From: a virus | Taxonomy: Duplodnaviria > Caudoviricetes | Virus record (IMG/VR): IMGVR_UViG_3300033273_000282 | Coordinates: 1 to 64,000 of that record | Strand: one strand, 5' to 3' | Length of the DNA: 64,000 nucleotides | Part shown: piece by piece, positions 1-64,000 of the stretch | How the letters are laid out: each line of letters opens with the position of its first letter | Numbering within the stretch: position 1 is the first letter of the stretch | The notes under the pieces: generated by a model | Database searches by the model: none | Told to the model about the DNA's origin: nothing | The model's input: the letters and a program-made list of their open reading frames with translations, nothing else | Translations under genes and position numbers: made by a program

Positions 1-2
1 AT

Positions 3-170
3 CACCCAGAGTATAAGACGGATGAAGATGAGATCTTTATCCCACGTAAGTCATTCAAAGAGGATGTAACAGAAGCACTACTCGAAGCAAATCAAAAGTT
101 CTGGAATAGTGGTAATGATGGATATCCCATTGATACCTCATTGGATGATGTTTTTCCTGATGAGAGATAA
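3..170 (+). CDS. 3' end of a hypothetical protein (truncated by window)
   Basis: Frame 3 is open from the window start (HPEYKTDEDEIFIPRKSF...DDVFPDER) to TAA at 168-170. Confidence 0.6.
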   Translation, partial: HPEYKTDEDEIFIPRKSFKEDVTEALLEANQKFWNSGNDGYPIDTSLDDVFPDER

Positions 171-324
171 AATAGTCTTCGCCCTACCATTCATACAAAT
201 CATCATAGCATTAGTAACACTATCACGTTTACCTGAACCACCACCACAATACTTCTGTCAACAATCATCATACAATCTAATCGTATGTAATCCTAACAGT
301 CCAGTTAATCTACAACTACGATGA
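160..324 (+). CDS. small putative membrane protein
   Basis: MRDKIVFALPFIQIIIALVTLSRLPEPPPQYFCQQ...; hydrophobic N-terminus; overlaps both neighbouring genes. Confidence 0.4.
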   Translation: MRDKIVFALPFIQIIIALVTLSRLPEPPPQYFCQQSSYNLIVCNPNSPVNLQLR

Positions 325-917
325 GAGATCTTAAAGAAGTAATATACAAAGGTCATGTAATGCCTGGATATTATATTAATACTAACTCAGAACTATTCAC
401 TACAAGAGTATCTGGTTCAATGGGTATTAATCGACATACTAGAAATAGATTATCATTACATGCTCATTGCTACTCTCAACCATTACGTCAAGTGAAAGGT
501 GTCAAGTATAAGACAGGTAAAATACTTTATCGTCTTGGAACTAGATACACTCACTATGAACAATATAATATCATAGGTAATGAAGTTGGTGTACATGCTC
601 ATCGATTAGTAATGGAAACATATAATCCTTTCCATGATAATATACCTACTGACTTACAACCTTATTGGGATACTCTTCCAACAGTTGTACAAGAATATAT
701 CTACAATGGTATGACTGTAGATCATATTAACCCAGATAAATCAAGACACGATTACAATTATCTCTCTAATCTACAATGGATGACTCATAGAGAGAATCTA
801 ATCAAAAGAGATAACATTATAGGTAACTTTTCCACAGTTGCGGAAAACGTTGTGGAAAAACCTGTGGAAAATAAATGTATTAAAAAACATAGGGTAAGTG
901 TTCTATCATTCGTTTAA
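321..917 (+). CDS. HNH (homing-type) endonuclease
   Basis: HRLVMETY...TVDHINPDKSRHDYNYLSNLQWMTHRENL matches the HNH_3 pattern; N-terminus resembles a NUMOD4-like segment. Confidence 0.85.
   Translation: MRDLKEVIYKGHVMPGYYINTNSELFTTRVSGSMGINRHTRNRLSLHAHCYSQPLRQVKGVKYKTGKILYRLGTRYTHYEQYNIIGNEVGVHAHRLVMETYNPFHDNIPTDLQPYWDTLPTVVQEYIYNGMTVDHINPDKSRHDYNYLSNLQWMTHRENLIKRDNIIGNFSTVAENVVEKPVENKCIKKHRVSVLSFV
828..871. promoter_or_regulatory. cluster of DnaA-box-like 9-mers (TTTTCCACA)
   Basis: TTTTCCACA at 828-836 (+); TGTGGAAAA at 851-859 and 863-871 (-); one-mismatch TGCGGAAAA at 839-847. Confidence 0.7.
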
Positions 918-935
918 ATGTGCTCTGGAGTCGTT

Positions 936-1031
936 GGCTTAGCACGCCTGCTATGGAACGTCAAGTCCCTCAGTGACACCCCTCAAAGTGGCACAGAGAC
1001 CCCTCTCAGGGCATCCTAGAGGCTGTATACT
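936..1031. promoter_or_regulatory. candidate divergent sigma70-type promoters flanking a dyad
   Basis: Rightward TG-TATACT at 1026-1031; leftward TTGACG (964-959)-N17-TAAGCC (941-936); dyad TGACAC-N8-GTGGCA at 974-993. Confidence 0.55.
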
Positions 1032-1038
1032 TACTATG

Positions 1039-1132
1039 TTCTGAGAAACACGAAAATCTCAAAAAAATCAAAAAAACAGAAAGTTAAATTTCTTAAAAAG
1101 TGAGATTTTTGAGTTTTTTCGATTTTTCAGAA
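1039..1132. repeat. long imperfect inverted repeat (A-tract/T-tract arms)
   Basis: TTCTGAGAAACACGAAAATCTCAAAAAAATCA (1039-1070) versus reverse complement of 1101-1132, TTCTGAAAAATCGAAAAAACTCAAAAATCTCA. Confidence 0.75.
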
Positions 1133-1161
1133 TTTAAAATAGTTAAACTTTAACAATTTCA

Positions 1162-1392
1162 ATGTTTTTCGAGAATTTTGAGTCTTCAGCAGTCAAATCT
1201 ATTGAAGTAGATGATAATATTGTAACTATAGTGTTTAATTCTTCAGATAAAGAATACAAATACAATATTATTGATGAAGAGTTTACAAATACTCTCCAAG
1301 ATAGTATTATTAATAACAAATCAATTGGTAGTTTGATTAATAAATCAATCAAAGATAAATTGATTGTTGAACTAAATACAACTAGTATTTGA
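1162..1392 (+). CDS. KTSC-domain-like protein
   Basis: SSAVKSIEV...IVTIVF...EYKY...SIGSLINKSIKD resembles the KTSC pattern. Confidence 0.55.
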   Translation: MFFENFESSAVKSIEVDDNIVTIVFNSSDKEYKYNIIDEEFTNTLQDSIINNKSIGSLINKSIKDKLIVELNTTSI

Positions 1393-1414
1393 TTGTAATA
1401 CTAATTAACAAATA

Positions 1415-1570
1415 ATGGCAAAGCTTAATAGAACTTCTCCTCACAAACAACAGTTCGAAGATGAGTACGAAGATTTCGGGTATGATGTAAAGAATGCCCG
1501 AAGATATCAGTCAAACAAAAAACGTACACCAAAATTTAAAGATTACGATGATACCTATGACAGTTATTGA
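1415..1570 (+). CDS. small hypothetical protein (51 aa, below the ORF track cutoff)
   Basis: MAKLNRTSPHKQQFEDEYEDFGYDVKNARRYQSNKKRTPKFKDYDDTYDSY; translated by hand. Confidence 0.65.
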   Translation: MAKLNRTSPHKQQFEDEYEDFGYDVKNARRYQSNKKRTPKFKDYDDTYDSY

Positions 1571-1613
1571 GCTGTCCACTAATCTCCCCACTGCCCCCCA
1601 TATCGTGTATTGT
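1558..1613 (+). promoter_or_regulatory. early promoter module (dyad + extended -10)
   Basis: TGACAG-N8-CTGTCC, then TG-TATTGT at 1608. Confidence 0.65.
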
Positions 1614-1638
1614 ATATGAGTCGTCAGGAATTGCTTCG

Positions 1639-1779
1639 ATGTTTGATGAACTCTGGTCTGAGATTCAAGACATGCCAGGTGAAATCTTTGACATAGAAGA
1701 TTTCAAAGTTGATGTAAAGGATCCTTGTCAGATTGCCTTAGAGCATGATGCCAAACTCCTCGAAATCCACAACGCTTGA
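1639..1779 (+). CDS. small early hypothetical protein
   Basis: MFDELWSEIQDMPGEIFD...; the ATG at 1639 lies downstream of the promoter module. Confidence 0.65.
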   Translation: MFDELWSEIQDMPGEIFDIEDFKVDVKDPCQIALEHDAKLLEIHNA

Positions 1780-1793
1780 TTAACACTTTTATC

Positions 1794-1967
1794 ATGAATC
1801 GTTCTGAACTTCAATCTCAACTTATCCAGCAAATCATTGATGACATGGACACCAAAACTATGGCAGCATTGTTGTATGATATGATGGACGAAAGTTATGA
1901 TAAGTATTCTGAGAGAGAACTTATCACCGAGATAGAAGAATACTATCCTCACATTCTTGAAGGTTGA
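1794..1967 (+). CDS. small acidic early hypothetical protein
   Basis: MNRSELQSQLIQQIIDDMD...; tightly packed with neighbours. Confidence 0.7.
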   Translation: MNRSELQSQLIQQIIDDMDTKTMAALLYDMMDESYDKYSERELITEIEEYYPHILEG

Positions 1968-1972
1968 TTAAC

Positions 1973-2140
1973 ATGAACCAACTGGAAATGCTGACCCAAC
2001 GTGAACAACTCATGTGTGACATTGATGGCATCGTGGAGGAGTTTTTTGTATCAACTTGGGGCGACGAATATGCCAACGACATGGAAGATTTAATCCGTGT
2101 CCTATGTGATGCTGTCTGCCGTAATTTTTCCACAAACTAA
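1973..2140 (+). CDS. small early hypothetical protein (55 aa)
   Basis: MNQLEMLTQREQLMCDIDGIVEEFF...LCDAVCRNFSTN; translated by hand. Confidence 0.7.
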   Translation: MNQLEMLTQREQLMCDIDGIVEEFFVSTWGDEYANDMEDLIRVLCDAVCRNFSTN

Positions 2141-2148
2141 CAACAACC

Positions 2149-2340
2149 ATGCTTTTCACAGTTAAAGACATCGAGTTTGATTTTGATGCTGATGATGTTA
2201 CTCCCGAGGAGATGATTGACATCACTGATGATACATTAGGCACATGGGAAGCTGATGATGAAGACGACCTAATCGATGAGATTAGCACACAAACAGGTTG
2301 GTGCATCCGTTCTATCGATTATGTGGTCCAGTTGAGGTAG
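2149..2340 (+). CDS. small acidic early hypothetical protein
   Basis: MLFTVKDIEFDFD...WEADDEDDLIDEISTQTGWCIRSIDY. Confidence 0.7.
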   Translation: MLFTVKDIEFDFDADDVTPEEMIDITDDTLGTWEADDEDDLIDEISTQTGWCIRSIDYVVQLR

Positions 2341-2382
2341 TGGCATACAGGGGGTTGTGGATGCCCCCTGATCATGTATTCT
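2326..2382 (+). promoter_or_regulatory. early promoter module
   Basis: GTCCAG-N8-GTGGCA; TTGTGG-N16-TATTCT. Confidence 0.65.
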
Positions 2383-2409
2383 ATAGAAGTCAACCAAACG
2401 ACACCAAAC

Positions 2410-2760
2410 ATGCGTAAGATCGAATCCCAAATGTGTGACGCCATTCAGCGTGGCATTAATTGGCAATCTGGCAACACTGCTGTTACAATTGACGAGGAAA
2501 CTAACACCTCTTCAGTGTTTCTCCATGGCAATCTTATCGCCACTGTGACTGATAACGACATGACCATCTTTGATGGTGGTTGGCAATCCAATACCACAAA
2601 GTCTCGTCTGAATGCTCTCTGTGATGAATTCTGCATCGCTGGTGAGGGTGTCTTTCAGAAAGATTTTAAGTGGTTTGTTCGTAAGTTTGTCGGACAATCT
2701 TCTATCACTGGTAAAGTCTTCAACGTAGAAGATTTCGAGAATGGGTTTGTCTTTGCCTGA
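2410..2760 (+). CDS. early hypothetical protein
   Basis: MRKIESQMCDAIQRGINWQSGNT...GWQSNTTKSRLNAL; start chosen downstream of the promoter. Confidence 0.8.
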   Translation: MRKIESQMCDAIQRGINWQSGNTAVTIDEETNTSSVFLHGNLIATVTDNDMTIFDGGWQSNTTKSRLNALCDEFCIAGEGVFQKDFKWFVRKFVGQSSITGKVFNVEDFENGFVFA

Positions 2761-2806
2761 TAGATGCACTATCACCTGCCAGCACTTCCGTCTGGTCACG
2801 TATACC

Positions 2807-2834
2807 AACCCTGGCGAAAGTCGGGGTTTTTTAT
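2807..2834 (+). terminator. intrinsic terminator
   Basis: AACCCTGGC-GAAA-GTCGGGGTT stem-loop followed by a T-run. Confidence 0.75.
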
Positions 2835-2903
2835 TGTATACAAGTTGACCAAAATGTTGTACAATGCTGTTAAATAGAGACAACACTTTCAAGGGGCATT
2901 CTA

Positions 2904-3035
2904 ATGACAGTTCAGGAAATGTATCAGGAAATAATTGAACAGTCTTTGGAAGATTTGTTGTTGGGATATGATGAGGCATCACAATATGATGATAGAGGTG
3001 AGATCGTGGAGATTGAATATACGACCGCTAATTGA
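2904..3035 (+). CDS. small acidic hypothetical protein (43 aa)
   Basis: MTVQEMYQEIIEQSLEDLLLGYDE...; TAAATA at 2871 upstream. Confidence 0.5.
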   Translation: MTVQEMYQEIIEQSLEDLLLGYDEASQYDDRGEIVEIEYTTAN

Positions 3036-3055
3036 TACAAACTAGGCAGCTGCCC

Positions 3056-3113
3056 GACCAGTTGACAAGGTGGCATAGAACCCCTTGATTTCTGCCCGAT
3101 TCTGTGCCATTGT
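3056..3113 (+). promoter_or_regulatory. early promoter module
   Basis: GACCAG-N8-GTGGCA; TTGATT-N17-CATTGT. Confidence 0.7.
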
Positions 3114-3134
3114 ATGGGCATGAACAAACAACCC

Positions 3135-3422
3135 ATGCAGTTCCAACTCTTCCTCGGTCGTAACATCCCCGACGCTGGCAAGGTCAGCAAGGCGCTGATT
3201 CGTGAGTTCATCGCTCGGGAGGTCTCCTCTCGCTTCGATGGTTTCACGATGACCGAAGGCGTCGGGTTCTGGAAGGGCGAGCAAGAGAGCGTCGTCATCC
3301 TGACGTTCATCACTGACGAGGCAGACAAGGTTGCTGAGATCGCCCAAGCGTTTAAGGTCGCCTTCCGTCAGGAGAGCGTATTGATGACCGAGATGGCGCT
3401 GCCCGTGTGCCAGTTCGTCTAG
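3135..3422 (+). CDS. DUF3574-like protein
   Basis: LFLGRNIPDAGKVS...FIAREVSSRFDGFT...GFWKGEQE...AFKVAFRQESVL matches the DUF3574 pattern. Confidence 0.7.
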   Translation: MQFQLFLGRNIPDAGKVSKALIREFIAREVSSRFDGFTMTEGVGFWKGEQESVVILTFITDEADKVAEIAQAFKVAFRQESVLMTEMALPVCQFV

Positions 3423-3466
3423 TTACACAGGGGCGACCCCAGATCGCCCCACCCCATGCCTATAAT
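3408..3466 (+). promoter_or_regulatory. early promoter module
   Basis: TGCCAG-N8-GTTACA; TATAAT at 3461. Confidence 0.7.
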
Positions 3467-3472
3467 GTCTAC

Positions 3473-3640
3473 ATGATGAATCAAACGAACAACCCCTACG
3501 CTCAGCAGATCCTCGCCAAGGGTCGGGACCTGCCCAAGGCACAACCCTCTACGGGTAAGGTGCCCGCTCGCTTCGCTGATCGCTTCGCTACCTACGAAGA
3601 ATACCAGGAAGCAATGGCAGATTTCCTCAACGGTCTGTGA
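3473..3640 (+). CDS. small early hypothetical protein
   Basis: MMNQTNNPYAQQILAKGRDLPKA...; immediately after the -10 element. Confidence 0.7.
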   Translation: MMNQTNNPYAQQILAKGRDLPKAQPSTGKVPARFADRFATYEEYQEAMADFLNGL

Positions 3641-3644
3641 AACT

Positions 3645-3821
3645 ATGTCTGACATGTTCAACTCTGTTCTCGAATCTCTCCAACAGTTCATTGATGATAT
3701 GGACGCTGATTGGTGTATGGTTTATGATTACATGGAGGCACATTGTGGTGTGTTGACTGAGGAACAATGGGATCAGGTAGAGGTGATCTACCACCAGAAC
3801 TTGACCGACCTTCGCTATTGA
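3645..3821 (+). CDS. small acidic hypothetical protein (58 aa)
   Basis: MSDMFNSVLESLQQFIDDMDADWCMVYDY...; fills the gap between neighbouring genes. Confidence 0.65.
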   Translation: MSDMFNSVLESLQQFIDDMDADWCMVYDYMEAHCGVLTEEQWDQVEVIYHQNLTDLRY

Positions 3822-3823
3822 TC

Positions 3824-3988
3824 ATGACTGAAACCAAGTTTATTATCTCTGGACGATTTGAACGTCCTAATGGTCACGTAATACGTGATGAGTTGTCCTA
3901 CATTAAGGCGACAAAACAAGAGGCAATTGCTACATGCCAGCGTCTCAATCCTCATTTCCACATTCACACTGTACGAGAGGAAATGTAG
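3824..3988 (+). CDS. small early hypothetical protein
   Basis: MTETKFIISGRFERPNG...CQRLNPHF. Confidence 0.65.
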   Translation: MTETKFIISGRFERPNGHVIRDELSYIKATKQEAIATCQRLNPHFHIHTVREEM

Positions 3989-4019
3989 CGCCTATTTGAT
4001 ACCCAGGGCGGCCGACCAG

Positions 4020-4075
4020 GGTCAGTTGGCAAGGTGTCCACCATTTCCCCCAAAGCACCCCTGACCCCTTATACT
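4020..4075 (+). promoter_or_regulatory. early promoter module
   Basis: GGTCAG-N8-GTGTCC; TATACT at 4070. Confidence 0.7.
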
Positions 4076-4096
4076 GATCTCATCAGCAAACAACCC

Positions 4097-4264
4097 ATGA
4101 GTCAGCAACGCTTCACCGTCTACGTCCCCTCCGATCCCCACGAATCGGTTTCGGTTCATTCCTGGGGTGAGGCGCAGCGTCTGCTGTGTCTGCTCGCTGA
4201 TGAGTTCACCTACGCCGAGATCCGTAAAGATGGCAAGATCTTACAAGACCTCCAGATCCTGTGA
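4097..4264 (+). CDS. small early hypothetical protein
   Basis: MSQQRFTVYVPSDPHESVSV...ADEFTYAEIR; preceded by CAACCCATG. Confidence 0.7.
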   Translation: MSQQRFTVYVPSDPHESVSVHSWGEAQRLLCLLADEFTYAEIRKDGKILQDLQIL

Positions 4265-4271
4265 TACCATC

Positions 4272-4523
4272 ATGAGCAAAAAAATGTCAACCAAAGGCAA
4301 CTATTCTTTCTATAAGGTTGAGATCGACCTCCACGAATCTCCCCAGCATCCTATCATCTTTTTCAGGAGAGAACGTAAGTGCAAGACCGCCAAGGGCATG
4401 GATAGGCAGCACAATCGTATTGTGAACGAGACGGTTGATCAGTGGAGACAATACTCTCAGCAGATCCGCCGTTACACCATCTCCCGTGTGCCAGCAGACA
4501 AAGTGGACTATGTGTGGGCGTGA
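4272..4523 (+). CDS. basic early hypothetical protein
   Basis: MSKKMSTKGNYSFYKVEID...PQHPIIFFRRERKCKTAKGMDRQHNRIVNE. Confidence 0.75.
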   Translation: MSKKMSTKGNYSFYKVEIDLHESPQHPIIFFRRERKCKTAKGMDRQHNRIVNETVDQWRQYSQQIRRYTISRVPADKVDYVWA

Positions 4524-4547
4524 TCGCCCCCATCCCATGCTTATAAT
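4489..4547 (+). promoter_or_regulatory. early promoter module overlapping the upstream gene end
   Basis: TGCCAG-N8-GTGGAC; TATAAT at 4542. Confidence 0.7.
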
Positions 4548-4553
4548 AGGGAC

Positions 4554-4745
4554 ATGATCAAACAACACAACGGCGCTTTCCTCGTCAACGACACCGCTGC
4601 CAACGACCCCATCTGCCAGCAGGTCATGGCATCCTACATCAACCAACTGAAGGCAGAGACCGCTCGCCGTGACCGTATCCGTCAGGGCATCGAACCCGCC
4701 CCCGAAGGACAGTGGGGGAACTGGTCTATCAGCGATCGCCACTGA
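4554..4745 (+). CDS. small early hypothetical protein
   Basis: MIKQHNGAFLVNDTAANDPICQQVM...; ATG about 6 nt after the -10, so nearly leaderless. Confidence 0.7.
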   Translation: MIKQHNGAFLVNDTAANDPICQQVMASYINQLKAETARRDRIRQGIEPAPEGQWGNWSISDRH

Positions 4746-4764
4746 TCGCCCTAGGGTCTACAAT
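4707..4764 (+). promoter_or_regulatory. early promoter module overlapping the upstream gene end
   Basis: GGACAG-N8-CTGGTC; TACAAT at 4759. Confidence 0.65.
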
Positions 4765-5128
4765 ACACACAACACACAAACGGAGCAAATGGAAGCACTC
4801 GAATCGATGATCCCCGAGCGGGAGTCCTTCAACGGTTGGACCAATTGGGAGACTTGGAACGCTGCTCTGTGGATTCAGAACTGCGAGTCGATGTATCGGG
4901 TCGCCCTTGCCTACGTTGAGCAGGCACGACGTTTCAACCACGCTCCCCGCTTCGACTACCTCATCCCTGCCCTTGAGTTCAACTTCGGGCAGATGACCCC
5001 CGACGGTTGCCGTTGGATGGACGGACGGATCAACACCGACGAACTGGACGAGATGCTGAGCGAACTGTGAACCAATGCAACAGAGGGGCGCTATGCTGCC
5101 CCCTAGGGTCTACAATACACACAACACA
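4749..5128 (+). repeat. 28-bp exact direct repeat (4749-4776 and 5101-5128) covering the -10 and leader
   Basis: CCCTAGGGTCTACAATACACACAACACA occurs twice, 352 bp apart, bracketing one gene. Confidence 0.9.
4789..5070 (+). CDS. conserved-type phage protein with NGWTNWETW motif
   Basis: FNGWTNWETWNAALWIQN...MTPDGCRW is a recognisable phage protein pattern of unknown function. Confidence 0.8.
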   Translation: MEALESMIPERESFNGWTNWETWNAALWIQNCESMYRVALAYVEQARRFNHAPRFDYLIPALEFNFGQMTPDGCRWMDGRINTDELDEMLSEL

Positions 5129-5140
5129 GACAACCACCTC

Positions 5141-5365
5141 ATGCTGACAGCAAACTGGGCAGTTCAACCCGCTTCCTTCGGTTCCTTCGATCAGTGGGGT
5201 TGTGACTGGGCAACCGATATCGACCATGCCTACCGCCTCGCCGCTGCCCTTGGCGAGGACGCCGTGATCTGGCGCTGCCCCCACCAAGGCAACCCCATGG
5301 CATGGGTCACGGTGAGAGCAGACGAGTCGGGCGTCGAAGCGATCGCCTCTCTCTTGTTTGACTGA
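5141..5365 (+). CDS. early hypothetical protein
   Basis: MLTANWAVQPASFGSFDQWGCDWA...; follows the second repeat copy. Confidence 0.75.
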   Translation: MLTANWAVQPASFGSFDQWGCDWATDIDHAYRLAAALGEDAVIWRCPHQGNPMAWVTVRADESGVEAIASLLFD

Positions 5366-5369
5366 TCGC

Positions 5370-5398
5370 TTGACCGATCGCCCCTGACCCTGTACAAT
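5370..5398 (+). promoter_or_regulatory. strong sigma70-type promoter
   Basis: TTGACC-N17-TACAAT with TG extension. Confidence 0.85.
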
Positions 5399-5419
5399 AC
5401 ACACAGCACACAGCAACCC

Positions 5420-5620
5420 ATGAACTTCGCCACAGCATCCAAAGCAGAACTCCTCGCCGCTGGTTTCACGTTCAAGACCGTTCGCCCTCGTCGCCCCCGT
5501 AAGGGTGAGTTGATCTGCCAGCGAGTCGGGTTCAAGACCAAGCGGGGCAGTCAGCAATGGCGTGACCGTGAGCACATCGCCTCTCCCTCTGCCTACGCCG
5601 TGGTGATGGGCAACGGGTGA
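5420..5620 (+). CDS. small basic early hypothetical protein
   Basis: MNFATASKAELLAAGFTFKTVRPRRPRK... Confidence 0.75.
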   Translation: MNFATASKAELLAAGFTFKTVRPRRPRKGELICQRVGFKTKRGSQQWRDREHIASPSAYAVVMGNG

Positions 5621-5640
5621 GCACGGCACCCTAGGACACA

Positions 5641-5701
5641 GGGGCGGGGGGGACAGTATATGCCCCCTTGCCCCCCTAGCGCCCCCGCGCCGAGCGACCC
5701 C
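5641..5701. other. GC-rich hairpin / G-run element ending the early region
   Basis: GGGGCGGGGGGG-10 nt loop-CCCCCTTGCCCC; four C-runs on + (G-runs on -). Confidence 0.6.
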
Positions 5702-5747
5702 AAAAAAGTACCTTCTTTCTAAGCTATAAACGTTTCCAGACGCTCGA

Positions 5748-5753
5748 TAAATA
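5748..5753 (+). promoter_or_regulatory. T4-type late promoter
   Basis: ATAAATA at the start of the structural region. Confidence 0.6.
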
Positions 5754-5830
5754 TTAAAGGGAAAACGAGAAATCAAAACAACTCAAAAATAAAAAATTTC
5801 CCAGGTATCAAACGCCCTCAAAAGTCGATC

Positions 5831-6070
5831 ATGAAACACAAAGTAACTTACAGGACGCCTAACGGCGTATTGCAGGAAACCATGTTTGATCAATTTGATG
5901 AATTTTGTGACAGCATGGAGGACGTGGCACAACAATATTACCAGGGACTGAAAGAACCTGGAGATGTCAACATTGAATCGGTATTAGACGATGGAACAAC
6001 CAGAGGAGAGAAAGTTTCCTTCGATGGAAGAACTGAATTCCTATCTGAGCAACATGAAGCTGATGTATAG
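5831..6070 (+). CDS. hypothetical protein
   Basis: 79-aa acidic ORF after the late promoter. Confidence 0.55.
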   Translation: MKHKVTYRTPNGVLQETMFDQFDEFCDSMEDVAQQYYQGLKEPGDVNIESVLDDGTTRGEKVSFDGRTEFLSEQHEADV

Positions 6071-6176
6071 ACCTCCTGGTGGGGACTATATGTTACTTAC
6101 AGATTATCTGGACACCATAGAAGAGCGTTTAAGGAGATTAGAGGATGGCACAACTGGTAATACCGACAACGGTTGA
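5991..6176 (+). CDS. hypothetical protein (start uncertain)
   Basis: ...MKLMYRPPGGDYMLLTDYLDTIEERLRRLE; overlaps neighbouring genes. Confidence 0.45.
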   Translation: MEQPEERKFPSMEELNSYLSNMKLMYRPPGGDYMLLTDYLDTIEERLRRLEDGTTGNTDNG

Positions 6177-6510
6177 TACACAGTCAACAGACGGCAATTG
6201 TCTATATCCTGCTGCTGCTCTAGGAGGACAACCGATTGTCTCACCGAACATTAAGATCGATGGGCAACAGGTGGAATTCTATACTGCTTCGACAGTTCCT
6301 GCTACGGTAGAGGGTCAGAAGGTTAACCCACTCATTCCCGCACCCTGCCAACCAGGGGTGAGAGTTATTCAAGCAACAGTAAACACTACTGTATTTTTTA
6401 ACAATCAGTTGCCAGCGGTAGCAGGGGACCAAGCAGCAATGGCGGGTACTGCTAGACCACTAGTTGGTCCATACGGTCCAGCGACAGTATTAATTGGCAG
6501 TTCTGGGTGA
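6145..6510 (+). CDS. PAAR-like spike tip protein (gp5.4-like)
   Basis: Size, Cys residues, TVFFNNQLPAVAGD...TVLIGS ending, and position upstream of gp25. Confidence 0.7.
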   Translation: MAQLVIPTTVDTQSTDGNCLYPAAALGGQPIVSPNIKIDGQQVEFYTASTVPATVEGQKVNPLIPAPCQPGVRVIQATVNTTVFFNNQLPAVAGDQAAMAGTARPLVGPYGPATVLIGSSG

Positions 6511-6522
6511 TTATGGTATAAT
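6494..6522 (+). promoter_or_regulatory. sigma70-type promoter
   Basis: TTGGCA-N17-TATAAT with TG extension. Confidence 0.65.
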
Positions 6523-6545
6523 ATGGGAGTCGTTCTAAGATAATC

Positions 6546-6692
6546 ATGGCAAAAGCAAAGATTGGACTGAGTGGTCAGAAGGTAATCGAAGCTACTCCAA
6601 AGTGTACCCGTCAGGGTAACAGTAAGAATACGAAGTATTCTGCTACTAGCAGAAACAAAGCAAAGAAGAAGTATCGTGGACAAGGTAAGTGA
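6546..6692 (+). CDS. small very basic protein (48 aa)
   Basis: MAKAKIGLSGQKVIEATPKCTRQGNSKNTKYSATSRNKAKKKYRGQGK; translated by hand. Confidence 0.75.
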   Translation: MAKAKIGLSGQKVIEATPKCTRQGNSKNTKYSATSRNKAKKKYRGQGK

Positions 6693-7116
6693 AGTAAGAG
6701 AATGGATTAAGCATGTTTCTGTGAAGCGTAGGGAATTGGGTGGTCATGCCATCTGTCCCTACGCTTTTTCTGCGTCTATACATATAGAGGAACGCGCTCT
6801 GAAGGATGTGACTCTGATAGAAGCGGGCGCGGATGTGGTCGTTTTTATTGTTGGAGACTGTAGCGTTGCTGCTATGATGGCAACCGTTGATCATCTTAAT
6901 ATGACCCATAGGGATTATATTTGGTTAGATGACCATAAAGACGAACCAACGTTTATAAATGGCGTTCAAAGTAATTTTGGTAAAGATAATCTGATTTTAT
7001 GCCAGAGGCGTGATAAATTACTACAGGCGAGAGAGAATTTATCAAAAACTGATTATTATAAGTATTGGTCCGAAGAATTATACAATCGAATTGTTAAAGG
7101 GATAGGAACCCCTTAA
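6676..7116 (+). CDS. DUF1415-like protein
   Basis: WI...LGGHAICPYA motif typical of DUF1415-like proteins. Confidence 0.55.
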   Translation: MDKVSEVREWIKHVSVKRRELGGHAICPYAFSASIHIEERALKDVTLIEAGADVVVFIVGDCSVAAMMATVDHLNMTHRDYIWLDDHKDEPTFINGVQSNFGKDNLILCQRRDKLLQARENLSKTDYYKYWSEELYNRIVKGIGTP

Positions 7117-7150
7117 AAAGTTCTGTTCAACCCCATAAAGGAGAAAACAG

Positions 7151-7333
7151 ATGGCAAATTCACCCGTAGATAAGGGCGAGGACTTTATAAAGTCTGGGAT
7201 GACCCTAATAACCGATAGAGCAAGCGATAAGTACCTTAAGAGTACAAAATACCATATTCCAGAAGATCGTCTCTCAAGACCTTGTGGAGGTGCTGGTGGG
7301 TTTGATGATTACGTGGAGAGGTGGCACGAATAG
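7151..7333 (+). CDS. small hypothetical protein
   Basis: GGAG ribosome-binding site; MANSPVDKGEDFIKSGMTLITD. Confidence 0.7.
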   Translation: MANSPVDKGEDFIKSGMTLITDRASDKYLKSTKYHIPEDRLSRPCGGAGGFDDYVERWHE

Positions 7334-7338
7334 GGCAT

Positions 7339-7344
7339 AAATAA
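7339..7344 (+). promoter_or_regulatory. late promoter
   Basis: ATAAATA 18 nt before the gp25 start. Confidence 0.7.
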
Positions 7345-7361
7345 TCAATAAAACTACCTTC

Positions 7362-7754
7362 ATGCCTGAATTCCAAACATTTAAGGATTTCAACATCAAC
7401 TTTAAGTCTCATCCCGTAACGGAAGACTTACAAGTTGTAAAAGATAGTGCAGACATCAAACAGTCTATTAAGAGTCTCTTATTGACCCGAAAGGGCGAAA
7501 GACTCTTTAATTCTGATTTGGGAACTGCTCTAGCAGATCTATTGTTTGAACCTTTGGATTTTGGTACAGCAGCGATCATACGAGATGAGATTAATGAGGT
7601 CATCACCACGTATGAACGAAGAATTGAAATCCGTGAATTGAATGTCGATACTAACTTTGATGATAATGGTTATGACATTAATTTAGAATACTCGATTCGT
7701 GGTAGAGCGGATCTACAAACAAACATCGAATTCTTCCTAGAGAGCACTAGATAA
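7362..7754 (+). CDS. g25: baseplate wedge subunit gp25
   Basis: IKQSIKSLLLTRKGERLFNSDLG...LLFEP...YERRI (GPW/gp25 family). Confidence 0.95.
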   Translation: MPEFQTFKDFNINFKSHPVTEDLQVVKDSADIKQSIKSLLLTRKGERLFNSDLGTALADLLFEPLDFGTAAIIRDEINEVITTYERRIEIRELNVDTNFDDNGYDINLEYSIRGRADLQTNIEFFLESTR

Positions 7755-7756
7755 CC

Positions 7757-9562
7757 ATGGCGTCATACGTACAAGTATCAAACTTAGACTTTCAAGACAT
7801 TAAAACTGCTCTCAAGGAATATTTGAGAGCACAGTCCGACTTTACATCGTATGACTTCGAAGGATCGTCGATGAGTGTCCTATTGGACATTCTTGCTTAT
7901 AATACGTATTATACAGCGTTCAATGCCAACATGGTGGTGAACGAACTGTTCCTGGACTCAGCAACCCTCAGGGACAACGTTATTGCCCTTGCCAAGCAGT
8001 TAGGATACAGACCCAAGTCAAAGGTCGCTCCAGAGGCACGTGTGACCTTCTCGGTGGACTATCCTAGTGCTGCTCCAAAAGTATCTGTACTACAGAAAGG
8101 AACAGGATTCACAACAGTATTCAATGATACTCTATATTCTTACGTAACGATTGATGACCAGTCGGTGCCTGTGGAAAACGGCGTTGCTTACTTCGATAAT
8201 ATCCCTGTCTATGAAGGAACCCTGATTACTAGCACCTACATCGTCAACACTTCTCTACCCTCCCAGAGGTTTATTATTCAGAACCCAGGCATCGATACTA
8301 GTTCTGTGAGAGTAAAGGTATATGAGAGCGCACAATCGACCTCTTACGCCATTTACGACTATGCTGAGAACATTCTCAATGTAAACTCGGAGTCCAAAGC
8401 ATTCTTCCTTGATGAAGTAGAAGATGAGCGTTATGAGTTGTTCTTTGGCGATGGAGTTCTAGGTAGCAAACTCGATAATGGTAATAAGATTGAGATTACA
8501 TATCTAGTTACTAATGGTGATGTCACTAACGGAGCGAAGAGCTTTACCTTTAATGGTGTCATTACTGATAAGTTTAGCAACACTGGATTCGTTTATAACG
8601 TTTCTGTCAACTCTTCAGCAACCGTAGCAGCAAATGGCGGTGCTGGTATTGAGTCGATTTCTAAGATCAAGTACAATGCTCCAAAGTATTTCAGCACTCA
8701 AGACCGTGCTGTTACTGCTAATGACTATGGTAGCATTGTAAGAAACATCTATCCTGCTATCTCAGACATCATTACATTTGGTGGTGAAGAGGATGATCCA
8801 CCAGAGTATGGCAAAGTAAAGATTGTCATCAAACCAGAAAACGCTAGTTTCTTGTCTTCTACTACAAAGAAGAGCATTGTAGACAAGATGAGAGACTACA
8901 TGGTTGCTTCTATCATTCCAGAGATCATTGACCCATCTATTCTCTATATTGAGGCAACTAGTGCCATCTACTACAACACCTCAGTAACTACAGAGAAACC
9001 TGAAGAGATTAGAAACAAAGTTATCTCTGGTATCAATTCTTACCTAGCACAATCTACCGTAGAGAAGTTTAACGGTAAGTTTCGTTTTAGTAAGTTTGTA
9101 TCAACTATTGACAATAGTGATCGCTCTATCTCCTCTAATGCCACGACGATTATGATGAGGAAGGATTTCTATCCTCAGATCAATTCTACGTCATTCTATG
9201 AGGTTTGTTATCAGAATGAATTCGATGAACCTTGTGATGGTCCAACCCTGATGTCCACAGGGTTTAAAGTCACTGAGTTCCCTTCATACACAGTGTATTT
9301 TGAAGATAGGGATGGCATAATCGTCCTATATAGATTAGACAGTTTGACTGGTGAAAAAATCACATTGAACGATTCTATTGGAACCGTTGATTATGTGAAA
9401 GGTGAGATCAAATTGTATGATGTAACTATCATCCAAGGTAGTTTCAGTGATAACAGAATCGAGATTCGTGTCAAACCCAAGTCGAATGACATCAATGCTT
9501 CTAGAGAACTCTATCTAGACGTTGATGTAACTAAGAGTAAATTCACGGTATACCCAGAGTAA
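7757..9562 (+). CDS. g6: baseplate wedge subunit gp6
   Basis: LDFQDIKTALKEYL...FTSYDFEGS...LAYNTYY; QDRAVTANDY. Confidence 0.95.
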   Translation: MASYVQVSNLDFQDIKTALKEYLRAQSDFTSYDFEGSSMSVLLDILAYNTYYTAFNANMVVNELFLDSATLRDNVIALAKQLGYRPKSKVAPEARVTFSVDYPSAAPKVSVLQKGTGFTTVFNDTLYSYVTIDDQSVPVENGVAYFDNIPVYEGTLITSTYIVNTSLPSQRFIIQNPGIDTSSVRVKVYESAQSTSYAIYDYAENILNVNSESKAFFLDEVEDERYELFFGDGVLGSKLDNGNKIEITYLVTNGDVTNGAKSFTFNGVITDKFSNTGFVYNVSVNSSATVAANGGAGIESISKIKYNAPKYFSTQDRAVTANDYGSIVRNIYPAISDIITFGGEEDDPPEYGKVKIVIKPENASFLSSTTKKSIVDKMRDYMVASIIPEIIDPSILYIEATSAIYYNTSVTTEKPEEIRNKVISGINSYLAQSTVEKFNGKFRFSKFVSTIDNSDRSISSNATTIMMRKDFYPQINSTSFYEVCYQNEFDEPCDGPTLMSTGFKVTEFPSYTVYFEDRDGIIVLYRLDSLTGEKITLNDSIGTVDYVKGEIKLYDVTIIQGSFSDNRIEIRVKPKSNDINASRELYLDVDVTKSKFTVYPE

Positions 9563-9568
9563 GATTAG

Positions 9569-12500
9569 ATGGCAGCCAAGAAGAGAAGGTTATCGTCCCT
9601 GATCGAGTCCCAACTCCCAGGGTTTATCCAGTATGAGTACGAAAATTTCTCGAAGTTCGTAGAAAAGTATTACGAACAGCAGGAGTCTGCTGGTCAACCG
9701 TTGGATATTGTCTCTAATCTTAGTCAGTATAGAGATATCAATTTTTATGAGAAGAACCTACTAAGTCAGCAATCTACACTGGTTAGTTCTATTCTTGCTG
9801 ATGGTACTTCTTTTGAGGTAGAAAATGGCGATTCCTTCCCTGAAGAGAATGGTTATGTTCAGATTGGTGATGAGATTCTATTCTACCAGACTAGAAGTGG
9901 TAATGTTTTTAGTGAAGTTTCTAGAGGTGTAAGTGGTAATACTACTCTAGGGGATTTATATACCAAGTCAGCATTCGTTACAACTGCTGCTGCCCCACAT
10001 TATCAGGGTGATGTTGTAAGGAATATTAGTAATCTATTTCTATATGCTCTAGTCAAGGAATTTGAGAAAACATATCTGTCTGAATTCCCAGAGGCATATC
10101 TTAAAGAGGGGGTTGACAAAAGATCCCTAATTAAAAATATTTCTTCGTTCTACAAGGCAAAAGGCACTGATAAGTCGATCAGATTCTTGTTTAACGCTAT
10201 CGTTACTGACGATCCTCTAAATGTGCCTGAGGTTATCAAACCAAAGGACTTTACACTCAAGGCATCGGTATCGGATTGGACTAAAAACTATTCACTAAAA
10301 GCAAAAGTGAACAGTGGTGATGTATTCAGTTTAATTGGTGAGCGTATCACCCAAGAGATTGATGGTTACGATAAAGGCATCGAGTTTGCTCAGGCAATTG
10401 TTGATAATGTTATCTCTATTGGTAATGACGGTCAAGAAGACCTGTATGAAGTAATCCTAGAACCATCAACAGTCAATGGTCAGTTCCAAGTTTCTGGTAG
10501 AACTGAAACTACTGTCTTATTGTCTGCTACTGCTAGTGCTAATGATACGATTACTGTCAAGTCTACAATGGGATTCCCCAAGACGGGTAAGATCCTAGTT
10601 GGCGACGAAGTTATTACATATAAGGACAAAACTGTTAATCAGTTTATTATTGATCAACGTCTTGGTCCTATCAGAAACCATAACATTGGTAAGAGCGTAT
10701 TTCGTTATTCTACCATCACTAGTGGCGATGTAAAAATCACTACTCTAGGTTTGCTGTATAACATATTGCCATCTCAACAGGCACCTTATTCTGTTAGTGG
10801 TGATATTGTACAAGTAGGTGACTCTGGATTTCAAACAAATGATCCTATTGTTTTCGATATTATCCTAAGAAGAAATAGGTGGAGAATCAATGAGTCTCCA
10901 TCTACTCAAACTGTTCAGATCAAAGGATCTGATACCCAGTTTGTTGGTGATGTGGGAGCAGTGTTTGAAGATGATCAATACTATTACATTACCTCTTCTT
11001 CATACCCCACTGGAAATATTCTTGTCGATACCCAGTACACAGAAAATCTACTAGATCAGAAACATCTAAAACTAATTCGTAAGCAACCTGTAACTACTAC
11101 AGAGGTGTATGAAACCTCTAATAGAGATGTTGGTATTTTTATTAATGGTGTTCCCGCTCTGGGATACAAATCTACGGAATTTGTCAAGCAAGGTGCTATT
11201 GAGTCAGTAACGGTTGAAAATAGAGGATTCTCTTACGCTAACGCTCCATTTGTTCTTGTTAACGAACTACCTAATAAAGCAAGGTGTACACTCAATGGTA
11301 GTGTTCTAGATGAAGTTGAAATTCTAACTACAGAAAGCTTTGATGAAGATCCATCTATCAGAATTACTTCTGGTGAAGGAGCAGTTCTAGAACCAGTGAT
11401 TACTGCTGGTGCCATCACCAGTATGAACATTGTTAATGCGGGTAAGTATTACTCTTCTCCGCCAGTCATTCGTATTGTAGATCAACTGGGCAAAGGAAAC
11501 TTTGCTGAATTTGAGGCAATCTTGGATTCTGATGGTAGTATTACCGAAGTAAAGAAAATTTCTAAAGGTAGATTCTACACCAGAGGATATACTAATGTTT
11601 TTGTCGAAGCAGTTGGTAAAGGTGCTGTTGCCTCGGCAAAAATCAAACGTTGGGTATATAATCGCTACGAGCAAATCAAAAATAATCTAGATAGCAGCAA
11701 TGGTACAGTATTTGCTAACTACAACCCATTGAGAGATTATGGTTATGCTTATGTTGCTAATCCAGTCGATGCTAGAAAGAAAGCATATTCTAGTGAGGGT
11801 AGTTATAACACTAACTTGATCAACGAGAACATCCACTCTCCTATTATTGGTTATGCCTATGATGGCAACCCAATCTATGGACCAATTGGATATAGCGATC
11901 CTGTAGATCCTGGTTCTTCGCTAACAAAACTTGCTAGTGGTTATGATCTTAAAGGTTCTAGACCAAATGGTCCTGATACTGGTAAGTATCCACTTGGTAC
12001 ATTTATTGATGACTATGAATGGGTTCCCAGTGTAAACTCTGGTAAAACCGAACTAGATCAAAACAATGGTAGATTCTGTGTAACTCCAGAGTATCCAAAT
12101 GGAACATATGCTTACTTTATTACTGTAGATGCTAATGAAGTTCCTCAGTTCCCATATATTCTCGGAAATAATTTCTATTCACTACCAGTAGACTCTAACT
12201 ACAATTCTAATATTTCTCAAGATGATATTCCTGTAGGGTTGAAAGCACTTAGATCTAGTCTATCGGAAAGGAACGGTAGTGGGTTTAGTGCTTTGATTCA
12301 AGATGTCAAGAAAGGTAATGTCTCATCTGGTTACGTAGAATCTTCTACCGATAACTTCTCTCCTGGTAACACCGTATATGTAAATAATACCAGAACTGAT
12401 GGTAGCGGTGCCGTTGTTACTGTAGATCATGTTACAGGTGTTGATGTTTCGTCGATTGAATGTACTCAGACAAAAGCGACACAAATTAAAATTCAAGAAA

Positions 12501-15500
12501 GTGGATATTTGTTTGCTGGAGATGAAATTACTCAAACAGGAGAAGATGGCACTGTTATTGCTTCTGGAGAACTCATTGGCGATGTAATTAATGCTAGTGA
12601 ACTAGTCCTTAGGAATGTTACTGGAACATTCAATACAACCAGACCTATTAATTCTGAAACTATTGTTGTAACTCTAGTCTTAGATTCTGATGCCAACTTT
12701 ACTGCTGGCGCTACGATGAGATTGACTAATGATGACAATGAAGATCAAGCGACTGGCGAAATCCTAGAAAGTACAACCAGACAGAACTCCGTCAAGGTAA
12801 AGGTAACTAGTAATGATAATTTTGTTGTTACATCTGATTATTATCTAAGAAGTTCTAACCTCAGTGATAGCAACCGTGTAGAGATTATTTCTATTAACTC
12901 ATTGAGCACAGGTCTAAATCCATTCTCTGTGAATGAAAACATTGCTATCGCCACAACTACCGAAAACCACAACCTAGGAGCAGGTGATCAAGTAGTTGTG
13001 GATATTCTACCAAATGATGCTACCACTGAAACCGAATATTATGTAAGGAAGCGTTTGTATCAAACTGCTACTGCTCTACAACCACAACACAATTCTACTA
13101 TTACTGACCCTGGTATTGGTAGTGCTGATGTTCTGAATAGTGGTCTTGGATATACCACTGACACTTATTATGAAGTTGAACTAATTTTTGTCGATGCTAC
13201 CCAAGCAAGAAATGGCGTAGGTCTACCTGGAGACGCTGGCAATGCTTTGGCAACTATTGATGTATCTAATCCACAAGGTTTAGGATCTGGTGGTGTTGGA
13301 TCTATTTTGATTACTACCAAGGGTAAAGGATATAAGAAAGGTGATCGTCTGACAGTTGCTGATGCCGACCTACAGAGGTCTGTTAACGAACCTAGACCAG
13401 ATAGATTGATTCTAGAAGTAGATCATGTTGGATTTGCTTACAATAACACGGTTCTTAAACTAACTAACGTAAATAACCTATCTCAGGACGATTTTATCCA
13501 GATTGGGCCAGAAGTTCTCAAGATTACTGGTGTTGACACCACTACTGACGAAGTAACAGTTGAAAGAGGGCAGCAAAACACAACACCAACAAACCATTAT
13601 GATGGTGCTGCTGTAACACTGAAAGATGGATTCTATAGATTTAGTGATAACTTCAGACCATTTGGTGATGATATCACTAAACCATATCTCAATCAATATA
13701 ATACTGAGACACATGTGATTGATGTTTCATATGATTACAACGCTAACCAACCACAGGTATTGTCTAATAGTTCATCGTTCTTCGATAGTTCTATCCCACA
13801 GAAACTAGTTCAGTTCCAAACTGTAGAGGAAGAAGCATTCAAACTTGAGTTTTCCACAGATAACACAAATTTCCAGGTTAATCCTGTTCTTGATGTTCAA
13901 AAGTATTACAAGTATACTTTTGATGTCAGTCACTTCTCGATGCTTGACACATATCTAGATTTCTCATCTAGTGCTAACTATAATATCTTTACAGAAGAAA
14001 AAGAGACTAGTGGCATTGCTCCTGGTAATGCTGGATCTTTTGTGTCTATTAAATTGGGATTTGGACCTGCTATTTCTACGAATACGTATCAAGAAAGAAG
14101 AGCAATCAATTTCCAGAACTACTTCTACTTTATTAAGGTATCCCCTAATGTAGACACTAGTGGTTCTTATCTAAGAATTATTGATGATCCATTGACAGGA
14201 ATCAAAAATGTCTTGTACAGCACAGACACTAAATTTGTTTATGATGTGAATGAAACCCCAGCATATGATGGTAGTGGTACAATGTCGTATATCACTAGTG
14301 CCAGACTTGCTGAAGGTAGCATCCATTCTGTTAAAGTAGTTAACACTGGTGAGGGATATGCTCAGATTCCTACTGTATATGGTGTCCAACCAACTGCTGT
14401 AAACGAAGCGTTTGTTGACCCTGTATGGGATCCTGTTCTACAGGTTGTCACTGGTTTTAATATTACAGATCAAGGTGGTGGTTATTCCAAACCTATTGTG
14501 TTGCTAACAGACACCGATGGCATCAAATATGAATATGAGTGTAGTCAACTGAACGGCAAACTTAGTCAAGTTGCTGTGTTGAAGCAAGGTAGTGGATTTA
14601 CATACAAACCAACAGCAAAAATTATCGAATCTGACGTAAAGATCTATCTAGAGTCTGATAACATTGGTTTGCCACAAAATGTCAGAATCAATAACCCTGG
14701 CCGTGGTTTCAATGCCGACAAATCTCAGTTGGGTTCTTATGAATCCCCAACAACATTTGTTCTAAGAAACATTAGTGATAGATTCTTCTCTGGCGAGAAA
14801 ATTAGACAGTTGACAACAAATGCTACTGCTGTTGTTGCTCAAGATGGTTTTAGAGAAGGAAGCAACTTGCTGAAAGTTGTTAGCATTAATGGAGTTTTCG
14901 ATAGTGGTAGTGAGATTACATCTGTTCTTGGTAGCAGAACTGCTACACTATATGCTCAGTTGTCTACAGAGTTCGAACCTGATGTAAGGTCTTATGTAGA
15001 CAATTTTGGATACTATACTTCTGATAGAGGAAAACTTAGCAATGCTAATCAACGTCTACAAGACTCTTACTTCTATCAAGACTATTCTTATGTAATTAAG
15101 TCGAAGACTTCTATTACTGAGTGGAGAGACCTAATTAAAAAGACTACTCACCCTGCTGGATTCCAGTTGTTTGGTGAGATGGTTGTCGAAAGTCAAGGTG
15201 AGGCACCGATGCCCACCGCTCAACCATCCCTTAACTATGTTAGCACAGTTGAACTACCACCTGTACAAATTACTTCTCTTTCTACCCAACAGTTAATTAC
15301 ACTTACTCAGTACAAACTAGAGCAACTTAAAGTAGAAGAAGGTCGTGGTTCTATTTCTATCGACACTTTCGATGCTACTGAGACGGTTGCTTATAATGTA
15401 AGTCTTTCTCCTGCTTTTGATGGTACATTCGATCCATCGACAGGTAACTTGATTGGTAACACCGAGTTTACTCTAATTGACGAGAAGAATGGATTAGCAC

Positions 15501-18500
15501 TACAACTTACTAAAGATGAGCAACTCATTTGTACTCTCGATGGTATTTTCCAAGAACCAGGCAAAGCATTTACTATTAGTGGTAACAAAGTTACTTTTGC
15601 TCAACCTCCTCTTGGTGCCCGTGTTGTAGAAGGTCAAGATGTTGACCCTGTTAAATTCTATGGTAGAGCAATCAAATTCAAGGAATCTACTTTCAACGAC
15701 AGATACTTCAGAAAGATTAAATCAATTGCTGATCAATTTGATGGTGTTAAGGTAGACTTCCCTCTATATTGGGAAGATGGTACTATCGTCAAGACAGATG
15801 ATACTGAGAATCTCATTGTTGGTTTGAATGGTGTCATTCAGAAAGCAAGAACTACTGAAACCGAACCATTCGGTAATTCTTACTCTATTATTAGAGATGA
15901 AGATGATACGGTAGCAGATATTATTCGTTTTACAAAACCACCTATTGATAATGAAGATCTTTATGGACCCCCCGAAGAACTTCCAGAAATTCTTAAGAAT
16001 TATGAACAATGCTTTATCTACAGCATTGGTAGTTATGAGCGTTTGAAGATTAATTCTGATTTGTATGAATATAGATTTGGTGGACCATACCTAATTCAGG
16101 ATGAAGTAACTAATTCAGTAAGAAAAATTGATGATCCGAAGTATGCTTTGGTCTTTATCGATGGTGTTCTACAGAGAGATACTGATTCTTATACTATCGT
16201 CGGTCCAAATATTACCTTCACCAAACCTCTTCAGTTCTCCAAGAACCCTGCTGGTAATAGAGCAGTACAGGATGTTAACATCATCTTGATGTATGGTAGA
16301 GATGTAGCAAAGACTCTTACTTTCTACGATTTTGAACCATTTGCTTATAGAAATACTATTACTGTAACACTACGTGGTACTGGTATTGGCGCTAGAATTA
16401 GACCTCAACTTGATCAATTCGCTGGTCAAAACTTCCACCTCAAGCAAGATAGAACTGTCATTGGTAAAGTAAAGAATGTATCTGTTAAGACTGATGACGA
16501 AGCTATTCTCACACTACAACATAATGTAAACGTTGATATTGATGAGAATACAGAGTTGGAAATTTGTCTAGCAAAAGACACATATACAACATATCCTATC
16601 ACTGGACCATATACTGTAGAGGCAACTTACAAGACAGATGACGAAGGAGAAAGAGTTCTAGAGAAGAACGTTCCTTCTTGGTTGTTTGGTGTTGAAGCTG
16701 GTCTCGAAGCATGGAATAACAAGAACTCCATGTTTGCTAATTTGCTACCTGGAGACAAGATTCTCATTGATGGTGAGAGCGAGTATCGTGAGATTATAAG
16801 AACTCCTGATCAAGTATACACCAAGTCATATGTTAATGACTACTATATTGAAAATGAGCACTATGCTAAGGTTCAGGCAACTAACTATGACGGTGACACC
16901 GAAGGCGAAGGTTTAAGTATTACTGCTAATGTAAACCAGTTTGGTGCTATCACTACCCTCAATGTTGCTGACGTTGAGTTTAACCAGAGAGACCTGTCAC
17001 TATTCTTCGACGAAGGTATTCTTCTACAACCAACTGCTTACGAATACTTTACTACCCCCGAAGTTCACTTCATTCCTGTTGACGGGAATGGTGGTGGAGC
17101 GAAAGCATCTGTCATCGCTTATGGTGGTCAGATTCTTGATGTTGTTCTAACTAATGGTGGTAGTGGATACACTCAACCACCAAGAGTTGTAGTAGCAAGA
17201 AGATATAAGAGAATCAAGGAACAGACTCGTAAGATTGATACTCTAATTGAAATTAAAATTCAAACCGAAATTGATTCTGTCTTCTCTATGATCGGTCAAA
17301 CCGAGATTAGAATCGAGGGTGGTCCATTCAGTCCTCAAGCAATTTCTTCTATTATTACTTTCGGTGGATTTGATCCAGAACTGAATACTAATAGACAGAT
17401 TACTGCTCAGATCAATACTCTTGCTGGTGAAGAGCGTCAAGTCAGAATGACTGACCAGAAGTTCCCAACTGTTATTGATATCAAGAGCCCAGTATTAATT
17501 ACCCCAGCAGTTCTTGATCTCAACACTGATAGAATTCTTACTCAGGTTATTGGCGGTGTTGTTGGATTTGAAGCAGTTGCTACTCTGGAGAATATTACTA
17601 CTGAGGAAGTCAATAAGATCATTCAGATCCAGGCAAACAAAGCATTCCAACCAAAAGGAATTCCAACATCTGGTGGTCTTGGAACATTCGTCGATGCTCC
17701 TGTTTCTGATACTTCTACTATCATCTATGCTGCTAACACCCAAGGATTCCCAGATACTCCTGCTAGAATTCTTGTTGGTGGTGAATACATTTACTATAGA
17801 AGAAAAGAAGACGACAGATTCCTCGATGTTGTTAGAGGATATCAGGGAACTACCCCTGGTACTCATGCCCCTGGAACTCTAATTCTATCTCAACCTGAAT
17901 TCACTGTTCTTCTCTCTGGTGGTGTCAACACCATCATCAGTGAAGTCAGTGCTGCTCAATCTTCCATCACAAAGATTGAGAAGAAAGCAGAAATTCAATC
18001 TGTTGCTGAAGAGATTAATGTCTTCACAAACACTAATGAGTACAAACAGGTTCATCAATTAGATGATACTGAAGTTACTTTGGAATCTGTTGAGAAGCAG
18101 ATTACTATCATCCCACCAACTTCATATAATGTTGTTACTGAGACTCACTCTACTTCTTCTAGAGTTTCTAAAGCAACTGCTGGTCTTTCTGATGTCTTTG
18201 GTTTTATTGGCGAAGTCTTAACTGCTGGTCCAGAAGTAACTGAAATTCAACTGACTCAAGAACAACAGATTGAAGCTGATAATACATCGACAGTTTCTTC
18301 TGTTTCTATTGGTAGTGTTGCTGCTACAGCAACTTCTACTTCTAAGGTAGTTACTACATCATATGAGTCTACAGTTGTTACTAACACAGTTGCATTTGAT
18401 GTTCTATCTACTCTAACTAATGTATCCACACAGGTTGTGGAGAATCCACAAACTCGTATTGATTCACTAACATCCAATATTGTAACATTTACTAACCTCA

Positions 18501-19315
18501 ACCTAAACAGAGTTGCCCTGAGAAAAGTTCAAACTTCTGCTCAACCATTCATTATGCACCATAGGGCGACTGAGATTGCTAATTCTGTACAGGACATAAA
18601 CACTGAGTTTACTACTGTAAGTCTTGTACTTGGTGGTGTATTTGGTAGTGCTTCTGGTGGTACGGAAATTGATTACAGATCTGCTGTTGTTGACTATATT
18701 ATTGAAGAGTACGTTCTAGAAACTTTCATTAGACTCAGATCCCTCAGTTCCACTGGTGCTAGAAATACAGTCACTCTTGCTGATCCATATAATGAAGTTA
18801 CTAGGAGAGATGGATCTGTTGCTACTGTAGAAAACAGAGATCAGTCACAACCCTCTGGATTTGAAGAGTATTCTCTTGGTAATGCTGGTTTGACATTGGG
18901 TATTTTTGAAACTAATGCTAAGGTTGATAGTGGTATTGCTTCTGGTCTAACCATTGCTGACGTAGATGCTATCTACCCAACATTGAGCATTCGTGACTTT
19001 GACTTTAGAGAAAATTCTGCTCTACTTGGTAATGGTGATAGATTCAACCTTGGTATTCCTACCTATCAACAACCAATGTCTGAGGTTGTTAATGGTATCA
19101 ATTTCCAAGGTGAAATGACACTAGATTCTAACGAATATTTCCCTGCTTCGGGACATATTATAATTAGAAACAATAGTGGACTATATATTGATACCTTGTC
19201 TGTAATCTCTTATACTGGCAAGAGCGGCACCAACACATTGACTGGATGCCAACTAGAGAGAGGAGTCGGTTTCCCAACTGGTGGAGACTTAGCAACTCCC
19301 TTCTCTATCGTATAA
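9569..19315 (+). CDS. g7: giant baseplate wedge initiator gp7-like protein (3248 aa) with a YHYH-like domain
   Basis: Position between g6 and g8; LIKNISSFYKAKGTDKSIRFLF; RLQDSYFYQDYSYVIKS...HPAGF; IIGYAYDGNPIYGP...GRFCVTPEYPNGTYAYF. Confidence 0.8.
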   Translation: MAAKKRRLSSLIESQLPGFIQYEYENFSKFVEKYYEQQESAGQPLDIVSNLSQYRDINFYEKNLLSQQSTLVSSILADGTSFEVENGDSFPEENGYVQIGDEILFYQTRSGNVFSEVSRGVSGNTTLGDLYTKSAFVTTAAAPHYQGDVVRNISNLFLYALVKEFEKTYLSEFPEAYLKEGVDKRSLIKNISSFYKAKGTDKSIRFLFNAIVTDDPLNVPEVIKPKDFTLKASVSDWTKNYSLKAKVNSGDVFSLIGERITQEIDGYDKGIEFAQAIVDNVISIGNDGQEDLYEVILEPSTVNGQFQVSGRTETTVLLSATASANDTITVKSTMGFPKTGKILVGDEVITYKDKTVNQFIIDQRLGPIRNHNIGKSVFRYSTITSGDVKITTLGLLYNILPSQQAPYSVSGDIVQVGDSGFQTNDPIVFDIILRRNRWRINESPSTQTVQIKGSDTQFVGDVGAVFEDDQYYYITSSSYPTGNILVDTQYTENLLDQKHLKLIRKQPVTTTEVYETSNRDVGIFINGVPALGYKSTEFVKQGAIESVTVENRGFSYANAPFVLVNELPNKARCTLNGSVLDEVEILTTESFDEDPSIRITSGEGAVLEPVITAGAITSMNIVNAGKYYSSPPVIRIVDQLGKGNFAEFEAILDSDGSITEVKKISKGRFYTRGYTNVFVEAVGKGAVASAKIKRWVYNRYEQIKNNLDSSNGTVFANYNPLRDYGYAYVANPVDARKKAYSSEGSYNTNLINENIHSPIIGYAYDGNPIYGPIGYSDPVDPGSSLTKLASGYDLKGSRPNGPDTGKYPLGTFIDDYEWVPSVNSGKTELDQNNGRFCVTPEYPNGTYAYFITVDANEVPQFPYILGNNFYSLPVDSNYNSNISQDDIPVGLKALRSSLSERNGSGFSALIQDVKKGNVSSGYVESSTDNFSPGNTVYVNNTRTDGSGAVVTVDHVTGVDVSSIECTQTKATQIKIQESGYLFAGDEITQTGEDGTVIASGELIGDVINASELVLRNVTGTFNTTRPINSETIVVTLVLDSDANFTAGATMRLTNDDNEDQATGEILESTTRQNSVKVKVTSNDNFVVTSDYYLRSSNLSDSNRVEIISINSLSTGLNPFSVNENIAIATTTENHNLGAGDQVVVDILPNDATTETEYYVRKRLYQTATALQPQHNSTITDPGIGSADVLNSGLGYTTDTYYEVELIFVDATQARNGVGLPGDAGNALATIDVSNPQGLGSGGVGSILITTKGKGYKKGDRLTVADADLQRSVNEPRPDRLILEVDHVGFAYNNTVLKLTNVNNLSQDDFIQIGPEVLKITGVDTTTDEVTVERGQQNTTPTNHYDGAAVTLKDGFYRFSDNFRPFGDDITKPYLNQYNTETHVIDVSYDYNANQPQVLSNSSSFFDSSIPQKLVQFQTVEEEAFKLEFSTDNTNFQVNPVLDVQKYYKYTFDVSHFSMLDTYLDFSSSANYNIFTEEKETSGIAPGNAGSFVSIKLGFGPAISTNTYQERRAINFQNYFYFIKVSPNVDTSGSYLRIIDDPLTGIKNVLYSTDTKFVYDVNETPAYDGSGTMSYITSARLAEGSIHSVKVVNTGEGYAQIPTVYGVQPTAVNEAFVDPVWDPVLQVVTGFNITDQGGGYSKPIVLLTDTDGIKYEYECSQLNGKLSQVAVLKQGSGFTYKPTAKIIESDVKIYLESDNIGLPQNVRINNPGRGFNADKSQLGSYESPTTFVLRNISDRFFSGEKIRQLTTNATAVVAQDGFREGSNLLKVVSINGVFDSGSEITSVLGSRTATLYAQLSTEFEPDVRSYVDNFGYYTSDRGKLSNANQRLQDSYFYQDYSYVIKSKTSITEWRDLIKKTTHPAGFQLFGEMVVESQGEAPMPTAQPSLNYVSTVELPPVQITSLSTQQLITLTQYKLEQLKVEEGRGSISIDTFDATETVAYNVSLSPAFDGTFDPSTGNLIGNTEFTLIDEKNGLALQLTKDEQLICTLDGIFQEPGKAFTISGNKVTFAQPPLGARVVEGQDVDPVKFYGRAIKFKESTFNDRYFRKIKSIADQFDGVKVDFPLYWEDGTIVKTDDTENLIVGLNGVIQKARTTETEPFGNSYSIIRDEDDTVADIIRFTKPPIDNEDLYGPPEELPEILKNYEQCFIYSIGSYERLKINSDLYEYRFGGPYLIQDEVTNSVRKIDDPKYALVFIDGVLQRDTDSYTIVGPNITFTKPLQFSKNPAGNRAVQDVNIILMYGRDVAKTLTFYDFEPFAYRNTITVTLRGTGIGARIRPQLDQFAGQNFHLKQDRTVIGKVKNVSVKTDDEAILTLQHNVNVDIDENTELEICLAKDTYTTYPITGPYTVEATYKTDDEGERVLEKNVPSWLFGVEAGLEAWNNKNSMFANLLPGDKILIDGESEYREIIRTPDQVYTKSYVNDYYIENEHYAKVQATNYDGDTEGEGLSITANVNQFGAITTLNVADVEFNQRDLSLFFDEGILLQPTAYEYFTTPEVHFIPVDGNGGGAKASVIAYGGQILDVVLTNGGSGYTQPPRVVVARRYKRIKEQTRKIDTLIEIKIQTEIDSVFSMIGQTEIRIEGGPFSPQAISSIITFGGFDPELNTNRQITAQINTLAGEERQVRMTDQKFPTVIDIKSPVLITPAVLDLNTDRILTQVIGGVVGFEAVATLENITTEEVNKIIQIQANKAFQPKGIPTSGGLGTFVDAPVSDTSTIIYAANTQGFPDTPARILVGGEYIYYRRKEDDRFLDVVRGYQGTTPGTHAPGTLILSQPEFTVLLSGGVNTIISEVSAAQSSITKIEKKAEIQSVAEEINVFTNTNEYKQVHQLDDTEVTLESVEKQITIIPPTSYNVVTETHSTSSRVSKATAGLSDVFGFIGEVLTAGPEVTEIQLTQEQQIEADNTSTVSSVSIGSVAATATSTSKVVTTSYESTVVTNTVAFDVLSTLTNVSTQVVENPQTRIDSLTSNIVTFTNLNLNRVALRKVQTSAQPFIMHHRATEIANSVQDINTEFTTVSLVLGGVFGSASGGTEIDYRSAVVDYIIEEYVLETFIRLRSLSSTGARNTVTLADPYNEVTRRDGSVATVENRDQSQPSGFEEYSLGNAGLTLGIFETNAKVDSGIASGLTIADVDAIYPTLSIRDFDFRENSALLGNGDRFNLGIPTYQQPMSEVVNGINFQGEMTLDSNEYFPASGHIIIRNNSGLYIDTLSVISYTGKSGTNTLTGCQLERGVGFPTGGDLATPFSIV

Positions 19316-19324
19316 ATATAAATA
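19311..19324 (+). promoter_or_regulatory. tandem late promoters
   Basis: TATAAATA at 19311 and 19317. Confidence 0.85.
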
Positions 19325-19360
19325 AATCAGACAAAACGTTCACACACCGAGAGATTATCA

Positions 19361-21238
19361 ATGGCTGCTATTATCTCAGACAAGTTTAGAATTTTTAACG
19401 CCACCCAATTCCTTGAGTCGTTGTCTGAGCCCACTGGCGGCACAGACACCGACGCCGAGCGAACAAGGATGTATTTCTTTGTGGGTCGCCCCCAAAGATG
19501 GGATGCCTACCTCGAAATCTTCAACCAGAATGCTACCGCTTTTGTAGCAGGTAATGAAGTTTACATTGGCGCTAACTACGCTTCTGCCACTTTCAAGGCA
19601 ACAATTAGAGAAGTATACGAGAACTCCCTCCTTCTCCACAGTGTTGGTCCTCAGACTAACTCTGTTCCTACCCCTGGTCAGGCACTTAAAGGTTGGAACG
19701 GCACTGCCGATACCAACGCCGAAGCACTAACTGGTGTTTATCGTTACGCTACAGAGGACGTTCCTCCTGTACCTCTCGACAACCAAACCGAAAAGTATGA
19801 TGTTTATGACGACATCATCGCTGCTAAGCGTATTACTACTGACTTTGCTCGTAGTGTAATCCGTCGTTTCAACTGGGATACCGCTGCTAACCCAGTATTC
19901 GACATGTGGAAGCCTGACTACTCCACAACCCCTGGTTCTGGTGGTCAGATTGGTAAAGCTGCTGCTACTGGCGCTACCAATATTGCTGATGCTAAGTTCT
20001 ACTTGATCAACTCTCAGTACGAAGTATTCAAGTGTCTCTATAACGGTCAGAATCCTGCCAACCCAGCTGGTCAGCCTGTAACTAACGAACCAAAGACCAC
20101 TCCTTCTGCTGGTCAAGGCACTTACACTGGCGCTGACGGTATCTTTGTTGAAGATCCTGCTGCTAATGGTTACATTTGGAAGTACATGTACACCATCCCA
20201 ACCGATGACGTACTACGTTTCCTCTCCACTGACTTCATGCCTATCGTTCTTCCATCGGACGCTACTCGTCAGGCAACTGAAGCAATTGCTACTGGTGCTC
20301 CTGATTCCATCAATGTTGCTTTAATCGAAGACGGTGGTACTGGTCTAACCAACGGTACATACTATGCTCCTATCGTCGGTGACGGTGCTGGCGGTGCTGT
20401 AGAGATCACCATTGCTGGTGGTGCTCTAGATTCCGTAACCGTAACTAATGGTGGTTCTGGTTATACCTATGCTTCTGTTCCTCTTCAGGACGGTCTAGTT
20501 AATGGCGATCCAGGTTGGACAGGTGCTCCTATCGGTCTCTACACCGACGCTGGTCTAACAACTTCTGCTTCTGGTGCTGTTCCTGCTAACGCTACTGGTG
20601 CTATTGAAGTTATTCTTCCTCCTCAGGGTGGACATGGTTCTAACTTCGAAGAAGAACTCAACGCTAAGCGTATTATGACGAACATCCGTCTAACCTACGC
20701 TGAAGGTTCTGGTGACTTCCCTGTTGACAACGACTTCCGTCGTATCGGTATCATCCGTGACCCATATGCTGCTGGCGGTAGTACTTTCGCCACCGCTCCT
20801 ACCCTAAGTGGTGTTTATGCTGTTAAGGTCAGTGGTGCTACTGCTGACTTCGTTGCTGACGAAACCATTTCTCAGACAACTGCCTCTGGTGGTACTGCTT
20901 ACGGCACAGTCGTATCTTGGGAAAGAGATTCTGGTAACGCTGGTCCTGGTGGTGCTGGTGTTCTTAAGTTTATCCAGTCTCCTTCTCTCCATACCGACGC
21001 TGGTATCGTAAGACTCTTCGAGAACAGTGGTCAAGCAATTGCTGGTGCTCAGTCTCTTGCTTCTGGTACTGTTGATGGCACCAACAACGACACGCTCGTA
21101 GGTGTTACTTTCTCTTCGGGTCTTGCCGCTCCTGAGATTGCCAACAACTCTGGTGAAATCATCTATGTTGAGAACCGTCGTCTCATCACCCGTGCTGCTG
21201 ACCAGATCGAAGACATCAAACTCGTAATCGAGTTCTGA
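19361..21238 (+). CDS. g8: baseplate wedge subunit gp8
   Basis: MAAIISDKFRIFNA...YFFVGRP...WKYMYTI...FRRIGII...SGEIIYVENRRLITRAADQIEDIKLVIEF. Confidence 0.92.
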   Translation: MAAIISDKFRIFNATQFLESLSEPTGGTDTDAERTRMYFFVGRPQRWDAYLEIFNQNATAFVAGNEVYIGANYASATFKATIREVYENSLLLHSVGPQTNSVPTPGQALKGWNGTADTNAEALTGVYRYATEDVPPVPLDNQTEKYDVYDDIIAAKRITTDFARSVIRRFNWDTAANPVFDMWKPDYSTTPGSGGQIGKAAATGATNIADAKFYLINSQYEVFKCLYNGQNPANPAGQPVTNEPKTTPSAGQGTYTGADGIFVEDPAANGYIWKYMYTIPTDDVLRFLSTDFMPIVLPSDATRQATEAIATGAPDSINVALIEDGGTGLTNGTYYAPIVGDGAGGAVEITIAGGALDSVTVTNGGSGYTYASVPLQDGLVNGDPGWTGAPIGLYTDAGLTTSASGAVPANATGAIEVILPPQGGHGSNFEEELNAKRIMTNIRLTYAEGSGDFPVDNDFRRIGIIRDPYAAGGSTFATAPTLSGVYAVKVSGATADFVADETISQTTASGGTAYGTVVSWERDSGNAGPGGAGVLKFIQSPSLHTDAGIVRLFENSGQAIAGAQSLASGTVDGTNNDTLVGVTFSSGLAAPEIANNSGEIIYVENRRLITRAADQIEDIKLVIEF

Positions 21239-21247
21239 TTTACTTTT

Positions 21248-21295
21248 TACTCCGCTAAATACTTCAACGAACAATGTAGAGTATTTGGCGGAGTA
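21248..21295 (+). promoter_or_regulatory. 16-bp hairpin with a late promoter in the left arm and the RBS in the right arm
   Basis: TACTCCGCTAAATACT (21248-21263) pairs with AGTATTTGGCGGAGTA (21280-21295). Confidence 0.8.
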
Positions 21296-21297
21296 AC

Positions 21298-24200
21298 ATG
21301 CCACAGAAGACTAACCTTAATGTAGCACCATATTATGATGACTATGATGCTGGCAAAAACTTTTATAAGGTTTTGTTCAGACCTGGATACTCGATCCAGA
21401 CTAGAGAATTAACTTCTCTACAATCGATTCTCCAGAATCAAATCGAGAGTTTTGGTAAGTTCAACTTCAAACAGGGACAGCAAGTCATTCCTGGTGAGGT
21501 TGGACTTAATACCAAGCTTGATTATGTCAAGTTATCTTCTGTATCTGAAGTCGCCGTAAACGAAGGCGGTCAGATCGTTTATAAGAAATACGACATTAAA
21601 AAACTTGTCGGAACACAACTCTCGGGTCTAAACTCGGGAGTTGTTGGGCGCGTACTGAGTGCTGAGTACGGGTCTGACATCGAAGCAGATACATTGTTCG
21701 TCAAATATACCACAAGTGGTAATGCTAGCAACGAAACCACTTTCAGACAAGGTGAAACGCTAGAAGTTATTGGTGGTATCAACACTCCTCTACTTGTCGT
21801 TGGTACAGATGGTAGCGTACTCCCTACCAGTATTAATGTAGAAGATCCTATTTCTGGTCAGATTTCAACTCTTACCAGTCCTGCTATGGGATTTGCCACT
21901 GCTGTTGATGTACAAGAAGGTGTTTACTTTATTAACGGTTTCTTTGTAAGAAACGAGAAGCAACTCTTAGTAGTTAACAAATATTATAATAAACCATCAG
22001 CAAAGGTAGGTTTTACTGTAAGCGAAGATATTGTAACTCCAGAAGAGGACGCTTCCCTAACAGATAACGCCAGAGGTTTCTCAAACTCCTCTGCTCCTGG
22101 TGCCCATCGTCTTAGCATCAATCTAACCCTAACTAAGTTCGATTACACTGCTAATACTGATAAAAACTTCATCCAACTAGTTCAGATTAAGAACGGAACG
22201 GTAGAGAAGCAAGTAAGACCAGCAGACTATACTCTTCTAGAAGAAACTCTAGCAAGAAGAACTTACGATGAGTCTGGTGACTATGTTGTAGAAGATTTTG
22301 ACTATGATGTTAGAGAGTATTACCAGAGAAGTGGTAATAATGGTGTATATGCTCTCAATACCGAAACTGGTCTAATCAATAAGACTTACACCGAGGCAGA
22401 AGCAGAAGGCAAGATGGTCTTGCATGTAAGTTCTGGTAAGGCGTATGTCAAAGGATATGAAATTATCAACAAAGAGTCCAAGACTCTAGAAGTTAATAAA
22501 GGTAGAGACACCCTACAGCGTGATAATGTAACAATTAAATCTAAAGGTTTATCTGAGTTTAATGTAACCAACGTATTTGGTAGTGTCCCTCTAAACACTG
22601 TTGGTGATGAACTAACAGGTTATCCATCTGTTTCTCTAAACAGTGTATTCAATGATGGTACTATTGGTTTCTCTGGTCTAGAACCAGATGGATATTTTAG
22701 AGACTCAGTAGACAGAAGATCTCAAGTCTTTAATCTAAAAGATGGTATCATGACCATCTATGTACAGTCTCTAGGTGACCAACCTGTACAGACATCTCAA
22801 CTTCCTGATGAAGTATTCTTTGTCACCACCAGAGGCACAGGAACAATCCAGGGTAAGAGTGCTACAGTTATTGGTAAAGCAATTGTTAATCGTCCCGAGG
22901 TTAACCCAGCTAGTAATGCTGTATTTGGTGAACTAACCATTGTTGGTGACAAGAGTGTTCTCGACAATTTTATGAAAGAATATGATGACGGCGAGACTGA
23001 TTTCAGAAGATACATCTATACTTCTCAGACATTGATGGAGACTTCTTCTGATCCATATGGTGTCGTTGTTGACTACAACCCAAGTTTCACTCCTATTGTT
23101 GGTGTAGCAAAACCCAAGAACTTCAGAATGATCAACAGAGGTTCTGGTTTCAATCCAGATTCTGACATCATTTTATCCAAAGGTAGAACTGGTTCTGCTA
23201 CTCCATATAATGCTACCTTTGGTTTCTCGTATTTCAATCCAGTATTCTTCACTAGACTAAAACTAGAGAAGAAGATTATTGCCGATACATTCAAGAATGG
23301 TAAGTATATCTATGGTAAAGAGAGTAAGGCATATGGCGTCATCGAGAATGACACCACAGGTAACTTCAGTGGTATCTCTACTCTATTCGTAACTACTCTT
23401 TCTGGTCAGTTCATCCCTGGCGAGACAATCATTGATGAAGAACAGAACGCTATCAAGATTGCTAAAGAAAACACCATCTCCCACTTTGTTGTCAACAAGA
23501 GAGGCAGCAACTACAATGATGCTTCTAGTGTAGTTATCAATGGTGAAATCTTTGACCAGTCTAAAGTTGATGTTGTTCTGTATGGTGGTGCTGTAGTTCA
23601 GGTTCTTGTTGAAGATAGATCTGCTCTACAACAAACATATGCTACCCCACCTGAAATTCTATTTACAAGTGATGACTCCAATACTGACAAGGCAGTTGTA
23701 ACACCAGTCTTGTTTAAAGACACTGTACTGACATTTACACCACAGAATGTAAAGTCGCTATCTTCTACATTCAACAACTATACATTTACAGCAGACGTTG
23801 ACTTCTCTTCTACGTCTTATGCTACTTACCAGCAAATTAGTGACTTCACTTTCTTTGGAACTAAAGGTAAGAAGTTTATCGAGTGTAATGGTTTTGGAGC
23901 TGATTTGACTGGAGACCTAATCCAAGGTGACATCATTCAGTTTACCGATGCCAACAACAATGTAATTAAGAACATTGTTCAGTACGTAACTCTACCAGAA
24001 AACACTGAGAAGTCTAGAATCTACTTTGATTATGCTCTACCTGATAATGTAACTAACGCTACTATCGTAAGATTACGTCCTATACTAACAAATAGTTCTG
24101 CTACTCTAGTATTCCCAACTGGCAGCAAACAGGTAGCATCTCTCGTCAGTGATGATGCCAACACCAAGTTCAAGTATCATGTAAGAAAGGATTTTGTTAC

Positions 24201-27200
24201 TGATCTGTCTGCTAGTGGTGGTAACCTAACGTTTACTGCTCAACTACCTGTTGGTACACAGAAGTTTGTTCCCTTTACCGAGAATAATTTCTTGATTACT
24301 GTTCTCAGCAAGGGATCTTCTACTGTTGTAGAAAACGGTGATATCATTTATATTGATCCTAGATATATCGCTGTCGAGGATTCTGTCATTACTGCTAGCA
24401 GCGTAACTGCTGGTGCTTTGAGAATCCAGAACCTACCATCTGATTACTTTGGTAATATTATGGATAGTAACTTCCCTGTACTAAAACTAACTGCTACTGT
24501 CGAGATTGACAAAGCACGTCCTAGACTCAAGACTGCTATTAGAGACAAGCGTATTATCGTTGTATCTTCTGGTGACCGTGTAATTCCTATTAGAGGTCAA
24601 GACTACGATTCTGATGTCATCGAGATTTTCTCCTATTCTGACGTATTTAAACTCAAGTATGTTTATGAGGGCACAACAACCAACCCACCTGTAGTTGATC
24701 CTTCTGGCAACTTGGTTAGTGGTACTGACGTAACTTACAAATACAAGTTCGACAATGGACAGAGAGACACTTACTATGATGTTTCTAGAATTGTATTGAA
24801 GCCTGGTTTCGATGCTCCTACTGGTCAACTAGTCGTAGCGTTCGACTTCTTCGAACATTCTCAAGGTGACTTCTGTACTGTTGATTCTTATCTCCATGAA
24901 GCAGGCGTTCTACCTGACGAGATTCCTCTATTCAACTCGACTGTTAACGGTGTCATTTCTCTTAGAGATTCCATCGATTTCAGACCTAAGGTTGATGGTA
25001 ATACCACTATTACTGGTTTCCAAGATCAATCTATTGTCGAAGCATTTGACAGCACAGACTACATTACTTTCCTAGGCACTGGTGGTATTCCAACAGCAAC
25101 ACCTGCTACTGATGCTGGTCTAGCATACACAGTTTCCTTTAGTGAGAAGCAATACCTAGATCGTATCGATGGTCTATTCCTCACCAAAAAAGGTGACTTT
25201 ATCATCAAAGAAGGTAATGCTTCACTCAACCCATCTAAACCAGAACCAGTAGATGATGCTGTTTCTCTCTGCTATCTCCATATCCCTGCTTACACCAACA
25301 ACAGTAAGGATGTAAGAATTGTTCCTGTGGATAACAAGCGTTATACCATGAAGGACATTGGTAAACTAGAGAAGAGAATTGAGCGTCTTGAGTATTACAC
25401 CACTCTAAGCATCCTTGAGCAGCAAGCACTAAACATGCAGGTCAAAGACGAGATTGGTCTAGACAGATTCAAGTCTGGTTTCCTCGTAGATAACTTCGAG
25501 GCACATAGAACTGGCAACCTCAAGTCTGAAGACTACAGATGTGCTATTGATACTCAGCAGTCTGTCCTAAGAGCACAATCTAAAGAAGATAGTTTTGTTC
25601 TCAAAGAAATCAACACTAGAGATGACCAAAGAGCAGTCGATGGTTATGTCATTAACGACGGTGTTGTTACACTACCATATGAAAATGTTGAACTACTAGG
25701 TAATGCTAATGCTACTAACACCATCAATCCTAATCCTTTTGTTGTTATCCAGTATGTTGGTGAGGGTGTTATTTCTCCACAACAAGATTCTTGGTATGAT
25801 CAAAGCATTGCTCCTCTAGTTGTTGACACTAACACTAAACTCAATACCATCTTCTTAGCAAAAGATGTTGTAGCGGATGCTTATTCTAGTCTCTACAACT
25901 CCTTTATTGTGAACTGGTGTGGTACTGATGCTGGATTGCTACCTATCGAGTCTCTTGCTGGTATCAACAGCGAAGACATCGAATCTACTGTAGAACCTGC
26001 TTCTGTTGCCAGTTCTTCTAATGTAAGTCCACAGAACAATGAAGTGGGCAAAGGTGTTGGTACAAGAACTATCAACAATAAGAAAGTCTCCACTGCTCTA
26101 CAGTTTTTCGCCAGATCTATTCCTGTCAAGTTTGTCATGAACAGACTGAAGCCTGACACCAAGGTCTATGTGTTCATGGAAGGTCGTAACATTGATCGTT
26201 GGGTTGTACCTGATAGTCGTTTTAGTGGTCAGGCAGGCAACTCCCTCTCTACTTTCGGCGCTCCTCTAGTCACCGATAGTAACGGTAACCTCTCTGGTAT
26301 CATTCTAGTTCCTGCTGGTCTACCTCCTGTATCTAACACTAGATGGACTGGTAATGTAGATACTGTTGATTATGATCAGACTGGCGAGGAGATTAGATTC
26401 TCTACTGGCACAAAGACTATTAGATTTACTTCTGCTTCGGATGATGCTGACAAGTCTGAAGTAGATACTTATGCTGAAGTCAAGTTCTATGCTGCTGGCA
26501 TTACACCAGAGAATCCTGCTAGCATTACTTCTACCGCTACATCATTCTTCAAAGCAAATGAAGGTGTACAGTTGGTTGATAGCAACACTGATGATCCAGT
26601 CAAACCAAATCCACTTGCTCAAACATTCAAGATTGAGAACTTCGATGGTGGTGTTATGACCACTGGTGTTGATCTTTTCTTCAGCAAGAAGAGTGAAACT
26701 ATTCCTCTTAGAGCATATCTAACGGATGTTGTTGCTGGTAAACCAGGCAAGAATATTATTCCTGGTACACAAGTATCTCTAACTCCTGAGACTTATCTAA
26801 GAGTTTATGTAACTGGAGAGAGTGAGACTGTTACCATCAATCTAGATGAGATTGTAACTGGCAAGACATCTAATGCCTCTGGTCCTATCGCTAAAGTATT
26901 CGACTCGAACCTAGTAAGAGTTGGTGATGACACCAGCACTTCCTTCCAGTTGAATAAGGAACAGGTTTACACTCTTGTTCTAAACAACCACAACGGAACT
27001 TCTTTCGTAGCAAACGAATCACTATCCATTCCTTCTGTTACTACTTACAACAACTTGAACAACACTACTTTAGGTGTATTCATTGCTAAGGATTCTGGTA
27101 AAGTAACTGACCTAAGAGTCAGTGCTGTTGGTGATAACTACGAGACTGCTTCTATTACTATCGAGAGTCCTCAGTTGCCTGGAGGATCTTCAGCAACAGG

Positions 27201-29370
27201 TTCGATTTCTGTTTCTGATGGTAAGGTATACAACTGTGAGGTTTCGCTCTCAGGAAGAGGATATACCGAACCACCATCTGTTGTTGTGAAGGGTGTTGGT
27301 CTTGGTGCTGCTGGTGCTGTTATCGAATCTGTCGTTGAGATTGATACACCTGCTGTAAGAATGGGTATTGCTGTCGATACTGATGGTGTTACCGAATCTA
27401 CAACTCCAACTAGATTTAACTTCAAGCATCCTGTATTCCTACAAAATGATACCGAGTATGCTCTTGCTATCGAGACAGACTCGATTGAGTATGAACTATG
27501 GGCATCTAAACTAGGTGAAGTTGAAATTGCCACTAGCAATATTGTTACTACACAACCTTCTCTAGGTTCTGTTTATAAGTCTCAGAACACTGACACTTGG
27601 ACAGAAGATCTATTCGAAGATATCAAGTTTACTCTATATCGTGCCGACTTTGATACTACAGGTGGCGAGATTGAAGTTACTAATGAAAATCTAGGTTACG
27701 AGAAACTACTCGTTTCTCCTTTTGAGACCAGTGTAAGATCTGCTACTAATGCTACGTCTACCCTTTTTAAGAACAACAATTCTATCCTCAAGGTTTATCA
27801 TAGAGACAATGGTTTTGAAGATACTGGCAACTCTTATGTATTCTTCCAAGAAGCAGAAGACGTTGGTGGCATCTCTGGTGTTACTCTAAACCAGAGACTA
27901 TATAAAGTCTCTAACTCTGGTATTGACACTTATAACATTACAAGTCCAAACGGTGCTGGTTCTAGCATCATTGGTGGTGGTAAGACTGTTCTTGCTTCTT
28001 ACAACAGAAAGTTTGAGCGTCTCTATGCTCAGGTTCCTTATCTACAACTAGATGGTACAACGATCGAGTCGTTCGTTGCTACTACTGACATAGTTCCTGT
28101 TGACTCACAAACTAAGAATTATGTTTCTTATTCCTTTGTTGATTACGAGAAGACATTCCTTGGTGAAGAACACTTCTTCACTAGCCAGAAAGTAATTGCT
28201 TCTAGAATTAACCAGACTATGAATGGTTTGGCACATTCGTTGAAGTATAAGTTTAGACTGTCTACAACAAACTCTGCTCTGTCTCCTGTAATTGATCTAC
28301 GTACTGCTACAGTCAAGACAGCAACCAATAGAATTGAAAATGCTACTGGTTATGAAGATAGATATGGTAAGAGAGATCAGATCGTCAAGTTCCAACCTCT
28401 CTACACTTTGTCTATTGCTGTTACTGGAACAAATGCTGGTCAAGTAGATACTAATCTAACTCTGGTTGGACAAACTTCTAAGGCAGAAGGTCTTATCACT
28501 AACTATGATAGTGGCGATGCTACAATAAGACTAAGAACAATCACTCCGTTCCAACAGGGTGAACCACTAGATCTGATTGGCACTGATGGTGTTCAGATTC
28601 AAAACGTTGGTATTACTATCACCAGTATTTCTGAGATTGATTTTAACTTCAGTGTAGGTTCTAATGTTATTGCTTACTCTCAGACAGATTCTACTGTTGA
28701 TTATGCCAATAAGATTAATGGTAAGGTTATTCTATGGGATGCCGAAGATAAGATTCTAATTGTGGAAAACTCTTATCAACCAATTAATAACAACTACACT
28801 GCTAAGGTTGCTGATGGTGAAGCATATAACAGAGCATCGACCACATCTGCTCAACAACCTGATATCTTTAGAGTTGGTGATGTAGTTCAGTCAACTGGAG
28901 ATGACACTCCTGTATTCGTTGAACTCAATACGATTGAGTATACTACAGGTGTTGATTATGTTCCAGAGACAGATGCCGTTAATAGTTCTTCGGTTGCTAA
29001 GTATGTGACCAAGGAAGTATTCATTGATAATCCTGGTTCTTCTATTGATGTAAGATCCACCATGAATCTTACTGATATTGAGAATGTTAAGATTTACTAT
29101 AAGATTAGAGAGTCTTCTAGTTCAGCAAACTTTGAGGACATTAACTGGGTTCCATTCAATAATGACGGCAACCCAGATGTAAATAACCTTGCTACTCCAA
29201 CTAACTCTATTTCTGGTCAGTTTGAGAAGCAAGTAGATTATCAGGAACTATTATACAGTGCTTCTAATCTACCTGAGTTTACATCCTTCGCTATCAAGAT
29301 TATCATGAAAACTGATAATCCTTCTTATGTACCCAAGATCCAAGACCTAAGAGCTGTAGCTTCATACTGA
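21298..29370 (+). CDS. large virion structural protein, VrlC/DUF4815-like (2690 aa)
   Basis: MPQKTNLNVAPYYDDYD...FYKVLFRPG; YTMKDIGKLEKRIERLEYYT; PLAQTF. Confidence 0.85.
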   Translation: MPQKTNLNVAPYYDDYDAGKNFYKVLFRPGYSIQTRELTSLQSILQNQIESFGKFNFKQGQQVIPGEVGLNTKLDYVKLSSVSEVAVNEGGQIVYKKYDIKKLVGTQLSGLNSGVVGRVLSAEYGSDIEADTLFVKYTTSGNASNETTFRQGETLEVIGGINTPLLVVGTDGSVLPTSINVEDPISGQISTLTSPAMGFATAVDVQEGVYFINGFFVRNEKQLLVVNKYYNKPSAKVGFTVSEDIVTPEEDASLTDNARGFSNSSAPGAHRLSINLTLTKFDYTANTDKNFIQLVQIKNGTVEKQVRPADYTLLEETLARRTYDESGDYVVEDFDYDVREYYQRSGNNGVYALNTETGLINKTYTEAEAEGKMVLHVSSGKAYVKGYEIINKESKTLEVNKGRDTLQRDNVTIKSKGLSEFNVTNVFGSVPLNTVGDELTGYPSVSLNSVFNDGTIGFSGLEPDGYFRDSVDRRSQVFNLKDGIMTIYVQSLGDQPVQTSQLPDEVFFVTTRGTGTIQGKSATVIGKAIVNRPEVNPASNAVFGELTIVGDKSVLDNFMKEYDDGETDFRRYIYTSQTLMETSSDPYGVVVDYNPSFTPIVGVAKPKNFRMINRGSGFNPDSDIILSKGRTGSATPYNATFGFSYFNPVFFTRLKLEKKIIADTFKNGKYIYGKESKAYGVIENDTTGNFSGISTLFVTTLSGQFIPGETIIDEEQNAIKIAKENTISHFVVNKRGSNYNDASSVVINGEIFDQSKVDVVLYGGAVVQVLVEDRSALQQTYATPPEILFTSDDSNTDKAVVTPVLFKDTVLTFTPQNVKSLSSTFNNYTFTADVDFSSTSYATYQQISDFTFFGTKGKKFIECNGFGADLTGDLIQGDIIQFTDANNNVIKNIVQYVTLPENTEKSRIYFDYALPDNVTNATIVRLRPILTNSSATLVFPTGSKQVASLVSDDANTKFKYHVRKDFVTDLSASGGNLTFTAQLPVGTQKFVPFTENNFLITVLSKGSSTVVENGDIIYIDPRYIAVEDSVITASSVTAGALRIQNLPSDYFGNIMDSNFPVLKLTATVEIDKARPRLKTAIRDKRIIVVSSGDRVIPIRGQDYDSDVIEIFSYSDVFKLKYVYEGTTTNPPVVDPSGNLVSGTDVTYKYKFDNGQRDTYYDVSRIVLKPGFDAPTGQLVVAFDFFEHSQGDFCTVDSYLHEAGVLPDEIPLFNSTVNGVISLRDSIDFRPKVDGNTTITGFQDQSIVEAFDSTDYITFLGTGGIPTATPATDAGLAYTVSFSEKQYLDRIDGLFLTKKGDFIIKEGNASLNPSKPEPVDDAVSLCYLHIPAYTNNSKDVRIVPVDNKRYTMKDIGKLEKRIERLEYYTTLSILEQQALNMQVKDEIGLDRFKSGFLVDNFEAHRTGNLKSEDYRCAIDTQQSVLRAQSKEDSFVLKEINTRDDQRAVDGYVINDGVVTLPYENVELLGNANATNTINPNPFVVIQYVGEGVISPQQDSWYDQSIAPLVVDTNTKLNTIFLAKDVVADAYSSLYNSFIVNWCGTDAGLLPIESLAGINSEDIESTVEPASVASSSNVSPQNNEVGKGVGTRTINNKKVSTALQFFARSIPVKFVMNRLKPDTKVYVFMEGRNIDRWVVPDSRFSGQAGNSLSTFGAPLVTDSNGNLSGIILVPAGLPPVSNTRWTGNVDTVDYDQTGEEIRFSTGTKTIRFTSASDDADKSEVDTYAEVKFYAAGITPENPASITSTATSFFKANEGVQLVDSNTDDPVKPNPLAQTFKIENFDGGVMTTGVDLFFSKKSETIPLRAYLTDVVAGKPGKNIIPGTQVSLTPETYLRVYVTGESETVTINLDEIVTGKTSNASGPIAKVFDSNLVRVGDDTSTSFQLNKEQVYTLVLNNHNGTSFVANESLSIPSVTTYNNLNNTTLGVFIAKDSGKVTDLRVSAVGDNYETASITIESPQLPGGSSATGSISVSDGKVYNCEVSLSGRGYTEPPSVVVKGVGLGAAGAVIESVVEIDTPAVRMGIAVDTDGVTESTTPTRFNFKHPVFLQNDTEYALAIETDSIEYELWASKLGEVEIATSNIVTTQPSLGSVYKSQNTDTWTEDLFEDIKFTLYRADFDTTGGEIEVTNENLGYEKLLVSPFETSVRSATNATSTLFKNNNSILKVYHRDNGFEDTGNSYVFFQEAEDVGGISGVTLNQRLYKVSNSGIDTYNITSPNGAGSSIIGGGKTVLASYNRKFERLYAQVPYLQLDGTTIESFVATTDIVPVDSQTKNYVSYSFVDYEKTFLGEEHFFTSQKVIASRINQTMNGLAHSLKYKFRLSTTNSALSPVIDLRTATVKTATNRIENATGYEDRYGKRDQIVKFQPLYTLSIAVTGTNAGQVDTNLTLVGQTSKAEGLITNYDSGDATIRLRTITPFQQGEPLDLIGTDGVQIQNVGITITSISEIDFNFSVGSNVIAYSQTDSTVDYANKINGKVILWDAEDKILIVENSYQPINNNYTAKVADGEAYNRASTTSAQQPDIFRVGDVVQSTGDDTPVFVELNTIEYTTGVDYVPETDAVNSSSVAKYVTKEVFIDNPGSSIDVRSTMNLTDIENVKIYYKIRESSSSANFEDINWVPFNNDGNPDVNNLATPTNSISGQFEKQVDYQELLYSASNLPEFTSFAIKIIMKTDNPSYVPKIQDLRAVASY

Positions 29371-29570
29371 TGAGATATTTAAAAGTTGAAGGTCACGAAA
29401 ATCTTTATCGTGATGTCACCACGGGGGCGATTGTCAACACTGACAAACCCACTCCCAGAAACTTTTCTCGTACATTTAACAATGCACTAGAAGACATAAA
29501 TACATTGAAGGAAGAACTATCTGAAATCAAACTACTTCTTAGAGAGATCGTAAGAAATGCCAGCAATTAA
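29370..29570 (+). CDS. small hypothetical protein with a coiled coil
   Basis: KVEGHENLYRDVTTGAIVN...INTLKEELSEIKLLL. Confidence 0.8.
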   Translation: MRYLKVEGHENLYRDVTTGAIVNTDKPTPRNFSRTFNNALEDINTLKEELSEIKLLLREIVRNASN

Positions 29571-32500
29571 CGTTAGTAGAACAGATACCTTTGAAACTCA
29601 AAGGCAAAAAATTAATGAGATTGGTCAGAATCTATTTCAGATCTACCAAGGTGGCAGTGACTTGTCTACAGGTGTCCTAAGAATTGGTGACGGAACTGTA
29701 GGAGATCCTTCTCTAGGATTTATTAATGATACCACTCTAGGTTTTTACAAGGCAGGGCAATCTACACTAGGAGTTGCTGGTAGCGGAAAGAAAATTTTTG
29801 ATTATCAACCATCAGAATCAGTTAGTTACCAAGATTTTATTGTAAGAAGAAGTAGTCTCGTAACTACAGGACTAGCACTTACTAGTGGTGGTAGTGGTTA
29901 TGACGAAGGCACTTATCTAGCAGTTGGAATTACTGGAGGAACAGGACAATCTGCTGAAGCCACATTTACAGTAGTTGGTTTTTCTGGTGTAGTAGTACAA
30001 CCTGGAGAAAACTATAACGTAGGAAGTTATTCTTCCGTTCTTGTCAACAACAGCACGGGTACTATTGGTGCCGATCCTGCTATAATTTCATTCACTGTTC
30101 CTGGAATTGATGGAGACATTACTGATGCTGGATCTGGATATCGCCCAGGTGTCTATCTAAATCAAGGTTTTACTGGTGGTAATGGCACTGGCGGCTCCGC
30201 TAATATTACTATTGAGGGAACTGTAGCATTAGGTATTCAAATTAATAATGCTGGTAGTGGACTAGCGGATGGTGAATATCCAGAAATTCCAGTTCTTAAT
30301 ATACCAGCTAATACTTTTGTAGTAACCACTATTACAAATCCAAATGGACCACCTCCAAATAATGTATTCCAAATTGACGGTGTTACTCAACCCACTTTGG
30401 ATCTTTATGAAGGTAATACATATCATTTTGATATTTCCGATGCTACCAATGAAGGACATCCATTTTCAATTAGAGGAGCAGGTGGGTCAACACTAGACAC
30501 TTCGGCTTTCGTAGTTACAAAGTACGGAAATGACGGTGCTGCCAACTCTATTGTTGAAGTTGTTGTAAGACGTAACGCTACTTATACATCTTTGAACACT
30601 GCTATCGAATATTTCTGTGAACAACATGATGGCATGGGTGGATCGGCTAATATTAATAATACTGGTCCAATAGGTTTAACAAGCTCAGCAGCAGGAGGCT
30701 TAGCTACCATTACTGTTGCTGGTGGTGTTATTACAGTAGTTGATTTTATAGGTTCTGCTGCCAAAAACTATGCGTCTTTGGGATCATCTGAATTAACATT
30801 ACATGGACCATCTATTGGTGCTACTACTAATACAGTAGGTGAATTCCAGATTGTGACGGAGACAATTACTGGAACAGTGACAAGCGTTTTTCCTGTTGAT
30901 ACAGGAATTGATTATGATAATGGTGATGTTCTAGGATGGAACAACCTAAGCAGTACACCAGGATCTGGTTTTGAATATACTTTAAATGTAGATCCAGGAA
31001 GCGTTTCTGATATCTCCTTTAGTTCTTATGGATCAGGGTATTCTGCTAATGATGTACTAACTTTACCATCTCAGATATCTGCTAGTGGTACTATTTCTTT
31101 TGTTGATGATTCTTTCGAAATTGAAGTACCAAATTTATCTCAAGCAATTGCCGAAGGTCTTGCTACTGGATTTATTGTTCAAGGAAACAATATTCCTGCC
31201 GATACTACTTTAGAAAGTTTTGACACTACAACAAATATAATTATTCTTAGTGCCGAACCAGCTGGTACAGGTAGTGTAAGTTTTAGTTTTCTTCCTCCAT
31301 GGGGAATTGGGGCAGGATCCAACGAATTTGAATATGAAATCGAACAAGTTGGTGTAGTAAATTCTGTTGTCATTACTGATGGAGGATTTGGATATTCTTC
31401 AGGAGATGTAGTTTCTGTAAATTCTGGAGATCTAACATCAGCAATCACAAAAGTTGTAACTGCTGGACCAATTCAAGAATTGACTTTCAGTCCTGCTCTT
31501 GCTACAGGATCAATTGCTGTAGGCGATTCTCTAAAAGTTCAAGACGGAACAATTGAAAGTGGCACAGCAACAGGAACCACTACGTCAAGCGGTGGAGAAT
31601 TTACAGTATCACAAAGTTCTACAACTGGATCTGGTATAGGTGCTTCTTTCTTGGTTACTAGAGGTGATGGTGGTGAAGTAGGTGCTTTGGGTGAAATTGT
31701 TTCTGTTGATATTGTTGATGGTGGTTTTGGACACGCTGTTTCTGATCAAATCACACTTCTAGGAGCGTCAGTTGGTGGATCTACTCCAGCAGATAATATT
31801 ACTTTCGTTGTAGAAGGTGTTACCGAATCAACATTGGCAGTTGTTAGAAGTGTTCCTTCTGGTCCTATTTCATCTATACTAATTGATGGTGTTGGATTCG
31901 CTGATGCTGATGTATTAGTAGAAGATGGAACAACTTCTCCAACATTTACTGTTGCTACTGCTTCCGTACTGTCGTCAAGATTTTTCATTGATGACGATCT
32001 TCATCCAGATTTAACACTTTATTCTGGAGACACATATAGATTTGATTACACTAGCAGCACTGTTACTGGTGATGGTACATTATTTAAATTAAGTGTTGTT
32101 CCTGATGGAAAGTATTACCTAGTAGAGAACTTAACTGCTGATTTAACACAAGGATCAAATCAAGTAACATTTTCGGATGTTACTGGATTAGTGATTGGTC
32201 TGGGTGCTGCTGTTACTTTTGGTGAAGGTGCTGTACCTGCTAATACAACTATTACTGCTATTGATGGAACTACAGTAACACTCAGCAACCCAGCGACTGT
32301 TGGTGGTAGTGCTACATTTACTTTCAGTGGAACTGAATATACTGATGGAGTTAGTGTAGTAGAAAATGTTCTAACGATTACTATTAATGATAGCACACCA
32401 GATTTATATTTTTATTCCTCTAGTGTAGCAGATGCTGGTGGTAGTGATGGTCAAGAAGCGGTACTAACTACAGACAACAATAACCCCAAAACTTTTGGTA

Positions 32501-34479
32501 GTGGTCTTGCTCTTACTGTTAGTGCTATTGAAAATACTGATGTAATTACTTTTGATGTTGCTGAAGGTGAAATTGATTCTACCCAATTAAATGTCTCCGA
32601 CACTGCTACTATTAATGTTGGTTCATTTACAACTTCTCTTTCTACACCAGCGGCGACTGTAACGGCGCTATCAGCAGATTCTATTACTGCTACTACAGAT
32701 CTTGCTGTTACTGCTACTAACACCAATTTTTCCTCAAATGTAAATATTGGCAATTTTCTCACTGTTGCTCAAGATACTGGAAAGGTAGAAACTTCTGGAG
32801 AAATTAAAACTTTTAATAAGTTTAACTCTAATGATCTTTTGTTTATCGAAAATGCTGAAATTTCCACAGCTCCTGGAACAGCATTGATTCTAAAACCAGG
32901 ATCTACATCAGATGTAACTAAAGTAGATTCTGTTACTGCTCTGAAGATTCCAGCAGGTCTTGAATCAGATAAACCAGCTACCTCAGAAGATGGTTACATT
33001 CGTTTCAACACCACAACAAATCAATATGAAGGATATAGTGCTACTAACGGATCTTGGTCTTCTTTGGGTGGTGTACGAGATCTAGATGGCAACACCACCA
33101 TTCTTGCCGAAGAAACTGTTGGTGCTAATGATAATACTTTATGGTTTATTAATGACAACATTAATACCATGAAGTTCTCTCCTAATTACATGGAGTTTGT
33201 GGATGTCAAGAAGGTTAGATCTATTAACACTTCTGCTCCAGCTTTTACTAACTGGGTGGCAAATGCAACTTTGACAGCAGGTGATTATGTAAAGTATGGC
33301 AATAACATCTTCCTAGTTGTTTCTAGTGGACAAGCAGCAACATCAGGTAGTGAACCAACAGATACTTCTGGTAATGATTTCTCTAATGGTAGTGCTACCT
33401 TAAGATTCTATATCACTGCTGTATCATTTATTACATTTGAAGAAGTATCTGAAGTTCGTATTGACCCAGCGGGATATACAGATCTAGTCATTAACAATGA
33501 ACTAAGGTTCTCTAACAACAATATCTCATCTACTCTAAATGATATTCTATTCTCTCCTAGTTCAGGAAAGAAAGTCAAGATTGATGCTCCGACATCACTT
33601 GTGCTTCCTGTTGGAGATAACAACTCCAAAGGTTCTCCAGAGCAAGGATCTGTTAGATATAACACAGATGATAATCAGTTTGAAGGATACAACGGTGCTC
33701 AGTGGGGCGGACTTGGTGGTGTCAAAGATATTGACCAGGATACTGAGATCAGGGCAGAGTCTGCTCCAGGCGCTGATGAAGATATTTTATTCTTCAAGAA
33801 TGGTGGTAACAATACTCTAAGGGTTACTCAAACTGCCATGGAGTTTGACTCTATGGATACTATCAGTAGTGTCACCAGTAATACACTGAACCTAGAAGCA
33901 ACTGAAGTTACTTTTAATTCTCTTGCTCTTACTATCGACACGGATGCTGTTGACACTTGCTTCTTACTATCCACGAGATCCCAATTTGATATTGGTCTTT
34001 CTTCTGGTTTGAATACCGATCACTTAATTAGATTTAATAATCTTGGCGAGACCATTTACAATCTTGGATTCGGAACTGGTACGGATGATAATATCACTAT
34101 GTTGAATAGTGATCTAACAAACATTAATTATAAAAATGTTAGGTTCTCTACCACTAAACTAGATCTAGAAAAAGGTTTGTTGAATTCTGGTAATGCCACT
34201 GTTTATAATATTTCTACAGAAGCTTCGGCAAAAACTGTTGTTACAGCATACAATACAACAACGGGAGACAAAGAAATTATCGAGTTCTTGGTTATTGATG
34301 ACGGAACCGACGTATTCTTTACAGACACCAACAATATCAAAACAGGAGCAGAACTTATTAGTTCTCTCTTTGATATTGATGGTTCTCAGAATGTTCGTAT
34401 TACTTTGACTCTCGATACTAATCTATCAAATGGTGATAATGTTGAAGTGACTATTGTAAATACTGTTACTAAAAGGTAA
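29557..34479 (+). CDS. baseplate-attached fibre/structural protein (1640 aa) with nested repeats and a cupredoxin-like insert
   Basis: N-terminus TDTFETQRQKINEI; GSGY repeats; two GxxRFNTxxxxFEGY-type motifs; YFCEQHDGMG. Confidence 0.75.
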   Translation: MPAINVSRTDTFETQRQKINEIGQNLFQIYQGGSDLSTGVLRIGDGTVGDPSLGFINDTTLGFYKAGQSTLGVAGSGKKIFDYQPSESVSYQDFIVRRSSLVTTGLALTSGGSGYDEGTYLAVGITGGTGQSAEATFTVVGFSGVVVQPGENYNVGSYSSVLVNNSTGTIGADPAIISFTVPGIDGDITDAGSGYRPGVYLNQGFTGGNGTGGSANITIEGTVALGIQINNAGSGLADGEYPEIPVLNIPANTFVVTTITNPNGPPPNNVFQIDGVTQPTLDLYEGNTYHFDISDATNEGHPFSIRGAGGSTLDTSAFVVTKYGNDGAANSIVEVVVRRNATYTSLNTAIEYFCEQHDGMGGSANINNTGPIGLTSSAAGGLATITVAGGVITVVDFIGSAAKNYASLGSSELTLHGPSIGATTNTVGEFQIVTETITGTVTSVFPVDTGIDYDNGDVLGWNNLSSTPGSGFEYTLNVDPGSVSDISFSSYGSGYSANDVLTLPSQISASGTISFVDDSFEIEVPNLSQAIAEGLATGFIVQGNNIPADTTLESFDTTTNIIILSAEPAGTGSVSFSFLPPWGIGAGSNEFEYEIEQVGVVNSVVITDGGFGYSSGDVVSVNSGDLTSAITKVVTAGPIQELTFSPALATGSIAVGDSLKVQDGTIESGTATGTTTSSGGEFTVSQSSTTGSGIGASFLVTRGDGGEVGALGEIVSVDIVDGGFGHAVSDQITLLGASVGGSTPADNITFVVEGVTESTLAVVRSVPSGPISSILIDGVGFADADVLVEDGTTSPTFTVATASVLSSRFFIDDDLHPDLTLYSGDTYRFDYTSSTVTGDGTLFKLSVVPDGKYYLVENLTADLTQGSNQVTFSDVTGLVIGLGAAVTFGEGAVPANTTITAIDGTTVTLSNPATVGGSATFTFSGTEYTDGVSVVENVLTITINDSTPDLYFYSSSVADAGGSDGQEAVLTTDNNNPKTFGSGLALTVSAIENTDVITFDVAEGEIDSTQLNVSDTATINVGSFTTSLSTPAATVTALSADSITATTDLAVTATNTNFSSNVNIGNFLTVAQDTGKVETSGEIKTFNKFNSNDLLFIENAEISTAPGTALILKPGSTSDVTKVDSVTALKIPAGLESDKPATSEDGYIRFNTTTNQYEGYSATNGSWSSLGGVRDLDGNTTILAEETVGANDNTLWFINDNINTMKFSPNYMEFVDVKKVRSINTSAPAFTNWVANATLTAGDYVKYGNNIFLVVSSGQAATSGSEPTDTSGNDFSNGSATLRFYITAVSFITFEEVSEVRIDPAGYTDLVINNELRFSNNNISSTLNDILFSPSSGKKVKIDAPTSLVLPVGDNNSKGSPEQGSVRYNTDDNQFEGYNGAQWGGLGGVKDIDQDTEIRAESAPGADEDILFFKNGGNNTLRVTQTAMEFDSMDTISSVTSNTLNLEATEVTFNSLALTIDTDAVDTCFLLSTRSQFDIGLSSGLNTDHLIRFNNLGETIYNLGFGTGTDDNITMLNSDLTNINYKNVRFSTTKLDLEKGLLNSGNATVYNISTEASAKTVVTAYNTTTGDKEIIEFLVIDDGTDVFFTDTNNIKTGAELISSLFDIDGSQNVRITLTLDTNLSNGDNVEVTIVNTVTKR

Positions 34480-34483
34480 ATAA

Positions 34484-34999
34484 ATGGCAGAACAATTACG
34501 AGCATTTGACTCTCTGGGAGGATTTTCTGTAGAAAATACTACACTAATTAATCCCACAAAAGATGTCCAAAACGTTAACTCATTTGAAGTAAAAAATCGA
34601 TTTTTTACTGACGCTGCTTCTTCTCATTATATTTTGAGAGGAAGCACTACAGCCGTTCTTTCTTTGGATGATGTCGGCAGTCAAATTCCCCTGCCGTCAG
34701 CATCTATCAATTTCATTACAGCACATGTTGTTGGTGTAAACAATACAGGGGCAGGTCACCTATCGACAAAACTAGAATCAACAGTTTCTGTTACTTCTGC
34801 TGGAGTTGTCAGTGAATTATCAAACCTGATTACAATTATTAAAGACAGTGTACCCACAGGAGAAACGTGGACCGTAGAACTATTTGACACAGGTGCTAAT
34901 AATAGATTTAGTTACTCCGTAACTAAGCAAGGTGGTGTTGCTGGACAAACAATTAAGTGGGTAGCATACGTCCAAGTTGTAAGTATTGACTGGACATGA
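34484..34999 (+). CDS. virion structural hypothetical protein
   Basis: TAAATA upstream; FDSLGGFSVENT...; beta-rich sequence. Confidence 0.7.
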   Translation: MAEQLRAFDSLGGFSVENTTLINPTKDVQNVNSFEVKNRFFTDAASSHYILRGSTTAVLSLDDVGSQIPLPSASINFITAHVVGVNNTGAGHLSTKLESTVSVTSAGVVSELSNLITIIKDSVPTGETWTVELFDTGANNRFSYSVTKQGGVAGQTIKWVAYVQVVSIDWT

Positions 35000-35048
35000 T
35001 GCTAAATAGATAGGAGAATAAAATCATCGGCACTGGCAGCGGAGTAAC

Positions 35049-38000
35049 ATGAGTTTTCAGTTAAATTCTGATAGGGAACAACTTAGAGGTGTTGACTCTA
35101 CCATTATTGGTTCTAGTTCTGTCCGTATTAGGGCGGGTCAAGGCACAGAAGAAAGGGAGATCTTTCAAACTAAAGTTGACCCTAGTTCTGGACTGCCTAG
35201 AGTAGGTATCAATAGAACAGGTAGAAGAGTTGACTTTATTAAAGTTACTGCTTCTGGTCAAAATTATACTGATACTCCTACTGTAGAAATTTCAGCTCCA
35301 ACTTTGCCTGGTGGTATTCAGGCAGTTGCTTCTGCTACCACAGACGCTTTTGGTAGAATTACATCGATTGGTATTGACAATCAAGGTGATGGTTATGAAT
35401 TTGCCCCTACTGTAAATATCACTGGCGGTGGTGGTACTGGTGCCGCCGCCGAAGCAGCATTAGATATTATTGAGTTTGAGCTTGACGTTAATGGTGCTAT
35501 CAGAACGTCTACTTCCATCATTTCTGATACAGCAAATATTCTCAACCTGGACATTGATAATCTGGTTACTCCAGATATTAAGATCCGTGCTCCTCATCTA
35601 AAAACATTTATGAATGGTGGTGGAGAAGCATTCCCAACTTCACCAACACCTGTTAATAAAAACGATTATTTCTATGTCCTGAACAATGTTTATCAGGCAC
35701 TTAACAATGGCGTCACTGGTAATATTCCCCCATTCCATGATGATGGTATTGAACTAAATGGTACAGTTCAATTTAAACACATTGGTTATAGGATTGAAGG
35801 AAACCCTGACGTAAAATTCTATGGAGAAGGTGGAAATGCTGGTGTATTCCCACGTTCGATTACTCCACTACTTGGTGATAAGTCAGATAAGATTGCTACT
35901 ACTGAATATGTTCTAAACCTAGCAACAAACGACGTTGGTGGTCGTATCTATGTTTCGGAACAGATTGGTGATGACGACAACGATGGTCGTTCACCAGTTA
36001 ACCCAGTTAGAACAATCAAAAAAGCGTGTCAGTTGGCATGGCAAACTCCTGGTGTTAAGGAGTCGGTTATTGTTGCTGGTGGCAATTATATTGAAGACAA
36101 CCCAATTTCTATTCCACCAGATTGTTCTATTGTTGGTGACAACCTTCGTCTGGTTATTATTAGACCAAACAATCTAAACAAGCACATCTTTAAGTTTGGT
36201 GATAAGAACTACGTTATTGGTGTAACATATCAAGATAAAGTTAACTCTTCTGGTGCTTCTGTCGGCACCTGGGACTTTGCTATGGTCTTCGACGACAAGC
36301 AAAGAATTACATATGATGCCGAAGCTAATGGAGATTTTGGAATTAACTTCCCTGTTGGTCACCAATTCTTTGGACCAGAATCATTTTCGGCACAATTTGC
36401 TTTCAACAGCGGTGGAGCAAGTCTATCTTCTGGTATCCAAATCTTCGGTGTTAGCACTGGTACTCTAGGTAGAATTGGTGCTGTCACATTTGATATTACA
36501 GATACCAACAATCAAAACGTATACCTAGAAGGTAGTGTTGCTGATCTGGTCAAAGAGTCTGGTGCTGGTTTCCAGTCTGCTGAAACATTCCTATTCGGCG
36601 GTACAGGAACTACTTTCTGGAAAGGTACTACAGATTATGATCTCGGAGACGTTGTATTTGCTACAGGTGTTGATAACGAAGGTGGACTAATCGCCAACGT
36701 GTATACTGTTGTTCAAGAAGGTACTTCAGGCATTACTCAACCTGATCACACATCAGGTCAACTTTCTAATGGAACGGTAATCTTTGAATATACTAGAGCT
36801 GCCTACTCAGTCAACTTTAGTGAAATTAACTCAACTCGTGCTGAGGGTGAGGTAGTATTTGTCAACGAAGATCAGGAATCTATTCTACCTATTATTAGAG
36901 TAGATTTCTCACAACAAGGAACTTTTACTGATGGTTTTCAAAGTGATCTTTATGGTAATGCTGAAGACCTTGGTGGTGTTATTTTCTACACCAACCCACT
37001 AGAAGGTGCCAATAACATTCACGACTTCAAAGAAGGTGATGAGATTGAAATTACTGGTATGCCAGTTACAGGATCATACGATCTCACTTTCCTGAATGGC
37101 AAGCAAAGAATTTACAAAGTTCTAGAGGATGCTGATGGTCGTGCTAGAAGATTTGTAATTCCTAAAAAAATTCCAACCTCTTTTAACCTAGAACTAGAAA
37201 ATAACTGGAATCCAGATGATTATGGTGCTGTAGTTAGTGTTAAGTATGCTTCTAAGTCAGTTACCCTATCACTACTAAATTCTCCAAACAAGTTCCCATT
37301 AGCAACACCAGTAGCAAGAAGATATCAAGATGCTTGCCTACAAATCAGAAACAATAGAGACTTCATTGCTGATGAAGTTGTAGGTCGTATTAATGATCAA
37401 TTTAAAAAAGAATACTTCTCTGTATATGATATTGACGCTACAGATCCAGCAGCAGTAGTATTCAAAGTTTTTGCTGGAACGTCTACGTTTGTACACACAT
37501 ATGTGAGTGGTGGTACAGTAACAGTGACTGCTACAGGTAACACTTACAATATTAGTAACTTCGAATATGATAATACTACTGGTGTAGCAACTATTACTAC
37601 ATCTTCCAACCCTGGATTGGTAGAAGATGATACTGTACAACTAGCAGATATTCTAGTTTCTTGTGTCATCAGTGGCGAAGTTGTTGAGAAGACATATCCA
37701 AGTTGGAATATTCCTGTAAGTGATGAAAAGTGTAAGAGAGACGTTCGTCACTTCCTAAATGCTCTAACCCAAGATTTGGAATTTGGTAGCAACTACAATA
37801 TTATCAAAGCTGCTCAAAGATACTTTGATGCTGGACAGATTGAATATGTAGATTATGAAATTATTCAAACTGTTCGTGCTATCGAATATGCTAGAGAACT
37901 AGCAATCTACGCTATGAGAAAGTGGCGTACTGGTGATGGTTCTCCTGGTCAAACAGTGTATGTTCCATCATATGCTTCACAAAATGATCAGTATATCGAT

Positions 38001-41000
38001 CAAACAATTATTGATGATCCTGCTACTCCTGCTTGTGCTAACGTATATAATGCCATCCAAACTCTATCGTATCTCTATGTAGATGTTATAGCAAATAATG
38101 CTTCTGGTACATACCTAGATGCTGCTTATTTGATCTCTAGAAACAAAGATCACATTGCTGACGAAGCGTATCTAAGAACTAAGCAACAGTATCCTTCTCT
38201 TGCTCTCAATAACATCGATGAGCGTAAGTGCCGTAGAGATATTAATTACATCATCACTGGTGTTCTAAGAGACTTGGTTCTTGGTGGTAATACTGGTGCT
38301 GTATCTTATGCCGAGTTGTATTACACAGGCACTGGTCTAACTGGAATCCCTGCTAGTGAACTAGGTGCTACTAGATTTGCTTTCCAGAAAGTAAGAGACT
38401 TGTCTATTCAGGCAATGAGAAACTGGACCACATCTGCTGGTAATCCTGTTTCTCCTCTGTTTACTCTTATTCCTCAGTTTACAGATAACACCATTCTAGT
38501 TGATGCTAACGGAACTCCAACTTTCCAAGGAACTCCAACTGATGCTACCTACGATCCCGCTACTGGTGACTTTGTAATGACGTTTGCTGCTCCTCACGGA
38601 GTAACAACAAACGAATCAATTAGAATTGAAATCGAATCATTCGTATTCAAGTGTGCTATGGACAACTACAGGTCCGAGCACTATCTACCAGAATCTGATC
38701 AAACAGCTGCTACTCAACTTATTCCAGTAGATTCTGTAACTGCTAACACAATCACTATTAATGTTGGTGCTTCTGGTTCTGACGTAACTTTCACACCAAC
38801 TGACGCTACTTACGATCCTTCCACTGGTAACTTCACCATGGAGATCGGAGCCCATACGCTATCACTAGGCGAAGGTATTGTTCTCGATGACAATAGCTTC
38901 ACCTTCAGATGTGCTATGGATGGATATGATTCTCAGAAGACATATCCACGTCCTGGTATCGATCCTTTTGCTGGTAGGTCTATGAAGATCACAGGATCTA
39001 CAGAAACCTCGATTACGGTTAATGTAGGTGCTTCTGGTCCTAACAAAACTTTCCAACCATCCGACGCTACCTATAATCCTGCTACTGGTGACATGGTTGT
39101 CACTGTTGGACAGCATGGATTGGGTGTGGGTCGTAGTGTTGTCCTATCTGATAATAGCTTCACATTTACTTGTGACATGGACAACAACGCCACAGAGAAG
39201 TCGTATCCACGTCCTGGCATCGACCCATTTGCTGGAAAGTCCATTGCTATTACTAGCGTAGGTGTTACAACTCATAGTCCTTCCAACGCTTCCTATGATC
39301 CAGCAGCAGGAACATTACAGTTTACTTTAGTTGGGCATGGATTTAGTAATGGTGACTATATCAAGATCGATGATAATGCTATCACATTTACATGTGATTT
39401 AGATGGTAATGCTTCACAGCATACATATCCGCGCTCTTATGAGTATGCTAGTGGAAGATGGTTTGCTGTTCAAGTAATTGATGCTGACACTTTACAAATC
39501 ACTGGTCTTCCAATCCCAAGAGATCAATCTACACACACTTATGTAAGTTTTGCTCCCAATAGTCTTTCAAGACAAGACGGAACATTTACTATCAATGTAG
39601 GAACTTCTGATGCTGATGTAGAGTTTACTCCTACTAATGCTACTTACGATCCTTCCAACGGAGATCTTGAACTAACTATTGGATCTCATAGTTTGGTGGC
39701 AGGCGAGGGTATTGTCATTGCTGACAATTCCTTGTCCTTCAGCTGTGACATGGATAATCGTGATTCTACCAAGACATATCCACGTCCTGGAATTGATCCT
39801 TATGCTGGCAGATCAATCCCAATTACATCGGTTACTGCTAACACAATTACTGTAAACGCTGGAGTTTCTGGTCCTAACAAGTATTTCACACCAACTGCTG
39901 CTACTTATAGTCCTGTAACTGGTGATATGACTGTCACTGTTGGACAGCATGGTCTAGGTGTTGGACGTAGCGTTGTTCTAGAAGACAACTCCTTCACCTT
40001 CACTTGCCTAACTGATCCTAGTGATCCCAAGACATATCCACGTCCTGGACAGGATCCATTTGCTGGTAAGTCTATTCCCATTACTGCTGTTGGATCTACA
40101 TCTCACGATGTAACTGATGCTCCTTATAATCCTTCTACTGGCATTATTACACTAACAGTTGCTAACCACGGATTCTCCAATGGGGATTACATTAAAGTTG
40201 CTGATGGATCTTTAACATATACATGTGATTTGGATGGCAATACTGTTCAGAAGTCTTATCCACGAGCTGGTTATGACTATCCATCTGGGCGCTGGTTACA
40301 AATCAACGGTGTAACTACAAACACTTTCCAGATCAACGTAGGTCCGTCTTCGTACACTGGCACCCACACCTATGTTGGTGGTACTGCTAGTAATGCTATT
40401 GAACGTCAAGATGGTACATTTACTATTTTTGTTGGTACTTCTTCAGACACTTCGACACATACTTTTGTAAGTGCCACTACTAACGCTATCAAGCACGAAC
40501 CACAATCTACACATTATTTTGAAGGTGCTACTGCTAACTCTGTCAAGCATCTCCCACAATCTACACACACATTTGTTAGAGCAACATCTAACGCCATTAA
40601 GCATGAGCCACAATCCACTCACCAATTCGTCAGTGCTACTACAGGTGCTGTCAAGCATCTACCACAATCGGCACATGATTTCCAACGTGTCATTGGAACA
40701 AATGTAGTTGCTGCTTATCCTTCTGGTGGTAGTCCTGTTTGTGCTGATGTTGAAGCTTCGCTAACAACTTCATTCGCTCTGATTGACGGTATTCTAGAAT
40801 TCGCTGCTGATCCTGATAGTCCTACAGCAATCCAACCTGGAACTACAACAAAAACTACTGGAACATTATTTACTGGAGATAGTATTATCTCCTACCCAAC
40901 CAATGTTCTTAGAGATGCTAATAATAACTATGTTACTATCCGTGGCATTTACGATGATCTACCTATCATCTCAGCATCTCCATATACTCAGAACTCTTCT

Positions 41001-44000
41001 ATTATCTCCAAACTAGGTGGTAGTGGTGCTCTCATTGACGGTTCTAAAGTCAAGAGTCCAAACTGCCCATTCCCTGGTTTGTCTGACGGTAAAGCAACCT
41101 TCCCCAACCAGGGTAAGTCGATGGTTGCTTCGGCATTCACGATTGTTTCTGAACAGAATGGTATTGGTTATAAGGTTATTGAAGATGGTTATACTCAGTT
41201 GGTTTCGGTCTTCTGTATCTTTACTGTTGATGGTATCCTCTGTGAATCTGGTGGTTATGCTTCTGTCACCAACTCTGCTTCTAACTTCGGTACATACGCT
41301 CTAAGATCTGTAGGTATCAGAAGAGAACCATATGAGTTTGACGCTGGATATTCAGATTCTCAAGGATATCAACGTGCTTTCATCGATGTTGTTTCTGAAA
41401 GTATTACTGGTTTCACAGAATTTACCATCGACAACTTAGGTAGAATTCCTCTTGAGCATTATGTTGTCCGTGTTGATGGATATGAATCAGCTGATCTAGA
41501 TGATGAATACTTCATCGATAAAGTAGAAGTTCTTAGAGAGGGTCCTCCTTTCAGAGCAAGAGTTACCTTGACTGATGGTTCTGGCGCTGGAACTATTCAA
41601 TTAAGGAACAAGTCTACTGGTCTCACTGTTTCTCCCGCTTCTCTGTCCCAGTTAAATGTTGCTCTACACAGACCTTCAATTTGTAACTCTTCTTCTCACA
41701 CCTGGGAATTTGTTGGTTCTGGTGTTGACTACAATGCTCTACCAGAAAACGGTGGTATCAAGGTTGATGCCAATGAGCAAGTTTCCGAGAACTATGGTAG
41801 AACATACGTCTCTGGTACTGACGAACTAGGTGACTTTAAAGTTGGCACATTCGCTAAGATTGAGAACAGAACTGGTAACATTACCTTCACGGGTACGGTT
41901 TCGATCTCAGAAGTTGAATTCTTGAAACTGAGAGGTGGCGACGTTGTTGTTACTGGTTTCGATAACAGCAACACCCTTGGTGGTACACTGTCTTCTGACT
42001 CCAAACTACCAACACAGAAAGCAGTTAGAGACTACATCATCAACAACCTTGGTCAGTATTTGAACAAGAACTACTCTACAAACCCAGTTCCTAGAGCACT
42101 TGTTGAACTTACTGACTCTGGTCTAATTTCAGAATCTCAGTTACCTGCTTCCAGTCCAATTGAAGTTTACACTGTAGAAGATCAGGCAGCCAGACTTGCT
42201 CTTGAAGGTATTAGAGCAGGTGACATTGCTATTCAAGATGGTGAAGCATATATTCTAAACACCGATAGTGAGTCGCTATTTGCTGGAATTGCTGTTGATT
42301 CTTCACTACAGTTTACTGCTAATGCTATCTTCACTGGTAGTAATACTGGTGGTAAGATTCAACTTACTGAATATAGACAGGGTGTAGTTAAGAGAATTAC
42401 CATCCCAGATGGTGGTGGTGGTTCTGGATACTCAACTTCCAATCCACCAACTGTTGTCATTACTGATACTGGAACTACACTAGGTCACGTACCTGCTACT
42501 GCTGAAGCAGTTGTTGCTGGTGGTGAAATCGTTGCCATCAACATCACAGAATCTAATGGTTATTTTGGTGGACAAGGATATTCCGATGTTCCAACAATCT
42601 CCTTCACTAATACTGGTGGCGGTTCTGGGGCATCAGCAAACGCTGAGATTGAAAGCAGACTATATGGTAATATTGTTAACGCTATTAAGATTAATGCCAC
42701 TGATACAATTGAGTCTAGTGACGTTCCTTCTGAGACAGTAAACATTATTAGAACCGTTAATACTTCAGGTAGCAATAATGCTAACTGGGTATCTCTAAGT
42801 ACCTCCAGCGTACCTGCTGATAGAATTACAGACGGTCCAATTCCAACTGGTATTCTTGCTAACAACTCTACTGAAGCAAACTCTAATACTGCTCTGTTTG
42901 GTGATCAGTCATATAAGAAAGTTGTTAAGTCTGTTCGTGGTTCTGAAGAGAGATACTTCATTACAACAGCAGATGCTAGTGGTTCTGACTATTTGGTATT
43001 CCTATCAACCAGTCAAAACAACACTGGTCTACTCCTAATCGGTCACCAAGTTACTGGTGTAACTGGTATTCAACCTGGAACGACTATTACACAGATCGCT
43101 GATATCACTGTAGGAACTGACACATTTAAGAGGGTAACACTAAGTGATGGTTTAACAAATGCTATTCCAACAGGAAGTATTGTTGAATTCATCCGACCAC
43201 CATCTCCAATTCTACTAGAATCCACTTCCAGAACTTCTGGATTTATTGAGTCGGTTCAGATTGAAAATGGTGGTCAAGACTTCGCTCAAGACGAGGGCGG
43301 CACCTTTAACTATAACAACGTTGAGGTTTTGGGTGGTGTAGGAACTATCATCCAGAGGATGCAACTCAACTTCAGAATTGAGAGTGGTGTTGTTACTAAC
43401 GTAACTGTTGCTCAAGGTGGTGAGGGATATGAAGCAGACTTCACTATTACTGATATCCCAACAGAAATCGGTACTGAAGGTTCTGGTCTAATTCTACGTG
43501 CTAAGGTCAACACTACCGACAAACAAGAAGGCGACATCGGCATTGACGTTGCCAGAGTAACATCAGACACTCTATCTGATGAAGACTTTGGTACAGTTGG
43601 TGTTGCTAGATTCAAAAAGTCACAGTTTGATGTTGGAGACAATGGTTCGGTAGCACTATTTACTGGTATTGACTCTGGTCTTGATGCTGACTTGCTCGAT
43701 GGTAACCAGAGCACATACTATAGAAACGCTGATAACATTAACGCTGGTAGACTAAAACCTGCTTATCTCTCTGGTGAATATAACATTAGTATTACTCAGC
43801 AATCTGGTAGTACCGCTAAACTAACTGCTAAGACTGGTTCTCTTACATCCGATCTACCTCCAAATGATATCATCGATGGTATCACTGCTGATGTTAGAAG
43901 AAACGATGCTAACCAGTTGTTTGACCCAGCAACTAAAGAAGTTGATGGTGTTATCGTAAGTACAGCAACTGATTACAATACTGTACTTTCCTTTAGAGGT

Positions 44001-46412
44001 GGTGGTTCTGGTACAACTAACCCATATGGTGGTGTTGGCCAAATTGCATTTACTGATGCTAATAATTTCTATGCTAGAGGTTCTTCGGCAAGAGTTGACT
44101 CCGAAGCACAATGGAGTGCTTGGGCAAAAATCTGGACCTCCCAGAATGATTACACTACAGATCCCGTAAATACTGCTGATATTGCTGGTCCTAATGCTTA
44201 TCGCTTGAGAAACAGAACTGGTCTCTGGTATCAGAATGCCAACACGTTTATCTTCGGAGATCTTGGTGATAGAAGACTACCTTCTTACCAGACCGCTAAG
44301 GACTTCAACACTAGATTGAGAGTTCTTGAAGATACTGGTGCTGGTCTAAGATACGATATTTACATTGGTACAGTTACTGCTGCTACTATTACTGCTTTTG
44401 ATAACGCTCCTTTCACCAGCAACCCACCACTAGTCAAACTACTTGACGCTTTTGGTAACGATCCTGGTGAAATTAGAGTTTCTAACATTGAAGTATATAA
44501 TAATGATGGTACTGTTCTTGCTAATAGAACTGCTCCTGGACTTGACTACAGTCAACTATATGCTGTTGTAACTGGTACACTAGAAGTTGGTGGTTCCTTT
44601 GAAACCTCTGGCGGAGATCCAGTAATTGCTCTTGGCGATAATACTGTACAGATCGGTTTTGACGACTACTCAATTTCTTCTTTCGATGGCAATGCTGATG
44701 GTATGCCTGATGGAAACGTAGAAGTTGTACGTCTCGAAAGTGTTGCTGGCGAAGGAAAACTAGTTATTGGTAGAGCAGATGGTGCTCAAGGTAGTGCTAC
44801 CTCACCTGCTATTTGGTTCAGGTCTTCTGATACTATTCCTCAAGATACTACAGGTTACTACACTGTTAGAATGGTTGCCACTGGTGGTGACGCCAACGCA
44901 GGCAGTGGTGCTCTTGATGTTCAAGTAGCAACTCCAAATTCATTTACCGTTGGCAGCAACATTATCTGGAACGAAGGTAACGTAGTATTCAACACTACTA
45001 ATACAGCATCTACTACAGATCAAAATGGTGATATTACTATTAAGTCTGCTGTCTTTAGAGATGAGAATGGAGACTTTGCTGCCAACGTAATTACAGCAGA
45101 CCTTACTGGTACTGCTTCTGGTAACCTAGACATTGACGGTGGCACTTTACAGGGTGATCTGTATATTGGCACAACTGGTTCTCCTAATGATCTATATGTT
45201 AGAGGTAACACTCTAATGGATGGAACAGCAAAGGTAGATGGTGACTTCACTGTTGACTACGATGGCAACCTAATCTTTGCTGATGTATCGGAATCAAAAG
45301 TTGGCATCGGAACAGCATCGTTCCCATCCGATGAACCCACTGCTAAGTTAGTAGTTCAGGGTGCTGCTACATCGTCTACTTCTTTCCTCGTTACAGGTGG
45401 TGGTGCCAATATTGGTTCTGCCCTGAAACTACAACACCAAGGAGCAACAGGTAGTACTGGCACTGATGGTACATGGAATATTGCCTTTGGTGCTAATGAG
45501 TTAGACTTTGGAGTTGGACAAAACAGCGTTGGTGCTGCTGGTGGTATGTACCTCTATCACAAAGATGGTAATACAACTAACGTTCCTTTGATTCTCAAAA
45601 CTCAACATGTTGTTATTCCATTCCGTCTTGGTGTTGGTAACAACAGTCCTGGATTCGGTCTAGATGTATCAGATAATGCTCGTATCGACACCTCTCTCAC
45701 AATTGGTAAGACCAATAACAATAATGGAGCACCAATTTACTTCCTTGGCGCTACTGGTGGATCTTACACTGATGGTTATCTAAGCAACTTCCGTGTTGGC
45801 AATCAAATTAGTGGTGATGACATTTTTGAAATTACTGCTGGTGATCACGGTGATGCCAATAACGAATGGAAGGCAACTCCTGCTCTTGCTATTCAAGGTA
45901 GCAATAATAGAGTTGCTATTAACACAACTGCTTTTGGTGGCACAGATCCTGAAGAAGTTGATGAATTCGACAACCCAATCCAGAGAGTCTATACACTCAA
46001 CATTCAGGGTGATGTTAACTTCAATGGTCAACTATTCAAGGACAACGCTGAGTTTGTTACTTCTCGTTGGACTGAAGCCCCTAACGAAATTGATATTTAC
46101 AGACCTTCTAAGGTTGGTATCAACTTCACAACTGATAAGAACCCAGGTTACGCTCTAGATGTTGAAGGTTCTGTAGATATCAACACATCCACTGTAGGTG
46201 TCGATGGCGACACTACCAACGCTAACGTATTGAGAGCAAATGGAGATCCACAATGGTTGGATACATATGGTGTTATCAAGGCAAACAGAAACAGCATTAC
46301 TGAAAATATCACTATTCCAAATAATATTAATGCCATGTCTGTTGGTCCAATTGAAGTTGGTAGTGGTAACACGATCACTGTTGACGACGGTGGTGTTTGG
46401 ACTATCTTATAA
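35049..46412 (+). CDS. giant tail fibre protein (3787 aa)
   Basis: IYVSEQIGDDDNDGRSP...TIKKAC; internal TPTDATYDP modules; DADLLDG; C-terminal NAMSVGPIEV...VWTIL fibre ending. Confidence 0.85.
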   Translation: MSFQLNSDREQLRGVDSTIIGSSSVRIRAGQGTEEREIFQTKVDPSSGLPRVGINRTGRRVDFIKVTASGQNYTDTPTVEISAPTLPGGIQAVASATTDAFGRITSIGIDNQGDGYEFAPTVNITGGGGTGAAAEAALDIIEFELDVNGAIRTSTSIISDTANILNLDIDNLVTPDIKIRAPHLKTFMNGGGEAFPTSPTPVNKNDYFYVLNNVYQALNNGVTGNIPPFHDDGIELNGTVQFKHIGYRIEGNPDVKFYGEGGNAGVFPRSITPLLGDKSDKIATTEYVLNLATNDVGGRIYVSEQIGDDDNDGRSPVNPVRTIKKACQLAWQTPGVKESVIVAGGNYIEDNPISIPPDCSIVGDNLRLVIIRPNNLNKHIFKFGDKNYVIGVTYQDKVNSSGASVGTWDFAMVFDDKQRITYDAEANGDFGINFPVGHQFFGPESFSAQFAFNSGGASLSSGIQIFGVSTGTLGRIGAVTFDITDTNNQNVYLEGSVADLVKESGAGFQSAETFLFGGTGTTFWKGTTDYDLGDVVFATGVDNEGGLIANVYTVVQEGTSGITQPDHTSGQLSNGTVIFEYTRAAYSVNFSEINSTRAEGEVVFVNEDQESILPIIRVDFSQQGTFTDGFQSDLYGNAEDLGGVIFYTNPLEGANNIHDFKEGDEIEITGMPVTGSYDLTFLNGKQRIYKVLEDADGRARRFVIPKKIPTSFNLELENNWNPDDYGAVVSVKYASKSVTLSLLNSPNKFPLATPVARRYQDACLQIRNNRDFIADEVVGRINDQFKKEYFSVYDIDATDPAAVVFKVFAGTSTFVHTYVSGGTVTVTATGNTYNISNFEYDNTTGVATITTSSNPGLVEDDTVQLADILVSCVISGEVVEKTYPSWNIPVSDEKCKRDVRHFLNALTQDLEFGSNYNIIKAAQRYFDAGQIEYVDYEIIQTVRAIEYARELAIYAMRKWRTGDGSPGQTVYVPSYASQNDQYIDQTIIDDPATPACANVYNAIQTLSYLYVDVIANNASGTYLDAAYLISRNKDHIADEAYLRTKQQYPSLALNNIDERKCRRDINYIITGVLRDLVLGGNTGAVSYAELYYTGTGLTGIPASELGATRFAFQKVRDLSIQAMRNWTTSAGNPVSPLFTLIPQFTDNTILVDANGTPTFQGTPTDATYDPATGDFVMTFAAPHGVTTNESIRIEIESFVFKCAMDNYRSEHYLPESDQTAATQLIPVDSVTANTITINVGASGSDVTFTPTDATYDPSTGNFTMEIGAHTLSLGEGIVLDDNSFTFRCAMDGYDSQKTYPRPGIDPFAGRSMKITGSTETSITVNVGASGPNKTFQPSDATYNPATGDMVVTVGQHGLGVGRSVVLSDNSFTFTCDMDNNATEKSYPRPGIDPFAGKSIAITSVGVTTHSPSNASYDPAAGTLQFTLVGHGFSNGDYIKIDDNAITFTCDLDGNASQHTYPRSYEYASGRWFAVQVIDADTLQITGLPIPRDQSTHTYVSFAPNSLSRQDGTFTINVGTSDADVEFTPTNATYDPSNGDLELTIGSHSLVAGEGIVIADNSLSFSCDMDNRDSTKTYPRPGIDPYAGRSIPITSVTANTITVNAGVSGPNKYFTPTAATYSPVTGDMTVTVGQHGLGVGRSVVLEDNSFTFTCLTDPSDPKTYPRPGQDPFAGKSIPITAVGSTSHDVTDAPYNPSTGIITLTVANHGFSNGDYIKVADGSLTYTCDLDGNTVQKSYPRAGYDYPSGRWLQINGVTTNTFQINVGPSSYTGTHTYVGGTASNAIERQDGTFTIFVGTSSDTSTHTFVSATTNAIKHEPQSTHYFEGATANSVKHLPQSTHTFVRATSNAIKHEPQSTHQFVSATTGAVKHLPQSAHDFQRVIGTNVVAAYPSGGSPVCADVEASLTTSFALIDGILEFAADPDSPTAIQPGTTTKTTGTLFTGDSIISYPTNVLRDANNNYVTIRGIYDDLPIISASPYTQNSSIISKLGGSGALIDGSKVKSPNCPFPGLSDGKATFPNQGKSMVASAFTIVSEQNGIGYKVIEDGYTQLVSVFCIFTVDGILCESGGYASVTNSASNFGTYALRSVGIRREPYEFDAGYSDSQGYQRAFIDVVSESITGFTEFTIDNLGRIPLEHYVVRVDGYESADLDDEYFIDKVEVLREGPPFRARVTLTDGSGAGTIQLRNKSTGLTVSPASLSQLNVALHRPSICNSSSHTWEFVGSGVDYNALPENGGIKVDANEQVSENYGRTYVSGTDELGDFKVGTFAKIENRTGNITFTGTVSISEVEFLKLRGGDVVVTGFDNSNTLGGTLSSDSKLPTQKAVRDYIINNLGQYLNKNYSTNPVPRALVELTDSGLISESQLPASSPIEVYTVEDQAARLALEGIRAGDIAIQDGEAYILNTDSESLFAGIAVDSSLQFTANAIFTGSNTGGKIQLTEYRQGVVKRITIPDGGGGSGYSTSNPPTVVITDTGTTLGHVPATAEAVVAGGEIVAINITESNGYFGGQGYSDVPTISFTNTGGGSGASANAEIESRLYGNIVNAIKINATDTIESSDVPSETVNIIRTVNTSGSNNANWVSLSTSSVPADRITDGPIPTGILANNSTEANSNTALFGDQSYKKVVKSVRGSEERYFITTADASGSDYLVFLSTSQNNTGLLLIGHQVTGVTGIQPGTTITQIADITVGTDTFKRVTLSDGLTNAIPTGSIVEFIRPPSPILLESTSRTSGFIESVQIENGGQDFAQDEGGTFNYNNVEVLGGVGTIIQRMQLNFRIESGVVTNVTVAQGGEGYEADFTITDIPTEIGTEGSGLILRAKVNTTDKQEGDIGIDVARVTSDTLSDEDFGTVGVARFKKSQFDVGDNGSVALFTGIDSGLDADLLDGNQSTYYRNADNINAGRLKPAYLSGEYNISITQQSGSTAKLTAKTGSLTSDLPPNDIIDGITADVRRNDANQLFDPATKEVDGVIVSTATDYNTVLSFRGGGSGTTNPYGGVGQIAFTDANNFYARGSSARVDSEAQWSAWAKIWTSQNDYTTDPVNTADIAGPNAYRLRNRTGLWYQNANTFIFGDLGDRRLPSYQTAKDFNTRLRVLEDTGAGLRYDIYIGTVTAATITAFDNAPFTSNPPLVKLLDAFGNDPGEIRVSNIEVYNNDGTVLANRTAPGLDYSQLYAVVTGTLEVGGSFETSGGDPVIALGDNTVQIGFDDYSISSFDGNADGMPDGNVEVVRLESVAGEGKLVIGRADGAQGSATSPAIWFRSSDTIPQDTTGYYTVRMVATGGDANAGSGALDVQVATPNSFTVGSNIIWNEGNVVFNTTNTASTTDQNGDITIKSAVFRDENGDFAANVITADLTGTASGNLDIDGGTLQGDLYIGTTGSPNDLYVRGNTLMDGTAKVDGDFTVDYDGNLIFADVSESKVGIGTASFPSDEPTAKLVVQGAATSSTSFLVTGGGANIGSALKLQHQGATGSTGTDGTWNIAFGANELDFGVGQNSVGAAGGMYLYHKDGNTTNVPLILKTQHVVIPFRLGVGNNSPGFGLDVSDNARIDTSLTIGKTNNNNGAPIYFLGATGGSYTDGYLSNFRVGNQISGDDIFEITAGDHGDANNEWKATPALAIQGSNNRVAINTTAFGGTDPEEVDEFDNPIQRVYTLNIQGDVNFNGQLFKDNAEFVTSRWTEAPNEIDIYRPSKVGINFTTDKNPGYALDVEGSVDINTSTVGVDGDTTNANVLRANGDPQWLDTYGVIKANRNSITENITIPNNINAMSVGPIEVGSGNTITVDDGGVWTIL
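38532..40451 (+). repeat. seven ~75-100 aa modules arranged A-(B-C-D)x2 within the fibre
   Basis: Module starts at 38532, 38793, 39054, 39276, 39627, 39888 and 40107; shared TYDPxTG...FTCxxD...TYPRPGxDPxxG. Confidence 0.85.
40452..40720 (+). repeat. 54-bp (18-aa) coding tandem repeat, 4 full copies plus 1 degenerate
   Basis: STHxFxxATxxxxKH(E/L)PQ units start at 40452, 40506, 40560, 40614 and 40668. Confidence 0.9.
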
Positions 46413-46428
46413 ATAGTTGATATAAATA
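46408..46428 (+). promoter_or_regulatory. tandem late promoters
   Basis: TATAAATA at 46408 and 46421. Confidence 0.85.
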
Positions 46429-46452
46429 GATCCGAAGGACAACCTATAACTC

Positions 46453-47361
46453 ATGGCTAGTATTTTAGAAGTAAGTGAGATTAGAGCTGCTGGGGGATCC
46501 ACAGCTCTGTCGCTTAATGCTGATGGCACAGTCAACATGCCACAGGGTATGACGATTGGAGGCACCGATCCTTTTAGTCAACTCGGCATTGAAAGAGGTA
46601 ATCGTGCTGCTCGATCCACCAACGCTGGAGAAGCTGTTAGGTATAATGATGAAGATCATCAACTAGAGCATTACTATGAAAATCCAGCAGGATCTCCTTC
46701 GACAGCTTTGTGGGTTCCTGTTGGCGGCAGAAAATTGGTTGCCTGGGTTGAAAGATCTGATTCTTTCGGCAGTGTTGATATTGTTTGGGGTCCTGGTACA
46801 ACTGCCAACCCACCACAATTCTATCACTCGTATGAAATTGTAATGAACTTCTATGAGCAAGGTGGTGGTAATGGTGAGTATTACTGTCGCTTTATTAAAG
46901 CAGATGGTAGTGTAGATACATCCACTAACTATTTCCACATGGGTTCTGGTTGGCACGCTAATGATGGTCGTCCTAGAGATGCTTCAGGAACTGGTGGTAG
47001 AAGCTACTTCCAGATTACTACATTGAATAATAGTTATGAACTACAGTCAAACGGCGAAGCTTCTTGGTCTACTCATTTGTGGGTAGGAAATACACCAAAT
47101 AGTTCTACAGCTAACTATTGGTCATTCTTCTATCATGGTGGAGGTGCTACAGAACAAAATGGTGGAGCATACTATGGAGGTGGTACTTGGAGAGGTGCTT
47201 CCCAATATAACGGCACTGGATATCCTTTGAGTGGAATTAGAGTTTATAACAACCAAAACATGAGAGGTGTTTCTAATGGTTGTAACTTTGCTTGTGCTGT
47301 TTATGCTACTCAACCATCTATTAGGGACTACCCTGCTGCTGGTCCATACATGAATGTTTGA
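46453..47361 (+). CDS. putative fibre tip / receptor-binding protein
   Basis: MASILEVSEI N-terminus; G/W/Y-rich C-terminal domain; directly follows the fibre gene. Confidence 0.6.
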   Translation: MASILEVSEIRAAGGSTALSLNADGTVNMPQGMTIGGTDPFSQLGIERGNRAARSTNAGEAVRYNDEDHQLEHYYENPAGSPSTALWVPVGGRKLVAWVERSDSFGSVDIVWGPGTTANPPQFYHSYEIVMNFYEQGGGNGEYYCRFIKADGSVDTSTNYFHMGSGWHANDGRPRDASGTGGRSYFQITTLNNSYELQSNGEASWSTHLWVGNTPNSSTANYWSFFYHGGGATEQNGGAYYGGGTWRGASQYNGTGYPLSGIRVYNNQNMRGVSNGCNFACAVYATQPSIRDYPAAGPYMNV

Positions 47362-47390
47362 TTGTTCTTCTACTACCACAATTTAAAGAA

Positions 47391-47747
47391 ATGAAAAAAC
47401 TAAGAGAAATTACTAGAGAAGAAAAAATTAATTTTTATTGGAATCTAGGAGAAAGACCAGAAAATTATACCCACGTACATGGTGATGGTACATCAAGACC
47501 ATACACTCGGGAAGAATGGGAGGACATGATTTGGGAGCACAGAAGACATCCAGATCTATACAACAAAGATCTTTCATACATTGGTAAGCGTAGAGAGAAA
47601 TATCCCGATGAAACAGAGCAAATTGATGCTATCTGGAAAATTCTCAAGCACCTAAGAGACAATGGTACTGACCTTGGTCCAGAGGGAGCGGTGCTTGACG
47701 AAATCTTAAGTGTAAAAACATCTATTAGAAAACCCTCTGGTCTGTGA
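47391..47747 (+). CDS. putative tail fibre assembly chaperone
   Basis: YIGKRREKYPDETEQIDAIWK resembles the RxxxYPxxxEQLD motif that follows fibre genes. Confidence 0.55.
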   Translation: MKKLREITREEKINFYWNLGERPENYTHVHGDGTSRPYTREEWEDMIWEHRRHPDLYNKDLSYIGKRREKYPDETEQIDAIWKILKHLRDNGTDLGPEGAVLDEILSVKTSIRKPSGL

Positions 47748-47753
47748 TATAAT
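47725..47753 (+). promoter_or_regulatory. sigma70-type promoter for the oxygenase cluster
   Basis: TTAGAA-N17-TATAAT with TG extension. Confidence 0.55.
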
Positions 47754-47772
47754 TAATTGAATTTCTTTTTAT

Positions 47773-48354
47773 ATGGATTTATTTGTTACTAAAGTATCTG
47801 ACTTTATCATTAAAGACATTGATACGATCCGATATGATATTATTAACTATATCCTAGAGGAAGAATCTAGTGCTCCTGTACGTGGTTCATATTCTATGAG
47901 AGGAGACACTGGATACCACTCCAGTGATACTTTGTGTGATCTAAAAACAGATTGGTCAAAAGATCTGAAGCTTCTTCTACATAGAATGCTTGAAGAACAT
48001 GCTGTTTCACAAGACAGAGCAATCCCACCCCCAGAACTTTCTAGGATTAATTGTTGGGGTATGGTGATGAGGAAAGGAGATCATTCTGTTTTCCACAACC
48101 ATCCATCTTGTATGTATAGCGGAGTGCTGTACTTAGATGTTCCTGAAGGTTTAGAAAAAGAAGGGCAACTTGTTTTTGTGGATCCAAGAACTCAAACCAG
48201 AGTTGGTAAGTATTACGATCACACGGTGTATCATAAAATTACTCCTAAGATTGGTCATGCCTATGTTTTCCCAAATTGGTTGGATCATTATGTAGAACCA
48301 CATTTTTGTGAAGGTGATCGAATCTCTATTTCGTTTAACCTTGCCGAGTTTTGA
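47773..48354 (+). CDS. 2OG-Fe(II) oxygenase, TIGR02466-like
   Basis: WGMVMRKGDHSVFHNHP...SGVLYL...VFPNWLDHYV...DRISISFN. Confidence 0.9.
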   Translation: MDLFVTKVSDFIIKDIDTIRYDIINYILEEESSAPVRGSYSMRGDTGYHSSDTLCDLKTDWSKDLKLLLHRMLEEHAVSQDRAIPPPELSRINCWGMVMRKGDHSVFHNHPSCMYSGVLYLDVPEGLEKEGQLVFVDPRTQTRVGKYYDHTVYHKITPKIGHAYVFPNWLDHYVEPHFCEGDRISISFNLAEF

Positions 48355-48380
48355 TAAATATTTAAACACACCATTACTAC

Positions 48381-48578
48381 GTGATAACAATGGACACAGC
48401 AGAACTTAGAAAAAACTTTGACGATCAACTTGCTAACACTGATAAGCAAATTGCTGAACTAGAAGCAAACCTCGCCAAAGCAAAAGAATATAGACTAAAG
48501 TTGGTTGGTGGTCTAGAAACCCTAGATCTACTCAATCCCAAAGAAGAAACACCTGCTGAAGAACCAGCAGCAGAATGA
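48381..48578 (+). CDS. small coiled-coil protein
   Basis: TAAATA at 48356; heptad pattern QLANTDKQIAELEANLAKAKEY. Confidence 0.75.
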   Translation: MITMDTAELRKNFDDQLANTDKQIAELEANLAKAKEYRLKLVGGLETLDLLNPKEETPAEEPAAE

Positions 48579-49273
48579 TAAACGCTAAAGATTTTGACAT
48601 CGACCCCTCATCTTGGGAGGTCGATGTTCTTCATATTGGACAGTCTCAAAATAGATTGGTGAAGATTAGAAACTTTTTCTCTAACCCTGATAAGGTTAGA
48701 GAAATTGGTATGCAAGCAGAACTGAAGAGCACTATCATGGGAGAAGTCTCTGCCATTCCTGGATACACAGGTAGGATAGGTGGAGTTGACATGAAGTTCT
48801 TTACTAATTTCAGAACTCCAATACTAGAAAGAATGGCTGCTCCCATGACCATTCTACACAATCCTAAACTAAGCATCTTTACAATACAAAGATATAAACC
48901 AGGGACTGAGTGTAGAGTTATGAGCATGTATCCACATGTAGATTGGATGCACTATGCTTGTGTGCTATCATTGAACACAGAAGAAGAATTAGCAGGCACT
49001 GATAGTGGCACAGGGTTCTGTAGACAGATTGAAACTGGTATGGAACACACTTGTTCCGACATCAATTATCGCCACCTTAGAGCAAGGAACCTGGATGAAT
49101 CTATGACTACTCTAGACCCTTCTACATTTGATAGAAAGGGTTGGGAGTTGTACCACATAGAACCACATGAATATAATACTCTGGTAATATACGAGGGTAA
49201 TGTCTGGCACATACCATATTTCAATACCAACTGGAAATGTGATCGATTAACCTTTAATGGATTTTTGAAATGA
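48575..49273 (+). CDS. DUF6445-like / 2OG-Fe(II) oxygenase-fold protein
   Basis: IRNFFSNPDKVR; PHVD; GTGF; YNTLVIYEGNVWH; RLTFNGF. Confidence 0.75.
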   Translation: MINAKDFDIDPSSWEVDVLHIGQSQNRLVKIRNFFSNPDKVREIGMQAELKSTIMGEVSAIPGYTGRIGGVDMKFFTNFRTPILERMAAPMTILHNPKLSIFTIQRYKPGTECRVMSMYPHVDWMHYACVLSLNTEEELAGTDSGTGFCRQIETGMEHTCSDINYRHLRARNLDESMTTLDPSTFDRKGWELYHIEPHEYNTLVIYEGNVWHIPYFNTNWKCDRLTFNGFLK

Positions 49274-49812
49274 CCTTTGATGCTATTTGGTATAAAACTA
49301 CTTTACCTAAAACTGTTATCAATTCTTTTTTAGAAGAATCTAAATTGTATGATACAGAACAAGCATCTTTGAGAGAAGATGTTATAAATTTAGAAACTAG
49401 AGATAGTAAAATTGCTTGGTTATCCAGTAATCATTGGATTGCTGGATTTTGTTATCATTATGTTTTACAAGCAAACGAAGGTAATTTTGGGTATGATATA
49501 AAACCTTTTGGAGATAAGTTTTTACAGTATACAACTTACTCGGAGGGTGAGTATTATGATTGGCATGTAGATACTATTAGAAACCAAGACTCAATAAGAA
49601 AATTATCTTTCACTCTACAGTTATCAGATCCAGAAGATTATTCTGGTGGTGAGTTACAATTTATTGATGAAGGAGATCAAATGTTTTTTGCTCCGAAAGA
49701 ACGAGGTACTATTATTGTCTTTGACAGTAGGGTAAAACACCGTGTGAAGAAAGTTAGATCTGGTTGTAGAAAATCTTTGGTTGGTTGGGTAGAAGGTCCG
49801 AGATGGAAGTAA
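49270..49812 (+). CDS. 2OG-Fe(II) oxygenase (PKHD/prolyl-hydroxylase-like)
   Basis: YDWHVD...RKLS...DYSGGEL...VFDSRVKHRV...RKSLVGW. Confidence 0.92.
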   Translation: MTFDAIWYKTTLPKTVINSFLEESKLYDTEQASLREDVINLETRDSKIAWLSSNHWIAGFCYHYVLQANEGNFGYDIKPFGDKFLQYTTYSEGEYYDWHVDTIRNQDSIRKLSFTLQLSDPEDYSGGELQFIDEGDQMFFAPKERGTIIVFDSRVKHRVKKVRSGCRKSLVGWVEGPRWK

Positions 49813-50330
49813 GAAAAGATTGGTTAGTCTTAGAGTGTCAAGGTCTTCTGGATGTCTCTAGTTTTATAGAATCTCCTCCAATAAAACTAGAAAGAGAAAC
49901 ATGTGATATCATTCAAGGAAAAACTTCTTCTAGATACAACCACCCAGCATTTAAAGAATTACACTACGATTGTAAGAACAAACTAGAGTATCTACTACAG
50001 GAAAAATTATATCCTACTTACTACTTCGATAGATTTTATTTCAATGGTAGTAGAATGGATAGACATGTAGATAGAGAATCTTGTGAGATTAGTGTGTCTG
50101 TAAATATAAGTTCTAACTTAGATCATGATTGGGGTCTTTGGTTTGAACTAGAGGATTCGTTTGAGTGTTTTACTTCTCCTGGAGATGCTATAATTTACCG
50201 AGGAATAGAGGTCCCTCACTGGAGAAAGAAAATGGTTGGAAACAAGAAATCGTATTTCCACCAGTTGTTCTTACACTACGTTAGAGCAGATGGACACTAC
50301 CTAGAATACGCCTATGACAGAAGATCCTAA
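49803..50330 (+). CDS. 2OG-Fe(II) oxygenase-like protein
   Basis: HVDRESCEISVS...GDAIIYRGIEVPHWR...QLFLHY. Confidence 0.8.
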   Translation: MEVRKDWLVLECQGLLDVSSFIESPPIKLERETCDIIQGKTSSRYNHPAFKELHYDCKNKLEYLLQEKLYPTYYFDRFYFNGSRMDRHVDRESCEISVSVNISSNLDHDWGLWFELEDSFECFTSPGDAIIYRGIEVPHWRKKMVGNKKSYFHQLFLHYVRADGHYLEYAYDRRS

Positions 50331-50358
50331 ATAGTATTAGGGACTTTGTGTAAGATAC

Positions 50359-51189
50359 ATGGCATCGCCAAGCACTAGGCAGGAACTAATTGATTACTGT
50401 AAACGTCAGTTGGGTGCTCCTGTATTACAAATTAACATTGCTGATGAGCAAACTAGTGACATCATCGATGATGCCATTCAGTTCTATCACGAACATCATT
50501 TTGATGGACTTGAGAAAATGTATCTCAAGCACAATATCACTGATCTAGACATCACTAGATTTACCACACAAAATGAGGTCACTCAGACTGTAGACCCAGA
50601 TGCTACTGGTTGGGAGCACAGAAAGAACTTCCTAGAGATCCCAGAGCATGTGATGGGCATCAGTAAAGTATTTGGTGTATCATCCAATTTCGTTCGTAAT
50701 GAACTGTTTGGTATGACAAACCAGTTCTTCCTGATGGACATGTTCTCCTTCTCGAATGGATTCAAGATGGGGAACTTTGACTTGACCAACTTCTATATGG
50801 TCAAGCAGTATTTTGAAACTCTGGATCAAGTTATCAATACTGGTTCTTTTGTACAGTATAGATTCACCAAAAGGCAGGACAGACTGTACATTGACATTGA
50901 TACCAGCAGACTAGTAGAAGGTAACTGGATTCTAATCGATTGCTGGGGTGCTGTAGATCCAGAAACATACACCCAAGTATATAATGATTCATTTGTAAAG
51001 AGGTATGCTACTGCTCTAATGAAGAGGCAGTGGGGAGCAAACCTCATCAAATTTAATAATGTACAACTTCCTGGTGGCATCACTCTCAATGGTCGTCAGA
51101 TCTGGGAGGATGGAAACAGAGAAGTTCAGCAACTTGAGTCAGAAATGCTGACCAAGTATTCCCTTCCACCTATGGATATGATCGGATAA
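50359..51189 (+). CDS. g13: neck protein gp13
   Basis: STRQELIDYCKRQLGAPVLQIN...KRQWGANLIKF...LPGGITLNG. Confidence 0.95.
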   Translation: MASPSTRQELIDYCKRQLGAPVLQINIADEQTSDIIDDAIQFYHEHHFDGLEKMYLKHNITDLDITRFTTQNEVTQTVDPDATGWEHRKNFLEIPEHVMGISKVFGVSSNFVRNELFGMTNQFFLMDMFSFSNGFKMGNFDLTNFYMVKQYFETLDQVINTGSFVQYRFTKRQDRLYIDIDTSRLVEGNWILIDCWGAVDPETYTQVYNDSFVKRYATALMKRQWGANLIKFNNVQLPGGITLNGRQIWEDGNREVQQLESEMLTKYSLPPMDMIG

Positions 51190-51190
51190 G

Positions 51191-52312
51191 ATGCCAACAT
51201 CACCATATTTTCCTACTTACTATAGCGGTTATTCTGGCGAGCAAAATCTCGTACAGGATCTCGTTGACGAACAGATTAAACTGTTTGGATCAGACATCTA
51301 CTACATGCCAAGGACAATCCTAAAGGATAATACTTTGGATGATATCATCTATTCAAAGTATGAGTCTCAGTTTCAAATTGAGATGCTACTAGAGAATGTT
51401 ACTGGATTCGGAGAGACATCTGAGTTCATCAGTAAGTTCGGTCTACGTATTACAGATGAAGTAAAGTTCCGTGTATCTACAAGACGCTGGGACGAAGCTT
51501 CGAATGGATATGATCTGACTGTAGATGGTAGACCCAATGAAGGGGATCTTCTATACTTCCCTCTTACAAAAGACTTATATGAAATCAAATTTGTAGAGCG
51601 AGAGCAACCTTTCTACCAGATGGGTAAACTCCAGTTCTACACAATGACTGCCGAGATCTACGAGGTTGGTAGTGATAGTATTGAAACTGGTGTTGCTGAG
51701 ATCGATGTAATCGAAACAACTCAGTCTAGTTCTATCAAACTCTTCATGGACCCTGGTGGTACAGGAGACTTCATTGTTGGTGAAGAGATTGTGGGAGATG
51801 AGTTCCTTGCTAAGGCAACAGCAAGCATTGATAGTGGTGCCGTAGATAGTGTAATCATGACAGACACTGGTCTGTACTACAATCAGGCACTACCACCAAC
51901 AGTCACATTCACTGGAGGAGGAGCAACTACAAATGCTACGGGTACTGCTACGGTTTCTGCTACTGGTCTTATTACTGGTATCGTTATCACAGATGGCGGC
52001 AGTGGTTATACTTCTGAACCTACTGTCACAATCGACTACTCACCCAAAGACAATAGAGCAGAAGTCAAATCCTGGGATAGTGCTACCAGAGCACTCGAAG
52101 TCATCAACAGAACAGGAACGTTTACTACAGCGGAACTAGTTACTGGTCTAACCTCTGGTGCTAAGTGGAGTCCTGAGTCTTTCAACACTCTAAATAATAC
52201 CAACAGCAACTACGATCAAAATTATGAGATCGAAGAAGAGGCTGATGAATTAATCGATTGGGGAGAAATTAATCCCTTCGGTGAGTATGGTAACTTTATG
52301 GATTCATTCTAA
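51191..52312 (+). CDS. g14: neck protein gp14
   Basis: EQNLVQDLVDEQIKLFG...SKFGL...RPNEGDLLYFPL. Confidence 0.95.
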   Translation: MPTSPYFPTYYSGYSGEQNLVQDLVDEQIKLFGSDIYYMPRTILKDNTLDDIIYSKYESQFQIEMLLENVTGFGETSEFISKFGLRITDEVKFRVSTRRWDEASNGYDLTVDGRPNEGDLLYFPLTKDLYEIKFVEREQPFYQMGKLQFYTMTAEIYEVGSDSIETGVAEIDVIETTQSSSIKLFMDPGGTGDFIVGEEIVGDEFLAKATASIDSGAVDSVIMTDTGLYYNQALPPTVTFTGGGATTNATGTATVSATGLITGIVITDGGSGYTSEPTVTIDYSPKDNRAEVKSWDSATRALEVINRTGTFTTAELVTGLTSGAKWSPESFNTLNNTNSNYDQNYEIEEEADELIDWGEINPFGEYGNFMDSF

Positions 52313-53115
52313 TGCTTGGGGCACATTTTTATAACGAAGCTACCCGTAAGACCGTTATCGGTTTTGGTACGCTATTCAATAACATTGAACTTAAAAAAGT
52401 AGATCCCAACACAGGTGATGTGTTGGAGGTTGAAAAGGTTCCTCTTGCTTATGGACCTAAGCAAAAGTTCTTGGCACGTCTGGAGCAGAATCCAGATGTA
52501 GCAAACAAAGTTGCTATTACACTACCACGTCTTTATTTTGAGATGACTGGTATCACGTATGATGCTGCTCGTAAGACAAGTCCTGTACAAAAATACAGGA
52601 CTACTATTGCTGATGACGGCACAGAAGTTAAGACACAGTATGTTCCAGTTCCATACGATATGTCATTTGAACTAGGAATTATTGCCAAGTCTCAAGATGA
52701 TGGTCTACAGATTCTGGAACAAATTCTACCTTTCTTCCAACCAAACTTTAACATCACTCTCAACATGATTAGTGATATGGAGGAAAAGAGAGACATTGCT
52801 ATCGTTCTAAACAACATCAATTATGAAGATGATTGGGATGATAATTTCCTTGATCGTAGAAGTATTGTTTGGACTCTAAACTTTACTGCTAAGTCTTACA
52901 TCTACGGTCCTTACACCAACACAGGTATCATTCGTAAGGCAACTATTTACGAATCCGCTGGTGACCTTGCTCAAAGCAGAAGAACTGCTGCCTACAGTTA
53001 CTCACCTAAGGCACTAGAAGATAAGAACAATGATGGTGTTATCAATGCTGCTGATGATGAATTAATCATCTCTACCGACGACTTTGGATTTAATGAAGGG
53101 ATTGAAATCTTATGA
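52312..53115 (+). CDS. g15: tail sheath stabiliser / terminator gp15
   Basis: FYNEATRKTVIGFGTLFNNI...VPLAYGPKQKFLARL...LEQILPFFQP. Confidence 0.95.
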   Translation: MLGAHFYNEATRKTVIGFGTLFNNIELKKVDPNTGDVLEVEKVPLAYGPKQKFLARLEQNPDVANKVAITLPRLYFEMTGITYDAARKTSPVQKYRTTIADDGTEVKTQYVPVPYDMSFELGIIAKSQDDGLQILEQILPFFQPNFNITLNMISDMEEKRDIAIVLNNINYEDDWDDNFLDRRSIVWTLNFTAKSYIYGPYTNTGIIRKATIYESAGDLAQSRRTAAYSYSPKALEDKNNDGVINAADDELIISTDDFGFNEGIEIL

Positions 53116-53531
53116 GCAAATTTGAAGAGAACATGGAAAATATCTTTGATATCGAAGTTGAGTCTACAGATATTGAACCGTCCAAACCAGCGCCACCAAA
53201 GGCAGATAAAGACGATCAAACTAAAGACTATGAGTATACCCGTGGGTCTTTGTACTCACTCATAGACAAGGGCAGAGAGGCGCTAGACGGCGCTCTAGAG
53301 GTTGCTCAGGAGTCAGGGCACCCTAGGGCATACGAAGTCGCTGTGAACGCCATGAAGCAGGTAGCAGACGCCACTGACAAACTTATTGATCTTCAGCAGA
53401 AGATGAAAAACCTTGAGGCACCTACCAAGAGGGAGACCAACAACACTACAAACAATCTATTTGTTGGCAGCACAGCAGACCTCCAGAAAATGCTCAAACA
53501 AATAAATAAGAATGAAGAGAAAGGAGAGTAA
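53112..53531 (+). CDS. g16: terminase small subunit gp16
   Basis: DYEYTRGSLY...A.ESGHPRAYEV...TNNLFVGSTADLQKML. Confidence 0.95.
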   Translation: MSKFEENMENIFDIEVESTDIEPSKPAPPKADKDDQTKDYEYTRGSLYSLIDKGREALDGALEVAQESGHPRAYEVAVNAMKQVADATDKLIDLQQKMKNLEAPTKRETNNTTNNLFVGSTADLQKMLKQINKNEEKGE

Positions 53532-53977
53532 TGTTAGTCACACCAATTGGTAAAATTACATCATTGGATTCTGCTTCCGATATTGACGCTGGGTATCCTT
53601 CTGGTAATGGAGGTGGCGTGTTGAATGGAAAAGAAATTCTACGAGCAAGCATTGTTAAAATTAACAATGCTTCAGACAAACCTGTTTGTGCCAGAGTAGT
53701 TAGAGTTACTGGTCTCAATACAACGACTGGAGAACCATATAGTATTTTCCAGCAAAATAATATTGAGACTTTCAACTATCACGATATGATTATTGCTGCT
53801 GGTGAGACTGCCTACATCAGAAAAGAACCTACTCAAACTACTTTCGACGATCCTGACATTCCAACTTACAAGGATCAACCAGCATCTGGTGGAGAAACTA
53901 TTCAGATAAGATTGGCACCAAACCAAACTGCTGGCACTGGTTATGTCTATGCTTCCCCTGTAACAATCGTTGGGTAA
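53531..53977 (+). CDS. hypothetical protein
   Basis: 148-aa ORF translationally coupled to g16. Confidence 0.7.
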   Translation: MLVTPIGKITSLDSASDIDAGYPSGNGGGVLNGKEILRASIVKINNASDKPVCARVVRVTGLNTTTGEPYSIFQQNNIETFNYHDMIIAAGETAYIRKEPTQTTFDDPDIPTYKDQPASGGETIQIRLAPNQTAGTGYVYASPVTIVG

Positions 53978-53982
53978 TAAAT

Positions 53983-54264
53983 ATGAAGTCGTTTAAAGAC
54001 CTCAGGGATGACATTCAAGAAGCAGCCTGGACTAGAAAAGAAGGTAAGAAACAGTCTGGTGGTCTTAACGAGAAAGGACGAAAGTCTTACGAAAGAGAAA
54101 ATCCAGGATCTGACCTTAAAGCACCAAGCAAGAAAGTTGGAAATCCCCGTAGGAAATCATTCTGTGCTCGAATGAAAGGAATGAAAGCAAAACTAACTTC
54201 CAAGAAAACAGCACGTGATCCAGACTCCCGTATTAACAAATCATTACGAGCCTGGAATTGTTGA
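53983..54264 (+). CDS. basic hypothetical protein (DUF6321-like)
   Basis: GGLNEKGRKSY...SDLKAP...RRKSFCARM; late promoter just upstream. Confidence 0.75.
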   Translation: MKSFKDLRDDIQEAAWTRKEGKKQSGGLNEKGRKSYERENPGSDLKAPSKKVGNPRRKSFCARMKGMKAKLTSKKTARDPDSRINKSLRAWNC

Positions 54265-54305
54265 CCTGAATAGATATAATTACATTATTAGAATGGCATA
54301 TGGAA

Positions 54306-54455
54306 ATGAGACTAAACTCAGATGACATTGCACGTTTGATTCGTGCTTGTGAAATGTACAAGGACTACACAGGATCTGAATACATGTGGGACGAGTATGA
54401 TCGTCTCGAAAAGAAACTGATGTATTACGAAGAAGAGAATTGCCCTGAGGAATAG
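54306..54455 (+). CDS. small hypothetical protein (49 aa)
   Basis: MRLNSDDIARLIRACEMYKDYTGSEYMWDEYD...; translated by hand. Confidence 0.7.
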   Translation: MRLNSDDIARLIRACEMYKDYTGSEYMWDEYDRLEKKLMYYEEENCPEE

Positions 54456-54548
54456 TCAGGAAGTCAAGACAAAACCACGCTACAATAAGCTACAGATAGG
54501 TAGCAGAAGGCGGGATCCTCCTAGATAAAGTAGCTGCTATAAAGTTAT

Positions 54549-54872
54549 ATGAAGTTTATTCTAGGACTTCTAGCTACAATGTTTCTCGCATTCCCAGCAT
54601 GGGCAGTCGATGTCCAAATGGGATACGACGGAAACCTCGTCTTCGAACCAGCAGAAGTCACTATTTCCGCTGGTGAGTCAGTTCATTTTGTTAATAATAT
54701 GCTTCCTCCTCATAATGTAGTGGTGGAAGATCATCCAGAAATTTCACACGAAGGTCTCGCTATGATGCCTGGCGAAGAGTTCGATGTTGTATTTGCTGAA
54801 GCAGGTGACTATACTTACTGGTGTGGTCCTCATAAGGGGGCTGGCATGATCGGTACAGTACATGTTGAATGA
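54549..54872 (+). CDS. petE: plastocyanin
   Basis: Signal peptide ending AWA; PHNVV...YWCGPHKGAGM copper ligands. Confidence 0.97.
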   Translation: MKFILGLLATMFLAFPAWAVDVQMGYDGNLVFEPAEVTISAGESVHFVNNMLPPHNVVVEDHPEISHEGLAMMPGEEFDVVFAEAGDYTYWCGPHKGAGMIGTVHVE

Positions 54873-55375
54873 TGAAAAAACTAAACACTGTTGTTTTAGA
54901 CATCACTGTTGCAATACTAGACTTCCTTTATCAAGGAAGAGACTATCCCCGCTTTTGGGTGCTTGAGGAAATTGCTCGGGCACCCTATTTTGCGTTCTTA
55001 AGTGTCTTACATTTTAGAGAAAGCATGGGACTTCGTGGTCCTGAGCACATAGATCTAATGATAGAACACTTCGAGCAATCAATCAATGAAACAGAACATC
55101 TGGAATACATGGAAAGCAGGGGCGGTAATTCTTATTGGATTGATCGCTTTGTTGCCAAACACCTCGTCCTTATCTATTATTGGGTCAATGTGGTTTATTA
55201 CTGGGTGGCTCCTAAGTCTGCATACCATTTGTCGTATGAAGTAGAGATTCATGCTGCTACAACATATGCCAAATACTTGGCACTCAATGGTCACGATGAA
55301 AAGATCCTTGAGATCTTAAATGATGAACTACAGCACTCTCGTGAATTAGAAAAAGCGATGGAGAATGTCAAATGA
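54869..55375 (+). CDS. ptox: plastoquinol terminal oxidase
   Basis: RFWVLEEIARAPYF; EHFEQSINETEHL; EVEIHAATTY di-iron motifs. Confidence 0.95.
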   Translation: MMKKLNTVVLDITVAILDFLYQGRDYPRFWVLEEIARAPYFAFLSVLHFRESMGLRGPEHIDLMIEHFEQSINETEHLEYMESRGGNSYWIDRFVAKHLVLIYYWVNVVYYWVAPKSAYHLSYEVEIHAATTYAKYLALNGHDEKILEILNDELQHSRELEKAMENVK

Positions 55376-55590
55376 AATGGAAATGGGGTAAGGATATAGA
55401 TCCACCAGATCACGTAACCAAAGCAGAAGTGCAGGAGATGATCGACGATGCCATACGAAAACATAATCGTAATGCTGGAATTATCAGCATGTGTGTTGGT
55501 TGGGTTGTTCTTGCACTTTTTGCTGAAGGTCTGCTTCGACTTATTGGAGTAATCGATCCCGTATTACCATGGCTCAACATACACTTATAA
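55372..55590 (+). CDS. small membrane protein
   Basis: EVQEMIDDAIRKHNRNAGIISMCVGWVVLALF; one transmembrane segment. Confidence 0.75.
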   Translation: MKWKWGKDIDPPDHVTKAEVQEMIDDAIRKHNRNAGIISMCVGWVVLALFAEGLLRLIGVIDPVLPWLNIHL

Positions 55591-55751
55591 TTGAATGGAT
55601 AGGCATTATCTTTGCCCTGGTATTTGGTGTGACCATGTTCTGTCAAGGTCATGCTATATTTCATGGTAAATATGGATATAGACATTATGAGCGTGATAAG
55701 CAAAAGATGTCTGATGCCCGTAAACAAGTAGAGGATTTATTTAAAAAATGA
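55569..55751 (+). CDS. small membrane protein
   Basis: Transmembrane segment followed by QGHAIFHGKYGY. Confidence 0.6.
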   Translation: MAQHTLIIEWIGIIFALVFGVTMFCQGHAIFHGKYGYRHYERDKQKMSDARKQVEDLFKK

Positions 55752-56767
55752 AAGTAGGAATAATTGGACTAGGTAGGATGGGCGAGGGCATGTCCCGTCG
55801 TCTCATTGCTGCTGGTCACGAAGTACACGGATTTAGAAACAATGTTCAAAAAGCTGAGGCACAATATGAGGCGGGTTATATCAGTGGATATACCACTTCT
55901 ATACAAAGCCTTGTTCAAGTAGTTGGTGACAAAGGTCCTGGCGTCTATATGATGGTAGTACCAGCAGAAACTGTGGAGGACACACTTAATGAGTTACTAC
56001 AATTTTGTGTGGAGGGTGATATTATTATTGATCATGGCAATTCCAATTTTAAGGACTCTAGACGGAGGGCAGAAAGGTTGTCTAAACTGGGCATCCAATA
56101 TCTTGACTGTGGTACTAGTGGTGGTGTTTACGGTTTGGAGCGTGGATACTGTCTTATGGTTGGTGGTTCAGATACTGCAGTATCCGTCTGCCGTCCTATC
56201 TTTGACGCACTCGCCCCAGGCATCGATGCTGCCCCTAGAACCGATGACAGAAGCTACGTTACACCTGCTGAATCAGGTTGGTTACGTTGTGGCGGTCCTG
56301 GAGCAGGTCACTTTGTGAAGATGGTTCACAACGGGATTGAATATGGTATAATGCAATCCTATGCCGAAGGTTTCAACATTCTCCATGAAGCAAACGCAGG
56401 TGCTAAGTATGTCAAAGCAGGAGACGCAGAGGTCGCCCCAATGGACAACCCTGCCGATTATCAGTATGATATCAACGTTGCTGAGGTGGCTGAGTTATGG
56501 CGTCGTGGTAGCGTGGTTGGTAGTTGGTTACTCGATCTTACCGCTGATGTTCTACGGCACGATAGAGAGCTTAGCAAATTCGATGGGGGAGTTAGCGACA
56601 GTGGTGAGGGTCGTTGGACGGTTCACGCTGCTGTGGATCTTGGCGTACCCGCTCCTGTCATCAGCAGTGCGTTGTGGGCACGCTTTGAGTCGCGCCGTCT
56701 TGGTGCTTTCACAGCCAAGGTTTTGAATGGAATGAGAGCTATGTTTGGTGGTCATGACGTTCGCTGA
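55748..56767 (+). CDS. gnd: 6-phosphogluconate dehydrogenase (short type)
   Basis: GIIGLGRMG; DCGTSGG; GHFVKMVHNGIEYG; VSDSGEGRW. Confidence 0.97.
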   Translation: MKVGIIGLGRMGEGMSRRLIAAGHEVHGFRNNVQKAEAQYEAGYISGYTTSIQSLVQVVGDKGPGVYMMVVPAETVEDTLNELLQFCVEGDIIIDHGNSNFKDSRRRAERLSKLGIQYLDCGTSGGVYGLERGYCLMVGGSDTAVSVCRPIFDALAPGIDAAPRTDDRSYVTPAESGWLRCGGPGAGHFVKMVHNGIEYGIMQSYAEGFNILHEANAGAKYVKAGDAEVAPMDNPADYQYDINVAEVAELWRRGSVVGSWLLDLTADVLRHDRELSKFDGGVSDSGEGRWTVHAAVDLGVPAPVISSALWARFESRRLGAFTAKVLNGMRAMFGGHDVR

Positions 56768-56885
56768 TGTCTTACTTTGGGGAGCAATACCCTTTTTATG
56801 TGCCACCCTGTTCTTTGGAGCCTATAAGGGTGAAACTCAATACTACGATTCGGACGACTATGATGGAAACGGCACCGCTCACTAA
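56754..56885 (+). CDS. 43-aa single-transmembrane peptide overlapping gnd and zwf
   Basis: MTFADVLLWGAIPFLCATLFFGAYKGETQYYDSDDYDGNGTAH; translated by hand. Confidence 0.65.
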   Translation: MTFADVLLWGAIPFLCATLFFGAYKGETQYYDSDDYDGNGTAH

Positions 56886-58200
56886 GGGAATTGTTATCTT
56901 TGGAGCAACGGGAGACCTTTGTAAAAAGAAACTAATTCCAGCACTCTACAAACTATGGCAGAAAGATCTTCTACCAGACAACTTTTTAATTACTGGTTGT
57001 GCCAGAAGATCACCATCTGCTAAAGAGTGGAAAGAATCTCTGGGAAATTATCCAGAAGAGTTCTTCTACCATTTAGATTATGTTTCTGCTGATTTAGATA
57101 ATCCAAATTCTCTCAGGGCACTTCCACATTATCTAGATGATATGACTTACTTTCTTTCTGTTCCACCAGAAAGATATGCTTCAGCAATAGAATCACTCAA
57201 ATCTATAGGTAGGTTAGATGATCCAGAAAAAACTAGGGTGGTTATCGAGAAACCCTTTGGGCACGATTATAAATCTGCTGATCATTTATCATCTGTGGTG
57301 GCTCGACATCTACGCGAGAAACAAGTATATCGCATTGACCATTATCTCGGCAAAGATACTGTTAATAATATCCTTGCCACTCGCTTTAGTAATATACTTC
57401 TGGAGCCACTTTGGAACAGGCAGTACATAGATGAGGTACAGATCTTTGCTTCTGAAACTATCGGTTGCGAAGGTCGTTCTCAATACTATGAGACTGCTGG
57501 TGCTGTGCGTGACATGCTACAGAACCATATTCTACAGGTGTTTTCACTGGTTGCTATGGAACCTCCCTGTCGTATGGACGCTAGGGAAGTCAGACGTGAG
57601 AAGACAAAAGTTCTTGCTGCTACTCGCTTAGGGGAGGATACAACCTTTGGACAATATGCTGGCTACAAATCTGAAGAGGGCGTTGATCCTAACAGTGGCA
57701 CTCCTACCTTCGTTGCTGGTACTTTATACTGTGATAACTGGCGTTGGGAGGGAGTTCCTTTTCGCTTCATGACTGGTAAGAAACTTCCCTACCAATGTGT
57801 AGAGGTAGTTATTAAACTCAAGGTACCACCACTCAAACTATACGAGGGCGAAGTAAATGATCGTATCGTTATGCGTTTACAGCCTAATCCTCATCTGGAT
57901 ATCCGTATGGATATCAAAGCACCTGGACTGAACGATAGTCTAGAACTTGCTACACTTACTCATGCCTATCCTCAGGACAGAGCGGTTGATGGCTACGAAA
58001 AACTTTTATATGATGCTATCAATGGTGATCAATCACACTTCGTCCATGTTGATGAAGTCATGGAGTCTTGGAGGATTGTAGATGACCTTCTTTGTACTGG
58101 TGATAGTTGTCCAATTCGCACTGTCCCTTACATCTACACTGGTGGGTGGGGTCCGACGTACAAGACCGAACGCATCACGAAATGGGATTACCCTTCTTGA
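56860..58200 (+). CDS. zwf: glucose-6-phosphate dehydrogenase
   Basis: IFGATGDL; RIDHYLGK; EKPFG; DMLQNH; RWEGVPF; start trimmed to 56860 or 56863. Confidence 0.97.
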   Translation: MMETAPLTKGIVIFGATGDLCKKKLIPALYKLWQKDLLPDNFLITGCARRSPSAKEWKESLGNYPEEFFYHLDYVSADLDNPNSLRALPHYLDDMTYFLSVPPERYASAIESLKSIGRLDDPEKTRVVIEKPFGHDYKSADHLSSVVARHLREKQVYRIDHYLGKDTVNNILATRFSNILLEPLWNRQYIDEVQIFASETIGCEGRSQYYETAGAVRDMLQNHILQVFSLVAMEPPCRMDAREVRREKTKVLAATRLGEDTTFGQYAGYKSEEGVDPNSGTPTFVAGTLYCDNWRWEGVPFRFMTGKKLPYQCVEVVIKLKVPPLKLYEGEVNDRIVMRLQPNPHLDIRMDIKAPGLNDSLELATLTHAYPQDRAVDGYEKLLYDAINGDQSHFVHVDEVMESWRIVDDLLCTGDSCPIRTVPYIYTGGWGPTYKTERITKWDYPS

Positions 58201-58243
58201 CAAAGAGTATGAAGAAGTGTAAACTAAATATCATAATAAATAC
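58197..58243 (+). promoter_or_regulatory. hybrid psbD promoter (sigma70 plus late boxes)
   Basis: TTGACA (58197)-N17-TAAACT (58220), followed by two TAAATA boxes. Confidence 0.8.
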
Positions 58244-58254
58244 GATTGGAGGTT

Positions 58255-59316
58255 ATGGCTTCTTCAACTCTTTCGCCGCCCATTTCACAGCGAGGTTGGT
58301 TCGATGTCCTGGATGACTGGCTTAAACGAGACCGCTTTGTATTTGTGGGCTGGTCTGGACTATTACTTTTTCCCACTGCTTATCTGGCAATTGGTGGCTG
58401 GCTTACTGGCACGACGTTTGTTACAAGCTGGTACACCCACGGGCTTGCGTCTTCTTACCTTGAGGGCGCTAATTTTCTCACGGCAGCAGTGTCAACTCCT
58501 GCTGACGCTATGGGTCATTCTCTTCTTCTACTTTGGGGTCCTGAGTCTCAGGGAGACATTATCAGGTGGTTCCAACTGGGAGGACTCTGGAATTTTGTGG
58601 CGCTCCACGGAGCCTTTGCTCTCATAGGATTTATGCTTCGGCAGTTTGAGATTAGTCGTTTAGTAGGTATTCGTCCGTACAATGCTATCGCTTTTTCAGG
58701 TCCGATTGCTGTCTTTACTTCTGTTTTTCTAATTTACCCTCTCGGACAATCCAGTTGGTTCTTTGCGCCGTCGTTTGGTGTTGCAGCGATATTTAGGTTC
58801 CTCCTATTCCTACAGGGCTTCCACAACTGGACGCTCAACCCGTTTCATATGATGGGTGTAGCAGGTATCCTTGGAGGAGCCTTGCTTTCTGCGATCCATG
58901 GTGTTACAGTAGAGAATACTTTGTATGAAGACGGTGAGCAAGCAAACACGTTCAAAGCATTCGACACAACTCAAGAAGAAGAAACTTATTCAATGGTTAC
59001 GGCTAATCGTTTTTGGTCGCAGATTTTCGGTATTGCGTTTAGCAATAAGCGTTGGTTGCATTTTTTCATGTTGTTTGTTCCTGTTATGGGTCTCTGGACA
59101 TCTTCAATCGGGATCATCGGTCTTGCACTCAACCTTCGTGCATACGATTTTGTAAGTCAGGAGATTAGAGCGGCAGAGGATCCTGAGTTTGAGACGTTCT
59201 ACACCAAGAACATTCTATTGAATGAAGGTCTACGTGCTTGGATGGCACCAGTCGATCAGCCACATGAGAACTTCGTCTTCCCAGAAGAAGTGTTGCCAAG
59301 GGGCAACGCTCTGTGA
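58255..59316 (+). CDS. psbD: photosystem II D2 protein
   Basis: [23 protein letters not shown]...[19 protein letters not shown]...[10 protein letters not shown]; GGAGG ribosome-binding site. Confidence 0.99.
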
Positions 59317-59324
59317 TATACTAC

Positions 59325-59347
59325 GAGGGTCAAACGACCCTCTTTTT
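59325..59347 (+). terminator. intrinsic terminator after psbD
   Basis: GAGGGTC-AAAC-GACCCTC-TTTTT. Confidence 0.85.
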
Positions 59348-59348
59348 A

Positions 59349-59573
59349 ATGGAAGAAGAAGTTAAGTGGATCGATGATGCCTTCCGAATGGAGAAGACAC
59401 GCATGGGTCTCTGGAAAAGCGTACTCAAGGAGGGAGAAAAAGATTTCATCTTTGGACTTGAGCATGACTCGGTAGTATCGATTAGCCGATGGCATCTGAA
59501 GTGCCTACAGGATGGTACACTTGATCAGCACACTAAGGTTGTCAACGATGGTAAAGTTGGTGGTAAGCTGTAG
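59349..59573 (+). CDS. hypothetical protein
   Basis: MEEEVKWIDDAFRMEKTRMGLWKS...; start trimmed to after the terminator. Confidence 0.7.
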   Translation: MEEEVKWIDDAFRMEKTRMGLWKSVLKEGEKDFIFGLEHDSVVSISRWHLKCLQDGTLDQHTKVVNDGKVGGKL

Positions 59574-59674
59574 GGAAAATGACTTTTTAGTTACAAAAAA
59601 GTCGAAAAAAAAATTCTGGCAATTTTTTTGCCCCCAGGGTTTTTCTAAATATATCTAACGTGTGAACTCCAGTC

Positions 59675-59887
59675 ATGGAAAACATCGAACAACACATTGA
59701 GAAGGACAAAGCGATTCTTCAAGATCCCACCCTCTCTCCACAGATGCGCCGACATACTGCTGAAGAGTTGAAAGAGCTTGAAGAATACGCAAAGCGTCAT
59801 CCAGACGATCATCATGATCCCACTCCATTGGAGTTGTATTGTGACACGCACCCTGGAGATCTGGAGTGTAGAGTATACGAAGACTGA
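59675..59887 (+). CDS. cp12: phage-type CP12 (Calvin cycle inhibitor)
   Basis: C-terminal DPTPLELYCDTHPGDLECRVYED; TAAATA at 59646. Confidence 0.9.
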   Translation: MENIEQHIEKDKAILQDPTLSPQMRRHTAEELKELEEYAKRHPDDHHDPTPLELYCDTHPGDLECRVYED

Positions 59888-60489
59888 TGAACTTTATTGG
59901 CATTTACGATGATTTCCTTACCAAAGAGGAATGTGAGATTGTTATCTCCTATTTTCATAAGAATAAAGAGAGACAAGAGGAGGGTCAGATTGGCTACGGG
60001 TTTGTGGATAAAGATCTAAAAGATTCAACAGATCTCTATTGCTTCTTTACTGACTCTCTATTCACCCACCAGATCCTCTACAAGGGCATTGAAACTGCCT
60101 TTAAGAAGTATGAGGAGGAACACCCCGCCTTCCAGTACACAGATCGTTTTCACCTGTGTGACGGGTTCAACATCCAAAAGTATGAGCCAGGGCAGGGATT
60201 CAAATTATGGCATCATGAGACTACCAACTTTGTAAACTATCCAAACCCCCAGACCACGAGAGCACTGGCATGGATGGTCAACTTGAACGATGTGCCCGAC
60301 GGAGGTACGATGTTCTTGGAGCAAGACTTTACAATGGAAGCAAAGACTGGTAGAGTGAGCATCTGGCCAGCAGCATGGACACATGTACATAAAGGTCAGG
60401 TTTCAGAACAGCACACTAAATACATCGCAACAGGTTGGTTTAATTATGACATCCCCAACTATGAACAAGACGTTCGTGATTTACAGTAA
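59887..60489 (+). CDS. 2OG-Fe(II) oxygenase
   Basis: NIQKYEPGQGFKLWHHE...AWMVNLNDV..GGT.F...WPAAWTHVHKG...KYIATGW. Confidence 0.9.
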   Translation: MNFIGIYDDFLTKEECEIVISYFHKNKERQEEGQIGYGFVDKDLKDSTDLYCFFTDSLFTHQILYKGIETAFKKYEEEHPAFQYTDRFHLCDGFNIQKYEPGQGFKLWHHETTNFVNYPNPQTTRALAWMVNLNDVPDGGTMFLEQDFTMEAKTGRVSIWPAAWTHVHKGQVSEQHTKYIATGWFNYDIPNYEQDVRDLQ

Positions 60490-60703
60490 ACAAGGATGTC
60501 CTTTTTGTACGAAGATCGAAAAGGTCATGAAGTTGTCGGAACAGAAGCATGTAATCTACATGCTAGACAGAGACTTCACTAAAGAAGAATTCTATAATGA
60601 GTTTGGCTTTGGTTCTACCTTCCCTCAAGTTATCCTGGGTGAAGAAAAACTCGGTGGTTGTACAGACACCGTGGCATATTTGAAAGAGAACGGAATGATT
60701 TAA
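60461..60703 (+). CDS. nrdC: glutaredoxin
   Basis: IYSKQGCPFC...TFPQV...LGGCTD. Confidence 0.92.
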   Translation: MNKTFVIYSKQGCPFCTKIEKVMKLSEQKHVIYMLDRDFTKEEFYNEFGFGSTFPQVILGEEKLGGCTDTVAYLKENGMI

Positions 60704-61053
60704 TGGAAGAACTCTATTCGCTAGTTGAAGCATCGATAGACGTAGCGGTATTTCAGAAGAAGTTTATCTTTAATATGTACGGTTACCTCAAAGGTCAGGG
60801 TGCTAAACGGAAAGTAGCGACAGAGTTCTTGGATAGTCCCACTAGAGTCAACCTCCAGCAAACTATTGCTGATCTTGATACCTACATTAAAGGTGGGGAC
60901 AAGACCATTAAGGAGGGGTACTGTTTTCTGTCTAAGCCTGAAGCTCGGAAGATTAGAACTTATTTGATCAAGATTATTGAAGACGCTGAACGTTATGAGT
61001 ACGATCGAAGACCAGGCAGAAGGAAGAAATCTACCAAGATTCTCAATAAATAA
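60703..61053 (+). CDS. hypothetical protein
   Basis: MEELYSLVEASID...GYCFLSKPEARKIR...RRPGRRKK. Confidence 0.75.
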   Translation: MEELYSLVEASIDVAVFQKKFIFNMYGYLKGQGAKRKVATEFLDSPTRVNLQQTIADLDTYIKGGDKTIKEGYCFLSKPEARKIRTYLIKIIEDAERYEYDRRPGRRKKSTKILNK

Positions 61054-61066
61054 AGGAATAGAGTTA

Positions 61067-61186
61067 ATGTTGCCAAGGGCGGCAAGGAGGGAAAAAAAGA
61101 GTCCAATAGACTTGGATGTCACTCTCCCCTTCTTTAAGTGGCGAGTACGTTTCAAGTTCTCGTTAGATGTAGTACGCCAGGAGTAA
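61067..61186 (+). CDS. small hypothetical protein
   Basis: TAAATA upstream; MLPRAARREK...FFKWRVRF. Confidence 0.55.
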   Translation: MLPRAARREKKSPIDLDVTLPFFKWRVRFKFSLDVVRQE

Positions 61187-61187
61187 C

Positions 61188-61418
61188 ATGGAAACCAACG
61201 TAATCCTTTTCTTCTCCGCAGTGGCTATGATTGCCACGTTTATGATCGGAGGAATCATTGGTTGGACATACAGACAAGAAGTGTCCAAGCCCAAGCTCGT
61301 AGTCAATCATCCAGAAATGTTTGATGATGAAGGTCAATACATCAACGAGGAGTTGGTAGCAGTTCGTTTCATTGAACTGGACGACTCTTACTATGAGGTT
61401 GACGAAGATGACGAGTAA
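61188..61418 (+). CDS. small membrane protein
   Basis: GGAG ribosome-binding site; transmembrane segment then NHPEMFDDEG. Confidence 0.75.
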   Translation: METNVILFFSAVAMIATFMIGGIIGWTYRQEVSKPKLVVNHPEMFDDEGQYINEELVAVRFIELDDSYYEVDEDDE

Positions 61419-61428
61419 CCTGTATAAT
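61399..61428 (+). promoter_or_regulatory. sigma70-type promoter
   Basis: TTGACG-N18-TATAAT with TG extension. Confidence 0.65.
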
Positions 61429-61450
61429 TATTACTAACGATACTTTTATC

Positions 61451-61903
61451 ATGGCTAAGAAACTGCCCGACAACGCCCTGCTCTCTGAGATTTTTCAGCA
61501 GGTGTCTTCTGCTAAAACAAAGGCAGAGAAGGTCAAACTTCTACGGGAGTACAATACGAACGGACTTCGCTCCGTTCTTATCATCAACTTTGATGAGTCC
61601 CTAAAGTTCCTTCTCCCTCCTGGTGAGGTACCTTACACTAAGAACGAAGCACCTGCTGGAACAGAGCATACACGTATCGATCATGAGTATCGTAAGTTCT
61701 ATCGCTTCTTCAAGGGTGGTGATGGTTCTTTGACCAGTATGCGACGTGAGCAACTGTTCATTCAGTTGCTTGAAGGACTACACCAAGACGAAGCAGAAGT
61801 GCTTATTATGGCTTGTAATAAAGATCTTCAATCGAAGTATCGTATTACCAAGCAGGTAGTTTCTGAAGCATTCCCTGCTATTGAGTGGGGGAATCGTGGA
61901 TGA
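61451..61903 (+). CDS. DUF6433-like protein
   Basis: LLSEIFQQVSSAKTKAEKVKLL...LPPGEVPY...REQLFIQLLEGLH..EAE. Confidence 0.8.
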   Translation: MAKKLPDNALLSEIFQQVSSAKTKAEKVKLLREYNTNGLRSVLIINFDESLKFLLPPGEVPYTKNEAPAGTEHTRIDHEYRKFYRFFKGGDGSLTSMRREQLFIQLLEGLHQDEAEVLIMACNKDLQSKYRITKQVVSEAFPAIEWGNRG

Positions 61904-62217
61904 TGTGGGACAGCAACAATGAGGTGGCAGAGAGGGAGGACAAATACTCCATTGCTTTGCTAGAACTCGACTGCCAACCCGACGCTGCTAAAAATCCTAA
62001 ACTCCCTAGAAATTCATACTTAGTAACCTACATGATCAACGGTGTCGTTCATTACGACATCGCTGTAGGTCTAAGGTCTAATATATTTGACTGCTACTAT
62101 GACAAACTCGGAAGAGGAGCTATTCGGGGGATCGTCTGGACCGATGGAAAAGTTGTCGCTAAGCTCTTTAACAAAAAAGAATATCTCAAAGAACATAGAG
62201 GAACTACTAAAACGTAA
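61900..62217 (+). CDS. hypothetical protein
   Basis: KLPRNSYLVTY...YDI...IFDCYYD. Confidence 0.7.
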   Translation: MMWDSNNEVAEREDKYSIALLELDCQPDAAKNPKLPRNSYLVTYMINGVVHYDIAVGLRSNIFDCYYDKLGRGAIRGIVWTDGKVVAKLFNKKEYLKEHRGTTKT

Positions 62218-62312
62218 AGACGATACGTTTAATTTCTCATCTGAAACTGAGGATCTCGAAGAACTAGCCGACGAGATCTTCGACGCACTTTATTACCACA
62301 CCCTGAAACAAA

Positions 62313-62483
62313 ATGAAGACACGTCAAGCGATTCGCAAAGCACTTGAACAGCCTTGGCTTTATGATGACAATGAGTTAGAATACATGAAGGCTAAGCTTA
62401 AAGAGCGTACCCTTAAGAGGAAGAAGGAACTCTGGGCACGCCGCTGTGGTCAAGGATTTAGTAATTATGAGTGCCCTGAATGA
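62313..62483 (+). CDS. small basic hypothetical protein (56 aa)
   Basis: MKTRQAIRKALEQPWLYDDNELEYMK...; ATGA overlap with thyX. Confidence 0.65.
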   Translation: MKTRQAIRKALEQPWLYDDNELEYMKAKLKERTLKRKKELWARRCGQGFSNYECPE

Positions 62484-63169
62484 ACGTACGCCTTATCTCT
62501 GTAACCCCTGACGCTGAGAAAACGATGGGGTATGTTGCTCGTGTGAGTAACCCTGCTAACCAAGAGAATCCGAACGTCGCTGGTCTGCTGAAGTATTGTA
62601 TCAAGCACAACCACTGGTCTGTGTTCGAGCAATCCTTCATGACGTTGGAGATTGAGACGAATCGTGGTATCGCAGCTCAAATACTGCGCCACCGTTCGTT
62701 CACATATCAAGAGTTCTCTCAACGGTATGCTGATTCTTCCTTACTCTCGGAGAACATTCCTCTTCCAGAACTCCGTCGTCAGGACACCAAGAATCGTCAG
62801 AATTCCATTGACGATATTGATGATTGGACTCAGACGAGGTTCAACATGAAGATGACTAGACTCTTCACTCAATCCATGGATTTGTACAAAGAGATGTTGG
62901 ATGCTGGCATTGCTAAGGAGTGTGCCCGTTTTGTTTTACCTCTCGCTACTCCTACTCGCATCTATATGAGTGGCTCATGTCGCTCATGGATCCACTATAT
63001 AGATTTACGTTCCGCCCATGGAACTCAGAAGGAACACATGGAGATTGCTGAGGCTTGCCGACGTATCTTCATTTGTAAGTTTCCCACCGTCGCAGAAGCA
63101 CTCGGATGGTCTTGTCCTAATAATGACTGTGAATGTGATGATATCCAACCCGCACTAAGGATTGACTGA
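62480..63169 (+). CDS. thyX: flavin-dependent thymidylate synthase
   Basis: HWSVFE; QILRHRSFTYQEFSQRY; ARFVLP; TQKEH. Confidence 0.97.
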   Translation: MNVRLISVTPDAEKTMGYVARVSNPANQENPNVAGLLKYCIKHNHWSVFEQSFMTLEIETNRGIAAQILRHRSFTYQEFSQRYADSSLLSENIPLPELRRQDTKNRQNSIDDIDDWTQTRFNMKMTRLFTQSMDLYKEMLDAGIAKECARFVLPLATPTRIYMSGSCRSWIHYIDLRSAHGTQKEHMEIAEACRRIFICKFPTVAEALGWSCPNNDCECDDIQPALRID

Positions 63170-63408
63170 TGGCTTGTTATCCTGTAAAAAACTTGAAAAC
63201 GGGAGAGACCATGGAACTCTTCATGCCTCTCGCTGAGTATGAACAATGGAGAAAAGACAATCCCGACTGGGATAAGGACTGGGAAGCAGGGACAGCTGGT
63301 GCTGTCTCTGGTGTGGGGGATTACCAAGACAAACTCCCACAAGGTTTCAAAGACCGTCTGAACAACGTCAAAAAACACCACCCTTACGCTAAATTCGATA
63401 GAATCTAA
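63169..63408 (+). CDS. hypothetical protein
   Basis: YPVKNLKTGE...EYEQWRKDNPDW...GFKDRL. Confidence 0.75.
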   Translation: MACYPVKNLKTGETMELFMPLAEYEQWRKDNPDWDKDWEAGTAGAVSGVGDYQDKLPQGFKDRLNNVKKHHPYAKFDRI

Positions 63409-63412
63409 GCCT

Positions 63413-64000
63413 ATGCCCGCAACCAAAAAGCAACCCTCAATGGTCGGACTCACCAAAAGACAGATGAAACGGAAACCAATCGGAACACAACACCTCATAG
63501 ACATTAAACCTATGACTCCTGCTCAGGAGAAGGTGTTTGAGGCTTATGCTCAGCAAAAGAATCTGTTCCTCTACGGGGCTGCTGGTACTGGTAAATCATT
63601 CGTGGCAATGTATCTCGCACTGAAGGAGATCCTTCAGGAGAACAGTCAGTACGAGAAACTATACATCGTTCGCTCTCTGGTTCCCACTCGTGAGATCGGC
63701 TTCCTCCCTGGTGATCATGAGGACAAGTCCAACTTGTATCAGATCCCATACAAGAACATGGTCAAATACATGTTCGAGATGCCTGATGACAGCTCCTTTG
63801 ACATGCTGTATCAGAACCTGAAGGGTCAAGATACTATCTCCTTCTGGTCTACATCATTCATTCGTGGCACTACTATTGACAATGCTATCGTTATTGTTGA
63901 TGAGTGTCAGAACCTCAACTTCCACGAGCTTGACTCCATCATCACCCGTCTTGGTGTCAACTCTAAGATTATTTTCGCAGGTGATATTGCTCAGACTGAT
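63413..64000 (+). CDS. phoH: PhoH-family ATPase (truncated by window)
   Basis: GAAGTGKS; IVRSLVPTREIGFLPG; SFIRGTT; IVDECQN; GDIAQTD. Confidence 0.95.
   Translation, partial: MPATKKQPSMVGLTKRQMKRKPIGTQHLIDIKPMTPAQEKVFEAYAQQKNLFLYGAAGTGKSFVAMYLALKEILQENSQYEKLYIVRSLVPTREIGFLPGDHEDKSNLYQIPYKNMVKYMFEMPDDSSFDMLYQNLKGQDTISFWSTSFIRGTTIDNAIVIVDECQNLNFHELDSIITRLGVNSKIIFAGDIAQTD

Follow-up and report, generated by a model that had tools for sequence, protein, structure and literature searches.

A predicted hairpin arm of self-nested β-barrels carrying a cupredoxin domain in a putative virion structural protein of a T4-like cyanomyovirus

Nested insertion of protein domains is already known as a principle, both from T4 gp18 and from the Si3 region of cyanobacterial RNA polymerase. 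In gp18, domain II contains domain I and is itself inserted in domain III, while domain III lies between the two termini, which together form domain IV (PMC3004832). In Si3, the segments that make up several of the repeated β motifs lie far apart in the sequence (PMC10895346). The cyanophage arm described here extends this known idea. It is predicted to share the nested chain topology of gp18 (PDB 3fo8 and 3foa), whose domain I, a six-stranded barrel that faces outward in this phage tail protein, is also the best structural match of the module from which the arm appears to be built, although at a Z score of only 4.8-5.0. Whereas gp18 nests four different folds once, here a single module would be nested in itself, to a depth that varies among relatives. 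Judged by analogy, the closest architectural counterpart of the arm is Si3 (in β', with sandwich-barrel hybrid motifs; PDB 8emb), which likewise is elongated, has repeated β domains and has a chain that folds back. Unlike the arm, Si3 belongs to another fold family (Foldseek E of 1e-2, probability 0.04), is part of a cellular enzyme and has no foreign domain at its tip. Three features set the arm apart from these precedents: one module appears to nest in itself, relatives supply a natural series of depths, and a virion protein bears a foreign domain with a predicted metal site at the tip. A literature search returned no relevant paper on cupredoxins in cyanophage structural proteins or phage tail fibres, and none on nested domains in tail fibres.

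The window, by which we mean the whole analyzed stretch of 64,000 nucleotides, comes from IMG/VR record IMGVR_UViG_3300033273_000282, a complete record of 200,309 bases from a marine virus of the T4-like cyanomyovirus type. The nearest cultured relatives of this phage are Synechococcus phages. An open reading frame at 29557..34479 on the + strand, the strand of all features given below, encodes a protein of 1640 aa that matches the profile phrog_6005, "virion structural protein," over aa 1-1640 (E of 0, 1707 bits). Upstream lie homologues of the baseplate genes gp25 and gp6, a 3248-aa protein, gp8 and a 2690-aa protein; downstream are a 171-aa virion protein and then an open reading frame of 3787 aa. 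S-PM2p089 occupies the same gene position: gp8 and a giant protein precede it, and a 170-aa protein and an annotated tail fibre gene follow. Sequence comparison identifies the 1640-aa protein as a putative virion structural protein and the orthologue of S-PM2 p089. Its description as a fibre protein in the initial annotation is plausible from the gene neighbourhood and the "virion structural protein" annotations. Residues 1330-1496 are similar to cyanophage gp7-type baseplate proteins, and Pfam searches with the whole protein and with its pieces gave nothing above cut-off. The N-terminal domain (aa 1-97, 29557..29847) is the most invariant part of the family, with many nearly invariant columns in the family alignment A1, and has one helix and four strands in the AlphaFold model.

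The region that follows contains two kinds of half-repeat, an opening type (GSGY..G.Y..V..TGG.G..A..TFTV) and a closing type (V.SV...G..Y..GDVL). From the sequence alone, the initial annotation had described three consecutive opening half-modules from nucleotide 29881, a complete module with an insert, and three closing halves near 30868, 30993 and 31348. Half calling by regular expressions and by family-built HMMs, made separately for opening (O) and closing (C) halves, placed the openings at aa 109, 148 and 189 and the closings at aa 436, 479 and 598, in agreement with that description. Opening 1 (aa 109-142) scored 41 bits with the O HMM, opening 2 (aa 148-183), in a degenerate PGENY form, 22 bits, and opening 3 (aa 189-221) 35 bits; a weak opening 4 (aa 231-247, 6 bits) stands directly ahead of the insert. 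On the return side, the C HMM gave 26 bits for closing 3 (aa 436-460), 31 bits for closing 2 (aa 479-503) and 24 bits for closing 1 (aa 598-621), which reached 79 bits with the C1x HMM. The repeats are also recognizable within the protein itself: alignments compared with 500 shuffles gave z values of 10.0 for O1-O3, 5.3 for O1-O2, 6.1 for C3-C1 and 5.5 for C2-C1, and in each of the four comparisons 0 of 500 shuffles reached the observed score. The fourth pair, O4 and C4, is detectable through family conservation only. The complete module with its insert is real; two relatives (P0055 and P0056) carry the same module contiguous and insert-free. The earlier description needed one correction: after GDVL, each closing half carries a third strand (of the GSGF.YT. 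type). Besides the cupredoxin there is another foreign domain, a small barrel that occupies aa 504-582, between closings 2 and 1. With u for the cupredoxin and b for the small barrel, the architecture of the window protein reads OOOO[u]CCC[b]C.

To read the topology, we relied on a natural homologue, L074, whose arm (aa 95-351, 257 aa) is a pure O1 O2 O3 C3 C2 C1 series with no foreign insert. The AlphaFold model of this arm has a pLDDT of 91.0 and a pTM of 0.75. Model ranges were taken from a sequence-ordered structural aligner (VIA) as the first and last aligned residues. Contiguous single barrels from the PDB, including EF-Tu domain 3 and T4 gp18 domain I, align with ~57-78 residues of the model, and they do so over three ranges. 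The inner module, 85..165/167, is matched by T4 gp18 domain I (Z of 4.8-5.0, rmsd 2.7-2.8, 70-72 aligned), as in the case of 3foa_B on 85..167 (Z of 5.0, rmsd 2.7, 70 aligned). The middle module, 48..210, is matched by EF-Tu domain 3 (1eft 316..403; Z of 3.4, rmsd 2.9, 72 aligned), and also by YgfZ and a further six entries that contain EF-Tu, including ribosome and Qbeta replicase complexes, with 65-72 residues aligned at this range. The outer module, 8..241 and 4..234, is matched by 5xu0_A (Z of 3.0, 70 aligned) and 8vjh_B (57 aligned). The borders of these nested ranges coincide exactly with those predicted for the modules, and one and the same contiguous PDB domain can be fitted both to the inner barrel, which is contiguous, and to one built of two distant segments of the model. 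As the scores that reveal the nesting are low (Z of 2.6-5.0), they speak to the topology within the model and not to homology with the matched proteins. In the L074 model, then, the first opening is paired with the final closing, and the pairs continue inward in this way, in last-in-first-out order. This is the pairing that the initial annotation had expected AlphaFold to predict, read here on the homologue L074 rather than on the window protein itself. Its proposal that each domain is inserted in a loop of the previous one is supported by the nested model ranges together with the matched halves in relatives. The outcome that it named as contrary, independent tandem domains with only local contacts, did not appear: the L074 structural matches include no local range (8..85 or 166..241) of the kind that neighbour-paired domains would give.

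For the window protein, aa 1-830 were modelled by AlphaFold2 from an alignment containing 67 homologues, at a mean pLDDT of 88.1. The best 50 structural matches of this model all fall on the cupredoxin or the small barrel, and Foldseek with whole models found nothing significant except the cupredoxin, a result to be expected as the arm chains are nested and elongated. At 34% identity, the window arm can be aligned half for half with that of L074. Only two places hold extra residues: 217 at the tip turn, made up of module 4 and the cupredoxin, and 75 in the module 2 return loop, which form the small barrel. Strands coincide in the two models, for example at 118-127, 133-148, 214-220, 439-448 and 592-608. 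The same nested topology is predicted for the window arm from this homology and from the modelled strand order.

The arm can accordingly be mapped along the gene on the basis of the models and the family alignments. On the way out, the opening half of module 1 (aa 98-141, 29848..29979) corresponds to residues 4-47 of the L074 model, in the outer module, and that of module 2 (aa 142-182, 29980..30102), the degenerate GENY form, to residues 48-84, in the middle module. The opening half of module 3 (aa 183-220, 30103..30216) is in one relative, P0062, joined straight to closing half 3. Module 4 opens with its first two strands only (aa 221-251, 30217..30309; model strands 223-231 and 239-248), and this part is contiguous with its closing half in P0055 and P0056. 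The glycine loop of module 4 holds the cupredoxin (aa 252-366, 30310..30654) as an insert, and the rest of that barrel follows (aa 367-438, 30655..30870) with model strands 381-388, 391-397, 412-416 and 426-437 and the family consensus A..TV.GG.VT.V.....G..Y..GD.L. On the way back, the closing half of module 3 (aa 439-480, 30871..30996) equals L074 residues 125-167, and the first two strands of the closing half of module 2 (aa 481-503, 30997..31065) equal residues 168-190. The small β-barrel (aa 504-582, 31066..31302) then interrupts the last loop of module 2, which resumes with a linker and last strand (aa 583-597, 31303..31347; the start of strand 592-608) equivalent to L074 residues 204-210. 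The closing half of module 1 (aa 598-629, 31348..31443; L074 residues 210-241) ends the arm.

The insert at the tip (aa 248-372 in the model) is a cupredoxin, a Greek-key β-sandwich, by its modelled structure, with a conserved set of type 1 copper ligands in its sequence and hence a predicted copper site. Over model range 249..372 the nitrite reductase domain 6tfd_A aligns with a Z of 8.8 (rmsd 2.6, 101 aligned; VIA), rusticyanin matches with a Foldseek probability of 0.99-1.0, and many laccase, NirK, auracyanin and amicyanin entries are also found. Thus the fold is that of amicyanin, rusticyanin, plastocyanin and the nitrite reductase cupredoxin. The candidate ligands are H301, C354, H357 and M360, the last three in one C-terminal loop (C-x2-H-x2-M), so that a His and a Cys-x2-His-x2-Met are present at amicyanin-like spacing. 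Among the 64 homologues that bear the domain, the HCHM set is kept in 56 and is HCHQ in 2, and most or all ligands are lost in 6. In contrast to the small blue copper proteins, the insert is embedded in a viral structural protein and has no Pfam match; Pfam copper-binding models (e.g., PF00127) gave no family at E values up to 10 for aa 262-368. Pelagibacter phage Baldr has a putative tail fibre with a related domain (38% identity, E of 6e-23) near its C terminus; all four ligands are present, and the position would suit a domain that acts at a host-facing end. The small barrel in module 2 matches 8eci_2 over range 504..579 (Z of 7.4, rmsd 2.2, 69 aligned; VIA) as well as accessory domains from phage proteins of the tail tip, tail tube and baseplate, and relatives carry one or two copies of it ("b" or "bb").

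To see how arms of this kind vary, we gathered 69 database homologues and 80 viral loci and annotated halves, cupredoxins (u) and small barrels (b). The arm measures 257 to 721 aa, with flanks that stay constant. All of the distinct homologous arms (124/124) have their openings in a run followed by their closings, never alternating, and the commonest arm, with openings and closings written as brackets, is ((((u)))bb). Automatic half calling found 68 of the 124 arms exactly balanced (55%, before hand reading); the others were mostly one half off, either at the weak O4/C4 or through a spurious leading match. As these automatic bracket counts are noisy, the clearest evidence comes from variants read by hand, which fall into the classes (()b), ((())), ((())b), (((()))b), ((((u)))bb) and (((()u))()bb). 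In L067 the arm has two levels, in L074 it is the pure three-level nest with no foreign domain, in P0062 O3 runs directly into C3, in P0055 and P0056 O4 and C4 are contiguous with no cupredoxin between them, and L040, P0058 and P0064 have one additional complete module. Nesting depth in the relatives thus runs from ~2 to 5, with matched opening and closing pairs lost or gained at the tip. When 64 other arms were compared with L074, insertions of at least 25 aa occurred at two structural sites only: alignment positions 121 and 127, where the inner barrel turns at its tip, and position 199, in one loop on the way back. An 82-position HMM of the whole module was also tried for bracket calling and was dropped as too noisy in favour of separate half HMMs and hand reading; the noise arises because an opening half plus the first strand of the next module resembles a whole module.

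Taken with the models, these data suggest, at a probability that we put at roughly 80%, that aa ~98-629 form a hairpin arm of four self-nested barrel copies with the cupredoxin in the innermost one. The module would be a six-stranded β-barrel of ~80 aa, to which no name has been given, and each module a duplicated three-strand unit of ~40 aa (strand, GxGY, strand, GGxGxG, strand). The next module would enter at the junction of the two three-strand units, so that the chain passes outward along four opening units and comes back along four closing ones, paired last in, first out. The cupredoxin would sit in the glycine loop of the innermost barrel, as the displayed end of the arm, while in module 2 the phage-type small barrel would occupy the corresponding loop of the returning chain. 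The two ends of the arm would meet at a single point of the main chain, which implies that length could change at the tip with the rest of the protein undisturbed. The arm may thus be a stiff side branch, an adjustable spacer that keeps the cupredoxin off the baseplate or fibre.

The same halves could in principle pair with their neighbours. As opening and closing halves are homologous (hhalign probability 95%) and the module occurs mostly as simple tandem repeats in other proteins, O1 with O2, O3 with O4, C4 with C3 and C2 with C1 might each form a barrel, giving ordinary tandem domains. This reading is very improbable, as the L074 model gives single-barrel matches at 48..210 and 8..241 and none at 8..85 or 166..241. 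Moreover, relatives step through 2, 3, 4 and 5 levels by one opening and one closing each, a change that under local pairing would break two barrels every time, and in L074 itself, with three openings and three closings, a pairing of like with like could not be complete. Alternatively, the openings of one chain might pair with the closings of a neighbour in an oligomer such as a trimer. Many phage fibres are intertwined trimers, all models used here are of monomers, and matched counts of openings and closings would fit such a swap equally well. We nevertheless regard it as improbable, since the monomer model of L074 closes all barrels within one chain at a pTM of 0.75, and turns as short as the 3 residues between B3 and C3 in L074 and P0062 make closure within one chain more likely.

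It is also conceivable that the barrels are a product of prediction, imposed by AlphaFold on a repeat that is in fact flexible or β-solenoid-like; the module has neither a solved structure nor a Pfam family, and its PDB matches are weak (Z of 5 or less). There is, in our view, very little chance of this, given that two independent models of sequences 34% identical have the same strand layout at pLDDT 88-91, that contiguous copies of ~80 aa behave as a domain across >7000 related clusters, and that indels keep to module boundaries.

If the arm is a nested hairpin, it would probably hold the cupredoxin for contact with the host surface, copper binding and a role in adsorption both being predictions. 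The depth series of the relatives looks like a natural route to altered arm length. A wider proposal, that barrel self-insertion is a general means by which marine phages tune, in steps of a single module, the distance between the virion and a copper-binding tip domain and that the copper site works in adsorption, is speculative and on balance unlikely; were it true, arm depth and tip chemistry would jointly determine host contact, for instance through binding or sensing of a component of the host surface. The arm suggests how abundant ocean cyanophages may keep a conserved blue-copper-type domain off the particle, and the role of that domain becomes testable. Homologues with one domain nested in itself from two to five deep also provide a useful series for studies of domain-insertion evolution and folding.

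The module itself is widespread. Its unit of ~82 aa was defined from contiguous copies in relatives (alignment A3), and its first and second halves are homologous (hhalign E of 3e-8, at the probability given above), making each barrel a pseudo-dimer of the three-strand unit. Pfam has no model that matches the module above cut-off, and when the arm or the module profile was searched against PDB sequences, the rows returned were at chance level only. Membership in Gp18_dom_I (PF22639) was considered and rejected, as scores were below the curated cut-off of 27 bits throughout: among 14 contiguous modules the best E value was 0.015, in 2 of them, P0066 gave 19.8 bits (E of 8e-4) and the genome of the window phage itself 11.6 bits. 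The likeness of the module to gp18 domain I is a low-scoring structural one. Among 1.84 billion proteins, the A3 profile found 7122 representatives at E values up to 1e-3. In the best 150 of these, the copies are mostly in plain head-to-tail tandem, and a series of openings with a series of closings after it is largely limited to the cyanophage family of 1300-1800 aa. The tandem "GSGY" barrel arrays of other phage and metagenomic proteins therefore share the module with the arm but mostly not its nesting. Split copies of this abundant unnamed module, as in the arm, defeat both ordinary domain annotation and sequence-ordered structure searches. In the neighbouring 3787-aa open reading frame, the half HMMs gave just one opening and one closing hit, both marginal at 5-6 bits. 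Contiguous copies of the module are also carried by P0068 and by the adjacent gp8-like gene.

The 82-aa 'GSGY' barrel module, whose split copies build the arm (aa ~98-629) of the 1640-aa virion structural protein, is without a Pfam model and is abundant. A profile made from contiguous module copies (A3) matches 7122 representative proteins at an E value of ≤1e-3 and 2026 at ≤1e-10, with up to 44 matched stretches in some module-containing proteins (among proteins P0071-P0214). Within the window, GSGY-type motifs recur as contiguous copies or fragments in neighbouring baseplate and giant structural genes: a gp8-like gene (19361-21238, at aa ~320-375), the gene adjoining it (9569-19315) and a giant structural gene (35049-46412, at aa ~100-140). 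Within this phage's genome, the only match to Pfam Gp18_dom_I, the model of T4 tail sheath gp18 domain I, is weak and lies in another giant ORF elsewhere (G000:C1:142801-142860; L081); this ORF, with an open frame of 2392 aa, may carry the same module as the arm.

At the tip of the arm, the cupredoxin insert (30310-30654, aa 252-366) has a complete predicted type-1 copper ligand set, H301, C354, H357 and M360. Among relatives this set is all-or-none, being HCHM in 56 and HCHQ in 2, with most or all ligands gone in 6. Pelagibacter phage EXVC032P Baldr also has this cupredoxin, with the same ligands, near the C terminus (aa ~610-705) of its putative tail fibre (L082:1300-3573).

Directly past the arm, the sequence of 31447-31950 (aa ~631-798) seems to form a second, shallower nest, in which a contiguous module (aa ~691-760; match to the family-built closing-half HMM at 711-734) is flanked by a possible opening half on its N-terminal side (aa ~640-690) and a closing half on its C-terminal side (aa ~770-795). 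This region has a high-confidence fold in the predicted model of the protein. Farther along, at 31981-32330 (aa ~809-924), a second cupredoxin-like domain (cupredoxin HMM, 20 bits, aa 809-847) precedes a small barrel that is likewise the second of its kind (aa 858-924). At this place the consensus of the family includes GH.F, of which the histidine is lost in the phage studied here. Toward the C terminus, 33040-34040 (aa ~1160-1490) holds two copies of a ~80-aa motif, G.IRFNT..NQ[YF]EGY....W..LGG...D.DGNT, that is also present in cyanophage gp7-type baseplate proteins (phrog_32294; gp7 of P-HM1 and P-HM2).

What the first reader, a model, noticed from the sequence alone, without database searches (positions are those of the whole stretch)
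38532..40720. Russian-doll architecture in the 3787-aa fibre: five open domains closed by five stacked strands in reverse order
Seen: modules run A, B, C[D], B', C'[D']. D and D' are complete and end in their own THTYV...N strand. A, B, C, B' and C' lack that strand, and exactly five such strands follow as the 54-bp tandem repeat. Their alternation fits last-in-first-out closure: strands 1 and 3 (STHTFVxATxNAIKHEPQ) would close C' and C, strands 2 and 4 (STHxFxxATxxxVKHLPQ) would close B' and B, and divergent strand 5 would close the divergent A. Inference: the fibre is extended by recursive self-insertion rather than tandem duplication. This gives an out-and-back arm whose length can change only by paired gain or loss of an ~830-bp opening block and a 108-bp closing block. 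I know of no description of such a length-tuning mechanism.
Basis: partly seen in the sequence, partly recalled or inferred. Interest (0 to 1): 0.85.

Follow-up and report, generated by a model that had tools for sequence, protein, structure and literature searches.

The report
Self-nested beta-barrels in cyanophage fibre
A giant baseplate/fibre protein of a T4-like marine cyanophage most likely builds a stiff side arm from seven copies of one small beta-barrel domain, inserted one inside another six deep, so that five missing last strands follow at the end in reverse order. Such self-nesting is known from cyanobacterial RNA polymerase, but I found no description of it in a phage fibre.

Summary
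Residues 1162-1891 of the 3787-aa ORF (35049-46412, +) hold seven ~70-aa cores. D and D' carry their own His strand, and five 18-aa His strands follow in tandem.

- **Predicted structure:** two AlphaFold2 models (pLDDT 94.6 and 90.9, pTM 0.87 and 0.76) place the strands last-in-first-out. Single-barrel PDB domains align to A+s5, B+s4, C+s3 and B'+s2, weakly to C'+s1, and to D and D' as contiguous stretches.
- **Homologs:** core and strand counts track each other (r = 0.965; 4 to 28 cores). 36 of 124 proteins parse perfectly as balanced brackets, in eight different unit topologies. Two proteins 91% identical differ by one whole closed unit.
- **Fold:** a six-stranded barrel like the E1 FCCH domain or the phi92 endosialidase barrel (Z about 8).
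the 834-bp and 108-bp differences from 4-module relatives lie 14 aa apart and sum to one closed 314-aa unit. One insertion therefore suffices. Tandem arrays of closed units also exist in the family.
- **Precedent:** recursive nesting is already described for the Si3 insertion of cyanobacterial RNA polymerase.

This scan had already noted the same architecture on other cyanophage DNA. Everything structural here is prediction; the oligomeric state and function are untested.

The parts
35049..46412 (+). ORF of the 3787-aa giant virion protein (PHROG 5342, 'tail fiber protein') in the baseplate/fibre gene cluster
38532..38783 (+). Module A (aa 1162-1245): core plus 'TITINVG' strand, open. Outermost barrel, closed by s5 in the model
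   Evidence: VIA model ranges 1-5..738-739
38784..39041 (+). Module B (aa 1246-1331): open, closed by s4 in the model
   Evidence: VIA ranges 88-91..718-720
39042..39272 (+). Module C core (aa 1332-1408): interrupted by D before its sixth strand, closed by s3 in the model
   Evidence: VIA ranges 178..699-700
39273..39575 (+). Module D (aa 1409-1509): complete contiguous barrel with its own His strand (from aa 1494), inserted in C
   Evidence: VIA range 252..355; E1 FCCH Z 8.0, phi92 endosialidase barrel Z 7.8
39576..39620 (+). Resumed strand of C (aa 1510-1524, 'DGTFTINVG' type)
   Evidence: The equivalent strand t' co-varies most with C'
39621..39878 (+). Module B' (aa 1525-1610): open, closed by s2 in both models
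   Evidence: VIA ranges 1..315 in model 1 and 367-369..682-684 in model 2
39879..40103 (+). Module C' core (aa 1611-1685): interrupted by D', closed by s1
   Evidence: By exclusion, plus one weak VIA row 457..659, Z 2.4. MI slightly highest for s1 with C'
40104..40412 (+). Module D' (aa 1686-1788): complete contiguous barrel with its own His strand (from aa 1771). Innermost level, depth 6
   Evidence: VIA ranges 160..266 and 529..633
40413..40451 (+). Resumed strand of C' (aa 1789-1801, 'GTFTIFVG')
40452..40505 (+). Closing strand s1 (aa 1802-1819, ends HEPQ), assigned to C'
40506..40559 (+). Closing strand s2 (aa 1820-1837, ends HLPQ), assigned to B'
40560..40613 (+). Closing strand s3 (aa 1838-1855, ends HEPQ), assigned to C
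40614..40667 (+). Closing strand s4 (aa 1856-1873, ends HLPQ), assigned to B
40668..40721 (+). Closing strand s5 (aa 1874-1891, divergent), assigned to A

Best explanation
**What it is.** Residues 1162-1891 form a single-chain, recursively nested array of seven copies of one small six-stranded beta-barrel. Each barrel needs a ~70-aa core, a 'TxTVNVG' strand and a last 18-aa 'xxHxF...' strand.

**How the chain runs.** Further copies sit between these pieces. The chain runs outwards through A, B, C (with D budding from C), B' and C' (with D' budding from C'). It then runs back, giving one closing strand to each open barrel in last-in-first-out order: s1 to C', s2 to B', s3 to C, s4 to B, s5 to A.

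**Consequences.**
- The start and end of the 730-aa array lie together at barrel A. The array is therefore a side arm plugged into the main chain.
- Neighbouring barrels are joined by two chain segments, not one, which should make the arm stiff (inferred).
- Folding must finish from the tip (D') back to the base (inferred).
- Evolution proceeds by inserting or deleting whole closed units at permissive junctions, here a 314-aa B(C(D)) unit between C's sixth strand and its closing strand. This keeps the brackets balanced.

**Function.** Most likely the arm projects domains away from the axis of a baseplate-attached fibre, to set reach or contacts with the host surface. This is not shown.
For: **Predicted structure.**
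- Model of aa 1523-1840 (B' to s2): mean pLDDT 94.6, pTM 0.87.
- Model of aa 1155-1900: mean pLDDT 90.9, pTM 0.76.
- In searches of 48,161 PDB chains, barrel domains of ~65-85 residues align to:
  - D and D' as contiguous stretches (252..355 and 529..633);
  - stretches that begin at a module start and end inside the predicted strand: 1-5..738-739 (A+s5), 88-91..718-720 (B+s4), 178..699-700 (C+s3), 367-369..682-684 (B'+s2);
  - weakly, 457..659 (C'+s1, Z 2.4).
- An independently made BFVD model of a Synechococcus phage ACG-2014d protein fragment superposes on the three-domain nest: TM 0.86, rmsd 3.2 A, 40% identity.

**Comparative.**
- S-RIM32, S-H9-2, Sf-CH11 and Syn1 each have A, B, C[D] and exactly three closing strands in the order HEPQ, HLPQ, A-type.
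- P0062 closes B(C(D)) before opening a second B(C(D)) inside A. P0023 is the same protein (91% identity) with one complete A(B(C(D))) unit of ~422 aa inserted before the strand that closes C2.
- Over 124 proteins, core and strand counts correlate at r = 0.965 (4 to 28 cores). The strand count equals the core count in 50 proteins and exceeds it by one in 44.
- 36 proteins parse with no error under a strict stack grammar, in eight distinct unit topologies including split cores.
- About 170 contiguous B-C-D-sC-sB units keep a length of 313-322 aa.

**Covariation.** MI-APC is highest for the predicted partner in all four tests (s1-C', s2-B', sD'-D', t'-C'), but only weakly (Neff 34).
Against: - No experimental structure exists, and I had no model coordinates. 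Pairings are read from the first and last aligned residues of structural alignments with Z 5-8, a range where matches show only a common fold.
- The C'-s1 pairing rests on exclusion plus one Z 2.4 row.
- The models are monomers, whereas fibres are usually trimers.
- In the alignment behind the large model, only 7 rows cover the outer modules.
- Automated parsing fails for half of the homologs: 63 of 124 have more than 2 defects. Hand inspection traced this to undetected divergent halves and strand-first modules in the proteins I looked at, not in all.
- The co-ancestry test was ambiguous. B with its strand gave rho 0.30; C with its strand gave no correlation.
- No module is hypervariable, so nothing points to a receptor-binding tip.
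Confidence: 0.8

Rival explanations
1. The same count rule holds, but closure is in trans. In a trimeric fibre each closing strand completes the barrel of a neighbouring chain (strand exchange), knitting the subunits together.
For: Phage fibres are commonly trimers with interwoven chains (general knowledge; T4 gp37 tip). The count and order data fit cis and trans closure equally. Only monomers were modelled.
Against: The monomer models are very confident and compact without partners: pLDDT 91-95, pTM 0.76-0.87. D-type barrels close with their own adjacent strand. An independent BFVD monomer model agrees.
Confidence: 0.1
2. The five 18-aa His repeats fold on their own as a beta-solenoid or metal-binding needle, as in the T4 gp37 tip. 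The open modules are complete five-strand domains that need no sixth strand.
For: The repeats have a regular 18-aa period and conserved His. They lie in tandem.
Against: - Both models place each strand in a different barrel.
- Single strands follow D-type modules directly.
- Strand number follows open-module number through eight topologies.
- There is no HxH motif, only one His in xxHxF and one in KHxPQ.
Confidence: 0.05
3. Assembly artefact or chance. The repeated modules were mis-joined in assembly and the apparent balance is coincidental.
For: The array is repetitive, and most homologs come from metagenome contigs.
Against: - The modules are only 48-70% identical to each other, too diverged to collapse in assembly.
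- The same 7-module layout occurs in six other proteins at 58-80% identity from separate contigs.
- Complete genomes of isolates show the balanced 4-module form.
- The chance of random order being well nested is about 1e-5.
Confidence: 0.01

Closest known systems
Si3 insertion of cyanobacterial RNA polymerase beta' (RpoC2): eight sandwich-barrel hybrid motifs. SBHM-2 to -5 are built from distant chain segments, forming a 150 A arm (PMC10895346). Cited as a six-level recursive insertion architecture in a 2026 survey of domain insertions (PMC13114784).
   Same: One small beta domain is inserted into copies of itself. Outer copies are discontinuous and are finished by segments that come later in the chain. 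The result is an elongated out-and-back arm whose two ends meet at the base. Nesting depth is similar: six here, seven in homolog P0023 by hand parse.
   Different: - The fold differs. SBHM was not among the top 50 structural matches; the top hits are FCCH, EF-Tu domain 2 and FNR-type six-stranded barrels.
- The host is a virion fibre protein, not an enzyme's trigger loop.
- Here the closing pieces are uniform 18-aa strands that pile up as a tandem DNA repeat.
- The family shows many different bracket topologies across hundreds of proteins.
- Si3 is solved experimentally; this is prediction only.
Split domains of RTX adhesins (AhLap, MpIBP) that project ligand-binding domains away from the adhesin axis (PMC12077191)
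   Same: A beta domain is split by an inserted domain whose N and C termini are adjacent, so the insert buds sideways. Nesting reaches about three levels (beta-roll, then vWFA, then an insert). The protein is a giant surface or attachment protein.
   Different: The inserts are unrelated ligand-binding folds, not copies of the host domain. The split domains are Ig-like. There is no run of closing strands. Ligand binding is shown there and unknown here.
E1 ubiquitin-activating enzyme FCCH domain (Pfam PF16190) and the beta-barrel domain of phage phi92 endosialidase (PDB 4hiz)
   Same: These are the best structural matches to a single module: 4p22_B Z 8.0, rmsd 2.5 A, 75 residues; 4hiz_A Z 7.8-8.1, rmsd 2.3-2.4 A, 82-83 residues. 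Several homologs carry precomputed PF16190 hits. From my own knowledge, both are themselves domains inserted into a host domain.
   Different: They are single-level insertions. The window protein does not reach PF16190 even at E 0.1. Z about 8 is at the level the tool calls common for unrelated models.
Distal tip of the T4 long tail fibre gp37 (own knowledge: Bartual et al. 2010, trimeric 'knitted' needle with iron bound by HxH motifs)
   Same: A phage fibre in which the chain runs out to a tip and back, with short His-containing repeats.
   Different: gp37 is an interwoven trimer with HxH motifs. Here each repeat has a single His in xxHxF and is predicted to be the last strand of a separate monomeric barrel.

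Membership tests
Recursively nested domain-insertion architecture (kind, not homologous family; type case RNAP Si3) | Domains built from sequence-distant segments, with whole domains between the segments | tested here: met
   In predicted models only: barrel alignments span 1-5..738-739, 88-91..718-720, 178..699-700 and 367-369..682-684 with only 65-85 residues aligned
Recursively nested domain-insertion architecture (kind, not homologous family; type case RNAP Si3) | Host and insert are copies of the same domain, repeated over several levels | tested here: met
   Seven cores match one HMM at 68-101 bits. Stack depth is 6
RNAP Si3 / SBHM (HABAS) domain family | Sandwich-barrel hybrid motif fold | tested here: not met
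   No SBHM or RNA polymerase chain among the top 50 rows of three structural searches. Top hits are FCCH, FNR and EF-Tu-type barrels
E1_FCCH (Pfam PF16190) | Sequence match to the Pfam model above its cut-off | tested here: not met
   Not listed for P0001 or aa 1150-1900 at E up to 0.1. Precomputed hits exist for some homologs
E1_FCCH (Pfam PF16190) | Same fold as the FCCH barrel | tested here: inconclusive
   Z 7.6-8.0, rmsd 2.5-2.8 A over 73-77 residues, 15-17% identity. The tool notes that best Z of 7-8 is typical even without a true relative
T4 gp37-type metal-binding needle | HxH motifs in the repeats | tested here: not met
   The repeats read xxHx[FY] and KHxPQ, with no HxH
T4 gp37-type metal-binding needle | Interwoven homotrimer | not testable with these tools
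   Only monomer prediction was available
PHROG 5342 tail fiber protein (cyanomyovirus giant fibre/structural protein) | Full-length profile match and conserved gene position | tested here: met
   E = 0, 4308 bits. The gene lies after a 171-aa virion protein, as in S-RIM32, S-H9-2, Syn1 and Sf-CH11, downstream of gp6-, gp7- and gp8-like genes

The most novel reading that the evidence does not exclude
A family of ocean cyanophage virion proteins evolves by a bracket grammar. Closed units of one small barrel are inserted at three permissive junctions of other copies: inside the core loop, before the sixth strand, and before the last strand. This gives single-chain branched arms nested at least seven deep, more than the six levels reported as the most complex case in a 2026 survey of 2.7 million domains. 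The phages would use gain and loss of closed units to retune the reach and geometry of baseplate fibres. Neither the architecture nor this mode of fibre evolution has been described for any virus.
Probability: 0.45. Interest if true: 0.75.

Novelty: new variant of a known kind. Interest (0 to 1): 0.62.

Why it matters
**For phage biology.** Fibres are usually thought of as trimeric rods lengthened by tandem repeats. A stiff branched arm made from a single chain by self-nesting would be a different building principle. It would also bring a different evolutionary rule: only balanced insertions survive. That rule constrains how host-recognition organelles of the ocean's most abundant myoviruses can change.

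**For annotation.** It explains why these giant 'structural proteins' resist domain annotation. Linear domain callers see five incomplete domains plus an unexplained 54-bp repeat.

**For protein science.**
- It provides a second and much more varied natural example of recursive domain insertion beside RNA polymerase Si3.
- There are hundreds of natural topologies for studying the folding order of deeply discontinuous domains.
- The fragment aa 1523-1840 is a ready candidate for a modular, insertion-tolerant scaffold.

Tried and rejected
- **HMM detection of the strands.** An HMM for the 18-aa strand missed adjacent copies, and after iteration it even lost the window's own strands. I replaced it with the regex xxHx[FYW]x outside the cores, plus separate HMMs for the N and C halves of the core.
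- **Extended grammar.** Allowing strand-first modules and lower thresholds did not raise the number of perfect parses: 35-38 of 124.
- **Co-ancestry test.** I asked whether a homolog's B or C resembles the window's outer or inner copy in step with its strand. B gave rho 0.30 and C gave none, and the rows are not independent. I treat it as uninformative.
- **Covariation.** MI-APC points the right way in 4 of 4 tests, but margins are small at Neff 34.
- **Whole-model fold searches.** Foldseek against PDB gave only tandem FN3 arrays at TM 0.12-0.16. AlphaFold DB clusters gave nothing above TM 0.23.
- **Sequencing runs.** No run held more than 24% of the stretch's words. The contigs laid on it came from relatives and were fragmentary, and the 'joints' reflect paralogous modules. 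They give no population evidence either way. One contig (X3, record 23) runs colinear through all five strands.
- **Divergent isolates.** The S-WAM2 and S-RIM8 proteins were too divergent for the detectors.
- **Literature.** Six searches found no description of nested barrels in cyanophage fibres.
- **Receptor-binding tip.** A hypervariable tip was considered and not supported: modules have similar mean pairwise identity, 0.64-0.68.
Full report
**1. What is in the sequence.**
ORF 35049..46412 (+) encodes 3787 aa. It matches PHROG 5342, 'tail fiber protein', at E = 0. It lies downstream of gp6-like, giant gp7-like and gp8-like baseplate genes and two further giant virion proteins. Its nearest database relatives are 'structural protein' or 'tail fiber protein' genes of Kyanoviridae: S-RIM32, S-H9-2, Syn1, S-RIM44 and Sf-CH11.

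The finding's coordinates correspond to aa 1162-1891. A module HMM finds seven cores there (68-101 bits) and none in any other ORF of the window. Read as protein, the order is:
- A, then B;
- C core, with a complete D carrying its own His strand, followed by the resumed 'DGTFTINVG' strand of C;
- B';
- C' core, with a complete D' carrying its own His strand, followed by the resumed strand of C';
- five 18-aa units, s1 to s5 (nt 40452-40721).

Tandem Repeats Finder reports the first three units as a 54-bp repeat. At DNA level the units are about 63% identical per column. s1/s3 end in HEPQ and s2/s4 end in HLPQ (89% and 67% identical).

**2. Predicted structure.**
I first folded aa 1523-1840. 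Under the hypothesis this stretch is a self-contained closed unit, B'(C'(D')) plus s1 and s2. The alignment held 64 homologous contiguous units. The result was mean pLDDT 94.6 and pTM 0.87.

I then folded aa 1155-1900. That alignment held six full 7-module orthologs, four 4-module orthologs and the inner units, placed by MAFFT without my intervention. The result was mean pLDDT 90.9 and pTM 0.76. A pTM that high for seven domains suggests fixed inter-domain geometry.

I had no coordinates, so I used the ranges reported by an exhaustive structural alignment against 48,161 PDB chains. Single barrels of ~65-85 aligned residues matched the following stretches (model residue = protein residue minus 1154):

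| Model range | Reading |
|---|---|
| 252..355 | D, contiguous |
| 529..633 | D', contiguous |
| 367-369..682-684 | B' start to s2 end |
| 178..699-700 | C start to s3 end |
| 88-91..718-720 | B start to s4 end |
| 1-5..738-739 | A start to s5 end |

The matching PDB barrels were the E1 FCCH domain, the phi92 endosialidase barrel, FNR-type FAD-binding barrels and EF-Tu domain 2. The small model showed the same pattern: 160..266 for D' and 1..315 for B'+s2. C'+s1 appeared only once and weakly (457..659, Z 2.4).

A BFVD model of a Synechococcus phage ACG-2014d protein fragment, made by others, superposes on the three-domain nest at TM 0.86 and rmsd 3.2 A. The topology is therefore not a product of my alignment.

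**3. Comparative test.**
*Isolates.* S-RIM32, S-H9-2, Sf-CH11 and Syn1 all have A, B, C[D] and exactly three closing strands in the order HEPQ, HLPQ, A-type. S-RIM44 and ACG-2014j show the same pattern.

*Metagenomic homologs give other topologies, and all those I read by eye are balanced.*
- P0062 is A(B(C(D)) B(C(D))), with 7 cores and 7 strands.
- P0023 is the same protein (91% identical) with one complete A(B(C(D))) unit, including its three strands, inserted just before the strand that closes C2. It has 11 cores and 11 strands and reaches depth 7.
- P0078-P0081 (58% identical to the window protein) keep the window's own 5-deep layout.
- P0076 and P0060 have 12/12 and 13/13, including strands whose linkers read GGN instead of LPQ.
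- P0055 shows a third insertion site, inside the core between 'FTC' and 'YPR'.

*Automated parse.* I used HMMs for the N and C halves of the core and a regex for the strand.
- Core and strand counts correlate at r = 0.965 over 124 proteins (4 to 28 cores).
- Counts are equal in 50 proteins. The strand count is one higher in 44. In the cases I inspected, the extra strand belongs to a divergent strand-first module after the array.
- 36 proteins satisfy a strict stack grammar with no error, and 61 have at most two defects.
- The perfect parses comprise eight distinct unit topologies. The probability that a random order is well nested is 1.5e-3 for the 4-module unit and about 1e-5 for the window's arrangement.

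Many rows are relatives, so these numbers describe consistency. They are not independent trials. The independent evidence is the variety of topologies.

**4. How length changes.**
Global alignment of the window protein with its closest 4-module relatives gives the same two gaps each time: 278 aa (1517-1794) and 36 aa (1809-1844). The relatives were P0119 (86% identity), S-RIM32 and S-H9-2.

However, they are separated by only 14 residues and sum to 314 aa. That is the size of one closed B(C(D)) unit, a block found contiguously about 170 times at 313-322 aa. The split into two gaps is the usual breakpoint ambiguity when a unit is inserted next to a homologous junction. One contiguous insertion explains the difference, as in P0023 against P0062.

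B/B', C/C' and D/D' are only 63, 70 and 48% identical, and the 7-module form is shared at 58% identity. The insertion is therefore old. Which copy is 'original' cannot be told: P0119's B, D and sB resemble the outer copies, while its C and sC resemble the inner ones, which suggests later recombination. The family also lengthens by plain tandem repetition of closed units, with seven in P0002.

**5. Mechanism.**
*Shown (as prediction plus comparison).* Each barrel is completed by a strand that comes after everything nested in it.

*Inferred.*
- The array's two ends meet at A, so the array is a lateral arm of five barrels with D and D' as buds.
- Double connections between neighbouring barrels stiffen the arm.
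- Folding completes from tip to base.
- Only balanced indels are tolerated.

*Function.* By analogy with RTX-adhesin split domains that project ligand-binding domains (PMC12077191), and with the Si3 arm (PMC10895346), the arm probably positions domains away from the fibre axis near the baseplate. No module is hypervariable, so I cannot name a binding tip.

*Conserved residues.* Each core keeps an invariant Cys and Asp ('FTCxxD') and 'YPR'. Each closing strand keeps an invariant His. A metal site that locks strand to core is possible but untested.

**6. Comparison with what is known, and novelty.**
Recursive self-insertion is established for Si3 of cyanobacterial RNA polymerase. A 2026 survey cites it as a six-level nested case (PMC13114784). 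The fold here is different, and the window protein does not reach Pfam PF16190.

I found no paper describing this architecture in phage virion proteins (six searches). In cellular AlphaFold clusters nothing resembles the nest. The unit profile finds 653 cluster representatives among 1.84 billion (468 at E up to 1e-10), so the family is restricted.

Notes of this scan show the same architecture was already flagged and followed up on several other cyanophage genomes. One of those notes describes a 4,286-residue protein, the same length as my P0076.

**Verdict.** This is a real feature and the structural reading is very probably right. I class it as a new variant of a known kind, pending an experimental structure.

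Noticed in passing
window 37494-37727 (aa 816-893 of the same ORF): A divergent eighth copy of the module in which the His strand ('TFVHTYVSGG') comes before the core (15.8 bits) instead of after it. It looks like a circular permutation of the barrel. The same strand-first module follows the arrays in Sf-CH11, Syn1, P0060, P0076 and P0103, and it accounts for many '+1 strand' counts.
   Followed up: partly
homologs P0055, P0057, P0036; also P0082, P0099, P0101, P0115: A third insertion site. The D-type core is split between 'FTC..' and 'YPR' by ~400 aa that hold further, themselves split, modules. P0082, P0099, P0101 and P0115 still parse as perfectly balanced.
   Followed up: partly
window about 37700-38500 and 40720-40850 (aa ~890-1150 and ~1895-1925): The array is flanked on both sides by helical segments with a recurring 'C..D/V....L..(D)L' motif (for example 'CKRDVRHFLNAL', 'CRRDINYIITGV', and 'CADVEASLTTSF' after the array). 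The whole 730-aa arm may therefore itself be an insert in a helical repeat domain, one doll further out.
   Followed up: no
window 40452-40721 and every core: Each core has one invariant Cys and Asp ('FTCxxD'). Each closing strand has an invariant His (xxHxF), and most have a second His (KHxPQ). A lone invariant Cys per domain in a virion protein suggests a metal site or a specific packing contact between core and closing strand.
   Followed up: no
homologs P0019, P0037, P0039, P0042, P0046, P0054 and others: Several giant homologs carry precomputed hits to Pfam PF00502. From memory this is the phycobilisome protein family; the tool gives only the accession. That would be odd in a virion protein and may stem from the helical repeat regions.
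   Followed up: no
I did not check it. My barrel HMMs find nothing there.
   Followed up: no
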